Virus record (IMG/VR): IMGVR_UViG_3300028920_000068
Span: 6,427-70,426 of that record
DNA: 64,000 nucleotides
DNA from: a virus
Strand: one strand, 5' to 3'
Shown here: piece after piece, positions 1 to 64,000 of the stretch
Layout: each line of letters begins with the position of its first letter
Position numbering within the stretch: the stretch's first letter is position 1
Notes under the pieces: model-generated
The model's database searches: none
Seen by the model: only the letters and a program-made list of their open reading frames with translations
Told to the model about the DNA's origin: nothing
Made by a program: the position numbers and the translations under genes

Positions 1-1
1 T

Positions 2-448
2 ATTGTATCCCTTGATGATTATTATTTAGTCCATGCCACAATCAGGGCTGTAAACAGGAAGAAACTTGGTTTAGACTGTGTGGGTCTATCTGAGATTGAT
101 TGGGAATCTTTGAAACGTATTTATGAAGATTTTGAGGAACAGCGAGAAATACATTTTAAGAGAACGCATAGATTTTTAGAGTCTATTGAACATAACACCA
201 TAGAAAGTTCTGAGATTGATTATTTGATTATTGAGGGCTTATACGCAAATTATTTGAAAAAGTTTTATTCAAATAACTTTAGTGTCTTTTTAGAGGGTAA
301 TCCAAAACAGACTTTTAAATTTAGAAAGATGCGGGGCAAAGAAGACGAATTAGATGCTTTTCGTAAAAAGGTTGTGAAAAAAGAATATAATGTTGTTGTC
401 CAGCTTAAGCGATATGCTGATTTAACAATTCCATTTAAGGAGGACTAG
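2..448 (+). CDS. Uridine kinase / phosphoribulokinase-like P-loop kinase, 5'-truncated by the window edge
   Basis: Frame 2 is open from the window start (IVSLDDYY...), with later IIEGLYA; both motifs are typical of the uridine kinase/PRK family. The Walker A would lie upstream of the window. Confidence 0.6.
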   Translation: MVSLDDYYLVHATIRAVNRKKLGLDCVGLSEIDWESLKRIYEDFEEQREIHFKRTHRFLESIEHNTIESSEIDYLIIEGLYANYLKKFYSNNFSVFLEGNPKQTFKFRKMRGKEDELDAFRKKVVKKEYNVVVQLKRYADLTIPFKED

Positions 449-481
449 ATGTTTAAATTTGGCGATAAAAAGGAAAACTCT

Positions 482-1009
482 ATGAAAAAAACAATTTTAA
501 TTTTTTTAACTTGTTTAATGTTAAGTGGATGTGCAGGTATTATTCCTAGAATAACTACAGACACGCCAAATACCGTTCCGCAAGTTACTCAAAAGTCTAA
601 AGCAAAAGAAATTTGTAAAGGAAAAGCAGAATGGGACGAAATGGGTAACATCCTTTCTTGTTCTAAGGGATATTTTAGATATGATTATGGATATAATAAA
701 CAAGAAAGACGAATGACTATTATTGAACGAGTAAGAAGTTGGTTTAATGCTATTCTTGCTTGGGGTATTCCGGGTCTTATAGTTCTCTTTATTTTCTTTC
801 CTAGCATATTTATGGCAGTCGGTACACTTATTGGAAAATTGATTGAAAGAGCTTATGGTTCCGCTTCAATTGCTCTAAAAAGAGTAGTAAAGGCTGTTCA
901 AAAAACTCGTAAAGAAGGTAAGGATTTGAATCAAGCATTGGAAGCAGAGCTTGATATAAAAGATAAAGATTACATTGCTAAAGTTAAAAAAGAGGAGAAG
1001 ATTAAATGA
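482..1009 (+). CDS. Lipoprotein with an additional C-proximal transmembrane helix (unimolecular spanin-like topology)
   Basis: MKK + hydrophobic stretch + lipobox LSGC; second hydrophobic segment AILAWGIPGLIVLFIFFPSIFMAVG. Confidence 0.55.
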   Translation: MKKTILIFLTCLMLSGCAGIIPRITTDTPNTVPQVTQKSKAKEICKGKAEWDEMGNILSCSKGYFRYDYGYNKQERRMTIIERVRSWFNAILAWGIPGLIVLFIFFPSIFMAVGTLIGKLIERAYGSASIALKRVVKAVQKTRKEGKDLNQALEAELDIKDKDYIAKVKKEEKIK

Positions 1010-1515
1010 TGATAGTTGATACTCCTAGAGTTTTAAAAATTTATTTGGCCGGATATATGTCTGGGTCTTGTTTAGATAAATGTTTGGCATGGAGAAAGCG
1101 AATCCGGGATCATTATGGAAATTGGAAAGATGCGGGACTCCCGTATCCGGTAACTTTTCTTGATCCTTTTAATGGCCCTGAGATCAGTACTATTTCAAAG
1201 GATGGTTTAAAATCTGAAGTACCACCAAAGGCGATTCTTATGGGCGATTATATGTCGGTAAAAGAGGCAGATCTCTTAATTGTTAATTGGGATACCTTTG
1301 GAGAAAAAAGAGCCTCGGTGGGAACGCCCTCTGAGATGGCATGGGCTTGGCAATTAGGAAAGCCGATTATTACAATCATTAAAGACTCAGAAAATATGAA
1401 ACACCATCCATTTATCGGCGGCTTTACAACTATTTTTGTAGAGTCGGTAGAAGAATTATTAAACTCTAAACATATAAACTATTTTTATAAAAGAGTCAAC
1501 CATGCAAATTATTAA
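1006..1515 (+). CDS. Nucleoside 2-deoxyribosyltransferase / dNMP N-glycosidase (Rcl/DNPH1-like) fold protein
   Basis: KIYLAGYM, D...ADLLIV, SVGTPSEMAWAWQLGKPII (catalytic Glu motif GTxxE). Confidence 0.8.
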   Translation: MMIVDTPRVLKIYLAGYMSGSCLDKCLAWRKRIRDHYGNWKDAGLPYPVTFLDPFNGPEISTISKDGLKSEVPPKAILMGDYMSVKEADLLIVNWDTFGEKRASVGTPSEMAWAWQLGKPIITIIKDSENMKHHPFIGGFTTIFVESVEELLNSKHINYFYKRVNHANY

Positions 1516-2095
1516 TGATTGGATTAAAACTTATTTAATCGGGCCGATGGAAGCCACTAAAGCTAAGGACGGTGGGCGTGGCTGGCGTAGTGAAGTTCGA
1601 AAAGAATTAAAAAAGAGGGTAGATAAAAATGGAAATCCGGTATATATTTTTGATCCTACATTAGAAGAACAGAACAAAACTGGTATGGAAGCTGAAACTT
1701 TACATAAAAAAATAAAGGGGTGGTTGGCTTCCGGCCATAATGCAAAGGTTAAAAAGAATGGTAAATTAATTTGGAAGGGTAAAACTTATATTGAAAAAAC
1801 TGAAGAAGGAAAGGCCCGTCTGGTTCATATTATGGGCGATATTGATTATGTGAGAAATTCCAATTTTTTAATTGCTCGTATGGAGCCCGGAGATGATCCT
1901 TGTGGTACGTTTGGTGAAGGAGGGATAGCGTTAGAACATGATATTCCTATTTATGTAATTCAGACCATGCCTAGGACACACTATAAGGGAAGTTTTACTC
2001 AATGGGTTTATGCAAGTGAGGGTGGATTTTTTAATTCAATTGCAGAGTTGATGGTATTTTTAGACAAAAAATATCAGTTAAAAATTAAGAAGTAA
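1502..2095 (+). CDS. Second nucleoside 2-deoxyribosyltransferase-fold protein
   Basis: TYLIGPM, FDP, DIDYV, CGTFGEGGIALEHDIPIY. Confidence 0.7.
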   Translation: MQIINDWIKTYLIGPMEATKAKDGGRGWRSEVRKELKKRVDKNGNPVYIFDPTLEEQNKTGMEAETLHKKIKGWLASGHNAKVKKNGKLIWKGKTYIEKTEEGKARLVHIMGDIDYVRNSNFLIARMEPGDDPCGTFGEGGIALEHDIPIYVIQTMPRTHYKGSFTQWVYASEGGFFNSIAELMVFLDKKYQLKIKK

Positions 2096-2105
2096 AGGAT
2101 GTGCT

Positions 2106-2372
2106 ATGGAAGTTCACTATTGTGATCTATGTCCTAATGTGCTTAAAAAAGAACGCCATATTGTAGTTATAATCCACGATCAGGAATTCAGTAGAGGAAA
2201 ACAACAATATCGCCAGCAACAACCGCAAGCGAGTTATGAAATCTGTGATTCTTGTTATCAATTAATAATGAAAATTTTTTCTCATAAAACCTATAAGATT
2301 GATGAAATAAAAAAATGGATCAATAAAACTTATGAATTACCTAAAGAGGAGCAAAATAAAGATGGAGAATAA
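2106..2372 (+). CDS. Hypothetical protein with CxxC...CxxC (zinc-binding)
   Basis: CDLC and CDSC; SD AAGGA upstream. Confidence 0.55.
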   Translation: MEVHYCDLCPNVLKKERHIVVIIHDQEFSRGKQQYRQQQPQASYEICDSCYQLIMKIFSHKTYKIDEIKKWINKTYELPKEEQNKDGE

Positions 2373-2823
2373 TTCTAAGGACACTAATCCAAAAGATGCC
2401 GTAGGAACAAAAAAGGTTCCTATCTCAGTTGTACCTTTACCTGTAATTGGTGAAGTTGGTTGTGCTATGTTGGAGGGAGCCAGAAAATATGGTCGCCATA
2501 ATTATAGAGAGGCTGGAGTCCGAGCCAGTGTTTATATTGATGCTGTTATTATGAGGCATTTAGCCCCGTTTTGGGAGGGTGAAGATATTGACCCGGATTC
2601 TGGTATTCATCATATTGTCAAGGCTATTGCAGGTTTGATGGTGTTAAGAGATAGTATGATTCAGGGAAATTGGGTAGATGATCGGCCACCGAAATCTCCT
2701 GATGGTTGGAAAGATGAATTAAATAAAAAAGCTGCGGCAATTATTGAAAAATATCCTAACGCAAAGGAACCCTATACGGAATTAGGACAACAGGGAAATA
2801 AGAATAATGGCAAAACAACCTAA
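2362..2823 (+). CDS. dATP/dGTP diphosphohydrolase domain protein (DUF5664-type)
   Basis: TNPKDAVGTKKVP...EGARKYGRHNYR...GEDIDPDSGIHH...DDRP family signature; SD GAGGAG before ATG 2362. Confidence 0.85.
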   Translation: MENNSKDTNPKDAVGTKKVPISVVPLPVIGEVGCAMLEGARKYGRHNYREAGVRASVYIDAVIMRHLAPFWEGEDIDPDSGIHHIVKAIAGLMVLRDSMIQGNWVDDRPPKSPDGWKDELNKKAAAIIEKYPNAKEPYTELGQQGNKNNGKTT

Positions 2824-3112
2824 ATGGTTTAACCAAGAAAAATCTATTAAGAAAAAAGCCAATGAAAAAGAAGAGCGGCTTTATAAGCATTTTCTGTCCG
2901 GGGCCCTTTCATGGAAGGGTGATTTTAGTGATGATACTACCTGCATTGATTTAAAATCCACGAAGCATAAATCAATTCGAGTAACCACAGAGATGCTGGA
3001 TAAACTTCAAAAGGATTCATTAGAGATGGGAAAACCGGATTCAATCTTAGTATTAGAATTACCGAAATATTATGTGATGTGTAAAGTGATACGAAAGGCG
3101 GATATGGAATGA
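2807..3112 (+). CDS. PD-(D/E)XK nuclease, Holliday-junction-resolvase-like
   Basis: SGA...KGD...IDLKST motif. Confidence 0.6.
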   Translation: MAKQPKWFNQEKSIKKKANEKEERLYKHFLSGALSWKGDFSDDTTCIDLKSTKHKSIRVTTEMLDKLQKDSLEMGKPDSILVLELPKYYVMCKVIRKADME

Positions 3113-3244
3113 TCTATAACATACTTTATTCTATGATGTTAATTGGATTTGCCGGCTGTTCTGCTTATGCTCCGGGTTGGAGAATGAAAATTGTAGGTCT
3201 GCTTTTAACGGGTGTTAATGCTCTATTATTTTTGAGAGGTTAAA

Positions 3245-3631
3245 ATGAAAAAATTTTGTGTTGATTTAGAAATAGCAAAAGAATTAAATAAAAATAGTTT
3301 TCCTCAAAGTAAATTTTGTTGGTATAGATGCTATTCTAATAATAAATTAAAATGGTTTCATGGATTATTTGATGAGAATGATAAAGTTAATAAACAAATT
3401 TTTGCCCCAACTTCTGATGAAATTTTAAAAGAATTGCCAAAACAAATTGTTTGCGGTGGAAAAATTTATACGTTAATAATTGACTGCCATCTTACCCGAT
3501 ATGAAATCCAATACGTCAATTATTTAGGAGCCCCTATAAACTTGTTATTCGATTTTATAGAAGATCCCAAATTAGTAAACGCTCTCGCAAAGTGTTGGCT
3601 GTATCTTAAAAAAGAAGGGTGTATAAAATGA
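3245..3631 (+). CDS. Hypothetical phage protein
   Basis: ORF with SD GAGG; LEIAKEL...APTSDEILKELP resembles a common phage hypothetical family. Confidence 0.55.
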   Translation: MKKFCVDLEIAKELNKNSFPQSKFCWYRCYSNNKLKWFHGLFDENDKVNKQIFAPTSDEILKELPKQIVCGGKIYTLIIDCHLTRYEIQYVNYLGAPINLLFDFIEDPKLVNALAKCWLYLKKEGCIK

Positions 3632-3734
3632 AACAAAGAAATAAAGTAAAGAGACTTCAAAGACGGATCAAAGCTTACGAAGAATTGGATAGTCGAGATA
3701 AAAAGGATCGAAGAAAACCCGGGAGTTTTAAAAG

Positions 3735-4190
3735 ATGATTGAATTTTATCTTGCCAAACTTGCATATTTTTTAATGATACTTGGTAAAATGTGTCTAGCT
3801 TGTGGTATAGGTATGGTTATTGGTCGAGAACGAAAACGTAACGATAAGCCCGGCGGTTCTAGGACATTTGCTTTAATTTGTTTAGGGGCCTGTAACATTG
3901 CTATATTAACCCAAAAAATTGCGCTTTTAAATCCAGCTATACATAATTTTACCAGATTAATGTCATACGGTTTAGCAAGTATTGGATTTATTGGTAGTGG
4001 GGTTATTATTCATTTAAAGGATAAGGTTGAGGGTATCACTACGGCAGCAACTCTATGGGCTATTGTTTTAGTGGGATATTTAATTGGTTTAGAATATTTC
4101 CTTTGGGCCGGAACAACGGCTTTTCTTATGTGGCTAATCTTAGAGGCTAAATATAGAGATTTTTTTGGAGGATATGATGAAGAAGACTAA
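3735..4190 (+). CDS. mgtC: MgtC/SapB family membrane protein
   Basis: IGRER...PGGSRTFALICLGA...IGFIGSGVI...VEGITTAATLW. Confidence 0.85.
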   Translation: MIEFYLAKLAYFLMILGKMCLACGIGMVIGRERKRNDKPGGSRTFALICLGACNIAILTQKIALLNPAIHNFTRLMSYGLASIGFIGSGVIIHLKDKVEGITTAATLWAIVLVGYLIGLEYFLWAGTTAFLMWLILEAKYRDFFGGYDEED

Positions 4191-4482
4191 GTTTAAATTA
4201 GGACAAAAGGTTTGGGTTGTTTATGAATTAAAAGGGGCACTTATTAGAGGCGAGATTAACTCTATTGATGTACCTAAATTAAATAATCCAAATTATGAGT
4301 ATAGTATATTATGTCCTGAGTCAAATTTTCTTTTACCCGGAGTTCCAGAATATGTAATCGGTAAGACTAAAAAAGAAGCTTTAAAATTATATGAAGAAAT
4401 TTGGAAAGGCACAGAATCATGGCGGTCAAAAGAAGTAACAAAAAGAACACTAAAAAGCGCAAAGAAAAATATCCTGCGTTAA
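4174..4482 (+). CDS. Hypothetical protein (SH3-like KFKLGQKVW start)
   Basis: ORF with SD GGAGG upstream of ATG. Confidence 0.5.
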   Translation: MMKKTKFKLGQKVWVVYELKGALIRGEINSIDVPKLNNPNYEYSILCPESNFLLPGVPEYVIGKTKKEALKLYEEIWKGTESWRSKEVTKRTLKSAKKNILR

Positions 4483-5378
4483 GAGAAAAGATTCTAATTA
4501 TCGGAGATCCTCATTGTAATCAGGGCCGTGAAAAGGCTTGGGATTATGCTAAGCGGAGTTTATTTAAAGTTATCGCCAAGGAATCTTTTGATAAAGCAAT
4601 TATTACAGGAGATTTATTTGATAAGACCCCTACCATTAAAGAGCGGGTAATGATGGCTAATTTTCTCCAGCAACTCTCTAAACACAGAAAATGTAAGGAG
4701 ATTATTTTAATTAAAGGAACCGATTCCCATGAAATGACTAACGGTTATTATAATTTTGAAGACATAACTGTTTTAACAAATATTCAGGCTTGGAAAGAAT
4801 TGGCTTTGGGTAAATATGTTTTTGGTCATTATGAGGTCAAAGGAACCCGGTATATTAATGGTCATTTATCTGAAAGCAATCGTAAAGTAGATCCACAATT
4901 AATTTATGTTTTGGGACACATTCACCAACCTGTATGTTCATTTAAAAATGTAAATTATGTGGGCTCTTTATACAAGGTTTCTTTTTCAGAGATCGAAGAT
5001 CAAAAACGAATAGGCATTATTGAAAACAATAAATTAAAATGGAAACAGATTGATTCTCGGCCTATGTATGAAATTAATCTTATTGGAGAGGGGGGTAAAG
5101 TTAAAGGTTCTGGATTAAAAAAGCTTCAGTCTAATAAAGAAACAGACATAGATTTAAAAATCAAGGCTATAACAGATACGGTTTCTGTTGGAGAAATTCA
5201 TCGAGCAATTAATAAAATCCGAAAACAATATAAGGTTGAATATTATAAAGAAGAGATAAAAGTCAAGGAAATTAAAACCGATATTCCCGAAGACTTGAAT
5301 CAAGAGGAATTATTGAAAAAATATTGCGAGCTTAAAAAAGTGTCCTATGCTATTATTAATAAGGAGTTATCGAAATGA
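4419..5378 (+). CDS. sbcD: SbcD/Mre11-like metallophosphoesterase nuclease
   Basis: IIGDPH, TGDLFD, GTDSHE, LGHIH, YVGS motifs; paired with SbcC downstream. Confidence 0.8.
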   Translation: MAVKRSNKKNTKKRKEKYPALREKILIIGDPHCNQGREKAWDYAKRSLFKVIAKESFDKAIITGDLFDKTPTIKERVMMANFLQQLSKHRKCKEIILIKGTDSHEMTNGYYNFEDITVLTNIQAWKELALGKYVFGHYEVKGTRYINGHLSESNRKVDPQLIYVLGHIHQPVCSFKNVNYVGSLYKVSFSEIEDQKRIGIIENNKLKWKQIDSRPMYEINLIGEGGKVKGSGLKKLQSNKETDIDLKIKAITDTVSVGEIHRAINKIRKQYKVEYYKEEIKVKEIKTDIPEDLNQEELLKKYCELKKVSYAIINKELSK

Positions 5379-5569
5379 AAACCGATCAATTACCCAAAGT
5401 AGTTGAGCAGTTAAAACTTGACTTACATAAAAGAGTTCAGCAATTTAATAAAGAAACGGGTTTAGAGATTAGCGGAGTAATCGTTGAAGGTATTTATACG
5501 GATGCTCCTGTGGCAGATCAGAACCCTATTTTAAAAACTTATCGTGTTGGAGTGAATATAGAATTATGA
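5375..5569 (+). CDS. Hypothetical protein
   Basis: ATGA-coupled small ORF with SD AAGGAG. Confidence 0.5.
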   Translation: MKTDQLPKVVEQLKLDLHKRVQQFNKETGLEISGVIVEGIYTDAPVADQNPILKTYRVGVNIEL

Positions 5570-6192
5570 GTGCCTTATCTTTTGACTTAGATGAAATTTG
5601 TAGTATTTTGGATAAAGAAATTCGGCCTAATACTATGTCTTTGGGTGTAGATGGGGCCCAAAAGAAAACCGGGATTTGTTTATTACGGACAACGAAAACT
5701 AAATTTTATGTTGAAGGATTTTATGAGATTCAGATGAAAGGCGTAGGTAAGGGAAATTTACATAAGAAATTACCGGAATATCTTTCTTACTGTAAAAATG
5801 TTTGTGCCGATTTACCCTTGTGGTCTAAATATGATAGAAGGTTAATTATTGAAGATTGTTATTATGGTATGTCTATTTGGACAACTAAAGTTTTGGCGAA
5901 ATATGCGGTGGTATCTTTCTTTGCATTTAAAAAATGGGCTACAGATATACCTGAGCCTATTCAACCTATTACAGCTAGAAAGAAAGTAGGTTTTGTGGCA
6001 GATTCGGGAAAATTCCATTATGAATTGCGTACTGTGGCTGGAGAACAGAAGCGAAAGAAAATTTGGGATCGGAAACCGTTACCGTTAAAAGATCAAATTA
6101 TTAATTATGTCGAGGAAAATTTTAACATTGAATTAGACTCGGATGATTTTGCAGACGCTTTCATCCTTGCCCTATCGGGATTAATTGAATAA
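5566..6192 (+). CDS. RuvC-like Holliday junction resolvase
   Basis: LGVDGAQKKTGIC, LIIED, DDFADA catalytic pattern. Confidence 0.7.
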   Translation: MSALSFDLDEICSILDKEIRPNTMSLGVDGAQKKTGICLLRTTKTKFYVEGFYEIQMKGVGKGNLHKKLPEYLSYCKNVCADLPLWSKYDRRLIIEDCYYGMSIWTTKVLAKYAVVSFFAFKKWATDIPEPIQPITARKKVGFVADSGKFHYELRTVAGEQKRKKIWDRKPLPLKDQIINYVEENFNIELDSDDFADAFILALSGLIE

Positions 6193-6653
6193 TGTATAAA
6201 CATTGTTATAAAGCACAGGATTTTGTGGACGAATGGACAACTCGGTTAGGGTTGCCAACAGTATTCGTGAAGGAATACTCGAAGAAGAAATTTACTGCGG
6301 GTATTATTCCAACTGCGAGTACAGTTCTTTTCAATCCAAAAGAGATTAATGATAGACAGATTTTTGTTGTTTCTCTATTACATGAGCTTTGTCATTGGTG
6401 GTTTTATTGGAATCATACAGATGAAAGTTATGCTGATGAATCAAAAGTAATTCCAATGACAGTGGAATGGATTAAGAAATATTATCCGAGTTATTTTCAA
6501 GCACTCTTAACTCGCTATGCTCGGATCATTCGGCGTTGTGAAAAATATATTTCAGAAGATTTAGTGATGAGAAAGACAGAACATTATTATGGATTTATTA
6601 AAGTATTAGTCAAGTATGGAGTAATTACAAATGTTAAAAAAGTTACACAATAA
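6192..6653 (+). CDS. Small zincin-like metallopeptidase
   Basis: LLHELCH (HExxH). Confidence 0.55.
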   Translation: MYKHCYKAQDFVDEWTTRLGLPTVFVKEYSKKKFTAGIIPTASTVLFNPKEINDRQIFVVSLLHELCHWWFYWNHTDESYADESKVIPMTVEWIKKYYPSYFQALLTRYARIIRRCEKYISEDLVMRKTEHYYGFIKVLVKYGVITNVKKVTQ

Positions 6654-8061
6654 AAATTTTGGAATTCATAAAGATTTAACTGTTAAGTTTAGAGAGGGTA
6701 TTAATGCTGTCATTGGCCCCAATCGAACAGGCAAGACTCAATTGATGGAAAGTATATGCTTCGGCCTCTACGGAAAAACCCAGAATTCCAAGCTGGAAAA
6801 AATCATTAACTTTGATGCGGATAAAGCTCAGGTCGATTTATCTTTATCTGAATTTGATATATCCCGGAATAGAACAAAAACGGGTTCTTCTATGTCAGGC
6901 ATTAAAAAATTAGAATTAGATACCAAATTAAATTTGGATTATCAAGAATTTTTAAGTATCTTTTATATTTCTTCCCATGAACAAAAGAGTTTATTTGATC
7001 CTTCGTATTTAAGACAATTTCTTATTTCAATTTTTGATCTGGATAAATATTCTCGGAAACATCAAGAACTTAAGGCCGAATATCGGGGATTAAAAGCGGT
7101 AGATGTTGAAATTAAGAAACCAAACATTCCCTTATTGAAACACAGATTTGCTAGAGTTAAAAAAATTGTTGAAAGAGAAAAGATAAACTTAGAAAAATAT
7201 GAAACGATTTCTAAAAAAATTACTAAAGCTTTAACTCAGCTTGCCTCAAAAGAGGGTGAGTTAAACACAAAGAAAAGAATTATCAAAAAGAAATATGTTT
7301 TATTGAAATCGGGTAAGTGTCCTGAGTGCTCCCGGCCCTATGATAAGAAACACATCGAAGAGGGGCTTAAAAAGGCAAAAATTAATTTTGATAAAATTCA
7401 GCAATATGAAAAGAGTTTTGCTATCAAAAGACGAGAGTATGAAAGTAAAGAAGAAAAATGTGATACATTGATTAATCAAATCATGGCCCGTATTAATCGA
7501 GGCAGAAGAATTTTAACTATTCTCAAGGAACGCTCTCGGGAAACGGTGGTTAAGACAAATAAAGAGCGCATTAAGGAACTGGAAAAAATTATCCCCATTT
7601 TCGATCCAAAGGGTTTTCCCTCTTATTTGTTGCAGGTTTATGTGCCTGTAATTACTCAGACAGCTAATAATCTTTTAAGTGTTATTTTTCCAGATACTAT
7701 AGTAGATATTCGCACAGAGCGGCCCGAGTCTAATCGACCAGATTTTAAACCTTTTATTCATCGGGGCGAAGAAATATTGGAGATGAAAGATCTCTCTGGT
7801 TCGGAGAGAGTTTTAGTTAATCTCTGTTTTCGTTTGGGTATTATGGTAATTTTTAAACGCTTGTGTAATACCTGTATTGATTTTATGTTAATAGATGAAG
7901 GATTAGAAAAGGTTGATGATAACAACTGTTTAAGAATACTCGATCTCTTTGAAAATTTTATGAATTTGGGTTTTTTGAAACAGGTTGTTATGGTAACGCA
8001 TAAAGATATTTTAAAGAAACAAGAGCAGGTAAATTATGTTGAATTAATGGTACAAAGGTAA
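6631..8061 (+). CDS. sbcC: SbcC/Rad50-like ATPase
   Basis: Walker A GPNRTGKT, zinc hook CPEC in coiled coil, signature LSGSE, Walker B MLIDEG, VTH. Confidence 0.9.
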   Translation: MLKKLHNKNFGIHKDLTVKFREGINAVIGPNRTGKTQLMESICFGLYGKTQNSKLEKIINFDADKAQVDLSLSEFDISRNRTKTGSSMSGIKKLELDTKLNLDYQEFLSIFYISSHEQKSLFDPSYLRQFLISIFDLDKYSRKHQELKAEYRGLKAVDVEIKKPNIPLLKHRFARVKKIVEREKINLEKYETISKKITKALTQLASKEGELNTKKRIIKKKYVLLKSGKCPECSRPYDKKHIEEGLKKAKINFDKIQQYEKSFAIKRREYESKEEKCDTLINQIMARINRGRRILTILKERSRETVVKTNKERIKELEKIIPIFDPKGFPSYLLQVYVPVITQTANNLLSVIFPDTIVDIRTERPESNRPDFKPFIHRGEEILEMKDLSGSERVLVNLCFRLGIMVIFKRLCNTCIDFMLIDEGLEKVDDNNCLRILDLFENFMNLGFLKQVVMVTHKDILKKQEQVNYVELMVQR

Positions 8062-8085
8062 AATGAAAGACGGCTTATATCAAGT
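8043..8085 (+). repeat. 43-bp direct repeat, copy 1
   Basis: ATTAATGGTACAAAGGTAAAATGAAAGACGGCTTATATCAAGT, identical to 8897-8939. Confidence 0.95.
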
Positions 8086-8173
8086 AACATATATGGGAAT
8101 TTTATCTTGCATTAATAACCATAATTCTTGTTAGTGGTATTATATTTATAGGTTTAAATAATTTATAAGGAGA

Positions 8174-8521
8174 ATGGAAAAAATGAAATCCTTTAAATAT
8201 TTTATTGAGATAATCGTACTAAGTCTTCTTGTTGCTTATGTAACTACAGCTTGTTTTCTTTATTTCGAAAAAAGGAATAAAGAATATTACGATAATTCTC
8301 AGATGTGGATAATGAGTCAAATTGATGATTTGAAAAATAGAACAAAACAAGCAAATGGTTGTATAAATATAAAGGGTAGCGATTCTTTATATGCAATTAA
8401 ATATTTGTTGAATGAAGGTTATTGCGTTCAAAAAGAATTGTCTTCGCAAGATTCCGACTCGTCAAACAATATAGTAGCTGTTTTAACTGCTATAAAAAAT
8501 GTTCAAAAGGAGAATAAATAA
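8174..8521 (+). CDS. Hypothetical membrane-anchored protein
   Basis: N-terminal hydrophobic helix; SD AAGGAG. Confidence 0.55.
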   Translation: MEKMKSFKYFIEIIVLSLLVAYVTTACFLYFEKRNKEYYDNSQMWIMSQIDDLKNRTKQANGCINIKGSDSLYAIKYLLNEGYCVQKELSSQDSDSSNNIVAVLTAIKNVQKENK

Positions 8522-8724
8522 TGACTTCAGATGATCTTAAAAGAGAAATGTTAATAGAGTTTAGTGTTAGTATGTTGATTTTATTTTTACTTGTTTCAAT
8601 ACCATGCTGGATAATATATGGAATGGATAAAATAACTTATATTGAGTATATTCAAAATGGTTGGAGTTATTGTTGGGGCGTTAGTATTGATTGGGTTAAA
8701 CATTTTTTATCAAGATTAATTTAA
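8521..8724 (+). CDS. Small hypothetical membrane protein
   Basis: Hydrophobic segment; TAATG coupling. Confidence 0.55.
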   Translation: MTSDDLKREMLIEFSVSMLILFLLVSIPCWIIYGMDKITYIEYIQNGWSYCWGVSIDWVKHFLSRLI

Positions 8725-8734
8725 GGAGTTAATT

Positions 8735-8920
8735 ATGAAATTTAATAAAAAACAATGGATTATTAACCAATGGCTTCCACCAAATATTGTAAAAGAAATT
8801 AAAAATCATGAGGGTTGGTTGCACTTATCTACGACGATTCCGAATAATGAGGATGGAACAATTGAAATATCACCTATAAAGGGATGTCAATATTTTATTA
8901 ATGGTACAAAGGTAAAATGA
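8735..8920 (+). CDS. Hypothetical protein
   Basis: SD AAGGAG; ends within repeat copy 2. Confidence 0.5.
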   Translation: MKFNKKQWIINQWLPPNIVKEIKNHEGWLHLSTTIPNNEDGTIEISPIKGCQYFINGTKVK

Positions 8921-8939
8921 AAGACGGCTTATATCAAGT
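8897..8939 (+). repeat. 43-bp direct repeat, copy 2
   Basis: Identical to 8043-8085. Confidence 0.95.
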
Positions 8940-9060
8940 TAATTATAAAGGAATTTGTGCAGGTTTTGAAATAAAAAATGGGAAAGTAATTAATATTGCC
9001 CCAATTTTAAAGAAGAAATTTAATTTTTGGAAAACAATAGCAAAGAGGATAAAATCCTAA
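8917..9060 (+). CDS. Small hypothetical protein (47 aa, MKDGLYQVNYKGICAGF...)
   Basis: Open frame starting inside repeat copy 2; the truncated counterpart MKDGLYQVTYMGI starts at 8063. Confidence 0.5.
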   Translation: MKDGLYQVNYKGICAGFEIKNGKVINIAPILKKKFNFWKTIAKRIKS

Positions 9061-9074
9061 TGAAAGGATCAATA

Positions 9075-10226
9075 ATGGCTTCGATAAAAATTAAAAAAGA
9101 TGGTAATTCAACTCTGGTTGGTACAGTGGTTCCTGTGGGCTCCAGACATGAACCAGATAATATCAAGGGCATTTCTCATTTACTCGAACACATGATGTTT
9201 AAAGGGACTGGAAAACGGGATAAGAATGAGCTCAAGCAAGCCTTAGACAGATATGGGGCGGAGTTTAATGCTTGGACATCAGAAGAACATACGTTTTATT
9301 ATGCGGTTATTAGTAAACAATATGCGGAGATGGCTCGGGAAATTATTGATGATATGGTTAATCATTCTATTATTCCCGCTAATGAATTAGACAAAGAAAA
9401 ACAGGTTGTTCTTCAAGAATTGGAAATGGGAGAAGATGATCCCGGGAGTCATATTTTTGAAGTAGCTAAACAGCAGATTTTTAATAAAGGTTCTGGTTTA
9501 CACATTCCAATTATCGGTACTCGAGAAACTGTTCAGTCAATTGATCGACAGACTTTATTGGATTATTATTCGACTAAGTATAAAACTAAAATGAATTTGG
9601 ATATTGGCGGAGTATTAAGAGAAGAACGGAATAGAGTTTATTTAGGAAATTCATTTTCTCGGGAACAAAATACCTATAATACAGACGATTATATTTTGCC
9701 AAGAAAAGGTATTAATCAAGCAAATATAGTTATGACCGGATCTTTTTCCGTTAATAGTATTAAGGAACGCTTTTTGCTAAATTTATGGAAGACAATTTTA
9801 AATGGGTTTTCCGGGAGATTTTTTGATGTCATTAGAGAACAACATAATTTAGTTTATCATACCAGCTTTTATACAGAAACACATAGCTGTGGAACGACCC
9901 AATATTATGGTTATGCTGGATTAATGCCAGAAAAAATTGCTCTTGCAAAAAAATTAATGTTAGAACTTTTGACAAAACCTGTTACAGAAGAAGAACTACA
10001 ATTCGCTAAGGGGAAGTATTTGGGCCAATATCAATTGGGCTTGGATAATAAAACTAAGATAGCCCAAATATTAATTAATACGACCTTGGCTGAGATAGAT
10101 TATGAGGCTTATCTTAGACATTATGAGAAATATATTAATGGTGTAACGCTCTCTGATCTAAATCGTTTTATTAAAAAAGCTGCTTTTGATAAGAGTAAAC
10201 TCGTTGCCATTGTACCAGAAAAATAA
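9075..10226 (+). CDS. M16 (pitrilysin/insulinase) family zinc peptidase
   Basis: GISHLLEHMMFKGT (inverted HxxEH), FNAWTSEEHT, EKQVVLQEL, RFFDVIREQHNLVY. Confidence 0.9.
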   Translation: MASIKIKKDGNSTLVGTVVPVGSRHEPDNIKGISHLLEHMMFKGTGKRDKNELKQALDRYGAEFNAWTSEEHTFYYAVISKQYAEMAREIIDDMVNHSIIPANELDKEKQVVLQELEMGEDDPGSHIFEVAKQQIFNKGSGLHIPIIGTRETVQSIDRQTLLDYYSTKYKTKMNLDIGGVLREERNRVYLGNSFSREQNTYNTDDYILPRKGINQANIVMTGSFSVNSIKERFLLNLWKTILNGFSGRFFDVIREQHNLVYHTSFYTETHSCGTTQYYGYAGLMPEKIALAKKLMLELLTKPVTEEELQFAKGKYLGQYQLGLDNKTKIAQILINTTLAEIDYEAYLRHYEKYINGVTLSDLNRFIKKAAFDKSKLVAIVPEK

Positions 10227-10234
10227 GGCTTATT

Positions 10235-10654
10235 ATGATAAAGAAAAGAAAAGGTATACAATTTTTTAGGCAAGTATTAAAGGACTTGTTTTATGAGTAT
10301 AAGTCTAAAATGCGTCTTAATAAAAACTGGGATATTAAATTCCGGGTAGAGAAAAAGAAAGATATTTATGCAGAAGTTGAATATGCCTATGAAGATCGAG
10401 ACTTTACTGTTAAAATTAATGATGAAATGAATGAAACGATTCACTCATTAAGGGACTCTATTATCCATGAATTTTGGCATATTTTATTGTCACCTATGAA
10501 GGATCGCTTTGAACGAACCTTAGATAAGATTGAGCAAGGGAAACCGATTAATATTAAAAGACTCAGAAAACAAATTAAAAATGAAGATGAACGGCTCGTC
10601 CGTAAGTTTACTCGAATGATTACAGATTTAGAAAAGAGAAAAAATGCAAATTGA
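10235..10654 (+). CDS. Small zincin-like (SprT/ImmA-like) protein
   Basis: IIHEFWH. Confidence 0.55.
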   Translation: MIKKRKGIQFFRQVLKDLFYEYKSKMRLNKNWDIKFRVEKKKDIYAEVEYAYEDRDFTVKINDEMNETIHSLRDSIIHEFWHILLSPMKDRFERTLDKIEQGKPINIKRLRKQIKNEDERLVRKFTRMITDLEKRKNAN

Positions 10655-11339
10655 AAGATATAAAAAAGGTATTTATAGGTTCTATAATATTGAGAGTATC
10701 GGTGAATTACCTTCTGTGACAACCATTTTAGGAATGTTACCTAAGCCAAAAATTGTATTATGGGCGGTCTTACAAACCATTAAATTCCTAAAGGAAAGAG
10801 GAGATCTTTCTCGAACATCAACATCTTTAGGGTCTGTATTTTATAAGAGATTACTATCTTTATTGGCAAAAGAAGGAACCAATAGTCACGAACTTATTGA
10901 AGCTTATGCTCTACGAGGTGAAGACTCCGATCACGATGCTGTTAAACGATACAAAAAATTCGAGGCTCAATCTGGTTTCGTTTGTGAAAAAGCAGAATTT
11001 GTTGTTTGGGATGCAGAAGATTATAGGAGTGCTGGAACTGGGGACTTATTTGGTAAATGCTCGCATATTCCGATTTTATGGGATTTAAAGACTTCCAAAA
11101 ATATTTATCTTTCACATAAAATTCAAGCCTGTATCTATAAAGATATGTATTGTAAAATGAATGGTCTTGATCCAAAAACTGTAAAATCAGGGGTGCTCTT
11201 AATCCCTCGGGATAAAAAAAGAAGCTGGAAATCTTATATTAATTCTGAAGAGGAAGAAGAAACTTATCGGAAAATTTTTAGGCTATTAAGTAGCTTGTTT
11301 CATACCCTATTAGAAATCGGTGACTTAGACTTATGTTAA
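10644..11339 (+). CDS. PD-(D/E)XK exonuclease (phage RecB-like)
   Basis: LPSVTTIL, GTxxH, AGTGDL, WDLKTS, QACIY. Confidence 0.8.
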   Translation: MQIERYKKGIYRFYNIESIGELPSVTTILGMLPKPKIVLWAVLQTIKFLKERGDLSRTSTSLGSVFYKRLLSLLAKEGTNSHELIEAYALRGEDSDHDAVKRYKKFEAQSGFVCEKAEFVVWDAEDYRSAGTGDLFGKCSHIPILWDLKTSKNIYLSHKIQACIYKDMYCKMNGLDPKTVKSGVLLIPRDKKRSWKSYINSEEEEETYRKIFRLLSSLFHTLLEIGDLDLC

Positions 11340-11381
11340 AATTATGTAATCGTTGTAAACAATTAAAAAGTGAAAAAACAC

Positions 11382-11410
11382 TTGACAAATCAATAAAAAT
11401 ATGGTATACT
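11382..11410 (+). promoter_or_regulatory. Sigma70-type promoter with extended -10
   Basis: TTGACA-17 nt-TATACT with TG at -15/-14, followed by SD AGGAGG. Confidence 0.8.
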
Positions 11411-11429
11411 TATAATAGGAGGAATTTTA

Positions 11430-12089
11430 ATGACTAGATTAAAAGAATTAAAAAAATATATTCAAGAAAATAGAGAAACTGGATTAGCGTATTGCTCTCA
11501 GATTTTTAATCTGACCCGCTTAAATGAGCCTGATCTCTTTTATCATTTGGTGTTTTGTTTATTGGTTCCTGCGGGTAATGCTAGAAAAACCGATCAAGCC
11601 GTAAAATTATTAAAGGAAAGAAATTATTTGAATAAGTACATAGATGATATTTCCTTATATTATCTTATTCGGTCTTATGTTCGGTTTCCTAGACAAAAAG
11701 CTGTAAGACTCCACAGTTTTAAAGCAACCGCTAAGAGTTTTATTAAAGGTTTAAAATCTATGCTTGAGGGAAACACAGAGGCTTCTGAACTCAGAGATTA
11801 CTTGAGAAATCGGGTAAAGGGTATGGGTTATAAAGCCTCCAGTCATTTCTTACGAGATATTGGGGTCTTAAACTTGGCTATACTTGATACCCATGTATTA
11901 AAGTATAAACCATATTTTATGCCAAAAAATAAACAAGATTATGAACCGGGAAGAGCTAAACATTATTTAGAAATGGAAAAATATTTTTCTAAATGGGCTC
12001 GAAAAGAATTTGATATGGCCCCGGCACACCTTGACTGGTTTGTTTGGTGTAAAGAATCTGGAAATCCTATAACTGCACTGGAGTATTAA
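11430..12089 (+). CDS. ogg: 8-oxoguanine DNA glycosylase/AP lyase (thermostable Ogg family, HhH-GPD)
   Basis: VFCLL, VRFP...KA, VKGMGYKASSHFLRDIG...LAILDTHVL, LD..VW. Confidence 0.85.
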   Translation: MTRLKELKKYIQENRETGLAYCSQIFNLTRLNEPDLFYHLVFCLLVPAGNARKTDQAVKLLKERNYLNKYIDDISLYYLIRSYVRFPRQKAVRLHSFKATAKSFIKGLKSMLEGNTEASELRDYLRNRVKGMGYKASSHFLRDIGVLNLAILDTHVLKYKPYFMPKNKQDYEPGRAKHYLEMEKYFSKWARKEFDMAPAHLDWFVWCKESGNPITALEY

Positions 12090-12090
12090 A

Positions 12091-12498
12091 ATGTTAGAGG
12101 TTTATATTGATGGTAGTTGTAGAGGGAATGGCACAGAAAAGGCGGTTGGTGGTTTAGGTGTCATATCTTATAAAGATGGGGTTAAATATGCTTCTATGCA
12201 ATTACGTTTATTAAAGCCCGTTACAAATAATGAGGCTGAATATGCGGCCCTTATGTATGCTCTTAATTTAATCGTGGGTTTAAAAGATAAAATTATTATT
12301 TATTCAGATAGTAAATTAGTAGTTAATCAAGTGAATAAAAAATGGAGAATTAAAACAGAACATTTGCGTAAACCTTGTGAGGTTTGTCAAGAAGGTATGG
12401 CTTGCTTTAAGGATATAACTCTTCAATGGCTGCCTCGACAAAAAAATCAAGAGGCAAATGATCTAGCTCAATCAATAACGGAGGTTTCTAATGACTAA
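12091..12498 (+). CDS. rnhA: Ribonuclease HI
   Basis: YIDGSCRGN, TNNEAEYAAL, YSDSKLVVNQV, WLPRQKNQEANDLA. Confidence 0.9.
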   Translation: MLEVYIDGSCRGNGTEKAVGGLGVISYKDGVKYASMQLRLLKPVTNNEAEYAALMYALNLIVGLKDKIIIYSDSKLVVNQVNKKWRIKTEHLRKPCEVCQEGMACFKDITLQWLPRQKNQEANDLAQSITEVSND

Positions 12499-13636
12499 AA
12501 AGGTCTGGACTGGGGATAAATTAACATCATTAATTATTGGTCTTAAATTTGGGGCTTCGAATCAAGACTTAGCCAAAGAATTTAAAACCACACCAAAAGC
12601 TATTGAGAGAGCGGTAAGTAATTATGGTCTAGCTAAATATAGAGATCATCGAGTAACTCCGGTAAAAGATGAAATCTTGGTTAAAGAAGTTAAGAGAAAA
12701 AAAGTAACTAAGAGTGAGATGAAAGAGCTTATTAAATATTTAGGGGCCGAAATTTATAATAATTATCAAATAGTTAAATTACCAGAACCTAAAACGCAGA
12801 AAGCAAAAAGCGGTAGAGAAGAAATTTCTATTTTAGATATAAGTGATGTGCATGTTGGAATGATTAATGAAACCTTTGACAATCGGAGTGCTAAAAAAGT
12901 GGTTACTTATAATTATGAGGTGTTTTTAAAAGAACTCGGTAATTTACAGAGTGCTATTTTTGATATTCATAAAATTTTAGAACCCTCATATCGGTTGAAA
13001 AAGATTGTTATTAATTTCCTTGGGGACATTATTACCAATGACCGAATTTTTGAAGAGCAGGTTTTTGAAATTGAAGAATGTGTTGGAAGACAGATTTGGA
13101 AAGCCATTCCTGTATTTGCTAATTTCTTTGTAAATTTATTGAATATTTATGAAGAGGTTGAGGTTAATTGTGTGGTTGGGAATCACGGACGTTCTCAAAA
13201 TCAGTATAATGAACCAGTGGAAAACAACTTTGAATATTTTATTTATAAGACATGGGAAAAACAATTTCAAGATAGTAAGCGAATCAAGATTAATGTCCCG
13301 GATTCCCGTAGAGCTATTATCAATATTGGCCCTTGGCGGCATTTATTGGAGCATGGGGACTCTATTAGGGGCTTTTCAGAAAATGCTATTGAAAAGCAGA
13401 TTAATAATCTTCATCGGGAAATGGGTGGTTTTGATGTCATGCACTTCGGCCATCTCCATAAATTAAAAGAAAGAGAAATTTCTGATAAAGTTATCGTTAA
13501 ACAGAATGGTTGCTGGATTTGGAAAGATGATTATGCTTTCAAATATTTCAAAACCTACTCTGTACCGAAGCAGCATTTCTTTGGTTGTAATGATAAGCGG
13601 GTGGAAACTTGGAATTATAAGCTGGATCTTCGTTAA
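12491..13636 (+). CDS. Calcineurin-like metallophosphoesterase with N-terminal HTH-like region
   Basis: ISDVHVG, LGDII, VGNHGR, EHGD, FGHLH. Confidence 0.8.
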   Translation: MTKKVWTGDKLTSLIIGLKFGASNQDLAKEFKTTPKAIERAVSNYGLAKYRDHRVTPVKDEILVKEVKRKKVTKSEMKELIKYLGAEIYNNYQIVKLPEPKTQKAKSGREEISILDISDVHVGMINETFDNRSAKKVVTYNYEVFLKELGNLQSAIFDIHKILEPSYRLKKIVINFLGDIITNDRIFEEQVFEIEECVGRQIWKAIPVFANFFVNLLNIYEEVEVNCVVGNHGRSQNQYNEPVENNFEYFIYKTWEKQFQDSKRIKINVPDSRRAIINIGPWRHLLEHGDSIRGFSENAIEKQINNLHREMGGFDVMHFGHLHKLKEREISDKVIVKQNGCWIWKDDYAFKYFKTYSVPKQHFFGCNDKRVETWNYKLDLR

Positions 13637-13651
13637 TTATTAAAATGCTCT

Positions 13652-13666
13652 AAATTGTATTTAATA
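13652..13666 (+). promoter_or_regulatory. Phage-specific (putative late) promoter core motif, + strand copy
   Basis: AAATTGTATTTAATA, identical to three - strand copies upstream of virion operons; precedes the gene run containing terminase and portal. Confidence 0.65.
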
Positions 13667-13685
13667 AAAGGAGTTTTTATATAAA

Positions 13686-14138
13686 ATGGCTAAAAAATTC
13701 TTAATTTTAAGCCGGGCCCGAGCAGAACAATATTGTCCTCAAGTGCCCCATGTCGCTATTTCCGTGCGTGATCCTAACTCATATAAGGCTCGCCTGCCTA
13801 AAAACAGGGAAAGATTGGCTGCTCTCTATTTGAGTTTTGATGATTTAGACTTTAGGCCAGATAGTGTTGGTGATCGAAAAGTTGTGTTATTTAACACCAA
13901 ACAAGCTAAACGAATTCTTAAATTTTATGAACAGTGGCGGGAGCAAGTATCGGTCTTTATAATTAATTGTGAGGCTGGAATTAGTCGAAGTGCCGCTATT
14001 GGAGCAGCTTTATGTAAAATTTCGGGACAAACAGATACAGACTTCTTCAGGAATTATTTACCTAATCGGTTCATTTATAGAAAAATTTTGGGGGCAAAAT
14101 ACGGTGGTTATGAAGAAACAGAAAAAGATAAAAATTAG
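13686..14138 (+). CDS. Protein-tyrosine/dual-specificity phosphatase-like protein
   Basis: INCEAGISRSAA (CX5R loop), LSFDD. Confidence 0.8.
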   Translation: MAKKFLILSRARAEQYCPQVPHVAISVRDPNSYKARLPKNRERLAALYLSFDDLDFRPDSVGDRKVVLFNTKQAKRILKFYEQWREQVSVFIINCEAGISRSAAIGAALCKISGQTDTDFFRNYLPNRFIYRKILGAKYGGYEETEKDKN

Positions 14139-14423
14139 TTCTTTACAAGTGAATAAACAGACCAGAAAAGTGTGGCTAATCAATCCAAAAACTCGGGTAA
14201 AGCCCTCAGATAAGAAATATAAACGAAGTAAAGCCAAGCGTAAATTTCGTAAAAAATTGAGAGAAGAGTATGATATTGATTAAAAAATTTATTGGATTAG
14301 TTTTTATGATTATCGGTTCTTTAATAATGACTCCGATTGTATTAGCAGTTATTAGTGGAATATTAATTTTTTTTGGTGGAATATATCTCTTTTTAATCGG
14401 ATTGAACTTATGGGAGTTTTGAT

Positions 14424-15185
14424 ATGAGCTTAGACTCTATGCCAAAAATTGTTAAAGATTATGCTAAATATATTGAATATACTAATCTAAAATCCCCGAA
14501 CTCTAAACAAATTAAAAAAATTGTGCAAACAGCCAATGAGAGAGGTTATCTTGGTTTATGTTTACAGCCGGGAGATCTAGGTGTAGCGATTAAATATAAA
14601 CGACCTAAATTAAAATTAATTACGGTAGCTGGATTTCCACCAATCCATTCTTTTAATTTATTCGCAGATAACCGAAATAAACGATTGCATTTCGTACTGG
14701 GTTTCTATCGAAAGAAGGATATTGAAGAAATTAATACAATTATTGATAATGGTATCGCTGATGAATTAGATCTGGTTTTCCCTATGTATTGGTATGCCCG
14801 GGGAAAGTTTACTCGAATCTATAAGTTTCTTTCTGGAATTAAAAAAAGATATAGAAAACCAGTTAAGGTTATTATTGAGCTTGGAACAATCCTGAATCGA
14901 GATGTGGTACTCTATGAGGTTATTGATTTACTAAAACAATCTAGTGTAGATTATCTTAAAACCAATACAGGCTTAATTAAACAGCCATTTAAAAATTTAT
15001 ATGCTTCAATTTTTCATACTAAATTATTGATGCGTGATATGAATATCCAGATTCCAATTAAGGCTTCTGGAGGAATTCGGACAGAAGAAGAGGTGCAGAA
15101 ATTAATTCAAGCAGGCGTACATAGAATTGGGACAAGTTCTGTCCCTAAAGTCACACAAAAAGACGAGGTAAAGAAAAATGATTAA
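14424..15185 (+). CDS. deoC: Deoxyribose-phosphate aldolase
   Basis: VAGFP, ADELDLV, VKVIIE, YLKTNTG, IKASGGIR, RIGTSS. Confidence 0.85.
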   Translation: MSLDSMPKIVKDYAKYIEYTNLKSPNSKQIKKIVQTANERGYLGLCLQPGDLGVAIKYKRPKLKLITVAGFPPIHSFNLFADNRNKRLHFVLGFYRKKDIEEINTIIDNGIADELDLVFPMYWYARGKFTRIYKFLSGIKKRYRKPVKVIIELGTILNRDVVLYEVIDLLKQSSVDYLKTNTGLIKQPFKNLYASIFHTKLLMRDMNIQIPIKASGGIRTEEEVQKLIQAGVHRIGTSSVPKVTQKDEVKKND

Positions 15186-15453
15186 AGACATTCCAAAAGA
15201 AGTTCAAGAAATAATGAGTTATCTAGCACATGATTTTGCCCGATCAATGAAAGATCCGGTACAGGATGAACAAGATTTGTATAATGATATGGTAGTCTTA
15301 TACTTAGAAAATAAACAGACAAAAAAAGTAAAAGACCCTACGGATAAAAATCAGTGGTTCGTTTTCTTTAAAAGCCAAATGTTAAATAAATACAAAAAAT
15401 TGGCCGCCGAAAGACGGGGCCTTGATCGTTTAAAGAAATTATCACGGATTTAA
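15178..15453 (+). CDS. Sigma70 region-2-like protein (candidate half of a split sigma factor)
   Basis: EQDLYNDMVVLYLE resembles the region 2.2 core-binding DLxQ helix; WFVFFKSQMLNKYKK resembles region 2.3/2.4. Confidence 0.45.
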   Translation: MIKDIPKEVQEIMSYLAHDFARSMKDPVQDEQDLYNDMVVLYLENKQTKKVKDPTDKNQWFVFFKSQMLNKYKKLAAERRGLDRLKKLSRI

Positions 15454-15454
15454 T

Positions 15455-15838
15455 ATGACAGCTAAACGTAAGAAACCTAAAAAATATCGCAAGAGGGAAA
15501 AAGTTAAACCTATTAGGGAGATTCAATTTAATCTTCCTCGAGCATTAAAAACATACTTAAATGATAAAGAAATATTATTGTTAAAGGGTATGTTGGCAAA
15601 TTATACAATTCAAGATATGGCTGTAATTACGGGATATAATCGTAAAAATATTATGGAACGCTTAATTGATCTTGGTAGAGCATTACACGCTTTTGAATTA
15701 GCAGAACAAAAAATATTTCCCGAAAATGTGCCAAGTGCGGATTATTTGGTAGGGTTTAATGATTGTAAACGATTAATTAGGAGGTTAATTAATGAGCGGC
15801 TCAACTGGCGGAAGACCGTCAAAAACAGAAATCCATGA
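15455..15838 (+). CDS. Sigma70 region-4-like HTH protein (candidate second half of a split sigma factor)
   Basis: LNDKEILLL...YTIQDMAVITGYNRKNIMERL matches the region 4/LuxR HTH pattern. Confidence 0.5.
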   Translation: MTAKRKKPKKYRKREKVKPIREIQFNLPRALKTYLNDKEILLLKGMLANYTIQDMAVITGYNRKNIMERLIDLGRALHAFELAEQKIFPENVPSADYLVGFNDCKRLIRRLINERLNWRKTVKNRNP

Positions 15839-16595
15839 ACGTAGAGAAAAAACTCGAGAACTTTTTTTAAAAGGTAAAACACCGCATCAAATTTCAAAGG
15901 CTTTGAGGATTCATTATAATACAGCCCTTGCTGATGTGCAATATTTACAGGCTCGGTATACTTCTCTTATTGTTAAAAATTCTCAGCTTGCGAAAAGACA
16001 GTTGGCTCGAGTAGAGCAGTTACTTGATGAAGTAGGTATTCTTAAAGAAAATTATTGGGAACTCTATAAAGAAATTCAGGAAAAAGTAAAAGAAAATAAG
16101 CGAAAGCTTAAAGAGTGGGAAAGGGAGGTTAAGGCTGTAAAAGCCGAATTAAAAGAAGCAGAAGAACAATATGCGGAAAATCGTTTTGATAAAGAGGCCC
16201 GTATTCGGGCCCGAGAATTAAGAAAGAAATTTGATTTAATTTCCCGGGAACCTCGGTATCCAGCCTATATTACTGCTCGAATTGATGCGTTAAAGGCTAT
16301 TTTAGATAGAGTGGATAAAGAATCTAAACTTTTAAACCTATTTAATCCACAAGCTTTAATTGATAAGAATTATGTTTCTGTTGAAGTATTGAAAAGTGTT
16401 ATGAAAATTTTCCAAAGTATCATTACCGATCTCATTCCTGAAGAAAAAAGACGATATGCTTTTAAACGATTAAAAACCATTGATATACAAAGCCTTGGTG
16501 GAGAAGAGGTTATAAATGCTGAATTCACTGAGAGCCGTCCCAAGAAACCAAAGAAAGTTAAGAAATCATCTGATGATGAGGAGATTGATATTTAA
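15792..16595 (+). CDS. Putative terminase small subunit (N-terminal HTH + coiled coil)
   Basis: GGRP...ERREKTRELFLKGKTPHQISKAL HTH; directly upstream of and coupled to TerL. Confidence 0.6.
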   Translation: MSGSTGGRPSKTEIHERREKTRELFLKGKTPHQISKALRIHYNTALADVQYLQARYTSLIVKNSQLAKRQLARVEQLLDEVGILKENYWELYKEIQEKVKENKRKLKEWEREVKAVKAELKEAEEQYAENRFDKEARIRARELRKKFDLISREPRYPAYITARIDALKAILDRVDKESKLLNLFNPQALIDKNYVSVEVLKSVMKIFQSIITDLIPEEKRRYAFKRLKTIDIQSLGGEEVINAEFTESRPKKPKKVKKSSDDEEIDI

Positions 16596-18364
16596 TGGAA
16601 GACGATTATAAAAATACATGGTCAACTTTTTGGGAAGATGCGGAGCAAAAAGAAGCACAGCAATCTGGAACTTTTTCACAAATACCTGTATCTCCCGAAA
16701 TCTTTTTTCGGGATTGGTTAGAAACGCCACTTTTCCCCCGCCAACAAAAGGCTGTTAATGCGGCTTTTAATCCAAAGGCCACTATGCTTAGTGACAAATT
16801 TGCTGAATTTGTTTTAGCTTGGGGTAAGGGTTCTGGTAAGGATTTGACTATAGCCTGTCTCTTGTGTTATACTATTTATTGGCTCAGTTGTTTGAATGAT
16901 CCACAAGAAACTTTGGGTATTAAGAGCGGAGAACCTATTGATGTAGTCAATGTTGCTTTTGATGGAGATCAAGCTAAATCAGTCTTCTTTGAAAAATTTA
17001 TTCGCATGGTTCGAAATACCGTTGATCCTATGACAGGTAAAAATTTCTTTGAAGAAATGGGGATGAACATTGATCGGGACATTATTCGTAATCATGTTCT
17101 GTTTCCTAAAAATATCCGGGCATGGTCTTTGAATTCTAAGGAACATAAGGCTGAAGGTAAAAATGTAATCTTGGGTATTTTTGATGAGATTGGATCTTTT
17201 CGATTTGACCAAGCAGAAAATATTCGAAAGCATATCCGAACTTCGGCCCGGACAAGATGCCCGAAATATTATAAGTTGTTTTATATTTCTTATCTAACAT
17301 CACCCAATGATTATATGGCCTACCTTATTGATAGGGCCGAAGAGGGGCAGATGGGGAGAACATATTTTGATAGGGCGGCCACATGGGATGTACGCTCTAC
17401 TAAAAAATGTCCCAAGAATCTTTTAAAATATGTTGTTCATAAAGAAACTTATCAGGAAGAATATGACGAAGATCCAGCTACGGCTATGTTAATGTATGAA
17501 TGTAAAATTCCAAAGTATCGGGCTAATAATTTTATTAAGCGAGCCGATAGAATTACTGAATGTATTTCTTATGATAGACCCTCTCCAATGATTTTACAAG
17601 ACTATCCAGATGAGGATGGTTATTCTAGTTTCTGGACAAGAGATATTGCTTCAGAAGAGTTTGAGCACTGGTTTCGTCCATTTCATACTTATGAGATTGA
17701 GGTAATGGAACGGGAATATGAAAAGAATCCTTCTGAGGATTTAGAGAATCGCATTAAAATTGAAAAAGAAAGACATTCGGCGGCTCAGTATTATATTCAT
17801 ATCGACCTTTCTCGAGGTGTAGTGGATGGTGCTGGCTTAGTAATGGGACATACTTACCGTATTTTGGATAAGACTAAAATTTATGTAGATTTAATGTTAC
17901 AGATTAGAGCTCCCCGTTCAGTTGATGGAAAACCAAAAGAAATTGATTTGAACGATATTTTAGAATTTGTCATTGAAAATTTACAGAAAAAATTAAAATT
18001 CCCTATTGTTAAGATTACCGCAGACGGTTGGAACTCTGCTTTATTTTTAAATATCTGCGAGAAAAATGGTATTGAGGCCAAGTTAATTTCATTAGAAAAA
18101 AATACTGGGCCGTATGATACACTCAAAGATTTCATATACAGAAAGGATATTTCTTATTATTTATATCCCACAGCTATTCGAGAATTAACTGAGTTGATTG
18201 TTACCGAAAAAAAGAAAATTGACCATCCAAGAAAAAGTAAGTGGCGTATGAGAGAAGAGGGTGTCAACTTAGGGAGTAAAGATATTTCAGATTGCTTGGC
18301 TGGAATTGTAGCCAGCATAACCGAAGAATCCGACGGAGAACCCTTAGCCGTCGCAGGTAAATAA
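16595..18364 (+). CDS. terL: Terminase large subunit
   Basis: PLFPRQ, Walker A GKGSGKD, Walker B GIFDEIG, nuclease YIHIDLS, TADGW, KIDHP...SKDISD. Confidence 0.9.
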   Translation: MEDDYKNTWSTFWEDAEQKEAQQSGTFSQIPVSPEIFFRDWLETPLFPRQQKAVNAAFNPKATMLSDKFAEFVLAWGKGSGKDLTIACLLCYTIYWLSCLNDPQETLGIKSGEPIDVVNVAFDGDQAKSVFFEKFIRMVRNTVDPMTGKNFFEEMGMNIDRDIIRNHVLFPKNIRAWSLNSKEHKAEGKNVILGIFDEIGSFRFDQAENIRKHIRTSARTRCPKYYKLFYISYLTSPNDYMAYLIDRAEEGQMGRTYFDRAATWDVRSTKKCPKNLLKYVVHKETYQEEYDEDPATAMLMYECKIPKYRANNFIKRADRITECISYDRPSPMILQDYPDEDGYSSFWTRDIASEEFEHWFRPFHTYEIEVMEREYEKNPSEDLENRIKIEKERHSAAQYYIHIDLSRGVVDGAGLVMGHTYRILDKTKIYVDLMLQIRAPRSVDGKPKEIDLNDILEFVIENLQKKLKFPIVKITADGWNSALFLNICEKNGIEAKLISLEKNTGPYDTLKDFIYRKDISYYLYPTAIRELTELIVTEKKKIDHPRKSKWRMREEGVNLGSKDISDCLAGIVASITEESDGEPLAVAGK

Positions 18365-18378
18365 AGGAGGATATAATA

Positions 18379-19602
18379 ATGGCTAGAAAAAAAACAACAA
18401 GAACCCCTAAAATTGGCCGGAAAACGAAAAGTGCTGTTCGTTTAAAGGGGACAGAACAAGTCCGTGATAGAAAACGGGAGGCGGTAGGTTTTGGATCTAA
18501 GGCGGCAACCTATCAACCATACAGTAGCCTTTCCATTTCTCAGTTACGGAATTTAATTTTAAGTACTATTTGGGCGGAAACCTGTGTTGAAACTATTGTT
18601 GATGAAGTCGTAAAATATAGGTTTCGTACAGATCCCGGGGCTAGTGATATTAATGGTTTGTTGAGTTATCCCTCATTGAAAGAGCCTTTATTTATGATAC
18701 GAAAACAGTATCTTAAAGACATGCTTTTATGGGGTAATGGTGCTTGTATTATCGAATATAAACAAAATAAGCCGAATCAGTTGGTTGTTACTCCGGGCTA
18801 TACTTTGAGAATTACAGATGATAATCCGCCAAAGTATAAACTTTTAAAGCTCGGGAGTAATTCTGAATTTGTGCAAAAGAAAGGTAAAGATCTGATCTTA
18901 GAAAATAAAGAGGTCATGCACTTTTGTATAAATAAAGACAGCGATTCTACTCTAGGAAGATCTCCATTAGAGCGGGCTTATAATGATATTGTGTCCGATC
19001 AGGAGTCTGCTAAGAAAATGGTTGCTTTTGTTAAAAGAGGTTTTACAAAACCTTCATTTATTTCTTTTAAGAAAGGTTCTTCTGTGAGCAAAAATGAGCT
19101 CATAGATTTTGTGGAATATTTGAACGGTCTTTTAACTGAAGGGGCCAAGGTTTTGGGGATCAATAAAGATGTAGATCTGAAGGAGATCCCTTATTGGGAA
19201 GCTAAGGAAATTATTGACCTTCAAAAATGGATTGGATTAAAGGTTGCTTCTGTTTATAAAGTCCCGCCTTTTATGCTTAACTTAGTTCAGGATGTCGGTT
19301 CTCTTAATGCTAGAGAACAGAAAGCCCGGTTTTTAGAAAATGTGGTTATGCCAATTTTAGAGTATGAGGCATTTCTTTATACTAATATTTTGGTACGCAA
19401 GGGCTATAAAAAACTTGATACTGTTATTACTTCCAATGTTTTGGGTACTCGTTTGAATTATGACCGGGCCCGAATTGCAAATCTTTTAGTTGGTTCAGAG
19501 GAAGGAATCTTAACAGTGGATGAGGCCCGCAGATTATTTTTTGGCCTTAACCCGAAAGGTGAAGAAACTAAACCGCCGATAGTCGAAGAACCCGGAGCAT
19601 AA
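18379..19602 (+). CDS. Portal protein (HK97-like)
   Basis: DMLLWGNG, EVMHF, GRSPL, VASVYKVPP, LTVDEAR; follows TerL. Confidence 0.85.
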   Translation: MARKKTTRTPKIGRKTKSAVRLKGTEQVRDRKREAVGFGSKAATYQPYSSLSISQLRNLILSTIWAETCVETIVDEVVKYRFRTDPGASDINGLLSYPSLKEPLFMIRKQYLKDMLLWGNGACIIEYKQNKPNQLVVTPGYTLRITDDNPPKYKLLKLGSNSEFVQKKGKDLILENKEVMHFCINKDSDSTLGRSPLERAYNDIVSDQESAKKMVAFVKRGFTKPSFISFKKGSSVSKNELIDFVEYLNGLLTEGAKVLGINKDVDLKEIPYWEAKEIIDLQKWIGLKVASVYKVPPFMLNLVQDVGSLNAREQKARFLENVVMPILEYEAFLYTNILVRKGYKKLDTVITSNVLGTRLNYDRARIANLLVGSEEGILTVDEARRLFFGLNPKGEETKPPIVEEPGA

Positions 19603-19604
19603 CC

Positions 19605-19633
19605 TTGACAAATGACAATTTTTATGGTATACT
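19605..19633 (+). promoter_or_regulatory. Sigma70-type promoter with extended -10
   Basis: TTGACA-17 nt-TATACT, TG motif. Confidence 0.8.
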
Positions 19634-19672
19634 TGTTATACATAAATTTTAACCATTGACCGGAGGATAATT

Positions 19673-20146
19673 ATGAGTTTAGAAAAGACTATTCAACAAT
19701 TTAAAAAGGATGATAGCAAAGCCTTAGCTAAGGTAGAAAAGATCGTTGAATCATCTTGTAAAGCTATTTCCACAGCCAAGAAATTAATGTTGAAGTTAAA
19801 CGTGAACAATGTTTCTCAGATCAAGGAATTGGAGAAGGATATGACCGCTCATTTCCTTATTTTAGAGGAGTGGTATCAGAAAGTCAATTCTTTAAAAAAG
19901 AATAAGGAATATGCTTATTACCAAGCCTTAAAAAATGCCGCCGAAGAAAATAATGAAAAGTTTGTTTCTGCTCCATCAGAAAAAGAAGCGGCCCTATACG
20001 TTGCTGCCGAAAGAAAACTCAGGGATAAAATTCTGGGTTCAAAAAACGGTGCTGTAGAGGCTATGAAAACCTGTCGTAATTTAATTAACAATCAAGAATT
20101 GTCAACCCAAACCTCAAAGAAAGATGATCTTGAGGAAATAGAATAA
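19673..20146 (+). CDS. Coiled-coil protein, weakly UvsY-like
   Basis: SD GGAGG; helical, size similar to recombination mediators. Confidence 0.4.
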   Translation: MSLEKTIQQFKKDDSKALAKVEKIVESSCKAISTAKKLMLKLNVNNVSQIKELEKDMTAHFLILEEWYQKVNSLKKNKEYAYYQALKNAAEENNEKFVSAPSEKEAALYVAAERKLRDKILGSKNGAVEAMKTCRNLINNQELSTQTSKKDDLEEIE

Positions 20147-20148
20147 AA

Positions 20149-20223
20149 TATAGTGTAGTGTTAATGGTAGCACGCTTGACTGTTAATCAAGAAGTGGTGG
20201 TTCGAATCCACCCATTATAGCCA
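20149..20223 (+). tRNA. tRNA-Asn (GTT)
   Basis: Acceptor TATAGTG/CATTATA, anticodon arm CTTGA-CTGTTAA-TCAAG, GGTTCGAATCC T-arm, encoded CCA. Confidence 0.92.
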
Positions 20224-20239
20224 TTAAAAAGGAATCATT

Positions 20240-20458
20240 ATGCCTACTTATCAATATATTTGTAAAAAATGTGGACATGCTTTTGACGATATGAAGACTA
20301 TATCAAAAAGAAATGAATCCATGTGTCCAAAATGCGGTAATACGGATAATGATCGCTTGATTGGAACTGGTGGTGGATTTGTCTTTAAAGGTGACGGTTT
20401 TTATGAATCTAGTAAAAAACAGTCCGAAATGTATCAACCTATGGACGGGAAGGATTAA
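20240..20458 (+). CDS. FmdB family zinc ribbon protein
   Basis: MPTYQYICKKCGH...CPKCG...FKGDGFY. Confidence 0.85.
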   Translation: MPTYQYICKKCGHAFDDMKTISKRNESMCPKCGNTDNDRLIGTGGGFVFKGDGFYESSKKQSEMYQPMDGKD

Positions 20459-20460
20459 AT

Positions 20461-20865
20461 ATGCTTCCGCAAGAAATGAATATGGTCTGTAAAGAGGCCT
20501 TTTTAGAATTAGTTTTTCAAACGTCAAAATATCGGGAAAAAACTTGGTGCTATTTTAATCCGTTTCGTGGAAAGAATCCTTCTTATCATATTACTATTGC
20601 GGATAAAGCTACAGGTTATGCTTCTGTGATTCCTTTAGATCCGAAATCAGCAATGCTTTTAGATAAGAATGGAATGAAACAAATTTATGTAAAAATTTTG
20701 GATGGTTTATTATTGGCTTCTAAAAAACATCAAAAACATGCCAAGCCAGTTGATTATAAACAATATCCGATTAAAGCTGAGGGTCGAGAGAGCCGTCTTG
20801 AACACATTGAAAAAAATGATAAAGTGACAGTCGAAATTTATGGCTGGTCTAAGTTAATTGTTTAA
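20461..20865 (+). CDS. Hypothetical protein
   Basis: ORF in operon context. Confidence 0.55.
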   Translation: MLPQEMNMVCKEAFLELVFQTSKYREKTWCYFNPFRGKNPSYHITIADKATGYASVIPLDPKSAMLLDKNGMKQIYVKILDGLLLASKKHQKHAKPVDYKQYPIKAEGRESRLEHIEKNDKVTVEIYGWSKLIV

Positions 20866-20877
20866 TAAGGAAATAAC

Positions 20878-21423
20878 GTGACTAAAAAGTGTAAGCATAA
20901 AAATATAGGCCAGAAGTATATTCACACGAAAAAATATGATGAACCTATTTTGGTGAATGTTACTTACTGTACGAATTGTGGTGAGGTTTTTAAAGGCTCG
21001 GTGTCTTTTGTGAAGCCTATAACATTACCAGAATCTCAACCACAAATTATTAATACTCTGCCTGCCAAGAAGTCTCAAAATATTCAAACCCAATCAAGAA
21101 GTTCTGTTTCCCGGGAAGCGGCTACCAAAGCTGCTCGAAATTCAAAGTCTAAATCTAAGAAGAAAAAATCAAAAGAGAAAGTTATTAATCCACACCCTCC
21201 CCGAGGAGATGCTGAATTAAGAAAAAATAGTCGGAAACCTTCGGCCACACCAGCACCAAAGGGGTCTAATTTGGCGGATATTGTAAGAGCTAAATATAAA
21301 ATTAAAGAAAATCCAAAACCAAAACCATCTATAAAGAGTACTACTAAGACGAAATATCGTGCAAGAGATCCTTATGAAGGTGAACCTGATGAGGGTGGCG
21401 ATCCTAAAGTATTTTTGAAATAA
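20878..21423 (+). CDS. Hypothetical Lys/Pro-rich protein with N-terminal Cys/His zinc motif
   Basis: CKH...CTNC; basic low-complexity remainder. Confidence 0.55.
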   Translation: MTKKCKHKNIGQKYIHTKKYDEPILVNVTYCTNCGEVFKGSVSFVKPITLPESQPQIINTLPAKKSQNIQTQSRSSVSREAATKAARNSKSKSKKKKSKEKVINPHPPRGDAELRKNSRKPSATPAPKGSNLADIVRAKYKIKENPKPKPSIKSTTKTKYRARDPYEGEPDEGGDPKVFLK

Positions 21424-21442
21424 GCCGAAAGGATTTTATTTT

Positions 21443-23650
21443 ATGCGGATAAAAGATTTAAGTAAAGTCAAGGAGTTGATTCGTTCTAAGCTCCCAGAAT
21501 ATTTACATGATATTGGTTGTAAAACTAACGGAACAAAGGTTCAATGTCCGAATACTGAGGCCCATGAACATGGTGATGAAGAGAAACTTTCGGCGGCCTT
21601 TTTACCCGACTCTCAGAATAAATTAATTTATTGTTTTGTAGAGGAACGATCTTGGGATATTTTTGATATTCATGCACTTAAAATGGGTGTTGAACTTAAG
21701 GGCCAGAAATTTTTTACAGTTTTAAAAGATCTAGCGCAGAAATACAATATTCCCATTGAAGAGGAGTATGAATATTCAGCAAAGGAAAAGGCCAATTTCC
21801 GGCAGCGGAACTTTTTAGAGAAATTACATAAACTTTCTTGTACGGGAGGTCGCCCGAAAAAGGCAGTTTCTCTTTATAAGAAGCGTAATATTTCTAAAGA
21901 AAAATTAGTCACATGGCGCATTGGTTATTTATCTCCAGAAGATATTTCACCTGAGTTAAATAAAGAATGTAAAATGCTTTTTGATTACCGTCTATTGACT
22001 GTTTTTCATAAGCCGGGATTGGTGATACCTATTTTAGATGAGAATAAACAATATTCCGGGGTTATTATCCGCATGTTTAATACAAATGATAATGATCCTT
22101 ATATTAAAATTTGTATCAAAGGGAGTAATTTATTTAATGTAGAGCGTGTTCGGGGTAAAGAACAATTGACTATTGTAGAAGGAGTCTTCGATGCAATAGC
22201 TTTACACCCAGAGCAGAATGTTGTTGCTTGTTTAACGAATGTTGTGAATGATGCCAATTTGGAAAAGATTGCTAAAATGGATATGAAAAAAATCCGTTTG
22301 GCTCTTGATCCAGATAATATGTATAAAGGGACAGCCCGGGATGGTTTTCTGAGAACGATTCTTCGGATGAAGAATTTAGATACCGAAATTTCTGTTATAA
22401 AAATGCCTGTGATTGAGGGTGAACCTAAACCCGATCCAGATGAGTATATGAAAAAACATACTCTGGAAGAGTTTAATGGTTTACCAAAAATTGAAGCCAT
22501 TAATTATTTGATTAATAACTATCAAAAAGGTTTAATTAAAGCAGATGTTCTATATGACTTCATTGCAGGGTGTCCAAATTTAATCCGTAAAGAACGATAT
22601 ATTAATATTTGTGCTAAAGCTCTGGATATTGGTAAAAGACAATTAACACAATCTATTGATGGTATCTCTGAGAAAAAAGATTCCTTTAATATGATTCAAT
22701 ATGTTCAGGAAAAGGATTCTTATGATGAACTCTTAGAAGGTTTTACTGAATTGGCGTGGAATAAAAATTTCTCAGGAATTCCTTCAGGGTATCCGCTCTT
22801 TGATAAAAAATTTGGCGGCTTTGAGGATACACTTTATTTATTCGCCGGATTTCCAGAGATGGGAAAGACATCCTTCCTAATAAATTTTGTTTATCATTTA
22901 GCTACCTATGAAAATACTTTTGTGGCCTTTTATTCCTTAGATGATGGGGCAAAGAGAGCCATTATTCCCCGGTTAATGAGTATTACTTCAGATCTCACTT
23001 CTCGACAGGTACGACAGCCAGAAAAATCTTATGAAAAACAATGGTTTTCTGGTATGAAAAACTTGAAAAAGATGAAAGAGAATATGATTATTAAAGACGG
23101 GGCGGATATTCGTACTGTTGATGATTTGGATAATTTTATAAAAATTCATTCAACTATTGCAGAAGAGCGGGGTAAGAAATTTATTATCGTTATTGATAAC
23201 CTCCATGATCTTAATGCGTCTACCAAGCGAGATTTAGAGGCCACACAGAACGCCCAAAGAGTAGCCTCTTATTTAAAAAGATTACCGCAAAGAATGAACT
23301 GTCCGATTCTCGCTACCGCAGAGGTTCCAAAATCTTCCAGCAATAAACCCACTGGAAAAGATATTAAAGAATCCATTGATCTTTGGTATGCGGCACGGTT
23401 CGTTGCGGGAATTTATTCAAATTTCCATGAAGTTAAAAATAAAAATGAATCTAACCTGCATTGGGTGGATGAAAATGGAAAATATCATCCTATTATGGAA
23501 TTATTTATCTCCAAAAATCAGACGGGCGAAGCCGAACATGGGACTTTATTTTATAAGTTTAACTTTAAAAATAATCAATTAATTGAATGTACGGAAAGAG
23601 AAACCGAAGTTCTTAGCGGCGGCGGGTTTCTCACCTATATGGAGGAATAA
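21443..23650 (+). CDS. Primase-helicase fusion (Zn finger + TOPRIM + DnaB-like helicase)
   Basis: CP..H zinc finger, IVEGVFDAIA, LALDPD, DPDEY, Walker A GFPEMGKT, IVIDNL, ISKNQTG. Confidence 0.9.
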   Translation: MRIKDLSKVKELIRSKLPEYLHDIGCKTNGTKVQCPNTEAHEHGDEEKLSAAFLPDSQNKLIYCFVEERSWDIFDIHALKMGVELKGQKFFTVLKDLAQKYNIPIEEEYEYSAKEKANFRQRNFLEKLHKLSCTGGRPKKAVSLYKKRNISKEKLVTWRIGYLSPEDISPELNKECKMLFDYRLLTVFHKPGLVIPILDENKQYSGVIIRMFNTNDNDPYIKICIKGSNLFNVERVRGKEQLTIVEGVFDAIALHPEQNVVACLTNVVNDANLEKIAKMDMKKIRLALDPDNMYKGTARDGFLRTILRMKNLDTEISVIKMPVIEGEPKPDPDEYMKKHTLEEFNGLPKIEAINYLINNYQKGLIKADVLYDFIAGCPNLIRKERYINICAKALDIGKRQLTQSIDGISEKKDSFNMIQYVQEKDSYDELLEGFTELAWNKNFSGIPSGYPLFDKKFGGFEDTLYLFAGFPEMGKTSFLINFVYHLATYENTFVAFYSLDDGAKRAIIPRLMSITSDLTSRQVRQPEKSYEKQWFSGMKNLKKMKENMIIKDGADIRTVDDLDNFIKIHSTIAEERGKKFIIVIDNLHDLNASTKRDLEATQNAQRVASYLKRLPQRMNCPILATAEVPKSSSNKPTGKDIKESIDLWYAARFVAGIYSNFHEVKNKNESNLHWVDENGKYHPIMELFISKNQTGEAEHGTLFYKFNFKNNQLIECTERETEVLSGGGFLTYMEE

Positions 23651-23955
23651 TTATGAACAAAGAATCGGTTTTAAAAAGTTTAAAAGCTGCTTGTGTTAGT
23701 CCTATGAAACATATTCTCGATATTATTTTAAGCCGAGATAGTGCTCAAATGAAACTGCGAGCTATTGAACTTTATTGTCGAAAAACTTTAGAAATCATTA
23801 ATAAAACGGCAGAGGAAAAATTAAAATGATCTTGGTAATATTAATAATTTCACTTTCAATGATACCTATTTATGGGCGTGTATTTAAACAATTCATAGCG
23901 CATACCACGTCAAACATTATTCGAGAAGCCGAAAATATATTAAAAGGAGAAAAGT

Positions 23956-24147
23956 ATGATTGAAGTACAACCGAAATATAAAGCTAATGAGCGGGTTTAC
24001 ATCCCCAGTATTGGTTATTCTGGTGTAGTCATAAGTTGTCGTAAAGCACAGCATATTCGTTCTTACGAATATTTAATTATAACTTACCCGGATAATAAAC
24101 AACGAATCCTCCCGGAATCGGCTTTAAAAGAATGTTCTGGAGCTTAG
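23956..24147 (+). CDS. Small hypothetical protein (SH3/KOW-like)
   Basis: SD AAGGAG. Confidence 0.45.
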   Translation: MIEVQPKYKANERVYIPSIGYSGVVISCRKAQHIRSYEYLIITYPDNKQRILPESALKECSGA

Positions 24148-24185
24148 ATATAACTAAACTATTAAACATATTTTGGAGGTAATAA

Positions 24186-24455
24186 ATGTATCAGCAAACT
24201 TCATTTTTAGCGTATCAGGAATTAGTTACAACGGGTCAAATTAGTCGGAGACAGGGCCAGATATTGAAAGCTATAATTGAACATCCATTTCCGCTAACTA
24301 ATTTAGAGATCTCAGAAATAACTAAACTTCCGATCAATTCTGTTACTGGTCGAGTTAAAGAGCTCAGAGATAAAGGTTTGGTTCAAAAAGCTTATGTGAA
24401 AAAAGAACCGAGAGCTTCAATCGCTTGGAAAGTTGCTTACGATATAGCCCTGTAA
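24186..24455 (+). CDS. Winged-helix HTH DNA-binding protein
   Basis: LTNLEISEITKLPINSVTGRVKELRDKGLV. Confidence 0.75.
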   Translation: MYQQTSFLAYQELVTTGQISRRQGQILKAIIEHPFPLTNLEISEITKLPINSVTGRVKELRDKGLVQKAYVKKEPRASIAWKVAYDIAL

Positions 24456-24464
24456 AGGAATTTT

Positions 24465-25418
24465 ATGATTGATTTTTCTAATAAAAAAATTCTAGTCCTT
24501 GGAGATATAATTTTAGACGAATATATTGAAGGAGAGGTGTCCCGTATTTCTCCTGAAGCCCCTATACCCATTCTGGATAAACATAAACAATATTATCGTC
24601 TTGGTGGGGCGGCTAATGTGGCTCGGAATATAGCCAGTTTAGGGGCTAAGGTATGGCTTATAGGCCGTATTGGTAATGATTCTGCTGGAAAGAGAGTTAT
24701 AAAATTACTTACCAAAGATAATATTTATGTGGATCTTTTATTGAAAGATTCAAAGATTCCAACTATTTTAAAGACCCGATATGTGGCAAATAACCAGCAG
24801 CTTCTTAGGGTGGATTATGAGGATCGAACTTCGGTAATTCAAAATAAAAAATTTCAAAAATTATTAAACCAAGATCTTGATCGACACATGCGATATTTTG
24901 ATGGTATGATTATTTCCGATTACAACAAAGGAGTTGTTTATCCTAAGCTTTTACAACATATAAGTTGTATCCAAAAAAAATATCAGAAAATTCTTACCGC
25001 AGATACACATAAAATCGACTGGACTCCTTTTAAGGGTTTTACATGCCTTACGCCAAACCTTAAAGAATTTCAGACAGCGTGTAATGTATTTGTAAACGGA
25101 CTCCATTTATTATCCCGTTACGGCAAACAGTATTTAAAAAAGTATCGTTTAAAACAATTATTAATTACTTTAGGTCAGAATGGAATGTTATTGGTGTCCG
25201 AAAAAAGAACGAAATATTTAGCCTCACAGAAAAGATCTATTATTGATGTAACTGGTGCAGGCGATACTGTAATTGCCACCTATACACTGGGTTTGGCTGC
25301 GGGATTACCCCCGTTAAAAGCAGCTATTCTGGCAAATCGAGCAGCCGGAATTGTAGTAACAAAACCCGGAACCGCCACCGTCACTACGGAGGAATTATGG
25401 TCAAAGAAAAAGATCTAA
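24465..25418 (+). CDS. hldA: D-glycero-D-manno-heptose-7-phosphate kinase (HldE/RfaE domain I, PfkB family)
   Basis: ILVLGDIILDEYIEGEVSRISPEAPIP, GGAANVA, QQLLRVD, ISDYNKG, TPNLKE, DVTGAGDTVIA. Confidence 0.9.
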   Translation: MIDFSNKKILVLGDIILDEYIEGEVSRISPEAPIPILDKHKQYYRLGGAANVARNIASLGAKVWLIGRIGNDSAGKRVIKLLTKDNIYVDLLLKDSKIPTILKTRYVANNQQLLRVDYEDRTSVIQNKKFQKLLNQDLDRHMRYFDGMIISDYNKGVVYPKLLQHISCIQKKYQKILTADTHKIDWTPFKGFTCLTPNLKEFQTACNVFVNGLHLLSRYGKQYLKKYRLKQLLITLGQNGMLLVSEKRTKYLASQKRSIIDVTGAGDTVIATYTLGLAAGLPPLKAAILANRAAGIVVTKPGTATVTTEELWSKKKI

Positions 25419-25672
25419 ATTTTATTCAAGATCACTTATTATATATTAATAGTAAGGGTAAAAAAGTCCGGCGTTTACCGAAAAAATGTCTTGGTGGGTT
25501 TTATTTTTTAGAGGCGGCCTATAAAAATCTCCTTCAAGGATACTTTGGTTATGTACCGCCAACTTTAATAAAAGATAAAAAAGCTATTCAAGCCTGTCGT
25601 CAAGGGCTTTTAAATAAAATCCTAAAAGAATTAAATGGAGTAGATAATGCAAGCAAAGAAAAAAGATCCTAA
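25397..25672 (+). CDS. Hypothetical protein
   Basis: SD GGAGG, overlaps the kinase end. Confidence 0.45.
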   Translation: MVKEKDLNFIQDHLLYINSKGKKVRRLPKKCLGGFYFLEAAYKNLLQGYFGYVPPTLIKDKKAIQACRQGLLNKILKELNGVDNASKEKRS

Positions 25673-25818
25673 AACTTTAGCTTTTGAACTTGAATTGAAT
25701 CAATTATTGGTAAAATATGGTTTTTTAACCTCAACTGTTCAGGCTCATTCTATAATTGTATCTACTTCAGTTATGGAAAATCCAGTAATTTCGATTGTTG
25801 CTGTTGGAAAGAATTAAT

Positions 25819-26358
25819 ATGAAGATAACTGCCGATATAATTAAAACTGCTGTTTTATCATATTATAGATACCAAAGACAAATGATCTGTACTGATGAGT
25901 GTTGGTGTGGAATTTCTGGGGAAACTTGTGATGTCTTAGTGGATTCAGGAAAATATTTTTATGATATTGAAATTAAAATTAATAAATATGATTTATGGAA
26001 AGGCGAAGCCAAAAAACGAAAACATTATATATATAATCGAGCTATTATAAGCGATCATTTACACCACCCAAATTATTTTTTAATTTGTGTTCCGTCTTCC
26101 TTAATAAACGAGGCCCAAAAATGGGTACAAGAAACGAATACCAATTATGGTATAATTGAATTCTCCGAAGATCTTTGGAATCGTATGGGTAAAGCTAAAT
26201 GCTTTTGGCGATTTGAAGATTTGATTCGAATAAAGCGCAACCCCAAAAAACTCCGGGAAAATAGGGGTACTAGATTATCTGAAGCTTTAGTAAAGAGATT
26301 ATGCTCTGCTTATACAACATTACGACAGAAAAATTTAAGAAAAGGGGTCTGTGGCTGA
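25819..26358 (+). CDS. MmcB-like PD-(D/E)XK protein
   Basis: CDVL...DIEIK...D....K...PNYFLICVP...YGII. Confidence 0.6.
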   Translation: MKITADIIKTAVLSYYRYQRQMICTDECWCGISGETCDVLVDSGKYFYDIEIKINKYDLWKGEAKKRKHYIYNRAIISDHLHHPNYFLICVPSSLINEAQKWVQETNTNYGIIEFSEDLWNRMGKAKCFWRFEDLIRIKRNPKKLRENRGTRLSEALVKRLCSAYTTLRQKNLRKGVCG

Positions 26359-26432
26359 GTGGTTAAAAGTAACGGTCTGTAAAACCGTCGGGTCTTTGCC
26401 CTTCGTAGGTTCAAATCCTACCGGGCCCACCA
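26345..26432 (+). tRNA. tRNA-Tyr (GTA)
   Basis: Acceptor GGGTCTG/CGGGCCC, anticodon arm ACGGT-CTGTAAA-ACCGT, long variable arm, GGTTCAAATCC, encoded CCA. Confidence 0.92.
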
Positions 26433-26446
26433 TTTTTATCTCAGCC

Positions 26447-26475
26447 TTGACATAGAGCTATCTTTGTGGTATACT
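26447..26475 (+). promoter_or_regulatory. Sigma70-type promoter with extended -10
   Basis: TTGACA-17 nt-TATACT, TG motif. Confidence 0.8.
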
Positions 26476-26653
26476 TATTAAGGTGGTACTTTAATGAAAC
26501 AATTTTTCTTAACAGTATTTGGAGCCGCCACAGCGAATATTTTAACCTTCCTTTTTTATCAAGGATTTGTTAAAAGTTATTGGGGCCGCAATGCCAGAGA
26601 AGAAATTACTCGTTGGTTTGATCGTATGTCTAAACACATGAGGAAAAAGAAAA

Positions 26654-27217
26654 ATGACTGATCGAAATTTTATGACTTTAGATTTAGAAATGAATCAGCC
26701 CTCTGGTAAAATTATTCAGATCGGTGCTGTAATTGGAAATTTAGCTTCAGGCAAAATTATTGCCGAATACTTATGCCATATTAAAGTCCATGAAATGATC
26801 TCAGATTATATTCATAATTTAACAGGCATTTCTCAAGAAGACGTTAAACATGGAATTACTTTAGACCAAGCTTATCGAAGTTTATCACAGCTTCATAAAA
26901 GATACGAATGTTTCCGTAATCCAATTACATGGGGTGGTGGAGATTCATTAGAACTACGCAATCAACTTGGCTGGCCGACAGATGAGATGTTTCTTTTTGG
27001 TCGCCGTTGGATTGATGCTAAAACATTATTCGTTTCTTTAAGGTTCGCCCGGGGACAGCAGCATCAAGCAGGCCTTGCCCGGGCCTTAAGAAAATTTAAT
27101 ATGGAATTTCAAGGAAAGAAACACTGTGCTGTAGACGATGCTCGGAATACTTTTCTAATTTATCGTCGCATGTTACAGGAATTACGAACCCAAAATCTTG
27201 GAGAAAATAATGAGTGA
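26654..27217 (+). CDS. DEDDh 3'-5' exonuclease
   Basis: LDLEM, IIQIGAV, LTGI, WGGGD, HCAVDDARNT. Confidence 0.85.
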   Translation: MTDRNFMTLDLEMNQPSGKIIQIGAVIGNLASGKIIAEYLCHIKVHEMISDYIHNLTGISQEDVKHGITLDQAYRSLSQLHKRYECFRNPITWGGGDSLELRNQLGWPTDEMFLFGRRWIDAKTLFVSLRFARGQQHQAGLARALRKFNMEFQGKKHCAVDDARNTFLIYRRMLQELRTQNLGENNE

Positions 27218-27692
27218 ATCAAAATTCAAGACATTACGCCACATTGAAACTGTCCGTAATTACCTGAATTTTGCGGCTATGGAATTACTGAGACGGGGAA
27301 CTAAACATGACCAGTCTAAATTAGAGAGCCCGGAATTAGAAATTTTTGAAGAATATACGCCTAAATTACGGGATCTTACCTATGATTCACCAGAGTATCG
27401 GGCTTGTTTAGAAGAAATGGATGTTGCCATTAAACATCATCATTCCAATAATAGCCATCATCCAGAACATTATGCTAACGGTATTGAAGATATGGATCTT
27501 TTTGATATACTTGAAATGGTCTGTGATTGGAAAGCTGCCGGGATGCGCCAGAATGATGGAAATATTTTAAAGAGTTTGGAAGTCAACCGGAAAAAGTTTA
27601 AGATCAATAAACAGCTTTATGAAATCCTTAAGAATACTGTTGAACGATACATTCAGACATGGGATGTTCCGAATAAAGCAAGGGAATCTTAA
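27210..27692 (+). CDS. DUF5662 family HD-like protein
   Basis: HDQSK...E, HH..N.HHPEH, D..EM.CDW.AA. Confidence 0.75.
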   Translation: MSESKFKTLRHIETVRNYLNFAAMELLRRGTKHDQSKLESPELEIFEEYTPKLRDLTYDSPEYRACLEEMDVAIKHHHSNNSHHPEHYANGIEDMDLFDILEMVCDWKAAGMRQNDGNILKSLEVNRKKFKINKQLYEILKNTVERYIQTWDVPNKARES

Positions 27693-27898
27693 TGAATTTA
27701 AAAGAGTCTTTAGAGTCTTATGGATACGATTTATCGGAATTTACTGAAGCACAAATTGAACAGGTTCTAAATATAATAGAACGAAAGAATATTTTTCTAG
27801 GTATGACGACTAGCGAAATTATAGGTAATTTAGTGAACTTAATTAAAGAAAAACAAACTATACAGGAGGTATCAAATGGAGCTTACATTCAAAGATAG
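27692..27898 (+). CDS. Hypothetical protein
   Basis: TAATG-coupled ORF. Confidence 0.45.
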   Translation: MNLKESLESYGYDLSEFTEAQIEQVLNIIERKNIFLGMTTSEIIGNLVNLIKEKQTIQEVSNGAYIQR

Positions 27899-28211
27899 GT
27901 TAGTTTTTGGAAGCCTATATCCGGCCAAAGGTTCTATATTAATCCAAACAATCGTTTCAGATATTCAGGATAAGGTTAGTCTTTCTCAAGATGATATGGT
28001 TAAAGCTAATCTTCGCCTTGAAAATAAACAGTATAAATGGGATACCACAAAGGTAAAACCTATTGAGGTCGAATTTACTCATGCTGAATTAAATTTCCTT
28101 AAAGAACGGGTTCAGGAATTAGATAAAAAAGAAGAGGTTGAATTTGACTGTTTAGCTTTATTTAAAAAGATCCAAACCGAACCTTTAAAAAAGAAAAAAG
28201 TTAAAAAATAA
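27876..28211 (+). CDS. Hypothetical protein
   Basis: SD GGAGGT. Confidence 0.55.
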   Translation: MELTFKDRLVFGSLYPAKGSILIQTIVSDIQDKVSLSQDDMVKANLRLENKQYKWDTTKVKPIEVEFTHAELNFLKERVQELDKKEEVEFDCLALFKKIQTEPLKKKKVKK

Positions 28212-28855
28212 TGCGCTTAAAACAAATCTACTCCGGCCTTTATTTTCTAAAGTTTCCAAATCAGTATGAATTAACTATGACTATGATTCGGCTTCAGGAA
28301 TTTTATGAGAGCCCTTATTTAAAAATCCGAGGAAAAGTTTTTACTTTAGAAGAATTCATGGATATTTATGCTAAGAATACAGGAAACTTTACCTATTGTA
28401 CGGACTGGAATGGCTTCAATATTCCCGGAGAAATAATTATTGATTTCTATTTGACTTATTGGGATGATCTCCGAGAAAAAGAGAAACAATTGTGGAGTCA
28501 AATTGATGATATAGTTTTAAATAACTATTCTTATTTTATTGCTGGTTGTGATAATACTGTTTTGGCCCATGAAACCGCTCATGGTTTATTTTATCTTAAT
28601 GAGAATTATCGTAAACAAATATTGGAATTAATTAAAACTATGCCTGCGGGTTTTATATATCGCTTTCAACAAGCTTTAAAAAAACGGGGCTATTGTAAAA
28701 AAGTTTATGCAGATGAAATTCAAGCATATTGTATAGATAATATTATTAGTGGCTGTAATCAGCTTGATACTTTAAAAGTGTTACCGGGTGAAAAAATCCT
28801 TTGGAAACAATTTTATAAAATTTTTAAGAAATATTATAGAGAGAAATTAAAATGA
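28211..28855 (+). CDS. Hypothetical protein with HExxH motif
   Basis: RLQEFYESP, WNGFNIP, AHETAHG, DEIQAY. Confidence 0.6.
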   Translation: MRLKQIYSGLYFLKFPNQYELTMTMIRLQEFYESPYLKIRGKVFTLEEFMDIYAKNTGNFTYCTDWNGFNIPGEIIIDFYLTYWDDLREKEKQLWSQIDDIVLNNYSYFIAGCDNTVLAHETAHGLFYLNENYRKQILELIKTMPAGFIYRFQQALKKRGYCKKVYADEIQAYCIDNIISGCNQLDTLKVLPGEKILWKQFYKIFKKYYREKLK

Positions 28856-29115
28856 CACCATCTTTTATTCCGTCTGAATATTTATTAATTACAAGAGGTA
28901 TACAATCACCTTCTAAAAAAACTATGACTCTTATAATTTCTGCTAAATCTACAGGAGATTATTTGGGTGTCATTAAATGGTACGGGGCTTGGAGACGATA
29001 TTGTTTTTATCCAGCAAATATGACTGTATTTTCTTCTGGATGTCTTAAAGATATTCAAAACTGTTTAGATAAATTGATGAATGAAAGAAAAACCAAATGC
29101 GAAACAAAAAATTAG
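28852..29115 (+). CDS. Hypothetical phage protein
   Basis: LGVIKWYGAWRRYCFYP...CLKDI, a common phage family pattern. Confidence 0.6.
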   Translation: MTPSFIPSEYLLITRGIQSPSKKTMTLIISAKSTGDYLGVIKWYGAWRRYCFYPANMTVFSSGCLKDIQNCLDKLMNERKTKCETKN

Positions 29116-29504
29116 AAAAGTACGTTAAACGCTATACCGGGGTTTCCTTAAAAGTCATTACTCAAAAATGGTTCTGGGGTGGTTACGGGGCTAAATATCA
29201 ATCTAAAGGAATTTTGTATATTCGAGAAGATCTTTTAAATTTTAAACCTTTAATTTGGCATGAAATGGGACATCTTATGGATGGAGCAGAAGATTGGGTT
29301 GAAAATGAAGTCAAAGCTCAACTCGCTGTTTTTAAAAAATTGAAGGATCTTGGTTATGAAAAAATTTATCGAGATTCCTTAATGTGGGTAACTGTTCGTT
29401 GGGGCAATCAAAACAATGAAAATAACAGAAATTATGCCAAGGCCCGAAAAAGAATTCTCGCCGCTATTATTCAAAATCCAAAAAAATATGCTTTCTTTGA
29501 TTAA
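29097..29504 (+). CDS. Small zincin-like protein
   Basis: WHEMGHL...EVKA. Confidence 0.55.
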   Translation: MRNKKLEKYVKRYTGVSLKVITQKWFWGGYGAKYQSKGILYIREDLLNFKPLIWHEMGHLMDGAEDWVENEVKAQLAVFKKLKDLGYEKIYRDSLMWVTVRWGNQNNENNRNYAKARKRILAAIIQNPKKYAFFD

Positions 29505-29518
29505 GGATCTTTAAAATA

Positions 29519-29776
29519 ATGAAAACTCGAGTCGTTCATTGCAAACGTGAACCCTATGATGTCTATATTGGCCGACCCTCTAAATGGGGCAACCCCTTTA
29601 TTATCGGCAAAGACGGGTCTCGAGAAGAAGTGATCCAGAAATATCGTACCTACCTTTTATCCCATCCAAATCTTCTAAAAGATCTTCTAAGTCTTAAAGG
29701 CAAGGTTTTAGGGTGCTGGTGTGCGCCAAAGCCCTGTCATGGTGATGTTTTAGTAGAAATCTTAGAATCTCTCTGA
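29519..29776 (+). CDS. DUF4326 domain protein
   Basis: YDVYIGRPSKWGNPF...LKGKVLGCWCAPKPCHGDVL. Confidence 0.9.
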   Translation: MKTRVVHCKREPYDVYIGRPSKWGNPFIIGKDGSREEVIQKYRTYLLSHPNLLKDLLSLKGKVLGCWCAPKPCHGDVLVEILESL

Positions 29777-29779
29777 GAG

Positions 29780-29980
29780 CCTCTGTAAGCCGTTTTCTTA
29801 TTATAAGCCACCCAGTACTGGAAAAAGCCCTGATCGTCTGTCTCAGACGAACTGGGCCTCAACCATACCATAAATTGACCGGAATGGGGCCACAGTACTG
29901 TAATCACCCGGCTGACAGAGCCGGGAGAGCCGAGGGCCGGGGAAACCCCGGGCCGAGGCTGTCTCACGGAAGAGTTTCTG
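29780..29980. other. GC-rich hairpin cluster at the convergence of the two gene arms
   Basis: Palindromes CCAGTACTGG and ACAGTACTGT; hairpins TCGTCTG/CAGACGA, CCCGGCT/AGCCGGG, CCGGGG/CCCCGG. Confidence 0.6.
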
Positions 29981-29984
29981 GTAA

Positions 29985-30061
29985 TAAAAAAGCCCGGGTA
30001 TTCCTACTTTACGGTCTAGCCGTATTTCAGATCCCGAGCTCCGAGCAGGTATTCCTACTCC
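29985..30061 (-). terminator. Structured 3' element / terminator of the late arm
   Basis: On the - strand GCTCGGG...CCCGGGC closes a branched structure followed by TTTTTT. Confidence 0.55.
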
Positions 30062-30063
30062 AA

Positions 30064-30249
30064 TTATACATTAAACATTCTTTGGGCCTGCAAGTCATTT
30101 GGATGTTTTTCCATGTGCCGTGCCCGTCTTTTTCTTTTATTATCCTCAGTTCTTGCTCGCTGGCGGACATATTTACCAGTAGCTTGATTATGAGCTTGAC
30201 GGCGTGCTTTGGCTTTATTTCCAAATCTTGCCTTTTGTCTATGCGCCAT
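30064..30249 (-). CDS. Small, very basic (Arg/Lys/His-rich) protein
   Basis: Strong SD GGAGGTGA 6 nt upstream of ATG; 61 aa. Confidence 0.65.
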   Translation of the reverse strand: MAHRQKARFGNKAKARRQAHNQATGKYVRQRARTEDNKRKRRARHMEKHPNDLQAQRMFNV

Positions 30250-30317
30250 GATGTGTCACCTCCCTTCAGTAACTACATCACGGCAAAACCTCCTGTTAAA
30301 ATCATACGACCTCCTCT

Positions 30318-30512
30318 TTATTTCTTTCCCGATCCCGGACGTTCTTTTCTTCGCATTTCTCCACCACATTTAGGACATTTAATATCCTTACAATGCTTTG
30401 AAGTCTTCTTTGTATGACCACAATCCACACATTCACAATTATGTGTTTCCCTTAAATCCTGATAAGGTCTACGCTTTTTAATAATATTAGTAAAAAATTT
30501 TTCAGCACTCAT
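30318..30512 (-). CDS. Small zinc-binding protein (CxCxxC...CxxxxCPxC)
   Basis: SD AAGGGG; Cys-rich. Confidence 0.65.
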   Translation of the reverse strand: MSAEKFFTNIIKKRRPYQDLRETHNCECVDCGHTKKTSKHCKDIKCPKCGGEMRRKERPGSGKK

Positions 30513-30527
30513 TTAATTCCCCTTATT

Positions 30528-30716
30528 TTAAGAATTTAATTTTTCAATATCTACTGTTAAAAGTTTTTTCTTATCCTCAACCGATTTTGAAAGAAGTTGC
30601 TTATCTACCGATTCTCTAATTTGATTTTCTGCAATCTTTTTTAAATAAGCCTCAATATCAGATAAACCTAAATCCATTAAGGCCTGAATTTCTTCTTGAG
30701 TTAAATTAATTTCCAT
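30528..30716 (-). CDS. Hypothetical protein (possible fibre-associated)
   Basis: SD AAGGGGG; follows the fibre gene. Confidence 0.5.
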   Translation of the reverse strand: MEINLTQEEIQALMDLGLSDIEAYLKKIAENQIRESVDKQLLSKSVEDKKKLLTVDIEKLNS

Positions 30717-30734
30717 TTTTACACCCCCTTAAAG

Positions 30735-32468
30735 TTATGATAAAGCATAATAAGGAACCGCTTTTTGTCCTCCATCAATAGTCATACCAAGAAATCCATC
30801 AGGAGCATCTGTTGTTGGATCTTTCGTTGAAGATACCGTACATCCATCAAATCTTATACATCTTCCTGAGCCGTCAACAGGAGTACCGTTATTATCTAAA
30901 TAAAGTATATATTTTCCACTTGCTAAATTTCCATTTTGTTTCAAATGCAACAAATTACCAATTCCATCGGCCTCTAATAATGTATTATCAGCAGTTGCCA
31001 AACTACTATCCTGCATTACATATAAAAGAGGATTATTTACTTGTGGTGCATTTGAATATATTAAACAGGCCGCAGTAAGCGTCCCGGATTTGATAACACC
31101 TGCCGAAACAATTTCTACAACAGTACCTGTTCCCACATTATCAAAACGTGCCATATTAGCTGTCGACGATGAATTATTATTCCGAATATTTACGAGATAA
31201 GAATTAATCTGTATTGCATTACTATAAATATACAAAGCATATCTATTCGCAGCCAAAACACCGTTTTGAGTAAGAAGTAAGTTCGTTCCAGAACCATCAT
31301 TATATATTTCTACCACACCTGCTGTAGACGAAACATGATCTTGAACAATTCTGGCTAACAAAGAATCATTATTTTGTATAGCACTAGAAGAAAGATCAAA
31401 AGCATACCTCCCAGAATCAAGAACTCCACCAACAAGAATATTTAAACATCTCCCTCTACCACCACCACTTATTCGTACTACATCACTGAGAGAATTAGCA
31501 TGTGTTAATTGAAACATTGCTAATTGTGCATCCCCATCTGTTTGTTCAACATCAGACAATGCAAATAATCCTCGCTTGCCTGAAGCCAAAGCAACATCTA
31601 TTTTAATATATACACCATGCTTATCGGATAAAGCATTTACAATATTCAATCTCCCATCGGGATTATCGGTTCCTATCCCAACCTTACCTTCCTTTAAAAC
31701 TAGTGTATTTACAACAGCAGAGGCAGCAACAGATTGAAAAACTGCAACTGAATTTTGATTAATAGAAACATTATCGCTTCCATCAACAGCAACTACACCA
31801 GAATCTAATTGTGTATCTGTATTTTGACTATGCTTTAATGAAATAGCACTCGCTATATCCGCATCAGCCTTTACTGTTGCTAATGATACCGAATTTTCTT
31901 CGACACCATCTAATTTATTTTTTAAATCCGTAGTAAAAGCCTCTTCAATAGCATCTAAAGTTCCTTTATTACTATGGGTATGCTCATTAGCTACAGCATC
32001 CGTTGTATCTAAATTAGGAACATTAGATAATCCAACATCTATCTTATCTACGCCATGAGGATTATTCAAATCTTCTATATGATCTTTAACTTCTTCTGCT
32101 GTTTTACTATTGCCCTCACCATCATCCAAACTTTCGGCCTTATCTACAATACCATCATCATCAGTATCATATACTGATTTTTTCATATCACCAGCAGATG
32201 CGCTAAATTCTTTTCTTCCTTCTAAAGAATAAGAAATCACCGCTGTACCAGTCGAGGCTTTAAATCGGATCTTAGTACAGTCATAATTATCCGTAAGAAC
32301 ATCTCCAGAATTACCCGTCTGTTGACGTACCCACGAAGTATCATCGTAAACTTCCACAATAACACTACCAGAAATAATATGCAGACCCCATTCACTAATA
32401 ACAAAATCTGGCTCCACAACTGTATAAGTAGTAGTTAAATTTTCTGTATTATCTCTTAAAAACCGCAT
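30735..32468 (-). CDS. Tail fibre / receptor-binding protein
   Basis: GDMKKSVYDTDDDGIVDKA, NPHGV...VGLSNV, GKVGIGTDNP and a C-terminal beta-repeat region. Confidence 0.75.
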   Translation of the reverse strand: MRFLRDNTENLTTTYTVVEPDFVISEWGLHIISGSVIVEVYDDTSWVRQQTGNSGDVLTDNYDCTKIRFKASTGTAVISYSLEGRKEFSASAGDMKKSVYDTDDDGIVDKAESLDDGEGNSKTAEEVKDHIEDLNNPHGVDKIDVGLSNVPNLDTTDAVANEHTHSNKGTLDAIEEAFTTDLKNKLDGVEENSVSLATVKADADIASAISLKHSQNTDTQLDSGVVAVDGSDNVSINQNSVAVFQSVAASAVVNTLVLKEGKVGIGTDNPDGRLNIVNALSDKHGVYIKIDVALASGKRGLFALSDVEQTDGDAQLAMFQLTHANSLSDVVRISGGGRGRCLNILVGGVLDSGRYAFDLSSSAIQNNDSLLARIVQDHVSSTAGVVEIYNDGSGTNLLLTQNGVLAANRYALYIYSNAIQINSYLVNIRNNNSSSTANMARFDNVGTGTVVEIVSAGVIKSGTLTAACLIYSNAPQVNNPLLYVMQDSSLATADNTLLEADGIGNLLHLKQNGNLASGKYILYLDNNGTPVDGSGRCIRFDGCTVSSTKDPTTDAPDGFLGMTIDGGQKAVPYYALS

Positions 32469-32532
32469 ATAAACCCCTTAATAAATATAAATAATAGCCC
32501 AACCACATGCCCCTAAAATACCAACCCACATA

Positions 32533-35067
32533 TTATCGCCTCTTATATCTTTCGGTTTCATCAATTAAGCTTAATTTAGACAAAACCTCATTTTCACTAC
32601 TAGACCGTTCTCTCATAATATCGAAGAAAGGTAAGGCCCCATAAACTTTATTTGACAATTCAACCACAGTTCTTTTTTCAGGAACCCGATAAGTAATACC
32701 ATAACAAATTAAATTATTTGTCTCCGTAGAACTTAAATCGGTTCCGGCAATAGATACTTTAGACAATAAATAAATTTCAGTATCTAAACCATCTAACAAT
32801 AATGTTCCACCATAGACGGGTTTATAAAAAGACTTGATTTGTTCTATATACTGTCTCATTAAAACAGTATCGTCTATAGAACCCAAAGGACTAATTACTT
32901 TTTTAAATTCTGGCCGTTTAATCACCTCTGTCCCACCAAATAAACCCGTATCCTTAATGACTTGTATAGGCTCTAAACTTCTCTTTGCATACGTTACGGA
33001 AAAGGTAAATGTAGTGTTACCCGGATCAGATAAATCTTTTGGTAAAATAGTCCCCGTAGGTAATTGATTCAAATCAAAATAAGATAAAATCTTACTCCCG
33101 GATACCGAAGACTGAAAATAACTTATAGGTAATTCAATGTTCGTTGTAGATATTACTCCAGAAGATAATTTTGTAGAAATAGTCACCGATACTTTAGCCG
33201 AAGCCCCTTGATCGGACAATAATTTTTCCAAAAAAGGTTCTACTGAAGAAAAAGAAAAATAATAAAATTTAGTATAACCATAAATATTAACATCTTTATA
33301 ATACCAATAAAAACCCGTACCAGCATTTTCAGGATTAACCGGGCCCACAGCCCTATATTTACCAATAGCTGTTCTTTCCTCTAAACCATAGCTGCCCGTA
33401 AGTACAAGCCTACTCCTAGAGCGAGACACATCAGCAATCGGCTCAAATCTTTCAATGGATACCTCTTCCAATTTATCGCCTACAGTATATGTTTTTACAT
33501 TAGAGAGAGAATCCGTAGCTCGCACATTTAATCTACCATGACGGTCTATATAATAGACATACTTTCCAAAAAATTTCACAACCCATTCTAATACACCCCG
33601 CAAATCTTGATAAATCCATTCAGTTGGCGGAGCCGCATAATTTGGAATATCAACAATAGCGTCAGGTAAACCACCAATATTTAAAATCTCTTTTAAAACT
33701 CGATCATAAGTTTTAAATGTTCCCGTTTGGCCGGGCTGAGGCGGCTGGTATAAATAATAAGACGGGCTATATAATTGATCTAAGAAATAAGATAGATCTC
33801 GACATTCATAAACTATTTCTTTAGTCTGCCCCGTTAAACGTCGTCTACGTCCAATTACAAAACCTGTAAAAATAGGTTGACTATAATTATTTTCATTAAA
33901 AATATAGGCATAAATTTTCTCGCTCAACGCCAGTGATGGAACCGCATCATATTCTACGACCTCCACTACAGTCATAGAACTTCCTTCCACATCTAAACGA
34001 ATTTCTTCAATATAAATAGAATCACTCTTAGGAAAAACACCCGAAGCAGTAACCACTCCGCTTCCAGCAGAAACTAAACTATTATAATTTGATCCAGTTA
34101 AATAAATAGAATCAAATGGAAGCCTAGTATTTCCGTATAAAGTGTTTATTGGGTTTGAGCCTTGAGAAGTGGAACCTGATCCGGTTGACCCCGAAGTGCC
34201 GCTAAAACCTTCCGTATCCTCTAAATCTGGAAGTTGAGGACTTTCTTCCACCACAGTTTCTTCTGGGTTAGTTAAAACACCTGTTCTGGGAAATACCCAG
34301 ACTTTTAAATACATAGGAATAGATCTTGAGTTAGACGTACAAGTATTTAAAGATAAATCATGCGCCGTTTCATTAAAATTTAATCCGGCATCATCATCTG
34401 TTATTCCATCTATTGTCCATGTATTAGTATATTGAAATGGAATATTAGAACCGCCCGGGCCATAAGGTACTAATCTTTCATAAGAAGTCTGTTCTTTATT
34501 AAAAGACCATAAATCTCCGGTAATTTCTTCACCAGTATGGCTCGTATCTCTATAATAATTATTCAACTCATCTAAATCAATAATACCTTCGCTAACCAAA
34601 TCTATACAATTATCACCAATACTATTACAAAATCTTACAGCCAAAATATCATAATCGGCGGCAGGATAAGTGGCCCTCACTTGAACCATAGTATCTTCCC
34701 AATCAATTTCTGGTGTAACATCAGTCAATTGCCAAGCCACCTCACCAGAAACATGAACATAATTCCATGAAAGATATGGGCGATAAATAGCCGCAAAAGA
34801 TCTTCTAAAGAAAAAACCAGAACCATTCTGCCATTTACAGACCTGCCTACTCACAGAAGTACTACCGCCATTAGTCCAAGCCCCTAAAGATTCTGAAGTC
34901 CCGGGTGTGGCTACCGAAGAAACATTAGAAACTAAATCCTCTGGCGAAGTTAATAAAATAGATGTGATAGTTTTAGATCTCCATCTTAGCGTAGCAATAA
35001 CAGGATTCGCTAAAAAAGTTCTAAAACCAGAATTTTCTTGTGATAAATCAGTTTTTACTTCAGACAT
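32533..35067 (-). CDS. Tail tip / baseplate hub-like protein
   Basis: Position after tape measure/Dit; FTG..., YECRDL, YYIDRHGRL hub-like motifs; Ser/Gly linker. Confidence 0.6.
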   Translation of the reverse strand: MSEVKTDLSQENSGFRTFLANPVIATLRWRSKTITSILLTSPEDLVSNVSSVATPGTSESLGAWTNGGSTSVSRQVCKWQNGSGFFFRRSFAAIYRPYLSWNYVHVSGEVAWQLTDVTPEIDWEDTMVQVRATYPAADYDILAVRFCNSIGDNCIDLVSEGIIDLDELNNYYRDTSHTGEEITGDLWSFNKEQTSYERLVPYGPGGSNIPFQYTNTWTIDGITDDDAGLNFNETAHDLSLNTCTSNSRSIPMYLKVWVFPRTGVLTNPEETVVEESPQLPDLEDTEGFSGTSGSTGSGSTSQGSNPINTLYGNTRLPFDSIYLTGSNYNSLVSAGSGVVTASGVFPKSDSIYIEEIRLDVEGSSMTVVEVVEYDAVPSLALSEKIYAYIFNENNYSQPIFTGFVIGRRRRLTGQTKEIVYECRDLSYFLDQLYSPSYYLYQPPQPGQTGTFKTYDRVLKEILNIGGLPDAIVDIPNYAAPPTEWIYQDLRGVLEWVVKFFGKYVYYIDRHGRLNVRATDSLSNVKTYTVGDKLEEVSIERFEPIADVSRSRSRLVLTGSYGLEERTAIGKYRAVGPVNPENAGTGFYWYYKDVNIYGYTKFYYFSFSSVEPFLEKLLSDQGASAKVSVTISTKLSSGVISTTNIELPISYFQSSVSGSKILSYFDLNQLPTGTILPKDLSDPGNTTFTFSVTYAKRSLEPIQVIKDTGLFGGTEVIKRPEFKKVISPLGSIDDTVLMRQYIEQIKSFYKPVYGGTLLLDGLDTEIYLLSKVSIAGTDLSSTETNNLICYGITYRVPEKRTVVELSNKVYGALPFFDIMRERSSSENEVLSKLSLIDETERYKRR

Positions 35068-35075
35068 ATTAATTC

Positions 35076-37892
35076 CTATTCCGTTGGCCCATCAGGATTA
35101 GCTCCCCAATCCTCTGATGAAACCGCTAAATTTAAAGAATCACTTTGATGGATTTCTCCCGATTCCAAAGTTATTTCAGCCACAGCCGTTTGATCGACTC
35201 CACCAATAGATTCTCTTAATTCAATTTCTTTAACCTGTACTTCAGCACCACCAGAACTATCCGTAACATAGAGCCTATAAAAAGCATACGCCGTTGCATT
35301 TAAAAACGAGTATACTTTAGGCCCATCATCCGTCCAAGATTCCCCACTAACTGTATGTATATCAGTCCAATTAACGGCATCATTCGAACCTTGAATTTTA
35401 AAATCTTTTGGAGTTCGGTTTACATCTCCAGAATATCTGGAAGTAATAGCTACTTCGACAATTACCCTTCTATCACTTTGACCAAATTCATAACGAGTCC
35501 AAGCGGGCAATCCAGCAGATCCCCAAAAAGTAGAACCATTATCATCCCAAGCAGCCGAAGCTATGCCACTATCAGAGATAGTATTATCTCGAGTCACTGC
35601 CAATGTACGCCAGATATTATAGACAACTTTCTGATAATCTAAATCAAAACTTATATCCCGACCCGCTACATCAAAAATTTTAATTTCTATATCTTTATCA
35701 GAATCCAAGAGTACCCGAACCTTATTATCTTCAAATAAAGATTTTGCCCCACTATTTACCGCTATAGTATAAGAGCCAAAATCAGCAGAAGTCGTGTTCA
35801 TAGAAAAATCTACCGCCCACAGGCGGATTAAATCTGGAAATAAATCAGAATAATCCCCAAAACCCGGGGTATCATTTACAATAATCTTCATTACAAAATC
35901 ACTTAATAAAGTATCAAAACCAAAAATCGCTTTATATTGAGTAGCATAACTATATTCAGCAAAATCAAAATCAGCTAAAGAATAAGAAGACCCGGCGTAT
36001 TCAAAAGCCTCTCCATTCCAAAAAAACGTGCCTGCGGCAATATCTATTTCCTTATTTCCAGTATCCAAAGAAAAAGAATCCAAACCATCTACAACAGGAA
36101 TATAAACAGTATCTTTTAATACAGCGTCCTCATAAACCTCAATTCTATCCAAAGGAACCACATCATTATAAGTCACTTCAGCATATTCACCCCGCCATAA
36201 TACAGAGGCATCAATTGGATCAGTTAAATACAACAGACTTATATCTTCCTCTATAATTTCATTCTCAATTTGATATTGAATCTTTATATTAACTGTGCCA
36301 TGAGACTGTCCAGAAAAATCCACTGTGATATTTTGTCCAGACAATCCACTCCAATCAGACCAAGAACTTCCGCTATCAAAACTATACCGATAAGCCGTAG
36401 GAGAAATGTATACTTTCATATCCTGAGAAGTCGTAGTTACATATCTTGGATACTCAGCCAATGCTGGCGCAACTTTAGGTTTTAATTTAAAAGAATGATA
36501 TTTATCTTGATAATCCTGAACTTGAATCTCTAAAGACTGTGCTAAATTAGTCACATAAGGATTAATCTTCAATCTACTATTTAGAAAAATTCCATCTTCG
36601 ATAGAATAGGTAGCGTCCGTATATTCCTGATTAATATCTAAAATTTTGGCATAAGCCACTGATTTAATTGGTTGATTAAAATCTATAGTCCAATAATCCG
36701 CAGTTTCAAATAAGTATTCTTTATTAATACCGAAAAACCAAATATCATTTAAAAGATTAGAATAAAATAACTCTTCCATTTCAAAAGGAAAAGTCATTAA
36801 ATACATATTAACTTTTAAATCCTCGGCTCCAGTTGCTACCGACGTTACTTTTATCTGAAAAGTTTCGGTTGGATCAAGCATCTGAGTTAAATCAAAATAT
36901 TTAATTTTCTGATAGTTAGACCCATCCGCAGATACAGTAATAGTATCTTTTAATACCTCATTGGCATAAATTTCAATAATAGTATTACCAGAAGATCCGG
37001 TATCTTTTAAATAAATAGAATAACCTACGGTACACCCAGAAATAGTCATAGGAACACTACTGTCTATGACACCGGGCTCAGAAAAATAAAAAGGATAATT
37101 AATAATATTAGGTAAGAATTTAGATGGTAAAAGAGCTTTCCATTGAAGCTCTGGGGATAACGAAACCGTATTGACTGTCTCCCATTGTAAAGCTGGAGTT
37201 AAAGTCTGCTCACCAATAGCATACCATTCTAAAGAGGGGTTTTTTTGAAGCCGATCATAACCAAATTCTTGAGTGGTTGGCGTAAAGTCACTGGTATAAC
37301 GGGCAACATTACTAACTCTAATTTCATCCATCCAACCATTATAAAACTGAGAGGGAGCCGTAACCTCAGCACCAACCATAATCCCATTAGCATGATTAGG
37401 CGTACCAATAGATCGACCATCTGTGGTTGAACCTTTAGACACACCATCAATATAGATTGTCCAAGTATTACCACTACGAACAAAAGCAATATGCTGCCAA
37501 GTACCTGTACTTAAGCCGGAAGAAGTTGTCGCTAAAACAATGGAAGTTGCGCCCCAAATTCGGGCCTCTCCAGAACTAATAAAAAACTGCCAAGCACCAG
37601 CAGCCGTACTAAACGCCCAAATATTACCATTCGAAGAAATATTATTAGGATGAATAAACGCTTCTATAGTAAAGTCACTTGTACCAAAGGCAAAATCGGC
37701 ATGATTATTTAATTTCAAACGAGCATCAGAGCCATTAAATAAACCAGAGGCCCCCTGAAACTTATATTGTGCTGTATCAATCTGTACCGCACCCTGAGCA
37801 ACCACAGTCCTACCGTAATTAGAGGCATCTGGAAAAGACGTAGAACCGTCCAAACCATTATTATGTAATAATACTAAGGTATTATTATCCAT
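35076..37892 (-). CDS. Tail protein with N-terminal LamG/ConA-like and C-terminal discoidin (F5/8)-like domains
   Basis: DFTIEAFI...WQHIAFVR...GWMDEIRVS; PKDFKIQGSND...AFYRLYVT. Confidence 0.75.
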   Translation of the reverse strand: MDNNTLVLLHNNGLDGSTSFPDASNYGRTVVAQGAVQIDTAQYKFQGASGLFNGSDARLKLNNHADFAFGTSDFTIEAFIHPNNISSNGNIWAFSTAAGAWQFFISSGEARIWGATSIVLATTSSGLSTGTWQHIAFVRSGNTWTIYIDGVSKGSTTDGRSIGTPNHANGIMVGAEVTAPSQFYNGWMDEIRVSNVARYTSDFTPTTQEFGYDRLQKNPSLEWYAIGEQTLTPALQWETVNTVSLSPELQWKALLPSKFLPNIINYPFYFSEPGVIDSSVPMTISGCTVGYSIYLKDTGSSGNTIIEIYANEVLKDTITVSADGSNYQKIKYFDLTQMLDPTETFQIKVTSVATGAEDLKVNMYLMTFPFEMEELFYSNLLNDIWFFGINKEYLFETADYWTIDFNQPIKSVAYAKILDINQEYTDATYSIEDGIFLNSRLKINPYVTNLAQSLEIQVQDYQDKYHSFKLKPKVAPALAEYPRYVTTTSQDMKVYISPTAYRYSFDSGSSWSDWSGLSGQNITVDFSGQSHGTVNIKIQYQIENEIIEEDISLLYLTDPIDASVLWRGEYAEVTYNDVVPLDRIEVYEDAVLKDTVYIPVVDGLDSFSLDTGNKEIDIAAGTFFWNGEAFEYAGSSYSLADFDFAEYSYATQYKAIFGFDTLLSDFVMKIIVNDTPGFGDYSDLFPDLIRLWAVDFSMNTTSADFGSYTIAVNSGAKSLFEDNKVRVLLDSDKDIEIKIFDVAGRDISFDLDYQKVVYNIWRTLAVTRDNTISDSGIASAAWDDNGSTFWGSAGLPAWTRYEFGQSDRRVIVEVAITSRYSGDVNRTPKDFKIQGSNDAVNWTDIHTVSGESWTDDGPKVYSFLNATAYAFYRLYVTDSSGGAEVQVKEIELRESIGGVDQTAVAEITLESGEIHQSDSLNLAVSSEDWGANPDGPTE

Positions 37893-37904
37893 TAATCACC
37901 TTTC

Positions 37905-38291
37905 TTATAAAGACTTCACAAACTTAAACAAAAAACTGTTTGATTTCTGATCCTCTCCCGACGGAGTAAAACTTTCAAGATAACAATCCGCCAAAGTCAT
38001 TGTACCATTTTCATCAGATATTTTCAAATCGCCTTTTTCAGCCAAAGTAAATTGAGTATTCAAATTATAAAAAAATTGTTCCAGAGCAAATCTACTATCT
38101 TTAGCAACAAAAGCATTAACTGTAATGATCCAATAACCGCCACCTAAATCATCCGTACTTCTAATCTTTACACCTGTAGCTTCTGGAATAATCCTTACTT
38201 CATTATTCCCTTGATATTCAAAATTAACATAAGCATAATCGCCCACATCAATATCTTTCCATTTAACCCTTTTAGTTGCGCCAACCGACAT
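37905..38291 (-). CDS. Putative distal tail protein
   Basis: Immediately downstream of tape measure. Confidence 0.5.
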   Translation of the reverse strand: MSVGATKRVKWKDIDVGDYAYVNFEYQGNNEVRIIPEATGVKIRSTDDLGGGYWIITVNAFVAKDSRFALEQFFYNLNTQFTLAEKGDLKISDENGTMTLADCYLESFTPSGEDQKSNSFLFKFVKSL

Positions 38292-38306
38292 AATAATAAT
38301 CCTTTA

Positions 38307-40613
38307 TTATTTTAAAGCCTTTGTATTCATCTGATAAGCCCTTCGAACAGCGGCCTCAGAATTTCTCAAAGCTTTTTCAGATTTTTGATTACTCATTTCT
38401 GTTGCTTTTAAAAAGTTATTGGAAGCTCGTTCTACATCTGTAAAAATCTGAGTCATATCTGTCCCACCTTTTTCTAAAGCAGAAAAATCAACCTCTTGCA
38501 TACCAGAACCAAAATCCACAAAAGCTTTACCCATTTTTTCTACTTTATCTTTGGTTGGGCTCTCAGTACCTAAAAGCTTATCTAAAAATTTACCAAAAAT
38601 TCCCCCAGTTTCTACAGGTTTCGTTACTTCTGTCGGGGTTCTACCCTCTAATCTTTCGGCCACATTTTCAAAATTTTGTGCTGTAGGTAACGGAATACTC
38701 ATACCCAAACCTAAAGGAATTTTTTTAGGTACGCCAAGATTTTTAAACAAATCCGCTACTGCTCTTAAAATAGAGGGAAGTTCCTTAATAATACCGGAAA
38801 TCATAGCCTTAACCATAGCCCCGCCAACTAAAACCCCAATATTTTCCCACATTTTCGATTTAGCCCTAAAAACCGCCTCTAAAGCATCCGCAAAAATCTG
38901 AGCCAAAAATGTAAATGCCGGAGACAATTCTCTTAAAGCCGCACCTAAAGGCTCAACCAAAGCAGAAGCCAAAGATTTAATTAATGCCCGAAGTTTTTCT
39001 CCGACTGTTCCTTCAACTTCTTCTAAATTAACCTTAAGTTGACCCTTCTCTCCCGTTTCAAAGAAAGGAATAATTGCGGATTTACCCGGAGTAAACACAT
39101 CTTTAATCGCATCAGAAAAAGCATAACCCCAAACCTCTAACATACTCAAAATAGGACGAATTAATTCTACTACACCCATAAAAATTCTTTTAAAAGAATC
39201 TTTATTAGCTTTTATAGAACCAAAAATACTATCCAACACAGTCTGCACTGGCGCAATTAAAGGCTGAACCGCCTCAAACAGTCCATCTGCAATCTCGCCT
39301 AAAATTGCCATAGCCGTATTTTTAATTTTCATCCAGCCAACTAATACAGTCTCTAAAAATCTCGAATACATATCCGTAGTAATACTCTGACCCCTTTCTG
39401 AAGCCTGAATATAACCCTCAATAGAGCGTTTAAATTTATCAAACTTATCTACGTCTTTTAAAAGACGCATAATAGCCTCACCACCACGAATACCAAAAGC
39501 TCTACCAATAACCTCCGCCGGGGCCCTTTCCCCTATTTCTCTTAAAATTTCTGAAAATGGCTTTAATTTACCACCAGCTAAAGTAAACTGACGATAAACA
39601 TTATCCACACCCTCTTCTAGAGTACCTAAAGTTCCATTCACATCATCTAACTGCTCTTGTAAATTTTCAAATTCTTTTGTCCCTTCTTGTCCGGCAATAA
39701 CCATTTCAAATTGACGATTTTTTAATCGGTTTAATTCCTCTTCGGAATCAGCCATAGCCCTCTGACCTTTCATCAGAGTATCTAAAAATTTCTGTGATTC
39801 CGCATTAGCCCGGAATAAATTGACTCCATATTTAGTAAAAGCCGCCGTAGTTTTAGCTGTACCACCAAGTAATTTTTGAAAAGCCGCTCTTAATCGAGTC
39901 CCCGCCTTTTGTGACTGAATACCCGCATCATTCATAGTCATTAATGCTGCCGTCGTATCAACAATAGTTTCTCTGGTTTCACCAAAAGCCGTAGCCGCAA
40001 CAGAAGCCACTCTTTTCAAACCAGCAAATAAACCAGAAAGACTCACATTAGATTCTGTAACCGCCGTAGTTAAAGCATCAGCAAATACTGGAATTTCAGA
40101 AAGCTCCACACCAAAAGCCCGAGTAGTACCAATCAAATCATTTAGTGTAGTCTGAAACTCTTCACCATGAGCGGTAGCTAACTGCATAGCTGTTCCGGTA
40201 ATTGTTAAAGACTCCTGTAACTGTAACCCAGAACGTGCCGCCGTAATCATACCTTCCTGAATTTGCCTAGCCGTAAATCCAATCTGAGTGGACAAATCTC
40301 TGGACATAGTAAGAGCCTGTTCAAAAACAGAGGTAAATCCTATGCCACCTTTAGTAATAATTGCAGCGGTCTCAGTTGCCTTTAAACGAAGCTGTAAAAA
40401 TTCCGTCCCAAGTTTTCTAATAGTCGCCTGTAAATTTGTAATAATCTGCACACCGCTACGCAAAGCGGCAAAGAAACCAGCAACAACACCTGTACGAAAG
40501 ACCGCCCGTAAAGAAGACCTTAAAAGATTAAACCTTCTACTCAGAGAACCGACAGCCCGTTGTACTTGCTGTAATCCAATACGAATTCTTATATTTAATT
40601 TTTTCTCAGCCAT
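38307..40613 (-). CDS. Tail tape measure protein (TP901-type core)
   Basis: FTARQIQEGM..ARSG, LATAH, ADALT, AGIQSQKAGTRLR; long helical protein after the chaperones. Confidence 0.85.
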   Translation of the reverse strand: MAEKKLNIRIRIGLQQVQRAVGSLSRRFNLLRSSLRAVFRTGVVAGFFAALRSGVQIITNLQATIRKLGTEFLQLRLKATETAAIITKGGIGFTSVFEQALTMSRDLSTQIGFTARQIQEGMITAARSGLQLQESLTITGTAMQLATAHGEEFQTTLNDLIGTTRAFGVELSEIPVFADALTTAVTESNVSLSGLFAGLKRVASVAATAFGETRETIVDTTAALMTMNDAGIQSQKAGTRLRAAFQKLLGGTAKTTAAFTKYGVNLFRANAESQKFLDTLMKGQRAMADSEEELNRLKNRQFEMVIAGQEGTKEFENLQEQLDDVNGTLGTLEEGVDNVYRQFTLAGGKLKPFSEILREIGERAPAEVIGRAFGIRGGEAIMRLLKDVDKFDKFKRSIEGYIQASERGQSITTDMYSRFLETVLVGWMKIKNTAMAILGEIADGLFEAVQPLIAPVQTVLDSIFGSIKANKDSFKRIFMGVVELIRPILSMLEVWGYAFSDAIKDVFTPGKSAIIPFFETGEKGQLKVNLEEVEGTVGEKLRALIKSLASALVEPLGAALRELSPAFTFLAQIFADALEAVFRAKSKMWENIGVLVGGAMVKAMISGIIKELPSILRAVADLFKNLGVPKKIPLGLGMSIPLPTAQNFENVAERLEGRTPTEVTKPVETGGIFGKFLDKLLGTESPTKDKVEKMGKAFVDFGSGMQEVDFSALEKGGTDMTQIFTDVERASNNFLKATEMSNQKSEKALRNSEAAVRRAYQMNTKALK

Positions 40614-40621
40614 AGTTATCC

Positions 40622-41020
40622 TTAAAACTTAACGTCTTTACCCGAAGCCCACTGATCTTCGAATTTTTTACTTAAGGTTTTATATTCCTCAGCACTTAAA
40701 TTTTTCTTCCCTTTAGTCCTAACCTTCATCCACATTGATTTAATTTGACCTTTCCAAGCTGCTTTATCAACTTCTGGAGTAGACCCTTCGGTATCAGTAA
40801 AAATTTTATCGAGCCTATCTAACTTACCAGCAAAACCAGCGGCACAAGCCGCACCAATTAATTTCGTCCAAAGCTTTGCATAAGTGCCTTTTCTATGGCG
40901 AATGGCGTTTAATAAACCAATAACCACATCACTGGGTAAACTTAAACAATACTCTAAACTCCAGCCATACTCAGAAGCCAATACATCTACAATGGAAAAT
41001 AATTTTTTATTATCTGTCAC
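40622..41020 (-). CDS. Tail assembly chaperone (second, pre-TMP)
   Basis: LASEYGWSLEYCLSLP motif; own SD AGGAG; position. Confidence 0.6.
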   Translation of the reverse strand: MTDNKKLFSIVDVLASEYGWSLEYCLSLPSDVVIGLLNAIRHRKGTYAKLWTKLIGAACAAGFAGKLDRLDKIFTDTEGSTPEVDKAAWKGQIKSMWMKVRTKGKKNLSAEEYKTLSKKFEDQWASGKDVKF

Positions 41021-41031
41021 TTTGATCTCCT

Positions 41032-41343
41032 TTAACGAGTCAAACCAACCACCGTACCAACTGCCGTCTGAATGATTTTAGTACAAGCTTCGACTGTTAA
41101 AACCTTTTTCAATTCAGTCTTTTTAATATCATTATCTTCTCGTACTAATTCATAAACAACATCCACAAAAAGATCCACCTGCTGCTTCAAAGAAGTTTTT
41201 TCAGAAATCTTCTCTAATTTCTGAATTTTAGATTCTAATTGAGCGATTGTTTCCAAACTGGCGGGATAAACCTTAAGGGTCACACCATTACGAACCTCAT
41301 ATTCCGTCGGTTGTGATAAAACTACTTTAGTATTCTCAGACAT
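41032..41343 (-). CDS. Tail assembly chaperone
   Basis: Position and size; SD AGGAGG. Confidence 0.55.
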   Translation of the reverse strand: MSENTKVVLSQPTEYEVRNGVTLKVYPASLETIAQLESKIQKLEKISEKTSLKQQVDLFVDVVYELVREDNDIKKTELKKVLTVEACTKIIQTAVGTVVGLTR

Positions 41344-41381
41344 TGTTCTTCCTCCTTTTTGTTAGGTCACTTTACCCAGAT

Positions 41382-41810
41382 TTATGAACTCTCATCTAAA
41401 ATATAAGAATATCGAATCAAAAAATAATATTCATTTGTTTTTTCATCTATTAAGGCTCCTCGAGTAGGCGAGTCTGAACGAGTTAAATTTAAAATTTTCC
41501 ATGAAGCCGTACTTAAATTAACCTCAGATTTGTTAATTAAATCATCTACTCGACCAACAATATCCATTAAAACAGAATAAGAGTTAGCCTCCCGTCGATT
41601 CACACATACTTCAATATCAAAATCATCCATCTGTCCAGCCGCATAATTCAAATCTTCTCCCGGACTACACTCAATAATAACAGATTTAGCTGGACGATTA
41701 TCTGGCTCATTTAATCCTCTAGCATAAATATTCCGTGCACTACCCAAAAGATTAACTAAAGTAGTATCACTTTTCAAATAAGCTATGACCCGTTGACCGA
41801 TTACCTTCAT
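41382..41810 (-). CDS. Tail terminator / completion protein
   Basis: YLKSDTTLVNLLG...IY start typical of the family; synteny. Confidence 0.6.
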   Translation of the reverse strand: MKVIGQRVIAYLKSDTTLVNLLGSARNIYARGLNEPDNRPAKSVIIECSPGEDLNYAAGQMDDFDIEVCVNRREANSYSVLMDIVGRVDDLINKSEVNLSTASWKILNLTRSDSPTRGALIDEKTNEYYFLIRYSYILDESS

Positions 41811-41812
41811 TA

Positions 41813-42343
41813 TTACCTCGCAAATAAAACTGTTCTACCAATATCTTCCAAAATTTTTGACTCATTTCTGGAATAATATTGCTTTAAACTTTTAAAAGAT
41901 TTTTCTGTATATCTACGACCTTTATATTTACCCCGAGTAACTTGAGTAAAAACAAAATAACCTCTATGGGGTACGCCTACTGTCAACCGTTTTGCTTTTT
42001 TCCAATGCTCTGATGGAAACGTCATTCTAGGTTGACCATAAATTTTAAAACGTCTTCGAATACCATATTCAGCGGCGAACTGATATTTAATATCCGACGG
42101 TACAAAAACCATACCCTCAATATATTTATTAGTCAAAGTATACTGAGAAGAAATACTCGAAGATAATTTTCCAGTAGATCTAATACTTTTAGATTTAGAA
42201 AACTGTTTCATCTTACGTTCAGTAAAACGAGTCATTTTTCTAACCCATCGAGCACTTCTAGTTCCAACCTTTCGAGGAACGGCAGCAAGGCTCGTAATAT
42301 AATGAGCTAAATCTGTATCATCTACCATAAAATCCCGAGCCAT
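41813..42343 (-). CDS. HK97 gp10-like neck protein
   Basis: STGKLSSSI, Y..AAEYG, G.KGRRY. Confidence 0.65.
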   Translation of the reverse strand: MARDFMVDDTDLAHYITSLAAVPRKVGTRSARWVRKMTRFTERKMKQFSKSKSIRSTGKLSSSISSQYTLTNKYIEGMVFVPSDIKYQFAAEYGIRRRFKIYGQPRMTFPSEHWKKAKRLTVGVPHRGYFVFTQVTRGKYKGRRYTEKSFKSLKQYYSRNESKILEDIGRTVLFAR

Positions 42344-42344
42344 A

Positions 42345-42689
42345 TTAATTCTCCAAATTTACTACTAATAATTCATAATGATGGCTTTGTCCCGCCGCAT
42401 CATCTACGGCCACCACTCGATATTTTTTACTTTCAAATTCTAAAATATCGTCCTCTTGAATATCAGCCGTAGGTTTCATAAAAACCATAAGTCGAGTATA
42501 TAATTTCTCACCTTTTCTGGTAAACTCAATGCTCTCATCATTCTGTTGAAATAAACAAGGTTCGGCACTGGTGACTAAAGCAATTGTCTCATCCGACGCA
42601 CCCCATTCATCTACCGAAGAGGTATCTAAATTTCTACGATAAATATCACAAGTCTGCGTTAATAAATTATTAAAAATAGGATCAGACAT
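42345..42689 (-). CDS. Head closure / head-tail adaptor protein
   Basis: DEWG...ADIQEDD...YRV..V.D.AG..HH.EL. Confidence 0.7.
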   Translation of the reverse strand: MSDPIFNNLLTQTCDIYRRNLDTSSVDEWGASDETIALVTSAEPCLFQQNDESIEFTRKGEKLYTRLMVFMKPTADIQEDDILEFESKKYRVVAVDDAAGQSHHYELLVVNLEN

Positions 42690-42823
42690 TAATCCGCTCC
42701 CCATTCTTCGTTACAAGCCTTACAAATATATTTATAACCCGTTTTTGTAGGAACCACATAAACCTTGCGTTTACCACATTTAGGGCATTTCTTATCCTGT
42801 ATATAATTACCTTCTTTAGCCAT
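42689..42823 (-). CDS. Small zinc-ribbon protein (44 aa)
   Basis: MAKEGNYIQDKKCPKC...CKAC; SD AAGGA; TAATG coupling to the next gene. Confidence 0.55.
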   Translation of the reverse strand: MAKEGNYIQDKKCPKCGKRKVYVVPTKTGYKYICKACNEEWGAD

Positions 42824-42833
42824 AAATTAATCC

Positions 42834-43415
42834 TTATAATACCTGTCCAAGGGTCATTTTACCATCGTCTTCATTAATCAGATCAACTACCCTATCAATC
42901 TCATCATCTAAAGTTTTTTGGTAATCTTCTAAATTAGAAGAAGCAGCCCCAAATTGTTTTTGAAATTTTCCAATCCGAACCATTTTTACTTGCTGGATTT
43001 TATCTGGAGTAAAAATAGATAACGCCTTAGCTGCTAAAATGGCTACCAAATAATCGTGAATATCTCGGTGAGTATATCCATTAATTGTATAGGTGATTTC
43101 AACCAATTGACCACCACCAAACCCACCAGAATAATACACTAACCCGGTATCAGGATTAAACTTTAAATCAGAGAATAAAGTAAAATCCTGTTCTTCATTA
43201 TCTACCTTAATTGTATCAATAGATTTAATATTAGTGTTTTTTAATTTAAAATACAGCGTAGAAGTATTTACAAATTTTGTGTCTGTTTTCTGTTCATCAG
43301 CTTCTTTTAATCCTGTTGACAGAAAAAATTGTTTAATCGCCCACTGATAAACAGATAAAGAAAGATCCGAATCATTCATGTCTAACAGTGCGGCTAAATC
43401 AGATTTACTTATCAT
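42834..43415 (-). CDS. Head-tail connector (adaptor) protein
   Basis: Synteny; VEITYT.GY motif. Confidence 0.6.
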   Translation of the reverse strand: MISKSDLAALLDMNDSDLSLSVYQWAIKQFFLSTGLKEADEQKTDTKFVNTSTLYFKLKNTNIKSIDTIKVDNEEQDFTLFSDLKFNPDTGLVYYSGGFGGGQLVEITYTINGYTHRDIHDYLVAILAAKALSIFTPDKIQQVKMVRIGKFQKQFGAASSNLEDYQKTLDDEIDRVVDLINEDDGKMTLGQVL

Positions 43416-43431
43416 ATTAATTAACCTCCGA

Positions 43432-45846
43432 TTAAGGAGTCTCCCAATTCAACTCCTGTTGTTTAATCTCTATCTGTGATTTATAAATAGTATATTTTTC
43501 ACCATCAACATTTTCGATTTCTATTTCAATAAAAGATAATGGATTAAAATCAGTTGTCAAATCCGATGCTACCTGAATTAAAAACTTACCTTGTGACAAA
43601 ACAGTATTGGCTATTTGAGTTTCTGATCCGCCAGCGGCGGTATTACCTAATTTAATTTCCTCTCCATCATTATCAAAAATTTCACACCTAATTTTATAAC
43701 CAATTAAATCACCGCTTACGTCACAGGGAATATCCATAGCATCTCCCGCACTAATAGAATCCGGTAAAGTAACAGAAATTGTCAAATCCGATAATGGAGT
43801 CACACTCGTCATAACTAAGTTTACCTCAGTAGTCGCTATCTCTATCGTAACTGATTGAGATAAATCTACGAAGCCTGTTTTAGTAACCGTAGCTGTATGC
43901 GTCCCTATCAAATAAGTATAGGAATATGGGCTCGTCTGGCTAGAAGAATCTCCGCCATCTCCCGGCGTAAAAGTAGCCCCGGATAAATGGTTTCCATCAG
44001 AATCTTTAATATTAATAGTCACAGTTACTTGATTAACATTAACAACCATTGTATCTTCAGTGGCCGCATCATAGGAATCCGTAACCTTCAAATACAATGT
44101 TTTGTTTCCAGAATGAGTAGGTGTATAACTAAATGCCTGAACAGCTTCTAAAAGCGTAGAATAAACTCCTCGTGAAATTTCTGCATAAGCACCACCCTCT
44201 TCTTTCCATTCAGCTTTAACAATATTTGATTCCGCATCAGAAAATGTTGCGTCTGAAAAAGGATTCATAGCCACATTATAAACTACATTTTTATTTGTTC
44301 CTGCATATAATGTAGGAGCAGTATTAATAATATATCCAATTTCGTTTAAATCTAATTCAACTCTTTGAGTACCATCTGAAATAAATATAGCTTTAACATA
44401 AATTTTATCTTCATCGGCTGGAAAATCTCCAATATTATTATTAACAACTGTAACAGAATTATAATCTGAAGCTCCAGCACTTGCCCATGCAGACCCATTC
44501 CAATATTTCCAAGTTACCGCATCTTCTGATAATTGATAAACAATTGAACCTTCATTATTAATTCCTAAAGTTTCAGTAAAAGCTATCCATTCTTCTATAT
44601 TTGCAATCGAATCACCATCAGTTTTATATATTGTTGGTTTACTGGTAGGATAACCAGTGTCCATATATAAATTAGCAGTTAAAGTATCAACATAACTTTG
44701 TGTATTAGAATTATCAAAATGAATCTTAAATTGTCCATAAGTTTCGCCATCAACATCTAAATCATCAACATGGGCATTAAATGTAGCTTCATCATTAGCT
44801 TGTGCATAAGAGCCGTCAGAAGTAACCCAAGCACTTCCATTCCAATAAAGATAATTTCCACTTCGTCCAATTTGTAATGTATATCTAGGATTTCCTGATT
44901 CTACTGTAACAAAAGAATCAAAGGTTGTTAAATCTCCGGGTAAAGTGTGTTCCATTTCTGGAAGAATTACAGAGGATTCAACATAATCATATTCATAAAT
45001 ATTTGACCAATTAGAAGTATAATTAGAAGTATGTTGAACAGTTGAAAATACTAAAAAATCATTTATTTTAAAATCAGAATAGGTGCTACTTCCATTATCA
45101 TAATCACTTCCAATTCTTAATAATCCTATATTAGAATCTCTTAGACAGGTACTAACGCATGTAGAACCATTTTGCACACCATTTATAAATAATCTTGTTG
45201 CACCAGTAGTAAAATCCCAATTTACTTCAATTTCATATTCTGTTCCTGCAATTGGATTCCAAATTCCACAAAGATGCTCTACTACAAAATTTCCATCTTT
45301 ATCGTAAACATGAAGTCTTAAATAAGCCCCTGAATTTGAATGTCTTAATTCTATTGTGTTTTTTACATCATTATGAGCCTTGCATATAGCAAAAAACCAT
45401 CTATCTCCTGAAGGAGCGTTAGAGTAATTTGGTGTAACTTTAAATCGTATACACCCAACTTGTTGACTATCTGCATTTCCAACTGCATTATAATCAACAT
45501 ATCTTCTATCTAAATGAGCTAAATCTAATTTTCCACCACTAATTGAAGCTCCACCAATAGGAGTTCCGGTTAAAACTCCATTACCCCAATTACCATTTAT
45601 ATCAGAGTTATAACTAGCATAAAATGTAGCATTAGAGGGTCTTTTATCTTTCTGCTGTAATTTACCACCAGAAAACTCTGCTAAATCTGAATCATAAATA
45701 AAGCCTGTATCATCTGCAAAATCTTCGGTAAAAGATTGAAGACTGTTTTGTAATTTTAACCGGGCAATGCCGTTTACAATTTCAATTTTATCTGAATCAT
45801 AAGTATAATTTGCTGGTGTAGTATATGGTATTGAAAAATTCGGCAT
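43432..45846 (-). CDS. Large virion decoration protein (LamG-like, Ig/PKD-like, BppU-like domains)
   Basis: Repeated YWNGSAW motifs, LRIG, NTAPTLYAG...YLKVTDS Ig-like repeat. Confidence 0.6.
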   Translation of the reverse strand: MPNFSIPYTTPANYTYDSDKIEIVNGIARLKLQNSLQSFTEDFADDTGFIYDSDLAEFSGGKLQQKDKRPSNATFYASYNSDINGNWGNGVLTGTPIGGASISGGKLDLAHLDRRYVDYNAVGNADSQQVGCIRFKVTPNYSNAPSGDRWFFAICKAHNDVKNTIELRHSNSGAYLRLHVYDKDGNFVVEHLCGIWNPIAGTEYEIEVNWDFTTGATRLFINGVQNGSTCVSTCLRDSNIGLLRIGSDYDNGSSTYSDFKINDFLVFSTVQHTSNYTSNWSNIYEYDYVESSVILPEMEHTLPGDLTTFDSFVTVESGNPRYTLQIGRSGNYLYWNGSAWVTSDGSYAQANDEATFNAHVDDLDVDGETYGQFKIHFDNSNTQSYVDTLTANLYMDTGYPTSKPTIYKTDGDSIANIEEWIAFTETLGINNEGSIVYQLSEDAVTWKYWNGSAWASAGASDYNSVTVVNNNIGDFPADEDKIYVKAIFISDGTQRVELDLNEIGYIINTAPTLYAGTNKNVVYNVAMNPFSDATFSDAESNIVKAEWKEEGGAYAEISRGVYSTLLEAVQAFSYTPTHSGNKTLYLKVTDSYDAATEDTMVVNVNQVTVTINIKDSDGNHLSGATFTPGDGGDSSSQTSPYSYTYLIGTHTATVTKTGFVDLSQSVTIEIATTEVNLVMTSVTPLSDLTISVTLPDSISAGDAMDIPCDVSGDLIGYKIRCEIFDNDGEEIKLGNTAAGGSETQIANTVLSQGKFLIQVASDLTTDFNPLSFIEIEIENVDGEKYTIYKSQIEIKQQELNWETP

Positions 45847-46175
45847 TATTTATTCCTCCGGTCTAAATAGGGTCTTCGAGTTTTAATCAAAGAACCAAAA
45901 AATTTCTTCTGTGCCTCTTCATCAGCAGCAGGTTCAAATTTAATATATTTCCAATCGTGATCTTTTAACCACTTTTTCGCTTCAGCTACAGTAAACTTTT
46001 TAGAATTAAAACGAATAGACTGAACCTCAGTCACATCCTCTTCTTCTTTAATCCCATAAATAACATGAATACCATCACCGAATTCATTATTCTTTCTCCT
46101 AAAACGATCATATTGCCCGGGCTCTTTTATCCTCGCAGCGTGTTCATTTGGATATGGACGTTTATCTCTTCTCAT
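45846..46175 (-). CDS. Small head-associated domain protein
   Basis: PYPNEHAARI...EVQSIRF...AKKWLKDH, recalled as a domain of phage head proteins. Confidence 0.55.
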   Translation of the reverse strand: MRRDKRPYPNEHAARIKEPGQYDRFRRKNNEFGDGIHVIYGIKEEEDVTEVQSIRFNSKKFTVAEAKKWLKDHDWKYIKFEPAADEEAQKKFFGSLIKTRRPYLDRRNK

Positions 46176-46621
46176 TATTTCCTCCGATTCGAGATAATAT
46201 AAAATCTCCAGTCTTCATAAGGAACTGTCCTAAAAATTTCCGCTATTGTTTTCTTATCTTCTGGCAATGCTGTTAAATATTTTTCCGGCAAATAAAGCAT
46301 ACCAGCAAAAGTATATGATTTATTTGTGGTAATCTTTTCAACCTTAAAATTTGGGCCAAAGAAAACCGTACCAAAAGTCTTCACTTTACGAAGAACCATT
46401 AATGGCTTAGTCCGATCTTTGTTAATATAACCCAAGACCTTATCCTGATCTATATGAAAAAGGCTTGAATTTGAAATCACGATCAAATTTTCTTTATCTG
46501 GAATAATCCGAGATAAGTCAACCCGCTCTCCGAGATATTCACAATTCTCTAAGGCGGTTTTTAGGTAGGATATGATAACCTTATCTCCATAAGTATGCCT
46601 GCCATAAACATAAGTTTTCAT
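46175..46621 (-). CDS. Hypothetical protein, degenerate nucleotidyltransferase (GT-A)-like
   Basis: FGTV....KVEKIT...FAGMLY resembles the C-terminal half of NTP transferases. Confidence 0.35.
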   Translation of the reverse strand: MKTYVYGRHTYGDKVIISYLKTALENCEYLGERVDLSRIIPDKENLIVISNSSLFHIDQDKVLGYINKDRTKPLMVLRKVKTFGTVFFGPNFKVEKITTNKSYTFAGMLYLPEKYLTALPEDKKTIAEIFRTVPYEDWRFYIISNRRK

Positions 46622-46656
46622 TGTTCTACTCCTTTGTCAGCTTACATTACTCCTCT

Positions 46657-46691
46657 TATTAAATACAATTTTGCCCTAAAATATAATGTTT
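46657..46691 (-). promoter_or_regulatory. Putative phage late promoter
   Basis: AAACAT-N14-AAATTGTATTTAATA. Confidence 0.7.
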
Positions 46692-47545
46692 TAATATAAT
46701 ATAGACTCTAATTTACGCCAAAACATAAAATGAGCCTGCATAGTCATTTCTCTAAAAGTCTGATAATCCCATTCATAAGACATTGCTCCCACCCGCTCAT
46801 TTACCACTAATTTACACCCACATAAATAGGCTTCACCAACAGCACGACCAAAAGACTCATAATGACGAGGGATATGAATGAAATAACGGTATCTATTATA
46901 ATTCTCATAAATCTGCTCTTTAGGAACATAACCAATTAAATTACAATTCTTTAATATTTTTAGTTGATTATATAATCGACCATCATGCCGTTGATAGTAA
47001 AAATCAAAAATTAAATGCGGGTTTTCTTTCGCATATTGAATAATTTCCTCTACACCTTTTCCTGTATGAATATTTCCAACAAACATAATTTTATTTATCC
47101 GAGCTTGACCTTGGTCATAAAAAGTATAGGGAATATGGGGAGGAACCAAAAAAATATTCCTAGCATCAGTTAAAAATTTATTAAAACATTCTCTGTGTAA
47201 TGGAGATAAAAATATCGTCGCCACCGCTTTCTGCATCATCTCTGGCGTATCTTTTAAAACGCTCATCCATCTACCAGAATCGTGAGAATAAACTACATAA
47301 GGTTTTTCTGCTATCACCTTATCTCTAACAGGTTTAGTAAATTCATAACAATTACTAAAAATAATCAGATCACTTTCGGTCAATAAATTAGATCTCAAAC
47401 TACATGGTCTCGAAATTGTAATATCATAACCTAAAGCTCTACCTGCCTGAATCACATAAGAATCTGTAATTTCTGCTCCGCCTGCCGGAACCTCAATATT
47501 GGTGTAATCCGTAAGCCAAAGTACTTTCTTCTTTTTTAAACTCAT
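46691..47545 (-). CDS. Glycosyltransferase family 4 (GT-B)
   Basis: GGAE, FVGNIHTGKG, IGYVP, ESFGRAVGEAYLCGC. Confidence 0.85.
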   Translation of the reverse strand: MSLKKKKVLWLTDYTNIEVPAGGAEITDSYVIQAGRALGYDITISRPCSLRSNLLTESDLIIFSNCYEFTKPVRDKVIAEKPYVVYSHDSGRWMSVLKDTPEMMQKAVATIFLSPLHRECFNKFLTDARNIFLVPPHIPYTFYDQGQARINKIMFVGNIHTGKGVEEIIQYAKENPHLIFDFYYQRHDGRLYNQLKILKNCNLIGYVPKEQIYENYNRYRYFIHIPRHYESFGRAVGEAYLCGCKLVVNERVGAMSYEWDYQTFREMTMQAHFMFWRKLESILY

Positions 47546-48030
47546 GCTTTCTTCTCCAAAATAATCTTATGATTATATAATCCAATTTCAGGAAAATATT
47601 TTACAAGATCTAAATTTAATTTTTTCATCATTAATTTAAAAAATTCAGGAGTAAAACAAACACAATGAAAATTAGCCGAATATGTTTGGCCTCCAAAGAT
47701 TAATTGAGAAAATCTTTTAGATGAATCTCCATTATGATTTTTAATAATCTTATCCCTATCTTTATAAATTCGATCAATACTAGGAACCTGAATCTCAATC
47801 CTACCGCCCACTTTTAAGCAACGTATCCATTCAGCTAAAACATCCCAAACCTCAGAATGAGAAAAATGTTCTAATATATCATGGGCTAAAATATAATCCA
47901 CACTTCTAGTTTTAAATCTGGATAAATTAGATATATCCATACAAATATCTGGATTAATATCAGCACGAATATCTACATTAATAAAACCTTCTAATTTTTT
48001 CTCACCGCAGCCCAAATTTAATTTAAGCAT
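47542..48030 (-). CDS. Class I SAM-dependent methyltransferase
   Basis: KLNLGCG...FINVD, HDILEH, W.R.LKVGG.I.I.VP. Confidence 0.85.
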   Translation of the reverse strand: MLKLNLGCGEKKLEGFINVDIRADINPDICMDISNLSRFKTRSVDYILAHDILEHFSHSEVWDVLAEWIRCLKVGGRIEIQVPSIDRIYKDRDKIIKNHNGDSSKRFSQLIFGGQTYSANFHCVCFTPEFFKLMMKKLNLDLVKYFPEIGLYNHKIILEKKA

Positions 48031-48036
48031 AAAGCC

Positions 48037-48438
48037 TCATTTAAAGTATTTATTTCTTAATAAAGTAGAACTAATTCCTTTTGTTCTATTCAAATAAACC
48101 ACAGGTACCCCAAGCCCCTCACCAGTAAATGTTTCTGGTGTCCAATCATTTCCAACAAAAATAACATCTGGCCGATATTTTTCAACCAACTCTTTTTTAC
48201 CACAAGATAAACTTTGAACATCTACCATATCCACATATTTTAAAGCCTCAATCATTTCTTTACGGTATTGTAAAGGAATAGAAGCACTATGATGTTTCTT
48301 TGAAGCAATATATTCATCATCACTAATACAAATAATCAATCTATCACATTTAGATTTAGCCTGACGAATCAAATTCAAATGCCCGATGTGCCAGATTTCA
48401 TAGGCACCAAATGTAATTCCTATTTTATACTTTTTCAT
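48037..48438 (-). CDS. HIGH-family cytidylyl/adenylyltransferase (TagD / HldE domain II-like)
   Basis: TFGAYEIWHIGH, SDD, R..M..L.YVD.V, PDVIFVGNDW, RTKGISST. Confidence 0.85.
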   Translation of the reverse strand: MKKYKIGITFGAYEIWHIGHLNLIRQAKSKCDRLIICISDDEYIASKKHHSASIPLQYRKEMIEALKYVDMVDVQSLSCGKKELVEKYRPDVIFVGNDWTPETFTGEGLGVPVVYLNRTKGISSTLLRNKYFK

Positions 48439-49126
48439 GGCAATATTCCGGTAACATTTTTTTAATTAATTGAATTTCATTTTGATTCTCATAATAATGA
48501 TGCCATAAAATAGATTTTTCCTTCGGCAAAGGAGCATATTTAGGTTGTGTTGGATAATTTTTTATATTAAACCCGGCCCATTTTACCGCCTCTAATTTAA
48601 TCTTCTCATCTAATAAAAAATCCTCAAAATGAATAATCTTTATACAATCCTTATTCTTTTTCAAATTTTTCAAATGATTATCAAAAGTTCTTCTTTGATC
48701 TAAATATTCTTGAATAAATTGTGTTACCTGAATATTTCTACCGTGCTTTAAACAAAGCTGTCTTCTCCTTAACCAAGTCGATCTTGGGTCTCTTAGAATA
48801 CAAAAAACTTTAATATTATCCAATAATTCAATCCCCGGTAGAGTTAAACAAGTCACTACATTATTTAACAACAATACCGAGCCAGTTAATTTATCACCAA
48901 ATCTTTTTTCTGCCTCTTTGTGAATCTGTTGATTTAAAAGTTTTTTATAATAATCAGAATTATTAAAACTTTCTCGCCGCCATTTTAAATATAAATCCTT
49001 CCGCCATACCTGTGGTAATTCACTAACCAAAGCACAAGTCTTTTTAAAGCAACGAAAATAATCAAAAAGTGCAGATGATCCAGAAGAGGTTGTTCCGGCA
49101 AATAAAAGTTTTCTTTTAATATTCAT
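48425..49126 (-). CDS. Sulfotransferase-like P-loop protein
   Basis: AGTTSSGSSAL (5'-PSB-like), ILRDPRS (3'-PB), IHFEDF. Confidence 0.7.
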   Translation of the reverse strand: MNIKRKLLFAGTTSSGSSALFDYFRCFKKTCALVSELPQVWRKDLYLKWRRESFNNSDYYKKLLNQQIHKEAEKRFGDKLTGSVLLLNNVVTCLTLPGIELLDNIKVFCILRDPRSTWLRRRQLCLKHGRNIQVTQFIQEYLDQRRTFDNHLKNLKKNKDCIKIIHFEDFLLDEKIKLEAVKWAGFNIKNYPTQPKYAPLPKEKSILWHHYYENQNEIQLIKKMLPEYCHEKV

Positions 49127-49129
49127 AAA

Positions 49130-49663
49130 TTATTCCACCCTTAACCATGCCAAAGAAGTATTTTTAATTACATTAGGCTTTATATTCATTTTATTTAAAG
49201 CCTGAGTAACTTCAATATTATGATATTGACTATCTTTATTATAATCATGCCAAATAATAATTCCTCCGGGATTAATTAAACGGTACGCAATTTTTGTATC
49301 ATTAATTACAAAAGATTCTTTATGGTTTGCATCCACCAAAATTAAATCAAATCCAATTAAACCGTGACCAACAAAATCAAATATACGGGTGTCTCCCTGT
49401 AAAAACTTTATTTTTGAATATTCTGGAAGATTCACTAATTCTGGCTTATCTAAAACTTTAATATCTACCGAAACTAACTTGGCATCTGATGGGCTAAACT
49501 TAGCCATATTAATAGTTGTCCTACCATATTTAGTTCCAATTTCTAAAATTCTTTTAGGTTTTATTTGTCTAACCAATCGACATAATTGAATCAATTCTAT
49601 AATACTCATTCCAGATTTTTTATTAGAAAATAAAATCAAATCTTCTTTTATAATTGGTTTCAC
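49130..49663 (-). CDS. Class I SAM methyltransferase (Methyltransf_24-like O-methyltransferase)
   Basis: ILEIGTKYGRT, SVD, FDLILVDANH, PGGIIIWHDY. Confidence 0.85.
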   Translation of the reverse strand: MKPIIKEDLILFSNKKSGMSIIELIQLCRLVRQIKPKRILEIGTKYGRTTINMAKFSPSDAKLVSVDIKVLDKPELVNLPEYSKIKFLQGDTRIFDFVGHGLIGFDLILVDANHKESFVINDTKIAYRLINPGGIIIWHDYNKDSQYHNIEVTQALNKMNIKPNVIKNTSLAWLRVE

Positions 49664-49825
49664 AATAACCCCCTAAAATATATTGAAAATATACACCTCT
49701 GGTTTAATATTGTAACTCGAATAAAATATGCTTTTTCATAATAAGTACTAAACTTTCCACAAGCCAAGCCGATAAATCTCAAAGTCTTATAAAGATGGTC
49801 GCAAAATAAATTCTCATATTCGAAA

Positions 49826-52207
49826 TCAAGTCTCATTTTTTAATTCCCGTAATATATTAGAATACACCCGGTATACCGTAATCCGATCCATATTCTTACA
49901 AGTCTGATACCCTAATTTACATTTACTACTCCAACCATGTACTGTCCACCAACAAGAAGGACAGACCCCTTGATAAATATTTATATTATCTGGATACCCA
50001 TATAACTTTGGTGTTGTGGGGCCAAATAAAACAACACCTTTTGTCCCTACAGCATGTGCCAAATGAACCAAACCACCCTCATTACTAATGTGTAATAAAC
50101 TTCTATTTAAAACATACATTAAATCAATAATATTATCACACCGTAAATACCTTGCCCCTTTTAATTCTATGTCATATTTACCGCCCAATTGAATAATCTC
50201 ATAACCCCGCTTCTTCAATCTTTCAATTAGGCTCTCCCATTTATATTCCGGCCAAAGTTTCAAAATACCAACATTTTGGTCACAACCAGAACTCAGGGTA
50301 ATATATTGATCCGGTAACTTATATTTATTTTTTAAACCACTAAATAAACCTGCCCGATCTACCATAGGAATTTCTAAATCTGAATCAATTAAATCTAAAT
50401 CAGTTTTCTCAGCATAATAACGAAAAGTCTGGCTATTCCAATTATCTAAAATATATCCTGTGGATTTTTGCCAATTATTATATAATTCAGAATTAAATTC
50501 TTGATTTAAAGATTCATCAAAATTATACCATACATAAGGATAGGGACGAAACTCATAAATAATATCATAATCATTTTTAATCTTATCAAAAGTCCTACGC
50601 CAATTCTGAGTAGAATACTGCGCCTTAATATAAGGATAATCAAAAATAAAGACTTGTACTTGTTGAAGATCTCTTACAAAAGCATCTACTTGACTCCCTG
50701 GCCATTTACGCCTAATTGCTCGACATAAATAATTCAACATAACCGCATCTCCAAGACCACCCATCCAAAATGCGGCAATTTTTTTAGTAGGTATTTTTCT
50801 TACAGAAATAACTTTCCCCGGAAGCTTATCTTCACTAATAATTTCAGGTAATTTGACCTCTGAATTTTTAATAACCGAAATAGTTTCTTTTTCTTGTCTC
50901 TCTCGAGTCATAAAAAATTCTCCCACATCCTTATATAACTGCTCCCAATTATGATAAGTATAACAAGATTTATTATGACATTGCCATTCTTTCGAAGAAA
51001 CAAACTGTTTACTTACACAGGGATAACAAGAAACCTTTGGCGTATATGGAACACAATTTTTATAAGTGCTACACCGCCATTCAGGTTTAAAATAATTCAT
51101 TAAACAAAAAGTTTTCTTATTAAATGCTCCGGCAATATGTAAAAAAGAAGTATCAACCGTTACCACACAATCCATCATAGCGATTAACGAAAACAATTCC
51201 CTCACTGTCGTCTTTTTATTCAAATCAATACAATTCTGAAAACTATGTCGCCTAACCGAGGCCACAAAAATGGTATATCCCCGAGCCTTAAAACGATTAA
51301 TTACATCTTGAGTTAAATTATTTGGTAATTTAGAATCTATCCGTGCACTATCATAACCTAAAAAAATCTTCTTCTGATAAGGGCCCCATTTCCTCTGTGC
51401 ATTATTCTTTTCATCTGCTGTTAAAATAATCTCCGGGCGATCTATTACTAAATCTGCGGGTTGTAGACCGCATAATTCAGCTACCGAATAAATTCTATTT
51501 TGCTTATTAAAATCTTGACGATAATCATTCAAGAGTTGTCCAAAATTTAGATAAATTACTTTAGGAAATTTTGAAATATCTACTTCATGCCTTTTAGAAT
51601 AAATACCTCTAATATAAGACAAATTTTGAAAACAGGGATTCCGATGAGCATCACATAAAACATAAACCCGTTTTCCCTTCTCAGCTAAAGTTTTTAAAGA
51701 AGGTATAGTTAATAAATGATCTCCCACCCCACCAAAAATTTCAACCAATACATTATTCTTATTATTATCAAAATCATCCGATAATTTTTTTACATCACGT
51801 TCTTTACGAATAATAGGAATATAATATTTAGTAAATGCAGAAAAAGCCTCAGCTAAACGAATCGCAGATCGAGAACCGTAAACTGAGGCAAACATTAAAG
51901 GATTAAAAAAGATTGTATGTAAAAACCATTTATCAGGAGTTTCAATATAATAAATATGCTGGTCATGGATAGGTTCAGATGGCATCTTATTACAAACATA
52001 AATAATACCAAGATCTTTTTTTAATGCAGATCTAATTAAAGCGGGAATCCTAGAGCCCTCGCTAACATGATTAACGAAAGCCACAATCAAAGACTTTCCC
52101 TGTGGTCTTGGAATTACATAATTTTTTTGTTTTTGAAAATCACCTGTGATAGGATTAGGAATATAGGTAAGAAGTTCATCTGATATGAGGCGAATCGAGG
52201 ATGCCAT
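49826..52207 (-). CDS. Double-domain glycosyltransferase family 9 (ADP-heptose-type heptosyltransferase)
   Basis: Two GT9 units: GGVGDHL...VDTSFLHIAGAF...CYPC and GGLGDAV...KLWP...NEGGLVHLAHAVG...VLFGPT...CPSCW. Confidence 0.85.
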   Translation of the reverse strand: MASSIRLISDELLTYIPNPITGDFQKQKNYVIPRPQGKSLIVAFVNHVSEGSRIPALIRSALKKDLGIIYVCNKMPSEPIHDQHIYYIETPDKWFLHTIFFNPLMFASVYGSRSAIRLAEAFSAFTKYYIPIIRKERDVKKLSDDFDNNKNNVLVEIFGGVGDHLLTIPSLKTLAEKGKRVYVLCDAHRNPCFQNLSYIRGIYSKRHEVDISKFPKVIYLNFGQLLNDYRQDFNKQNRIYSVAELCGLQPADLVIDRPEIILTADEKNNAQRKWGPYQKKIFLGYDSARIDSKLPNNLTQDVINRFKARGYTIFVASVRRHSFQNCIDLNKKTTVRELFSLIAMMDCVVTVDTSFLHIAGAFNKKTFCLMNYFKPEWRCSTYKNCVPYTPKVSCYPCVSKQFVSSKEWQCHNKSCYTYHNWEQLYKDVGEFFMTRERQEKETISVIKNSEVKLPEIISEDKLPGKVISVRKIPTKKIAAFWMGGLGDAVMLNYLCRAIRRKWPGSQVDAFVRDLQQVQVFIFDYPYIKAQYSTQNWRRTFDKIKNDYDIIYEFRPYPYVWYNFDESLNQEFNSELYNNWQKSTGYILDNWNSQTFRYYAEKTDLDLIDSDLEIPMVDRAGLFSGLKNKYKLPDQYITLSSGCDQNVGILKLWPEYKWESLIERLKKRGYEIIQLGGKYDIELKGARYLRCDNIIDLMYVLNRSLLHISNEGGLVHLAHAVGTKGVVLFGPTTPKLYGYPDNINIYQGVCPSCWWTVHGWSSKCKLGYQTCKNMDRITVYRVYSNILRELKNET

Positions 52208-52247
52208 ATTTAAGCTCCTATCAATTTATTTTGGATTATCAAGCTTC

Positions 52248-52280
52248 AAAAAGTAGGCCCTGATTTTGGCTCAGGGCCTA
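52248..52280 (-). terminator. Intrinsic terminator after the major capsid gene
   Basis: TAGGCCCTGA-GCCAAAA-TCAGGGCCTA followed by CTTTTT on the - strand. Confidence 0.8.
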
Positions 52281-52310
52281 AAGCCATAAATTTCAATTTT
52301 TCAGCGAGTA

Positions 52311-53249
52311 TTAGGAACTAGCTTTCTGAATGGTGATTAAACCTTCAGACTTATTGCTGCCGTTAATATAGGCCCACACGAAGTCGAACCAATATGTCAC
52401 GACGAGCAAATCAGCCCGACGACCAGCCTTATGTTCCACATCCACTTCGATATTTCCGTAATATCCAGCGAAAGCACCCTTCATATTCGCCAAGATAGCT
52501 TTCTCGCCCGTAACTTGCAGTCTACGAACCAGCGGAATACCATGTATATGAACCACCCGTTTCAGACCCAGTGCCGGAACATCGTCGATGTCATAACCGA
52601 CCATGTTCTTGTCAGCAGACTTCTTGGCAGCCGTAACGAAATCGGCAGAACCCAAAAGCACTGTATCTTCCACGTCTTCCTCAGATCCATAAACACCAAG
52701 GTCATTCTGGGCTTCCGCCACAGCATCCAAGATATTCTGGGAATTAGAGGTTGTGTACTCTACCGGGGAGTTGGCGGCGTTAGCCGAATTAGCCAACTTC
52801 ACGATACCGTCTGCGATAGTGAGAGGATTAGTCGCACCAATAGCAGTTGTGTCACCCGTAAGGGCGATCTTATCAGCCGTGCGAGCAATAGCCCGGCTAA
52901 TTTTGTTACGGAACAACTGATTCAGCTTAAGCTCAGGATACTGGGCCACCTGCTTTTTCTTCAGGTAGATATAAGTACCCAATTCGACAGGTTCCAAATC
53001 AGGCGATTTGATGTCGAAGCTCATTTCAGTCAACGTGGTAATATCAGCCGTATTATCAATCCGATAAACCTTATCCAGATCCTCTTCACCGATAACCGGG
53101 ATAGTTCCCTCGTTCACGATTTCGATCAGTTGATCCCGAGAATCGACCATCCGAAGAATCAAAGACTTTTCGATGGCATCTTCAACAATTTTATCCACCA
53201 ATTCTTTAGGCAGATTGGTTGCTGATCCAGCAGGAATTACGAAATCCAT
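52311..53249 (-). CDS. Major capsid protein (HK97 fold)
   Basis: LPKELVDKI, ISRAIARTADKIALTGD, IHGIPL; follows the prohead protease; higher-GC codon usage and a strong SD. Confidence 0.85.
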   Translation of the reverse strand: MDFVIPAGSATNLPKELVDKIVEDAIEKSLILRMVDSRDQLIEIVNEGTIPVIGEEDLDKVYRIDNTADITTLTEMSFDIKSPDLEPVELGTYIYLKKKQVAQYPELKLNQLFRNKISRAIARTADKIALTGDTTAIGATNPLTIADGIVKLANSANAANSPVEYTTSNSQNILDAVAEAQNDLGVYGSEEDVEDTVLLGSADFVTAAKKSADKNMVGYDIDDVPALGLKRVVHIHGIPLVRRLQVTGEKAILANMKGAFAGYYGNIEVDVEHKAGRRADLLVVTYWFDFVWAYINGSNKSEGLITIQKASS

Positions 53250-53304
53250 ATTAAGTTTCCTCCTTGTTATTGAAACGATTTAACCTTAAACCGTAATTTT
53301 CTGA

Positions 53305-54597
53305 TTAAACACTCAAAAAATCACTAAAGAATGTTTCAGGATTCTGGCCCGGTTTTCTCTTTTGGGCTGCCTCCCGAATTTTATCTATGTTATCAACATC
53401 GAGACTTTTCTTGATGTCTTCCAAGACCTGATTAAGTTTATCCAACTCATTGATCTTTTCCGCCATCTTAGCCACTCTCTCCGACAATTCCTGATTTCTC
53501 TGAGTGAGTTCATCGACTTTTTGTTCAAGAGCCTGTTTATCGTCTGTTTGCTCTTCGGACTCAATATCGGTGTTCTCAGCGACGGTCTCAGAGTCCTCGG
53601 TTTCATCTTCCGTTGACTCATTAGATTCGGTACTCTCCTCCATAGCCTCTTCAGTTTGCTCGGCCTCTTCACCATCCGTCTCTTCGGCCTCTACATTATC
53701 TTCAGCAGACTCTTCTGGAGAAATCTCATCTTCCTCTGAAGTTTCTTCTGCGGCTTCCTCGGTTTCCTCTTCGGACGATTCGGTTTCTTCTGTATTTTCT
53801 GTTTCTTCAGTCGATTCCTCTTCAGCCGTAGTCTCTTCCGTATTTTCCTCAGTGTCTTCTTCAGAAATATTAGAATCAGTAGCCTCTTCTTGAGACTCAC
53901 TGTTTTCATCTTCTGTTTGCTCTTCGGAAGTTTCCTCATCCCGTTTAAGAGCTTCCCGAATATCCAATTTTTCAGCAGATTTTTCATCCACTAAACCACG
54001 AACAACCAATTCCCGTTTAAACGCATCAGCTTTATCAGCGTTTAACGCTTCAGGATTTCCGGGCACTGGAACTGCCGAATACTCAAACAATTCCCATTTA
54101 TAAATAAGATACAGACCCCATCCACCAGCATCTTTAATCTGCTCAGAAGTAATATTCAAACCATACTTCTTATTAAGGTCTTCCCTATTTTCCTCATCAA
54201 ACCGTTTATACTTCAACGGCATAAAACCAATTGACCACGCATGTAAAAAACCATCCTTATAAGCATTAAAAACTTTTACCGCCAAAGGATCATTTTTATT
54301 AAATTCAGTTGTGGCTACAATTTCTTCCTCACGAATATCCAGATCAACGCATCTTCCGATAGGAATTTTAGGTGTAGCTTCGTCCATATTATGCGACCAT
54401 AAAACCACCGCATTATTAAGGAAATGAGTTGCATCCACACCTTGAGGTAAAACCACAGTCCCATGACGATCCAATACCTTAGTATTAATAGTATGGGTAA
54501 TCCTATAATTTTCCTCATCCACACTACGAATGGATGTTCGGAGAAAGCCATGTCTTTTTTCACTTAAATTCATAAAATTTTCCTCCTTAAATTCCAT
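53305..54597 (-). CDS. HK97-type prohead protease with acidic linker and scaffold-like C-terminus
   Basis: LDRHGTVV, VLWSHN, PIGR, GFLHAWSIGF, ELFEYSAVPVPGNPEA; Glu/Thr/Ser-rich tract then coiled coil. Confidence 0.9.
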   Translation of the reverse strand: MEFKEENFMNLSEKRHGFLRTSIRSVDEENYRITHTINTKVLDRHGTVVLPQGVDATHFLNNAVVLWSHNMDEATPKIPIGRCVDLDIREEEIVATTEFNKNDPLAVKVFNAYKDGFLHAWSIGFMPLKYKRFDEENREDLNKKYGLNITSEQIKDAGGWGLYLIYKWELFEYSAVPVPGNPEALNADKADAFKRELVVRGLVDEKSAEKLDIREALKRDEETSEEQTEDENSESQEEATDSNISEEDTEENTEETTAEEESTEETENTEETESSEEETEEAAEETSEEDEISPEESAEDNVEAEETDGEEAEQTEEAMEESTESNESTEDETEDSETVAENTDIESEEQTDDKQALEQKVDELTQRNQELSERVAKMAEKINELDKLNQVLEDIKKSLDVDNIDKIREAAQKRKPGQNPETFFSDFLSV

Positions 54598-54601
54598 CGT
54601 A

Positions 54602-54988
54602 TTAAGTATCAGACTGTTTACTCAAAATAACCCGGGCCTTAACCACATCACCCTGTCTTGACGTTACCGTATACTGCACAACCACACAATTCGTATAAGT
54701 AGCTGCCGGAATTCCGCCACCACGATAACCAGCCAAAAGCTGAACCGTAACGGCTGTACCATTCTGAGCAATCGTATCAATTGCATAGGTACTATCAGCC
54801 TTATACTCTGCACAGTCAACCGTAATTGTCAACTCAGAATTACCATGAGCAACAAAAATCGGATACTGTCTATCGGCTGCAAAGTGCTTGATCGGGTTGA
54901 AATCATAATCAACTTCGATACCTTCACAGTTGGCGATTTCTTTTGATCCAACCAAAATCCGACCAACATTAGCTTTTAAATCAGCCAT
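54602..54988 (-). CDS. Putative tail tube (major tail) protein
   Basis: Beta-rich 128 aa with capsid-like higher-GC codon usage and SD GGAGG; no other tube candidate near the TMP. Confidence 0.5.
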   Translation of the reverse strand: MADLKANVGRILVGSKEIANCEGIEVDYDFNPIKHFAADRQYPIFVAHGNSELTITVDCAEYKADSTYAIDTIAQNGTAVTVQLLAGYRGGGIPAATYTNCVVVQYTVTSRQGDVVKARVILSKQSDT

Positions 54989-55095
54989 ATTATTGTCCTC
55001 CTTGATTACCTTCTAGTTTCCGATAAACAAAGGATATTTGATTATGCCGTCGCAAATTTATCACTTTAATCAATTAATATCCTCTATTTTCCTAC

Positions 55096-55130
55096 TATTA
55101 AATACAATTTAGGGCAAAAAGAAAATGTTT
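55096..55130 (-). promoter_or_regulatory. Putative phage late promoter
   Basis: AAACAT-N14-AAATTGTATTTAATA. Confidence 0.7.
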
Positions 55131-55164
55131 TTTAAGCCCATACCAATCCAGCGGCATGGAGATA

Positions 55165-56928
55165 TTAATTAACCCCTAATATTGCAGTCGCAACGATTTT
55201 CATTAATTTTTCGTTTGCTGTTACATATTTATAACGAAAATCCGTATCTGAAGGTTGAGCAGAAACATCTACAGTAGCAATTAATGTTTTCTCATTTCCT
55301 TCAAATACTGCACCATATTCTAATGTAGCTTGAGTCCAAGTTGTTCCATCATCTCTTGAAACATATAAAAGCAAATCAGTATTCAAAGTAATAACATCAA
55401 TATCTTCTTCAATACAAACAATTCTAGCTCGATCAAAAACAGAATTTAAAGAAAGAGTTTCAGAAACTAAAGTCATGTTTTCATTATCACCAGAATATTC
55501 TACTGTTGGAGCAGTAAAGTTAGCTGTATGACGAGCAATTCCTTTAGAAATTCGAATTTCATCTAGCCATCCCGGAAAATCATTTGCACCACCTGTACCA
55601 CCAATATTCAAATCCGCATCAGGATTAGCCATACTTCCAGTAGCAGATTGTTGTAATGTTAATTCTGTTCCATCAAGAAAAAATCTAAAAGTTCCAGAAC
55701 ATCTATTAACTTCTAAATGATACCATCGTTCAGTATCTAAAGAAGCAAGACCTGAAATAACAGATTGAGATAAAGAATTTGATGCTATCTGAAATGCACT
55801 ACTTGTATATAGTAATTGCCAATATGTTCCACCAGTTAAACAAGACATAAGATAATTACTCGATAATCCACTACTCAATCTAAATTGAAAATCAATCGTA
55901 AAATCGCCTGAACCAAATTGCCAATCAGAACGAGTTCCACTTGCTGTTATATAATCACTATCACCATCAACAATTAATGAAGCAGAACCAAATTTTTTCT
56001 GTGCTGTATCTAATTCAGCTTGACCAGAAAAACCAATAGTATGTTCAGAAGCAGATACATCCGTTGTTGAAGTAGCTCCATCAACACCGTTTAAATGGAG
56101 CATAAGTTTTGTGTATTCATCATAACCCGAAACTGGTGTATAATAATCATCGACTGAATTATAAGTTTGATTTTCAGATTCACCAGCATCAATACCAGAT
56201 TGATCTATATACCCATCAATCCAACCATTAATAATTCCAGAAATCGTTAAAGTATTTTTAATCGTAGTGCGAACTAAAGTAACTAATTGATTAAAAACAT
56301 TAATTCTTATTTCATTTGCAGAAACTTCATCATTACCACCATCATCCAATTTAGAATCTGTATCTTGCGTATGTTTTTTATCTATACTATCTTCTAAATT
56401 AGATTCAGTAATTTTTGTCGTTGCACGAACACTATCACCAACAGAACTTGGTACAGATAATCCAGTCAATTTGTGACTGTTCATATCTACATTAGATTCC
56501 ATCTGCCCCAAAGATTGATCTGTTCCCTGTATATGTTTTTTATCAACAGCATCTTTTACATCAGCAACATTAACTTCATTTGCTCCACCTTCATCAAGTT
56601 TTTGATCTGTTCCTTGAGTATGTTTTTTTGTTACCGCATCATCAATATCATCCACAGCAGAGGTCGGTTTACCAGAAATAGCCGCCCAAACCACATCAAT
56701 AATATCTCCATTATCATCCCAGTCAGATAAATCACCAGAAATCTCGTCAGAAGTCCAAATATAAAGATGTCCATTATCCGCTGAAATCCTAGCATCACCT
56801 TTTGCATTACCAGATAAAGGCAAAGCCGCTTGAGAGGCCACACCTGCTTTAATAGATACAATAGATCCATTAAAAACTTGCTGTAATAATCCGGTAAATT
56901 TATTGACTTTTGTTTTATAAAAACTCAT
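55165..56928 (-). CDS. Virion fibre/decoration protein with KKHxQxTD repeats and a LamG-like domain
   Basis: Three DA(V/I)xKKHxQxTD repeats; TKLMLHLNG...DTAQKKFG...GWLDEIRISKG. Confidence 0.7.
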   Translation of the reverse strand: MSFYKTKVNKFTGLLQQVFNGSIVSIKAGVASQAALPLSGNAKGDARISADNGHLYIWTSDEISGDLSDWDDNGDIIDVVWAAISGKPTSAVDDIDDAVTKKHTQGTDQKLDEGGANEVNVADVKDAVDKKHIQGTDQSLGQMESNVDMNSHKLTGLSVPSSVGDSVRATTKITESNLEDSIDKKHTQDTDSKLDDGGNDEVSANEIRINVFNQLVTLVRTTIKNTLTISGIINGWIDGYIDQSGIDAGESENQTYNSVDDYYTPVSGYDEYTKLMLHLNGVDGATSTTDVSASEHTIGFSGQAELDTAQKKFGSASLIVDGDSDYITASGTRSDWQFGSGDFTIDFQFRLSSGLSSNYLMSCLTGGTYWQLLYTSSAFQIASNSLSQSVISGLASLDTERWYHLEVNRCSGTFRFFLDGTELTLQQSATGSMANPDADLNIGGTGGANDFPGWLDEIRISKGIARHTANFTAPTVEYSGDNENMTLVSETLSLNSVFDRARIVCIEEDIDVITLNTDLLLYVSRDDGTTWTQATLEYGAVFEGNEKTLIATVDVSAQPSDTDFRYKYVTANEKLMKIVATAILGVN

Positions 56929-56944
56929 TAATTTATCCTCCTAA

Positions 56945-57187
56945 TTAAACTTCTTGAATATTCGTATAAGTTAAACTCGCACGCTGATCCCAAGAAGCCA
57001 ATTTAAAACCACCATCAGCATATACAGCATCACCTGTACTGATAGTTTCTCTTAAAATATAACTATTACCACTTCGGTGCATAAAACCATAATAATTATA
57101 AAGCCCTTCAGCCTCTTTCTGTTTATGAAAGAAAAAGGCCCCGGGGCCTGCACCTAAGTAATCAGATACCGTTCTCTTACTACTCAT
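56945..57187 (-). CDS. Hypothetical virion-associated protein
   Basis: SD AGGAG; YYGF...W..RASLTY motif. Confidence 0.55.
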   Translation of the reverse strand: MSSKRTVSDYLGAGPGAFFFHKQKEAEGLYNYYGFMHRSGNSYILRETISTGDAVYADGGFKLASWDQRASLTYTNIQEV

Positions 57188-57198
57188 AATTTATCTCC

Positions 57199-57378
57199 TT
57201 ACCTTTTCATAATCTGTTTTGGATTCACAGAATTATTCGGATACTTTGTTAAAATCTGTTTCCAGCCGCATGAACAAACCAACTTTTTAATCCCAGAACT
57301 AACCATAGCCATAACCTTTCTACCACATTCAGGACATTTTCCACGCTGTCCGGCTCCAGCAGAAATTTTAAAATCCAT
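57199..57378 (-). CDS. Small zinc-ribbon protein (59 aa)
   Basis: GKCPECGRK...CSCGW; TAATG coupling. Confidence 0.5.
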   Translation of the reverse strand: MDFKISAGAGQRGKCPECGRKVMAMVSSGIKKLVCSCGWKQILTKYPNNSVNPKQIMKR

Positions 57379-57698
57379 TATTTTTTCACTTTCTTACGAG
57401 TTTTTCTTTTAGTTGAACGACGAGTAGATCTACGCCGAGAAGTAACAGGAAAAACAGCATCATATTGTCCCTTAATATATGAGACATCTTCACTCAATGA
57501 TACCACTTTATTCTCAATATCCTCTTGCTTATGTGTTACTCCATCAAGTTTATCATTAAGATGTTTCAAATCATTAGTCATAATTTTATGAAAAGCCATT
57601 TTATTTGCTATAGCCATAAAAATAATACCAATCAAATTTAAAATAGCTACTCCAGCACCAATAATTTTAAAAACATCAGCCCATTGACTTAAATCCAT
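57378..57698 (-). CDS. Holin-like protein (single TM + coiled coil + basic tail)
   Basis: TM IIGAGVAILNLIGIIFMAI; NDLKHL...VSYIKG; Arg/Lys-rich C-terminus. Confidence 0.5.
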   Translation of the reverse strand: MDLSQWADVFKIIGAGVAILNLIGIIFMAIANKMAFHKIMTNDLKHLNDKLDGVTHKQEDIENKVVSLSEDVSYIKGQYDAVFPVTSRRRSTRRSTKRKTRKKVKK

Positions 57699-57707
57699 AA
57701 TTACTCC

Positions 57708-58211
57708 TTAATACTCATCATATTGAATAATATAATCTACTCCAAATACACCCGTATCTGCTGAAGGAACCACCTCCAACTGAAAAACTAACCATGAAGT
57801 ATAATCTCCAACATTTTGCAAAGTGCCATTTAAAGCAATAGAAGAGCCCTCAGCGTTCTTAGTCGTAAAGTCTACCCGAGAACCTCTAACTGATTGAGAA
57901 TCCGCAGGAGCATTATAAGTATTTACAACAGAAGAGTTTACAGTAAGTGTATAACCTGATCCGGGCATCCCACTATCATACCAAGCCTTAAAATTTTCAA
58001 CTCGATCATTGGGAGCCAAATCACACCGACAACGAATCCAGACCTCATAAGAATAACCTGTCCCTGATTCTGGAATCGTAATTGGATTATTAGTTTTATT
58101 TGCCGTCGCACTATCAATAGGGAGGAGATAAGAAATTTCCTTTGCTACTTCTTGAGCATATTCAGCATAACTCTGTCCCGCATTTTGAACCACAGAAATA
58201 ACAGCACTCAT
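57708..58211 (-). CDS. Putative virion structural protein
   Basis: NPITIP...YSYE.WIR...VENFK.W...LVFQL.V...YDE. Confidence 0.55.
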   Translation of the reverse strand: MSAVISVVQNAGQSYAEYAQEVAKEISYLLPIDSATANKTNNPITIPESGTGYSYEVWIRCRCDLAPNDRVENFKAWYDSGMPGSGYTLTVNSSVVNTYNAPADSQSVRGSRVDFTTKNAEGSSIALNGTLQNVGDYTSWLVFQLEVVPSADTGVFGVDYIIQYDEY

Positions 58212-58229
58212 TTAAGACTCCTTCAAAAT

Positions 58230-58529
58230 TTATTCACTTGGTTGATCTCCCGAAACGTCGTAAGTCCCGTCCGGGTAAACCCAATGTTTATTCACAACCC
58301 CGTTTTTATCTTTCGTTCCAACACAATATCTATGAATATATTGCCGTTTAATTGTTCCCTTAGAAGAAACTCTCATTCTTTTCCGAGCAAAATAAATAGG
58401 TTGCTCATCCGCATATACCGTCCACTCATGTCCATCTTTCAAACAAAATTGAAAAGGTCTTTCAATAAAGCCTAATTTCTCCAACGGAAAAGCAATACCA
58501 TTCTTTTTTAAATAAATTGGATCATTCAC
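58230..58529 (-). CDS. Hypothetical protein
   Basis: SD GAGGAGG. Confidence 0.55.
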   Translation of the reverse strand: MNDPIYLKKNGIAFPLEKLGFIERPFQFCLKDGHEWTVYADEQPIYFARKRMRVSSKGTIKRQYIHRYCVGTKDKNGVVNKHWVYPDGTYDVSGDQPSE

Positions 58530-58716
58530 TGTTTCCTCCTCGGACTAAATATTCGTTCAATTTACGAAGCTCTTTCTCTCCTTCCAGCAAAGCTCCCCGG
58601 GCCCGAGACAATAAAATCAAACCCTCTCGATCCTTGCTGATAATCTTCAGCAAATAATCATTAGTCTGCTTTTGCTTTTGGAGATACCGAGCTACTCTCG
58701 CCTGAGTCAATTTCAT
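58522..58716 (-). CDS. Hypothetical protein
   Basis: SD AGGAGG. Confidence 0.5.
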   Translation of the reverse strand: MKLTQARVARYLQKQKQTNDYLLKIISKDREGLILLSRARGALLEGEKELRKLNEYLVRGGNSE

Positions 58717-58924
58717 GGGTCAACCTCCTATCCGAAGCCATCAGCTTTCCGAATTCATTTAAGACTTCAATGGCGTTCTCGATCAACTCCGACTTCGAAA
58801 TATATTCTTCAATTATTCCATCTTTAGTCGTCATGGACTCTCCTTCAAGACGAAATAATTTTTCCTGAAAGAGTCCATAAGCCAATTGTTGATATTCTTC
58901 AGCTAATGTATATTTTTTTCCCAT
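58661..58924 (-). CDS. Hypothetical protein, first gene of the late arm
   Basis: SD GGAG just downstream of the late promoter motif. Confidence 0.5.
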   Translation of the reverse strand: MGKKYTLAEEYQQLAYGLFQEKLFRLEGESMTTKDGIIEEYISKSELIENAIEVLNEFGKLMASDRRLTHEIDSGESSSVSPKAKAD

Positions 58925-58945
58925 ATCACACTCCGTCTATTACAC

Positions 58946-58980
58946 TATTAAATACAATTTTGCTTAAAAAGAAAATGTTT
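58946..58980 (-). promoter_or_regulatory. Putative phage late promoter heading the virion arm
   Basis: AAACAT-N14-AAATTGTATTTAATA. Confidence 0.7.
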
Positions 58981-59393
58981 ATTTTTACCGTATTTCTAAT
59001 CACTATTAGGCTAATTCTTATCGTGAGCTACGCTCACGCCGGAATTATTCTTTATAAAATGGGGTTTAACCTCGTCCGGCAAGCCGTACTCGCCCCATTA
59101 TATATTAATATTATTATTATGTTATATAATTTTTACCTTAATTTAGGGTTTTATTGGTTTTTCCGGCCCTACCCCCACCAAGACAGAGATCGGCCCACAG
59201 GGAGCCTCTCAGCCAAACTGAGGGGTATCTGAAGATCTCCAGAGATACCCTAAATTTCAAAAATTACAATCTCTCCAGAAATCAAAAAATTTCCCAGAAA
59301 ATTTACCTATTTTAGTTCGATAGATTCGATAAAAAGGTCATATATTACTTTTCCTCACATAATATTACCGAACCATAAATAAGGTTCGATAAA

Positions 59394-59435
59394 TTTACCA
59401 TACAAAAATCATTATAATACCACTTGTATGGTAAA
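59394..59435. repeat. Perfect 12-bp inverted repeat
   Basis: TTTACCATACAA-18 nt-TTGTATGGTAAA. Confidence 0.8.
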
Positions 59436-59547
59436 ACTGTTCGCACCAAGGCAAGTAATCAATAGAAAGATCTTTCTGGAGACTTTAGAGGCTTAGAGAC
59501 TGACTGGCTGGCCTAGCCTGCGCTTTGGGGCTCCGGCTCCGGCCCAC

Positions 59548-59587
59548 TTGTACGGAAACATACAATCCTTTGTATGGAAAAGTACAA
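59548..59587. promoter_or_regulatory. Tandem operator-like palindromes TTGTA-N8-TACAA
   Basis: 59548-59565 and 59570-59587, 22 bp apart. Confidence 0.55.
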
Positions 59588-59761
59588 TTCTCAATCTTTT
59601 GGGAGGTCAATTTTATTGTGCGTGTCAACAAGTGCTTGGGTAGACAGTCTTAAATAATAAGTCTTATACTTCTTTTATTATGAAATAGATACAGATATAT
59701 TTATTATCTCTTTTCTTATAATGATATATATAATAAATTACAGAGGTTTCTTCCGGTATAC

Positions 59762-59855
59762 TACTGTAATATACTGTAATTTACTGTAAGCAAGCATAAG
59801 CAGATAATGGTAATATACTGTAGATTTACTGTAATCTACTGTAGTTTACTGTAAT
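59762..59855 (+). repeat. Seven TACTGTA(A/G) iteron-like repeats
   Basis: Starts at 59762, 59772, 59782, 59816, 59827, 59837, 59847. Confidence 0.85.
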
Positions 59856-59984
59856 TATCTGATTATATTATATAAGAGATAATAATATTATAGAGGGATG
59901 ATTGGGGCCGGGATCAAAAAAAATTTTTTTAAGCCATTTCTCGACGGGAGCGGAAACTTTTTTTAAAAAAATTCGCTGGAGGTC

Positions 59985-60013
59985 TTGACAGCCGCCGGGC
60001 TGGATGCTATGCT
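59985..60013 (+). promoter_or_regulatory. Early sigma70-type promoter
   Basis: TTGACA-17 nt-TATGCT with TG; A/T tracts upstream. Confidence 0.7.
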
Positions 60014-60183
60014 TGAACCAGAAAGGCGGGCCGAAACATGAAAAACAAAGTCACATTGCGGGAAGCGGAACGGATCAGCCGGGCGTTTAATCATAACTTA
60101 TATTGGATCAATGCAATGGTCAAGCTTGGAATGATCCAGCCAAGTGAGGCCGGATATATAATCATTAAAGATCGGATATAATT

Positions 60184-60378
60184 ATGCTATCGAATATTAT
60201 CAGATATATGTTAGAAATAATTAATTTTGCCGGGCGGGTTATGGTTTGGCTATTCGGGGCTGTTTGTGAGTCTATTATGTTTGTGGCCTTGTTTGTCTGC
60301 GGGGCTTTGGGTTTCGGAGTATTTATATTATTCATGTTGTTTATGCTGGCGGCTTGCGTCGTAGCTATATTATTATAA
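60184..60378 (+). CDS. Small hydrophobic membrane protein
   Basis: Almost entirely hydrophobic 64 aa. Confidence 0.45.
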   Translation: MLSNIIRYMLEIINFAGRVMVWLFGAVCESIMFVALFVCGALGFGVFILFMLFMLAACVVAILL

Positions 60379-60400
60379 TCCAGTAAAAGGAGGTAATTCA

Positions 60401-60565
60401 ATGATTACAATTATTATTAATGAAACAGGCAAGTATCCGATTTATTATGTAGTAAATCAGATCAGCGGGAAATGTTACGGATCATATCTGAACCGGGAAA
60501 CGGCGGAGGATCGAGCGGAAGCTTTAAACGCTGGCGTTACGTTAAATAATCTTATTAATGCTTAA
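60401..60565 (+). CDS. Small hypothetical early protein (54 aa)
   Basis: SD AGGAGGT, MITIIINETGKYPIYY... Confidence 0.55.
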   Translation: MITIIINETGKYPIYYVVNQISGKCYGSYLNRETAEDRAEALNAGVTLNNLINA

Positions 60566-61059
60566 TCAGTAACCGGAGTATTAAGCAATTACAGGAATCC
60601 GGGGAGTATTAACCACAGTATTTTCAAGGGGTTATGAGAAAAAGCCGGATAATTCCCGGGAAATTACAGTCTGCCGGGGCCAGTAACGGGGCATTATTAT
60701 ATATACATATAAGCTTTCCCGGTATAAATTACCCTATTACCTATCCTATTACTGGTAATGATAACGGATAAACTATACTTTTATTACCGGGAAACTATAT
60801 TACTCGGATCAGGAAATAATACTGTTTTTATCCAGTAAAGGCCCGGAGTCTGTAAGGGTTACGCTTGCCGAAATTCCGGGATCAATGGGATCACTATGCG
60901 CTCAATTATTCATAACAAACGGGATTTTAAAATATCCAGTATTTTTAATAAGAATTACCGGGATTTATGGCGGGAATTGCCGGGCTTTTTATCTAGTTTA
61001 TTCCGGGGCCTTGCTCAATTATAAGCCGCCGGATTTTTCAAAAATTTTTGGGCCGGGGC

Positions 61060-61088
61060 TTGACAAACAGGGCCCGGCATGTTATACT
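61060..61088 (+). promoter_or_regulatory. Early sigma70-type promoter of ardC
   Basis: TTGACA-17 nt-TATACT with TG. Confidence 0.8.
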
Positions 61089-61150
61089 TTCAGCAGGTCG
61101 GCAAGGGGCCGATCAAACATTAAACGGGTAAATGCGGGAGGGTTTAAAAA

Positions 61151-62080
61151 ATGAAAAACTCGGATATTTATCAAACTATTACGGACAGGATTATTCAAGG
61201 ATTACAAAAGGGGCGTATTCCGTGGCGGAAGACTTGGAAAGCCGCAACAGGTATGCCAAAGAATTTTATTAACAAAAGACCTTATAGGGGCGCAAACATT
61301 TTAGTACTTTGGTTTCACATGATGGCCTATGGATTCAGCCAGCCTTATTATTTAACATTTAAACAAGTAAATAAATTAGGCGGCAAGGTTAAAAAAGGCT
61401 CTAAGTCGGAATTGGTGATATACTGGCAATGGCTAGAGCGGGAAACCGGGGAGCGCAAAAAAGACGGATCAGCAAAGGTCAAACGAATTCCATTGTTAAG
61501 ATATTATCGAGTATTTAATATTGAACAAACAGAAGGTATCGAATACGAAAAGCCAGAAGATAAACAGATGCCGGAATTTAAGCAGATCGAAGCGGCGGAA
61601 AATTTTGTCAAAAATTATCAGGACAGGCCGCCTATTCAGCACGGCGGAGGCCGGGCTTGTTATAGTCCGACAGATGATAAAATTCAGATGCCGAAACCGG
61701 AAACTTTTGAATCTGAACCCGCCTATTATGGCACGTTATTTCACGAATTAACGCATAGTACGGGCCACAAGTACAGACTCAATCGGGATGATGGGATGGC
61801 GGGATTTTTCGGGGATGAAAATTACAGCCGGGAAGAATTAACCGCAGAAATCGGCACGGCTTTTATATGCGCCTTAACCGGGATCAGTAACGAAAAACTT
61901 GAAGAAAATCAGCAGGCATATATAAATAACTGGATTAGTAAATTAGAATCTGATCCAAAAATGGTTATACTTGCCAGTGCCCGGGCGCAAAAGGCCGTTG
62001 ATTATATGCGAGGGATTACACACGATCAGAAAACCGCCGAAGAGTCCGAAGAGCGGGACACCGCCGGGGCTTCAGCGTAA
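61151..62080 (+). CDS. ardC: ArdC-family antirestriction protein (ssDNA-binding domain + zincin metalloprotease)
   Basis: IYQTITDRII..L..G..PWRKTW, YRGAN, YLTFKQ...GG.VKKG, VFNIEQ, ACYSP..D.I.MP, FHELTH, YSREEL.AE. Confidence 0.92.
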   Translation: MKNSDIYQTITDRIIQGLQKGRIPWRKTWKAATGMPKNFINKRPYRGANILVLWFHMMAYGFSQPYYLTFKQVNKLGGKVKKGSKSELVIYWQWLERETGERKKDGSAKVKRIPLLRYYRVFNIEQTEGIEYEKPEDKQMPEFKQIEAAENFVKNYQDRPPIQHGGGRACYSPTDDKIQMPKPETFESEPAYYGTLFHELTHSTGHKYRLNRDDGMAGFFGDENYSREELTAEIGTAFICALTGISNEKLEENQQAYINNWISKLESDPKMVILASARAQKAVDYMRGITHDQKTAEESEERDTAGASA

Positions 62081-62090
62081 ACCCAACCGC

Positions 62091-62116
62091 CGGGGCCGGG
62101 AGCAATTCCGGCCCCG
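62091..62116 (+). terminator. GC-rich hairpin with GCAA tetraloop after ardC (weak U tract)
   Basis: CGGGGCCGGGA-GCAA-TTCCGGCCCCG. Confidence 0.55.
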
Positions 62117-62150
62117 TACCCGTATATTATTAAAATAAAGAGGTGAAATT

Positions 62151-62561
62151 ATGTTACAAACAAAAAAGGCAGAATGGTTTTTTGAATTTGGACAAGAGTT
62201 AAAACAGGCGGGCTTTCGGGTTTTTTCAAGTCCGGGCAGTAATTATGGATATTTTGTAAAAGATAATAAAATCGGATATTTTGAAGCTTCTGATTTTGGC
62301 TGGAATTTTTCGACAGTGCATAAGCCATGCCGGGAATATGGCACGGGCTTTTCAATTCACCGGGAAAGGCCGGAGGCGACGGTTAAAATGGCTGAGGATT
62401 GTTTAATTGTTGCGCCGGGATGGGCGCATGTTGGCGGCGGGCGTAGATGTTCGGCTTGCGGAAGTATTACACACCGAAATAATCAAGTAATTAAATATAA
62501 ATCATGGGAGGATTATATTTCTGATCCTAGAAATCAATGGCGGGAATATTTAGAAATTTAA
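62151..62561 (+). CDS. Hypothetical early protein
   Basis: SD GAGGTG; STVHKPCREYGTGF motif. Confidence 0.6.
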   Translation: MLQTKKAEWFFEFGQELKQAGFRVFSSPGSNYGYFVKDNKIGYFEASDFGWNFSTVHKPCREYGTGFSIHRERPEATVKMAEDCLIVAPGWAHVGGGRRCSACGSITHRNNQVIKYKSWEDYISDPRNQWREYLEI

Positions 62562-62582
62562 TTCATAAAAAAGGGGTAAATT

Positions 62583-62999
62583 ATGAAAATTATTTATATG
62601 TGTAATTGTTGCGGAAAAGAAAACATCAACCCTAAAAAAATGCTACAAATTACATACAATAAAAGAATAATTCATAAGTGCGAAGAGTGCCAGAAAATCC
62701 GGGGCCCATTTTACCCGGTCGAAAAGTTTGATGCTATAAATAAATATGATGTTATTATTCAGGGCCCGGACAAAGCGGATTTATACACAGACTTAAAAAA
62801 TGCCGGGTGTAAAATTGATAATCACGAATCAGACTTATATGTTAAAGCAACGGCAATAAGTTTTGAAATTATCAAAACACATGGTTTAAAATTTGACGGG
62901 ATACAGGCCGGGCAATTCTGGCATCAGGAAACAAAACAACGCTGGTTTGAAATCCCGTTTGCCTTTGCGCCTTATTGGAATAAAAAACTTAAAAAATAA
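62583..62999 (+). CDS. Hypothetical early protein (CxxC pairs; IDNHESDLYVK motif)
   Basis: SD AAGGGG. Confidence 0.6.
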   Translation: MKIIYMCNCCGKENINPKKMLQITYNKRIIHKCEECQKIRGPFYPVEKFDAINKYDVIIQGPDKADLYTDLKNAGCKIDNHESDLYVKATAISFEIIKTHGLKFDGIQAGQFWHQETKQRWFEIPFAFAPYWNKKLKK

Positions 63000-63022
63000 T
63001 TTAATAAATAAAGGAATAAATT

Positions 63023-63727
63023 ATGTATATTCAAAATTTAATACTTGAAGTTACCCGGAAGTGTAATTTTTCATGCGCTCATTGTTTGCGGGGTAATGCT
63101 CAAAATAAAAATATTGATTTTGCCGTGATTGATGCGTTATTTAATAATAATATTGATTATATTGGCATGATTACATTTTCAGGTGGGGAGCCATCATTAT
63201 ACCCGGAGGCCATTAATTATTTTATAGATCAATGCCAGAGCCGGGGCGTGGAGGTCGGCGATTTTTATATAGCCACGAATGGCGGCAAGTCCAGCGGGAG
63301 TTTAGAATTTTTAACAGCAGTAATGCGCCTATATTGTTTTTGTTCTAATAATGAAATGTCGCAAGTTGAAATATCAAAGAGCGATTACCATGCTGGACAG
63401 CAAGACGAAGAAGCAAAAAAGCGGCTTCAATGCTTGCGTTTTGCTGGAGAAAGACAGCATTTAGATTATCGTTATTTAATACATGAGGGCCGGGCTAAAG
63501 TATTGAACGAATTAAACGGCACGATAGACGAGGCCCGGAGGATCGAACCCGAAAAACAATTACGCCGGGATGAAGATGAGAATATTTTGACGGATGAATT
63601 ATATATTAATTGCAAAGGGGATATTTGTTTATCTTGTGATTTGTCTTATAAAAGGCAAGATAAAAACAAGATCGGAAATATTTTGACTGATCGGTTAGAG
63701 GATTTAGCAGTTGTAACAGTTGAGTAA
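63023..63727 (+). CDS. Radical SAM protein
   Basis: EVTRKCNFSCAHC (CxxxCxxC), TFSGGEP, ATNG; C-terminal YINCKGDICLSC twitch-like region. Confidence 0.9.
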   Translation: MYIQNLILEVTRKCNFSCAHCLRGNAQNKNIDFAVIDALFNNNIDYIGMITFSGGEPSLYPEAINYFIDQCQSRGVEVGDFYIATNGGKSSGSLEFLTAVMRLYCFCSNNEMSQVEISKSDYHAGQQDEEAKKRLQCLRFAGERQHLDYRYLIHEGRAKVLNELNGTIDEARRIEPEKQLRRDEDENILTDELYINCKGDICLSCDLSYKRQDKNKIGNILTDRLEDLAVVTVE

Positions 63728-63753
63728 TGGCGGAAAATTTTTTAGGGTTAGGC

Positions 63754-63782
63754 TTGACAAACGGTGGATGATGTGTTATACT
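63754..63782 (+). promoter_or_regulatory. Early sigma70-type promoter
   Basis: TTGACA-17 nt-TATACT with TG. Confidence 0.8.
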
Positions 63783-64000
63783 TGAAGGACAAACGGGAGG
63801 GGGAAAATGAAAATTCAAAATCCTATTAGATCAAGAATTGATTCAATTTTAAAATTAACAAATTTATCTTCAAATGTAGAGATCGAACATATTGCTGAGG
63901 CAATACAATATAGACCTTTGAAATAATTAATAAATTTTAATAGGAGAAAATAAAATGAAAAAATTAGAATTAATAAGATATTCTACAATGAATAGTTGGA

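Follow-up and report, generated by a model that had tools for sequence, protein, structure and literature searches.

A capsid-adjacent glycosyltransferase island with a variable interior in an uncultured marine siphovirus and its candidate role in virion glycosylation

The stretch of DNA analysed here (the window; 64,000 nucleotides, positions 6,427 to 70,426 of IMG/VR record IMGVR_UViG_3300028920_000068) comes from an uncultured, lytic-looking marine siphovirus, whose 70,426-base record is 77% complete and would correspond to a genome of ~92 kb if complete. On the minus strand, the gene for p128, a protein with a tail-tube fold (54602..54988), is followed by a prohead protease/scaffold gene (53305..54597; phrog_80, 1.8e-21) and the major capsid gene (52311-53249; Phage_capsid, 27.7 bits against a cut-off of 24.2), and a head-tail adaptor gene (42345-42704) lies on the far flank. 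Between the capsid stop codon and the first island gene, a terminator-like hairpin (52254..52280, minus strand) has a 10-bp stem with six G–C pairs and a T run, although it is a consensus match only, and such sites are no more numerous in the region than in shuffled sequence. The island opens with a 793-aa protein (49826-52207) that matches GT9 over two stretches (75.4 bits), followed by a sugar O-methyltransferase-like protein of 177 aa (49130-49663; Methyltransf_24 48.7 bits, Methyltransf_3 31.7, and CmcI 29.2, all over the cut-off) and by p233 (48425-49126), a P-loop or sulfotransferase-like protein of 233 aa with no Pfam, PHROG, or NCBIfam match and an unconfirmed family. It continues with a HIGH-type, TagD-like cytidylyltransferase of 133 aa (48037-48438; CTP_transf_like 61.3 bits, HxGH and RTKGISST motifs), a second methyltransferase (47542-48030; Methyltransf_11 30.2 bits), and a GT4-type transferase of 284 aa (46691-47545; Glycos_transf_1 34.7 bits, cut-off 26.4), and ends with p148 (46175-46621; 148 aa), which an earlier sequence-only reading had included in its range and left unnamed. 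A standalone HldE-domain-I-type heptose kinase (24465..25418, plus strand) resides far from the island; apart from it, the cassette and flanking genes are all encoded on the minus strand, and open reading frames and family scans bear out the genes and positions that had been proposed beforehand.

The island consists of a constant core, formed by the N-terminal domain and GT9 unit 1 of the 793-aa enzyme together with p148, and of exchangeable parts, which comprise GT9 unit 2 and all genes from there to p148. All 16 related loci have a GT9 match closely following the capsid gene, with a single endonuclease-like ORF interposed in two of them (L013 and L016), and a single-unit GT9 form follows the capsid gene in all four loci of a sister lineage (L171-L174) whose capsid protein is just 26-30% identical to that of the window. 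At a further locus (L182), GT9 genes lie on either side of a block holding the genes for p128, the protease, and the capsid protein. The proposed link between a phage-owned glycan cassette and the capsid gene is thus upheld by a gene order conserved across related loci. More distant viral GT9 genes are not always near virion genes; one lies after DnaB (L019) and another among recombination genes (L018).

The 793-aa enzyme is composed of an N-terminal domain (residues 1-145), GT9 unit 1 (146-445), a linker, and GT9 unit 2 (471-793). Scanned singly, units 1 and 2 score 29.9 and 49.9 bits against GT9 (Pfam cut-off 22), and residues 1-145 match no family in a separate domain scan. Both units carry the G-D catalytic motif (D163 and D487) and the D/E..H nucleotide-sugar motif (D352/H357 and E710/H715); the equivalent of HepI Asp13 is kept in both, and those of Lys192, Asp261, and His266 are kept in unit 2. 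Toward its end each unit bears a Cys4 cluster (C394, C397, C410, and C415 in unit 1; C749, C752, C763, and C770 in unit 2), whose residues are invariant in the unit alignments, and hhalign pairs one cluster with the other (E 7.3e-5), in agreement with the earlier description of two tandem GT9 units, each ending in such a cluster. In two relatives (L003 and L011), an intein is inserted between P396 and C397, within the Cys4 motif. Unit 1 is the best-conserved part of the enzyme, with 48-78% identity among relatives, and unit 2 is exchanged in L010 and L012 (20-21% identity) and missing from L014. The family is phage-specific: it has 41 homologues, and apart from two distant matches (22% identity) a search of 185,579 species genomes did not find it in cellular genomes or prophages. 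Among 1.84 billion proteins, just 40 cluster representatives have the N-terminal domain, always as residues 1-145 of the match, and 24 of the 29 scanned proteins that possess it also carry GT9.

The bacterial autotransporter heptosyltransferases TibC and AAH (PDB 4RAP, 4RB4) mediate the cytoplasmic O-heptosylation of protein with ADP-heptose and, in the available text of PMC4358343, share with the phage enzyme an extra N-terminal domain, a GT9-type GT-B core, and a Cys4 metal knuckle close to where the C-lobe ends. The cysteines are spaced CxxC-x12-C-x4-C and CxxC-x10-C-x6-C in the phage units, and lie at C339, C342, C358, and C370 in TibC (same source). However, the phage enzyme fuses two units, and the sequence similarity is marginal, TibC being matched by the whole-protein profile only (E 0.002) and missed by both unit profiles. 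The sequence-only reading had regarded the Cys4 cluster as a mark of TibC-type protein transferases, a view that cannot be kept because three of ten cellular GT9 enzymes, including a canonical 132.6-bit GT9, also have it. The comparison suggested at that time, TibC against WaaC/WaaF, likewise goes against TibC, as WaaF is the nearest solved relative of both units by sequence (A1 profile, E 1.2e-15).

The relationship to WaaC (HepI, 2GT1/2H1H) and WaaF (HepII, 1PSW), the nearest solved relatives by sequence, with which the phage enzyme shares the catalytic Asp, the Lys (in unit 2), and the D/E..H motif, raises the alternative that the island remodels the host envelope by building an inner-core-like LPS glycan on lipid A-Kdo or another envelope precursor during infection, which could exclude superinfecting phages or prevent progeny from adhering to debris. 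In LPS inner-core assembly, HepI, HepII, and GlcI act in this order, which two GT9 units and a GT4-type enzyme resemble. The heptose-pathway genes of cyanophage P-SSM2 have also been read by its authors as LPS genes that alter the host surface, in the available text of PMC1079782. Nevertheless, the alignments to E. coli WaaC and WaaF end short of the Cys4 cluster and leave out the N-terminal domain, and neither the tandem fusion nor the head-operon position is found with WaaC/WaaF. The restriction of the family to phages and its place beside the capsid gene of a late virion operon in two lineages with such divergent capsid proteins also speak against an envelope target. No integrase was seen among the annotated genes, and only marginal amounts of late-made LPS would get to the cell surface before lysis. 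Envelope remodelling is considered unlikely.

The genes behind the 793-aa enzyme differ among relatives, where the interior holds, in various combinations, an APS kinase paired with a true sulfotransferase; LicD together with a short-chain dehydrogenase and a cytidylyltransferase; a pyruvyl transferase together with an FkbM methyltransferase; a TagF-like enzyme; and a PEP mutase (phosphonate). The 177-aa O-methyltransferase-like gene is present in L003, L004, and L005, and the minimal cassette of L006 retains a Methyltransf_11 gene and a GT4-type gene. No clear membrane helix was detected in the cassette proteins, and no flippase, polymerase, or ligase family in the scanned cassette genes of relatives, which fits glycan building on a cytoplasmic acceptor. 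Such content would suit any acceptor in the cytoplasm, for example a phage or host protein that is not part of the virion, or a glycoconjugate that stays free or is secreted; this alternative is thought quite improbable, as it leaves unexplained the constant post-capsid position and the tail-tube neighbourhood at L182.

The label of p233 as sulfotransferase-like is weakened: a single language-model look-alike (ESM, 0.97; 24 of 30 matches in sulfotransferase clusters) favours it, but HMM searches do not confirm it, and against a true sulfotransferase only the N-terminal loop aligns (hhalign probability 1.2%). Sulfation in this window is therefore no more than weakly suggested. At the end of the island, p148 is present in 12 of the 12 related loci that extend that far, is confined to the clade, and has no Pfam family or PDB sequence match. 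Its ESM Atlas model resembles NTP_transferase clusters (TM 0.70-0.71), and the protein possibly adopts a small sugar-phosphate-nucleotidyltransferase-like fold.

The HIGH-type nucleotidyltransferase had been read as a step of ADP-heptose synthesis, which would allow it and the kinase to jointly make ADP-heptose for the GT9 enzyme. Its best PHROG match, phrog_7878 (95 bits), is named bifunctional heptose kinase/adenylyltransferase, and rfaE_dom_II scores 65.1 bits. In addition, other phages do combine the kinase with a true HldC and GT9, with rfaE_dom_II in 24 of 41 other kinase-bearing viral records and, in G035, directly after a 1273-aa GT9 ORF. However, TagD scores higher (77.3 bits), and solved TagD (2B7L, 1COZ) aligns over the full length (E 2e-21), sharing HxGH and RTxGIS, compared with 7.6e-5 for the HldE-II-like chain 3glv. 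The rfaE_dom_II score falls below the 78-206 bits of genuine phage rfaE_dom_II genes. The gene also travels with p233, next to which it lies in all nine cassettes holding p233, rather than with the kinase or GT9; it is absent from three kinase-bearing relatives (G008, G009, and G010) and, like p233, from six loci that retain the GT9 enzyme. Assignment as HldC was thus rejected in favour of a TagD-like enzyme, and the full pathway is judged very improbable. As the TagD match lies below the NCBIfam equivalog cut-off (165.4), the substrate of the enzyme is only putative; the gene has no teichoic-acid context.

In contrast, the identification of the standalone kinase proved sound, with a full-length match to TIGR02198 (rfaE_dom_I) of 330.6 bits, slightly below its curated threshold (345). 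Three of the four relatives at least 90% complete have the kinase, and a winged-helix gene that lies just before it in the window (24186-24455) co-occurs with it. The expected co-occurrence with GT9 was partly borne out: GT9 is found in 23 of the 41 other kinase-bearing viral records and in seven of the eight that are at least 90% complete, counts that include two fragments of this clade and several near-duplicates and have no formal GT9 base rate, but G005, a complete relative, has the island and lacks the kinase. In cyanomyoviruses (P-SSM2 PSSM2_309-311, P-SSM5, S-CAM3, and P-TIM68), an HldE-domain-I-type kinase 26-31% identical to that of the window is clustered with an isomerase and a true adenylyltransferase, in contrast to the lone kinase seen here; the GT9 match of P-SSM2 is sub-threshold (16.2 bits). 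The absence of gmhA noted earlier for the window extends to the whole 70,426-base record, in which SIS_2 (gmhA type) has no match, and five relatives, of which four are at least 95% complete, match neither SIS_2 nor a gmhB-type HAD. As the examined relatives encode no GmhA-type isomerase, GmhB-type phosphatase, or true HldC, ADP-heptose would depend on the host.

Heptose-type glycans can also be attached to phage DNA bases; in the available part of bioRxiv 10.1101/2023.12.21.572611, phage clusters with a cytidylyltransferase and a GT-B enzyme add mono- and di-heptose to 5hmC. Nucleotide-modifying genes elsewhere in the phage (PF18909, PF05014, and radical SAM) and a C5 cytosine methylase in relative G004 would accord with such DNA hypermodification. 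Against it, all five genomes searched have no thymidylate-synthase-like hydroxymethylase, the island lies in the late virion operon apart from the replication genes, and the DNA transferases described in that part of the preprint are not of GT9 type. There was no Tet/JBP match either, which counts for little because the control was positive nowhere. Modification of DNA is considered extremely improbable.

The best reading of the island is glycosylation of the virion, in which we place about even confidence; a virion protein is the candidate acceptor, favoured by gene order alone. We infer the donor sugar, acceptor, timing, and order of steps as follows. The island would be transcribed late, together with the virion genes and at a reduced level, and unit 1 would transfer the first heptose from ADP-heptose onto a phage structural protein in the cytoplasm, after which unit 2 and the GT4-type enzyme would lengthen the glycan. 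The two methyltransferases would supply strain-specific methyl groups, and the pair of p233 and the TagD-like cytidylyltransferase may contribute a strain-specific CDP-activated phospho-alcohol or sulfate. The distant HldA-like kinase would boost the supply of heptose-1,7-bisphosphate, and the isomerase, phosphatase, and adenylyltransferase would have to come from the host.

A comparable arrangement is known from mycobacteriophages such as Che8, in which phage-encoded glycosyltransferases and methyltransferases presumably modify the virion, and the glycosylated proteins are two, the capsid and tail-tube subunits (PMC12619734, citing Freeman 2023, as far as its available text goes). In the window, the genes for these two kinds of protein lie just ahead of the island. 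In contrast to the mycobacteriophage systems, the present island has GT9 units with their own N-terminal domain, for which heptose is the likely sugar, is hypervariable and inserted in the head operon, and is known from its genes alone; furthermore, the phage is no relative of actinophages, its best terminase match having 26% identity. The capsid protein and p128 are thus the best candidate acceptors. p128 is 89-98% identical across relatives, and its tail-tube fold matches phage 812 (Foldseek E 4e-5) as well as the tube proteins of Sf11, monocin, lambda gpV, and R4C; in the sister lineage, a p128 homologue (hhalign probability 98%) occupies the tail-tube gene position.

On the minus strand, the late operon runs from p128 (54602-54988; proteins of this kind are named by their length in residues) through the protease/scaffold gene and the major capsid gene (52311-53249) to the gene for the 793-aa GT9 protein (49826-52207), which opens a glycan island that continues with an O-methyltransferase-like gene, p233 (48425-49126), a HIGH nucleotidyltransferase, a second methyltransferase, a Glycos_transf_1 enzyme and p148 (46175-46621), and is followed by p109, an 804-aa lectin-fold protein, p193 and the head-tail adaptor. 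This order bears out the cassette genes and the placement behind the capsid gene described in the sequence-only reading. The gap between the capsid and GT9 genes contains a terminator-like hairpin, and the island is richer in AT than the sequence around it, with 29-33% GC compared with 44% for the capsid gene. A capsid gene followed by a GT9 match was found in all 16 viral loci compared, with one endonuclease-like ORF intervening in two of them (L013 and L016), and p148, whose profile had no match among PDB sequences, closes the island in 12 of the 12 loci reaching that far. The island is real and phage-specific, and its link to the capsid gene persists over deep divergence. A 58-aa ORF at 49660-49836, for which relatives show no homologue, is probably no gene. 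The head genes have a large lectin-fold (Laminin_G_3) protein encoded on either side (43432-45846 and 55165-56928, minus strand); the 804-aa protein is considered strain-specific because no homologue occurs in four related genomes, and both proteins might serve as fibres of the head or neck and might carry or bind glycans.

Between the two ends of the island, the genes vary locus by locus. The interior of L006 consists of a methyltransferase and a GT4-type gene only, and that of L002 (11094-12983) contains, besides the pair of p233 and cytidylyltransferase, a small nucleotidyltransferase-like ORF, an APS kinase (5.6e-59) and a true Sulfotransfer_1 protein. A second cytidylyltransferase, a short-chain dehydrogenase and LicD are the extra genes of L007, L013, L015 and L016, an FkbM methyltransferase and a pyruvyl transferase occupy L010 and L011, and L012 encodes a TagF-like enzyme, a nucleotidyltransferase-GNAT fusion and an aminotransferase. 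The interior of L014 (9956-19664) amounts to a set for phosphonate decoration following a capsid gene: a fusion of cytidylyltransferase and PEP mutase, a TPP enzyme, an Fe-alcohol dehydrogenase and GT2 enzymes.

The GT9 protein consists of an N-terminal domain and two GT9 units (PF01075), which, each scanned alone, score 29.9 bits (unit 1) and 49.9 bits (unit 2) against a cut-off of 22, and its first 145 residues have no family match. The Asp residue of the catalytic G-D motif is invariant in both units (D163 and D487) and is equivalent to HepI Asp13. The D/E..H nucleotide-sugar motif is likewise kept in both: in unit 2, K650, E710 and H715 align with WaaC K192, D261 and H266, and in unit 1, D352 and H357 align with the DSGxxH motif of WaaF; roles of Asp13, Lys192, Asp261 and His266 in HepI are described in a preprint (bioRxiv 10.1101/2021.06.16.448588). 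From the GT9 family and the co-occurrence with a heptose kinase, ADP-heptose is the presumed donor. The enzyme has 41 homologues, many of them on contigs of 60-96 kb, and a search of 185,579 species genomes returned only two distant matches, no closer than 22% identity, and gave no pointer to the host. Conservation is highest in unit 1 (48-78% identity); unit 2 gives way to a different one in L010 and L012 (20-21% identity), and L014 lacks it. In L003 (8997-12491) and L011 (10001-14284), an intein of 364 residues is inserted between P396 and C397 within the unit-1 Cys4 motif, and the L011 enzyme additionally carries a C-terminal GT2 fusion (1427 aa).

A profile of the N-terminal domain matched 40 cluster representatives among 1.84 billion proteins, always at the N-terminus, and none of the PDB sequences. 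GT9 was present in 24 of the 29 matches scanned, the remaining five being two fragments and three proteins without a GT9 match, one of which is probably spurious. In a sister lineage (L171-L174), whose capsid protein is 26-30% identical to that of the window, a locus scan built on a five-sequence alignment placed a single-unit enzyme directly behind the capsid gene in four loci; in single-unit forms, neither the G-D motif nor any of the four Cys residues is lost. In L182, GT9 genes stand on both sides of the p128-protease-capsid gene block. More distant phage GT9 genes lie by baseplate genes (L199), by fibre-like genes (L177), after terminase (L185 and L210), after DnaB (L019) or among recombination genes (L018), and the link between GT9 and virion modules is therefore common and not universal.

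Both units contain a Cys4 cluster at the C-lobe position of the TibC iron finger, and the two clusters align with each other. The iron ligands of TibC are Cys339, Cys342, Cys358 and Cys370 in a C-lobe insertion, according to PMC4358343, and the TibC alignment obtained in the whole-protein search extends to the CxxC. The clusters had been taken as a sign of a TibC/AAH-type protein heptosyltransferase, a use as a marker that was rejected on a cellular control: of ten GT9 ORFs in two bacterial genomes, three carry Cys4, among them a canonical GT9 of 132.6 bits, and the cluster stands at the same position in 16 of 21 GT9 ORFs of kinase-bearing phages. The comparison with TibC and with LPS heptosyltransferases, carried out by sequence, placed both units nearer to WaaF, which was matched at E 1.2e-15 compared with 0.002 for TibC with the whole-protein profile; the unit-1 profile found WaaF at 0.0096 and TibC not at all, and the unit-2 profile found WaaF at 2.3e-8, with TibC absent at E up to 1. 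TibC/AAH (BAHT) enzymes are characterised by an N-terminal beta-barrel, a thumb formed by a beta-hairpin, and a dodecameric ring; the phage enzyme has an extra N-terminal domain.

The HIGH nucleotidyltransferase had been proposed to catalyse the second step of ADP-heptose synthesis, a role that its profile scores and distribution do not support. It scores higher on TagD (77.3 bits) than on rfaE_dom_II (TIGR02199; 65.1 bits), reaching neither cut-off (165.4 and 181.5), stays below the 78-206 bits of phage rfaE_dom_II genes, and exceeds the cut-off of the TIGR00125 domain model (54.5 bits; cut-off 27.7). Solved TagD structures (2B7L and 1COZ) align over the full length (E 2e-21) and share the HxGH and RTxGIS motifs. 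A cytidylyltransferase gene of this kind adjoins p233 in nine of nine cassettes with p233, and both genes are lacking in six loci where the GT9 enzyme is retained and in the three kinase-bearing relatives G008, G009 and G010. By profiles and alignment alike, the protein is predicted to be TagD-like, a member of the cytidylyltransferase family (TagD/ECT/CCT type) and not HldC, a reading against which it counts that its best PHROG family is named after HldE. For p233, no Pfam (PF00685/PF13469) or NCBIfam match was obtained, an eight-sequence profile found nothing in the PDB, and hhalign gave a probability of 1.2% against a true sulfotransferase; the sole pointer in that direction is an ESM look-alike score of 0.97 toward sulfotransferases.

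The kinase gene (24465-25418, plus strand), remote from the island, encodes a protein that matches TIGR02198 (rfaE_dom_I) with 330.6 bits over positions 4-312 of 315, and its relatives score 309-329 bits. The match, near threshold and spanning nearly the full profile, suits its description as a standalone HldE-domain-I kinase, but stays below the equivalog cut-off of 345. The kinase occurs in five of 16 related records and in three of the four that are at least 90% complete. A SIS-type isomerase, a GmhB-type phosphatase and a true HldC are not encoded in the clade, as searched in this record and its relatives. Beside a winged-helix gene and the kinase, four relatives (G004, G008, G009 and G010) encode a cupin (L022:3066-3509, L021:3014-3457, L023:614-1042 and L026:198-629) of the D-lyxose/D-mannose isomerase family (Pfam 21.8-30.8 bits, cut-off 20.8; PDB 2Y0O, 7.6e-6), which neither the window's genome nor G005, a relative without the kinase, encodes and which may substitute non-orthologously for GmhA. 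A single kinase query retrieved nothing from viral contigs, and an alignment query led to 574 confirmed stretches among 599 candidates, so that kinases of this type are common there. The resulting census covers 41 kinase-bearing viral records of at least 40 kb, two of which are fragments of this clade and several near-duplicates of each other. GT9 is present in 23 of the 41 (seven of the eight that are at least 90% complete), SIS_2 of the GmhA type in 11 (five of eight) and rfaE_dom_II, at 78-206 bits, in 24 (six of eight). The proposed coupling of kinase and GT9 is partly upheld by these 23 records and weakened by the complete genome G005, in which the island is kept and the kinase absent. 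In record G035 (L155:1934-5755), an ORF of 1273 aa ends in a GT9 unit with Cys4 and is followed directly by an rfaE_dom_II-type adenylyltransferase gene. The same heptose-pathway genes are present in cultured cyanophages, and in P-SSM2 (L140, NC_006883.2), the hypothetical protein PSSM2_307 (235282-236394), with a sub-threshold GT9 score of 16.2 bits, is encoded two genes upstream of them, close to a tail fibre gene.

The authors who described P-SSM2 took its heptose-pathway genes as LPS genes (PMC1079782). Together with the nearness of both units to WaaF, this would suit an island that remodels the host envelope, and the fixed place behind the capsid gene would suit one that acts on the particle. 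Envelope remodelling is given a small share of the probability; the best reading, with about an even chance of being correct, is virion protein glycosylation started by GT9 unit 1. Candidate acceptors are encoded directly ahead of the island. The p128 gene lies upstream of those for protease and capsid, outside the tail module, and the protein is 89-98% identical across relatives, compared with 64-94% for the capsid protein and 49-75% for the polymerase; none of its 58 homologues is annotated. Its AlphaFold model (pLDDT 73) matches tail-tube and Hcp-type chains, with three Foldseek matches at E up to 1e-3 and a top 50 made up almost entirely of tail-tube, tube-initiator or Hcp chains (TMq 0.52-0.56), and the sister-lineage homologue (hhalign probability 98%) sits at the position of a tail-tube gene, ahead of two chaperone-sized ORFs. 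On its predicted fold, p128 is a tail-tube protein, so that the island would come after the genes for the most abundant pair of virion proteins. Capsid and tail-tube proteins are also the pair that carries glycans in mycobacteriophages (PMC12619734, in the passage citing Freeman 2023), and the same two types are encoded ahead of the island here.

A more specific form of virion glycosylation, put forward tentatively and as somewhat less probable than its opposite, is that a widespread class of phage GT9 enzymes, in this phage fused in tandem after a targeting domain of their own, O-heptosylates capsid and tail-tube proteins of the phage itself, and that the swappable cassette determines a strain-specific virion "serotype", which would be conferred by methyl, sulfate, pyruvate, phospho-alcohol or phosphonate groups. 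If so, the island would serve virus particles as an O-antigen-like locus of diversity and would be the first case of protein heptosylation outside bacterial autotransporters. To our knowledge, mycobacteriophages are the only phages whose own enzymes have been shown to glycosylate the virion, and there the modification alters immune recognition. A hypervariable island built on GT9 and kept in place behind the capsid gene would extend particle glycosylation to environmental phages of other hosts, would add heptose and unusual decorations to the known virion chemistry, and would suggest that the diversifying pressure on bacterial surface glycans acts on virion surfaces as well, with a bearing on adsorption, aggregation, grazing and phage therapy. 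A full-text literature search, with subscription journals mostly outside its coverage, found no paper linking GT9 enzymes or heptose to phage particles.

The record is linear, has 70,426 bases and is 77% complete (CheckV); the GC content is 34.9%, and complete relatives measure 86-93 kb. With a portal (18379-19602) and a tape measure protein (38307-40613), the genome looks, from its gene content, like that of a siphovirus, and it also encodes DNA polymerase A, a RecA-like protein and a primase-helicase; an integrase was not found. Among 50,697 cultured phage records, the island had no blastn match, and the terminase, at best 26% identical, and the GT9 enzyme had no close tblastn match. The GT9 enzyme was matched in 11 of these records, a rough comparator for GT9 frequency and not a formal base rate, a control scan with the RecA-like protein having returned clade members only; none of the 11 is among the 19 records matching the kinase. 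Early-region nucleotide-metabolism genes (1006-1515, 2332-2823, 27198-27692, 29519-29776 and 63023-63727) comprise a nucleoside 2-deoxyribosyltransferase-like gene, a dATP/dGTP diphosphohydrolase N-domain, DUF5662, DUF4326 and, at the contig end, a radical SAM enzyme, and hint at a modified DNA base. Glycosylation of DNA by the island enzymes is unlikely. The window further encodes an ArdC-like anti-restriction protein (61151-62080), an MgtC-family protein (3735-4190) and an M16 peptidase (9027-10226), as well as two tRNA genes on the plus strand, Asn(GTT) at 20149-20223 and Tyr(GTA) at 26345-26432.

Follow-up and report, generated by a model that had tools for sequence, protein, structure and literature searches.

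A strand-oriented island of GC-only words with a CCGG core in the putative early region of an uncultivated marine-sediment phage

An uncultivated phage carries a dense island of GC-only words with CCGG as their core, most of which are read on one strand. Its record (G000), derived from a marine sediment metagenome, is a linear fragment of 70,426 bp and 77% complete; the window is the whole stretch of 64,000 nucleotides analysed here. The island spans positions ~59908 to 63568 in a region that is presumably early, judging from its promoters and gene content. The evidence tips slightly towards an array maintained by selection. In the preferred reading, which is given a probability of roughly 0.3, a host helicase-nuclease of the RecBCD/AddAB type would recognise selected, strand-oriented words on the + strand in the manner of Chi sites. 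An origin by neutral compositional change has almost the same probability.

A preliminary description of this DNA had reported about 48 CCGG in about 3.7 kb, some 44 of them CCGGG or CCGGA and some 32 CCGGG, versus about 14 in the first 4 kb of the window. Exact counting reproduced these figures, with 48 CCGG in the island, followed by G (32), A (12), C (2), or T (2), and 14 in the first 4 kb. The remainder of the record contains 153 CCGG in 66.7 kb, a rate at which 8.5 are expected per 3.7 kb (Poisson P ~1e-20), and the density of one CCGG per 77 bp, or ~13 per kb, is thus local and not uniform across the genome. The excess survives two kinds of shuffling control. Dinucleotide-preserving shuffles of the island (n = 1000) gave 14.9 CCGG (sd 3.3, maximum 28). 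Synonymous-codon shuffles (n = 2000), which preserved the island proteins and the island's own codon usage, gave 13.1 coding CCGG (sd 2.7) versus 28 observed, and 9.4 CCGGR versus 27 observed in the same coding DNA. All three reading frames are used (8, 7, and 13 coding CCGG), and non-coding DNA is densest, with 20 CCGG in the 754 bp outside the seven called ORFs. These results support a cause that acts on the DNA itself and goes beyond codon usage. The highest-order Markov model does predict 42.6 CCGG, as most CCG and CGG in the island are themselves part of CCGG. Over first-order expectation, CCGG is raised ~1.7–1.9-fold genome-wide versus 3.0–3.2-fold in the island, which is therefore partly a composition shift. 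Within the island, CCGG is the one outstanding word under the first-order model: the observed/expected ratios are 3.20 for CCGG, and 1.17 (ACGG), 1.38 (GCGG), 0.99 (TCGG), 0.88 (CCGA), 0.92 (CCGC), and 0.95 (CCGT) for its one-off neighbours.

The features of the region are as follows.

59908..63568, + strand: CCGG and GC-cluster island, with 48 CCGG and 85 GC-only runs
59985..60013, + strand: promoter-like site P1, TTGACA-17-TATGCT, with GCCGCCGGGC in its spacer (consensus match only)
60038..60565, + strand: three small ORFs of 47, 64, and 54 aa
60566..61150, + strand: spacer without a credible gene, the densest part, with 15 CCGG in 585 bp
61060..61088, + strand: promoter-like site P2, TTGACA-17-TATACT
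61151..62080, + strand: ardC, 309 aa, with 8 CCGG
62092..62115, + strand: GC hairpin directly 3' of ardC, GGGGCCGG...CCGGCCCC
62151..62999, + strand: two ORFs without assigned function, of 136 aa and, with CxxC pairs, 138 aa; 10 CCGG
63023..63727, + strand: generic radical SAM protein, 234 aa, within which the island ends at ~63568
63754..63782, + strand: promoter-like site P3, a homologue of P1 and P2 that lacks CCGG

The sites thus lie in coding and non-coding DNA alike, including the spacers of the promoter-like sites at 59985 and 61060, as had been described. The reported coincidence with the antirestriction gene ardC also holds, as the product matches the Pfam profiles ArdcN (3.9e-37) and MPTase-PolyVal (1.7e-36) and the PHROG anti-restriction profile (1.1e-85). 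Three of the eight CCGG in ardC occupy the same codons in the relative L001, which has a similar hairpin 3' of its own ardC. The relative L001/G001 shows the same gene order for the 64-aa ORF, the 54-aa ORF, ardC, and a portion of the 138-aa ORF. The third relative, L004, holds ardC and the 47-, 64-, and 54-aa ORFs; L004 alone has a relative of the 47-aa ORF, while the other two small ORFs have relatives in both L001 and L004. The phage encodes RecA (2.3e-48), an SbcC-like ATPase, a primase-helicase, and PolA. Gam families were found in neither G000 nor G001, and a heptose-kinase-like gene showed no close cellular relative.

The signal is wider than the oriented pentamer of the preliminary description. 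The G and C of the island are gathered in 85 GC-only runs, each 5 nt or longer (59880–63600), isolated G or C is depleted, and nearly all GC-only tetramers are raised, the exceptions being those that the phage purges. Among 474 windows from 39 records, the island ranks top for G/C clustering. The pentamer is accordingly not the unit, which is an island of GC-only runs with a CCGG core. The strand bias itself is real. [C/G]CGG[G/A] occurs 69 times on the + strand versus 17 on the − strand, with + to − ratios of 25:1 for GCGG[G/A] (40:13 and 36:9 in other genes) and 19:1 for GCCGGG (8:5 and 4:2). GGCGG and AGCGG are oriented and raised like GCGG[G/A]. Purine-CCGG-purine accounts for 32 of the 48 island sites versus 53 of 147 in other genes (Fisher p 3.6e-4). 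This orientation is beyond ordinary coding-strand bias. Third codon positions in the island genes shift to G/C after a G/C second base, as seen for glycine GGC plus GGG (share 0.65 versus 0.30 and 0.22), CGG (0.49 versus 0.20 and 0.17), and CCG (0.47 versus 0.17 and 0.15), and AAG, GAG, and TTA are unchanged. This shift follows the adjacent base and does not have a host-like pattern.

As the words occupy the sense strand of strongly promoted units, they may instead act in early transcripts or during their synthesis, a reading that is considered unlikely. They could be sites for an RNA-binding factor or pause sites at which RNA polymerase maintains coupling to translation, or G-clusters on the non-template strand could favour R-loops and prime replication beside the iteron-like repeats at 59751–59861. 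The co-orientation with transcription (GGG runs number 78 on the + strand versus 19 on the − strand) would fit, as would an island that begins at P1 and ends before P3, AT-rich DNA with eight TACTGTA repeats just upstream, and the encoded primase-helicase, PolA, and RecA. However, two sites precede the P1 start, no periodicity was found, and the G/C skew of the island (1.44) equals that of other genes (1.42). Searches against Rfam gave no match at E up to 1, and predicted folding is weak: z averages −0.46 versus +0.28 for control genes, and falls below −2 in 3 of 36 windows. A structured non-coding or sponge RNA was rejected, as neither the island nor the spacer 60566..61150 matches an Rfam family and the spacer has a fold z of only −1.37. 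A CsrA sponge likewise fails, because GGA is not raised beyond dinucleotide expectation (95 versus 83.5). The orientation of the words is inseparable from the direction of transcription, a point that also counts against the Chi-like reading.

Clustered short sites operate at P1 pac and at oriC, and the island could similarly be an array for a double-strand DNA-binding protein of the phage, perhaps an island protein, or of the host, which would coat, anchor, or mark early DNA. This is slightly less likely again. It is consistent with the dense spacing (median near 46 bp) across coding and non-coding DNA, promoter spacers included, with the inverted pair GCCGGG (61052) and CCCGGC (61073) that brackets the −35 box of P2, and with a CCGG at the identical spacer position in P1 and an L001 promoter. 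Against it, the island CCGG showed neither sequence information outside the 6-nt core nor helical or other periodicity, asymmetric flanks around a palindromic core would be unusual for a dimeric binder, and the island proteins match no recognisable DNA-binding family. An array of the Noc/ParB type was discarded. The Noc consensus has a single near match in the island (60651, one mismatch), and with up to three mismatches it matches 12 times in 64 kb versus 6.5 expected.

Loss of short palindromes is what one expects of a phage genome, and the preliminary description had noted that the island does the opposite. CGCG is absent from the genome (0 versus 40 expected), as is TCCGGA (0 versus 15), GCGC is likewise purged, mixed 6-bp palindromes stand at 0.22–0.45 of shuffle expectation, and RCCGGY accounts for 1 of 201 CCGG sites. 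The depletion that avoidance predicts was not found for CCGG itself, with 201 genome-wide versus 220 by the highest-order model and a 2.6–8.5-fold excess over base composition. The phage purges palindromes to an extreme and yet 3.7 kb goes the opposite way, which suggests a force that outweighs restriction pressure. The reported preference for a 3' G or A stood as a shift towards purine flanks, although much of it is due to the purging of RCCGGY and TCCGGA together with the purine excess of the coding strand. In T7, the single orientation of EcoP15I sites reflects avoidance of the other orientation. Both cases involve strand-biased short words shaped by restriction, but the island is a local excess, and avoidance of RCCGGY and TCCGGA explains its flanks and not its density.

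CCGG is a classic methylation site and the phage evolves under restriction pressure. The sites could therefore be C5 or N4 targets that mark self, or unmethylated decoys that titrate a host restriction or methyl-reading protein, as the preliminary description had suggested. Both options now appear improbable. The 70-kb record, 77% complete, gave no match to C5, N4/N6, or D12-type DNA methyltransferases (PF00145, PF01555, PF02086), an oriented flank is not expected at a palindromic methylation site, and a decoy has nothing to protect because the cognate 6-bp sites are already purged. G001 does encode a C5 methyltransferase, its only one (142 bits), at whose place G000 has three small ORFs. The presence of this enzyme, however, tracks CGCG (70 versus 74 expected in G001, 0 versus 40 in G000) and not CCGG density. 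The pair thus forms a tidy natural experiment on the two principal strategies against restriction, with a C5 methyltransferase and CGCG kept in G001, and neither found in G000. The GATC clusters at oriC, with SeqA, and at P1 pac span 150–250 bp and need a methyltransferase. They share with the island a 4-bp palindrome crowded against the genome trend, whereas the island covers 3.7 kb, has asymmetric flanks, and lies in a record in which no methyltransferase was found. Of the options raised in the preliminary description, a Chi-like signal and a loading site are the only two that are still attractive.

G001 is collinear with G000, and their proteins are ~50–90% identical (tblastx). Its early region, which has an ordinary GC content, repeats the word class of the island in weaker form. 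The top first-order outliers there are CCGGG, CGGGC, and GCCGG, and GCCGGG and its complement occur 14 times in 8.6 kb versus 8 and 3 times in stretches of 53.4 and 27.0 kb, a ~12-fold enrichment. Purine-CCGG-purine makes up 25 of 41 early sites versus 55 of 235 (p 3.6e-6). G001 keeps RCCGGY (43 of 302 CCGG sites) and is nevertheless biased, so avoidance alone does not make the purine-flank bias. This recurrence of the oriented form strengthens the pointer to a force beyond restriction pressure. The local enrichment, which the preliminary description had proposed to look for in related phages, is thus present in G001. It does not extend to L004, whose early region over-represents GC-only runs with different word content, few CCGG, and no purine-flank bias (of 12 sites, 4 RR, 6 RY, and 2 YY); this too counts against the Chi-like reading. 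A horizontally acquired foreign module is not supported, as the early genes are present and collinear in relatives. A 101-bp "terminal repeat" of G001 falls within a 33/66-bp tandem repeat and has the appearance of an overlap from assembly.

An assembly chimera, in which 3.7 kb from a co-occurring phage strain was wrongly joined, is very improbable. The metagenome contig ends 430 bp past the island, and the assembly graph has branch points at P3 and beyond it, with short contigs of high depth. On the other hand, gene order over both edges is as in G001 and L004, all sampled words of 59600–64000 are present in the sequencing run, and a 71,670-bp contig is on record with an identical 136-aa protein.

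In a neutral compositional island, either a neighbour-dependent mutation or repair bias (G/C beside G/C) or replacement of the early module from a related phage would have raised GC, CpG, and GC-run content. CCGG would then simply be the commonest unpurged GC word, with no reader protein. The Markov expectation, the general rise of GC-only tetramers, and the genome-wide over-representation of CCGG argue for this origin, as do the GC-only runs of L004 with their different words. The edges of the island are sharp, the right one falling within the radical SAM ORF, and P3 is the first DNA past it; the homologous promoters P1–P3 are possible crossover points, and a 5.1-kb contig of the same run has the P3 promoter with different flanks. 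Early-gene GC varies among the relatives (ardC 0.43, 0.425, and 0.294), and late-gene GC does not. The neutral origin is weakened by the orthologous, collinear early genes of G001 and L004, by the recurrence of the oriented words in G001 at ordinary GC, and by the outlying rank of the island in G/C clustering. No donor-like sequence was found, with 0 DNA matches in the phage collection and none of 42 ArdC-bearing loci matching at low GC. The transition neighbours of CCGG are not depleted, and a drive of the very-short-patch repair type is therefore not seen. Should a local mutation or repair bias be responsible, it would provide an unusually clean case of sequence evolution that depends on neighbouring bases and is limited to a single operon.

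In the preferred Chi-like reading, the array would consist of short, G-rich, strand-oriented GC-only words acting at the DNA level, with a core of purine-CCGG-purine, mostly GCCGGG, and GCGG[G/A] as the minor form. It would overlie the first two early transcription units, genes and spacers alike. A nuclease coming from a double-strand end on the right would switch from degradation to producing a 3' tail, which the phage's own RecA could use for recombination-dependent replication. CCGG may form the core since no other CpG-containing GC tetramer is allowed under the restriction avoidance of the phage, with CGCG and GCGC purged, and the purine flanks would follow partly from the purging of RCCGGY and TCCGGA. 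Somewhat less probable is the broader proposition that an uncultivated marine-sediment phage family labels its immediate-early DNA by means of a dense purine-CCGG-purine array on the sense strand, which a strand-tracking host enzyme reads. If true, the array would reveal the Chi-like word, a very short one, that an uncultured host uses. The phage would employ such words at ~13 per kb to protect the DNA exposed first, or to recombine it, in a genome whose purging of palindromes is otherwise stricter than nearly all on record. Hotspot words of uncultured bacteria would then be inferable from their phages.

In phages LLS and MD8, host Chi sites are numerous, share one orientation almost without exception, and cluster close to one end of the genome, and in the lambdoid survey the Chi-rich phages are those without their own recombination genes (PMC12315714). 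The Chi clusters of LLS, MD8, and P1 resemble the island in having a short G-rich word far over expectation, almost always on the same strand, concentrated in a single portion of the genome and placed in genes regardless of codon usage (PMC12315714). They consist of the known 8-mer Chi of the host at ~1 per 1–2 kb in the absence of recombination genes, and the density of the island exceeds that of LLS by an order of magnitude (PMC12315714). The island differs in its 5–6 nt word and palindromic core. Over-representation against composition and codon usage was found as in a Chi array, but the phage has a recombination module of its own (RecA and the SbcC-like ATPase). Beside the palindromic CCGG core with purine flanks, other word forms are oriented and raised, and a single recognition word does not explain this heterogeneity and the broad rise of GC-only tetramers, which also speaks against the Chi-like reading.

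The GC clusters of yeast mitochondria are mobile elements of 20–50 bp in non-coding DNA. Like the island, they are short, GC-only, rich in CCGG and GGCC, and scattered in AT-rich DNA, whereas the island consists of runs of 5–14 nt embedded in reading frames.

The virus record is a single sequence of 70,426 bp, classed as linear, with a CheckV completeness estimate of 77% and a GC content of 35%. The window covers its bases 6427-70426. Only one run, from a marine sediment metagenome, contains this DNA. Structural genes are located on the - strand and run leftwards from about window position 59,300, while the CCGG-rich island (window 59908-63565) forms the head of the rightward genes, immediately right of an AT-rich divergent region.

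Features of the virus record (numbers are window positions)
+ strand of the record: family A DNA polymerase fused to a UDG-like domain
+ strand of the record: RecA
+ strand of the record: SbcC-like ATPase; metallophosphoesterase
+ strand of the record: primase-helicase; portal
+ strand of the record: several nucleotide and sugar enzymes
2332-2823, 1006-1515, 11430-12089, 14424-15185 and 24465-25418: enzyme set with nucleotide and sugar functions, including a dATP/dGTP diphosphohydrolase N-domain protein, a nucleoside 2-deoxyribosyltransferase-like protein, an Ogg-like glycosylase, a DeoC-like aldolase and a heptose-7-phosphate-kinase-like protein (330.6 bits, cut-off 345)
20149-20223: tRNA-Asn (GTT) gene
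26345-26432: tRNA-Tyr (GTA) gene
59965-60014, 61040-61089 and 63734-63783: three homologous 50-nt promoter cassettes (P1, P2 and P3), each with an A/T tract, TTGACA, 17 nt, and TATACT or TATGCT

The PurZ and TGT families were not found in the family search, so a modified base is not supported by the nucleotide-enzyme set. Between the late genes and P1, the divergent AT-rich DNA at 59751-59861 carries TACTGTA[A/G] about eight times in direct orientation, most copies being spaced by 10 bp; they look like iterons or operators.

The island contains 48 CCGG sites, namely 32 CCGGG, 12 CCGGA, 2 CCGGC and 2 CCGGT, and the first 4 kb of the window contain 14. The preliminary description had arrived at these counts almost to the digit. 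Outside the island, 153 sites occur in 66.7 kb, from which 8.5 would be expected per 3.7 kb (P ~1e-20). In 1000 dinucleotide-preserving shuffles of the island, the mean was 14.9 (sd 3.3), and none exceeded 28. With seven ORFs taken as genes, 28 of the 48 sites are coding and are distributed over frames 0, 1 and 2 as 8, 7 and 13; the other 20 fall in 754 bp of non-coding DNA. The density is maximal in the 585-bp spacer 60566-61150, which has 15 sites. A second kind of shuffle exchanged synonymous codons between the seven ORFs while the proteins and the codon usage of the island stayed constant. This yields 13.1 CCGG (sd 2.7) versus 28 observed in coding DNA, 9.4 CCGG[G/A] versus 27, and 2.0 GCCGGG versus 12. 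Thus, the enrichment survives both kinds of shuffle and does not disappear under the controls that the preliminary description had named as able to refute it.

The signal is wider than the pentamer proposed as its unit. GC-only runs of at least 5 nt number 85 in the island, or 22.8 per kb versus 6.5 per kb elsewhere, with about 6 per kb expected at the island's GC; single G/C and GC pairs are below expectation. The G/C states of neighbouring bases correlate at 0.27, compared with 0.09 in other + strand genes. Across 39 phage records, compared as 474 windows of 3.7 kb, the island windows rank first for G/C clustering, CCGG per kb and CCGG over base composition. CCGG is still special among the tetramers: under a first-order model it reaches 3.20x in the island, every one-off neighbour stays at 0.88-1.38x, and the 2.4-2.5x of GCCG and CGGG reflects overlaps with CCGG. 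CGCG is absent from the island (13.9 expected) and GCGC is at 0.68x. Outside the island, too, CCGG exceeds the first-order model, by about 1.7-1.9x, so a shift in composition and an extra word-specific excess come together in the island. The local enrichment claimed for the pentamer is therefore upheld, and the pentamer as its unit is not. As a local feature the island is genuine and conspicuous, and an oriented island of GC clusters with CCGG at their core, located in the early operons, describes it better than a pentamer array does.

Codon usage is shifted in a neighbour-dependent manner, in that the third base moves to G/C when the second base is G or C. The share of GGC plus GGG is 0.65 in the island against 0.30 and 0.22, that of CGG 0.49 against 0.20 and 0.17, that of CCG 0.47 against 0.17 and 0.15, and that of ACG 0.32 against 0.11 and 0.17; the shares of AAG, GAG and TTA are unchanged. 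Host-like codon adaptation was rejected, as the shift is limited to codons with G/C at position 2 and leaves Leu, Lys, Glu and Val unshifted. A drive by very-short-patch-type repair was likewise rejected, with CTGG, CCAG, TCGG and CCGA undepleted at 1.3-1.5x base expectation. Anti-silencing through broken AT tracts is disfavoured, since G/C clustering would instead lengthen AT runs. The last 160 bp of the radical SAM ORF (63568-63727) contain no CCGG and follow the codon usage that prevails elsewhere in the genome, and this switch of composition inside an ORF may be a recombination breakpoint.

The phage purges restriction-type sites very strictly. CGCG (the BstUI/FnuDII site) occurs 0 times in the record versus 40 expected, and TCCGGA (BspEI), TGATCA, GATATC, CATATG, CCATGG, ATCGAT and GTTAAC are all absent, with 11-21 expected for each. 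Purine-CCGG-pyrimidine (RCCGGY, the Cfr10I/BsrFI site) accounts for 1 of 201 CCGG sites, where about 17 would be expected with the flanks treated independently. In each of the nine windows examined, mixed 6-bp palindromes reach 0.22-0.45 of the number given by shuffles; palindromes made of A and T alone show no depletion. The island is not explained as a side-effect of intensified palindrome avoidance in the DNA that enters first, as its mixed 6-bp palindromes are at 0.22 of expectation compared with 0.24-0.45 in the eight other windows, and GATC, CATG and TCGA are not low in it.

Purging of RCCGGY and TCCGGA means that a purine before CCGG forces a purine after it and that a preceding T bars a following A. 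Together with the purine-rich sense strand, these flank rules produce many CCGG[G/A] sites without further cause, so avoidance accounts for part of the apparent orientation. It does not account for all of it. On the sense strand, 32 of 48 island sites are purine-CCGG-purine; in other genes, read on the coding strand, the figure is 53 of 147 (p 3.6e-4). The ratio of purine-flanked to pyrimidine-flanked sites is 32:4 versus 53:32 (p 0.004). The strand ratio of GCGG[G/A] is 25:1 in the island versus 40:13 and 36:9 in ordinary genes, and that of GCCGGG is 19:1 versus 8:5 and 4:2, with the G/C ratio equal (1.44 versus 1.42). The orientation claimed for CCGG[G/A] thus holds as a strand bias beyond that of ordinary genes, after part of the preference for G or A has been ceded to restriction avoidance and the purine-rich sense strand.

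A methyltransferase had also been suggested as worth searching for. No match to the C5, N4/N6 or D12-type families was found in the 70-kb record (77% complete). The relative G001 (92,567 bp, rated complete, compared over its whole sequence) encodes one C5 methyltransferase (E 7e-43, G001:C1:60562-61440, L063) at a position occupied by three small ORFs in the present record (window 8174-8920). Its closest solved relatives, M.HhaI and M.HaeIII, do not fix its specificity. G001 has 70 CGCG versus 74 expected, compared with none in the present record, which fits an enzyme that would protect CGCG or CpG rather than CCGG. TCCGGA is kept in G001 as well (35 versus 32 expected). The two phages show two anti-restriction strategies next to each other.

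G001 was reached via ArdC, the antirestriction protein encoded in the island, through an IMG/VR contig (L001) that is 72% identical over the alignment. Another 40 metagenome loci were found at up to 61% identity, and among these other ArdC loci none has a comparable local CCGG peak at low GC. The two genomes are collinear over the stretch bounded by the DNA polymerase and the early region, in which the present record lacks about 19 kb of G001. Across the contig ends of G001 (L001 14343-14536 and the opposite end), coding tandem repeats of 33/66 bp form a 520-bp array; the 101-bp 'terminal repeat' of the record falls within it and is probably an assembly overlap. The early region of G001 has ordinary GC and 4.8 CCGG per kb versus 3.0 elsewhere. 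Its first-order outliers are topped by CCGGG (21 versus 3.6, 3 of the 21 falling in the tandem repeat), CGGGC (21 versus 4.0) and GCCGG (18 versus 3.4). GCCGGG and its complement occur 14 times in 8.6 kb of early DNA versus 11 times in the other 80.4 kb, and purine-flanked CCGG makes up 25 of 41 early sites versus 55 of 235 elsewhere (p 3.6e-6). As RCCGGY is not avoided in G001 (43 of 302 CCGG sites, 48 expected), this flank bias is not a side-effect of avoidance. The ardC gene has 8 CCGG in the window copy and 5 in G001, 3 of them at the same codons, and 24 versus 12 GC-only runs at equal GC (0.43 versus 0.425); third positions are alike at 109 of 215 identical residues.

A third relative, L004 (11.9 kb), has the late genes, three small early ORFs and ardC in common with the present phage, so the island does not represent a foreign insertion. 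Its early region is AT-rich (GC 0.28-0.32), with only 12 CCGG and no purine-flank bias. GC-only runs, many of GGCC type, are 2.2-6.1x over expectation there versus 1.6x in its late genes. Further searches gave no match for the DNA of 59000-64000 in the phage collection, for the 587-aa tail protein, the radical SAM protein or the 136-aa protein in viral-contig scans, or for the heptose-kinase-like protein in a genome-contig scan. Matches of the primase-helicase to named phages were all below 30% identity, the 136-aa protein had three distant homologues only, and the Atlas gave no lead for it or for a 138-aa protein. The 14 loci with the same promoter pattern are unrelated and CCGG-poor.

Five properties have to be explained: the excess is word-specific and strand-biased, disregards reading frames, is greatest where the sequence is least constrained, is restricted to the P1 and P2 units, and recurs more weakly in G001, whose synonymous sites diverge widely. 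These match oriented words read by strand-tracking enzymes and favour a Chi-like array, to which we tentatively assign a probability of about 0.3, the highest of any single mechanism. A host helicase-nuclease tracking along the strand would read the oriented words as it does Chi; the array would tame this enzyme and then feed the phage RecA. Phages provide a direct precedent for such words: MD8 carries 32 Chi sites of the Pseudomonas type, every one of them oriented alike (PMC12315714). However, the words of the island are heterogeneous and not shared by L004, and their density is tenfold that of Chi in the phage LLS. Furthermore, Chi-rich lambdoid phages are without recombination genes of their own, whereas this phage has RecA. 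If the Chi-like reading is true, the island belongs among the oriented Chi-type arrays as a variant form.

Almost as likely is a neutral origin, either by neighbour-dependent mutation or repair bias, or by exchange of the early cassette, delimited by promoters, with a relative that differs in composition. It is favoured by a 5.1-kb contig from the same run, which carries a copy of P3 (42 nt, 3 differences) with different flanks. Less probable, in descending order, are roles in transcription or at the RNA level, an array for a duplex-binding protein, methylation or decoy, and an assembly chimera.

Several specific candidates were rejected. A CsrA-type sponge is not indicated by GGA (95 versus 83.5), no known RNA family matched, and folding tests spoke against strong RNA structure in the island. 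No period of 5-200 bp, as for a wrapping signal, rises above a random-position null, and the only repeats found, the three promoters and the TACTGTA copies, offer no longer repeated unit. For a Noc-site array, the island holds one close match only: AATTCCCGGGAAATT, a 15-nt near-palindrome at 60650-60664, has one mismatch to the Noc-binding consensus.

In the early regions of all three phages, the sense strand also carries an excess of a second oriented word, CAGTA(A).

Positions of CAGTA(A)
Window 60379, 60565, 60680, 60831, 61885 and 62238, early-region sense strand: CAGTA(A), also present in the early regions of L001 and L004

In G001, CAGTA occurs 24 times versus 5.8 expected, with 2 on the opposite strand. 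CAGTA(A) is complementary to a segment of the TACTGTA repeat.
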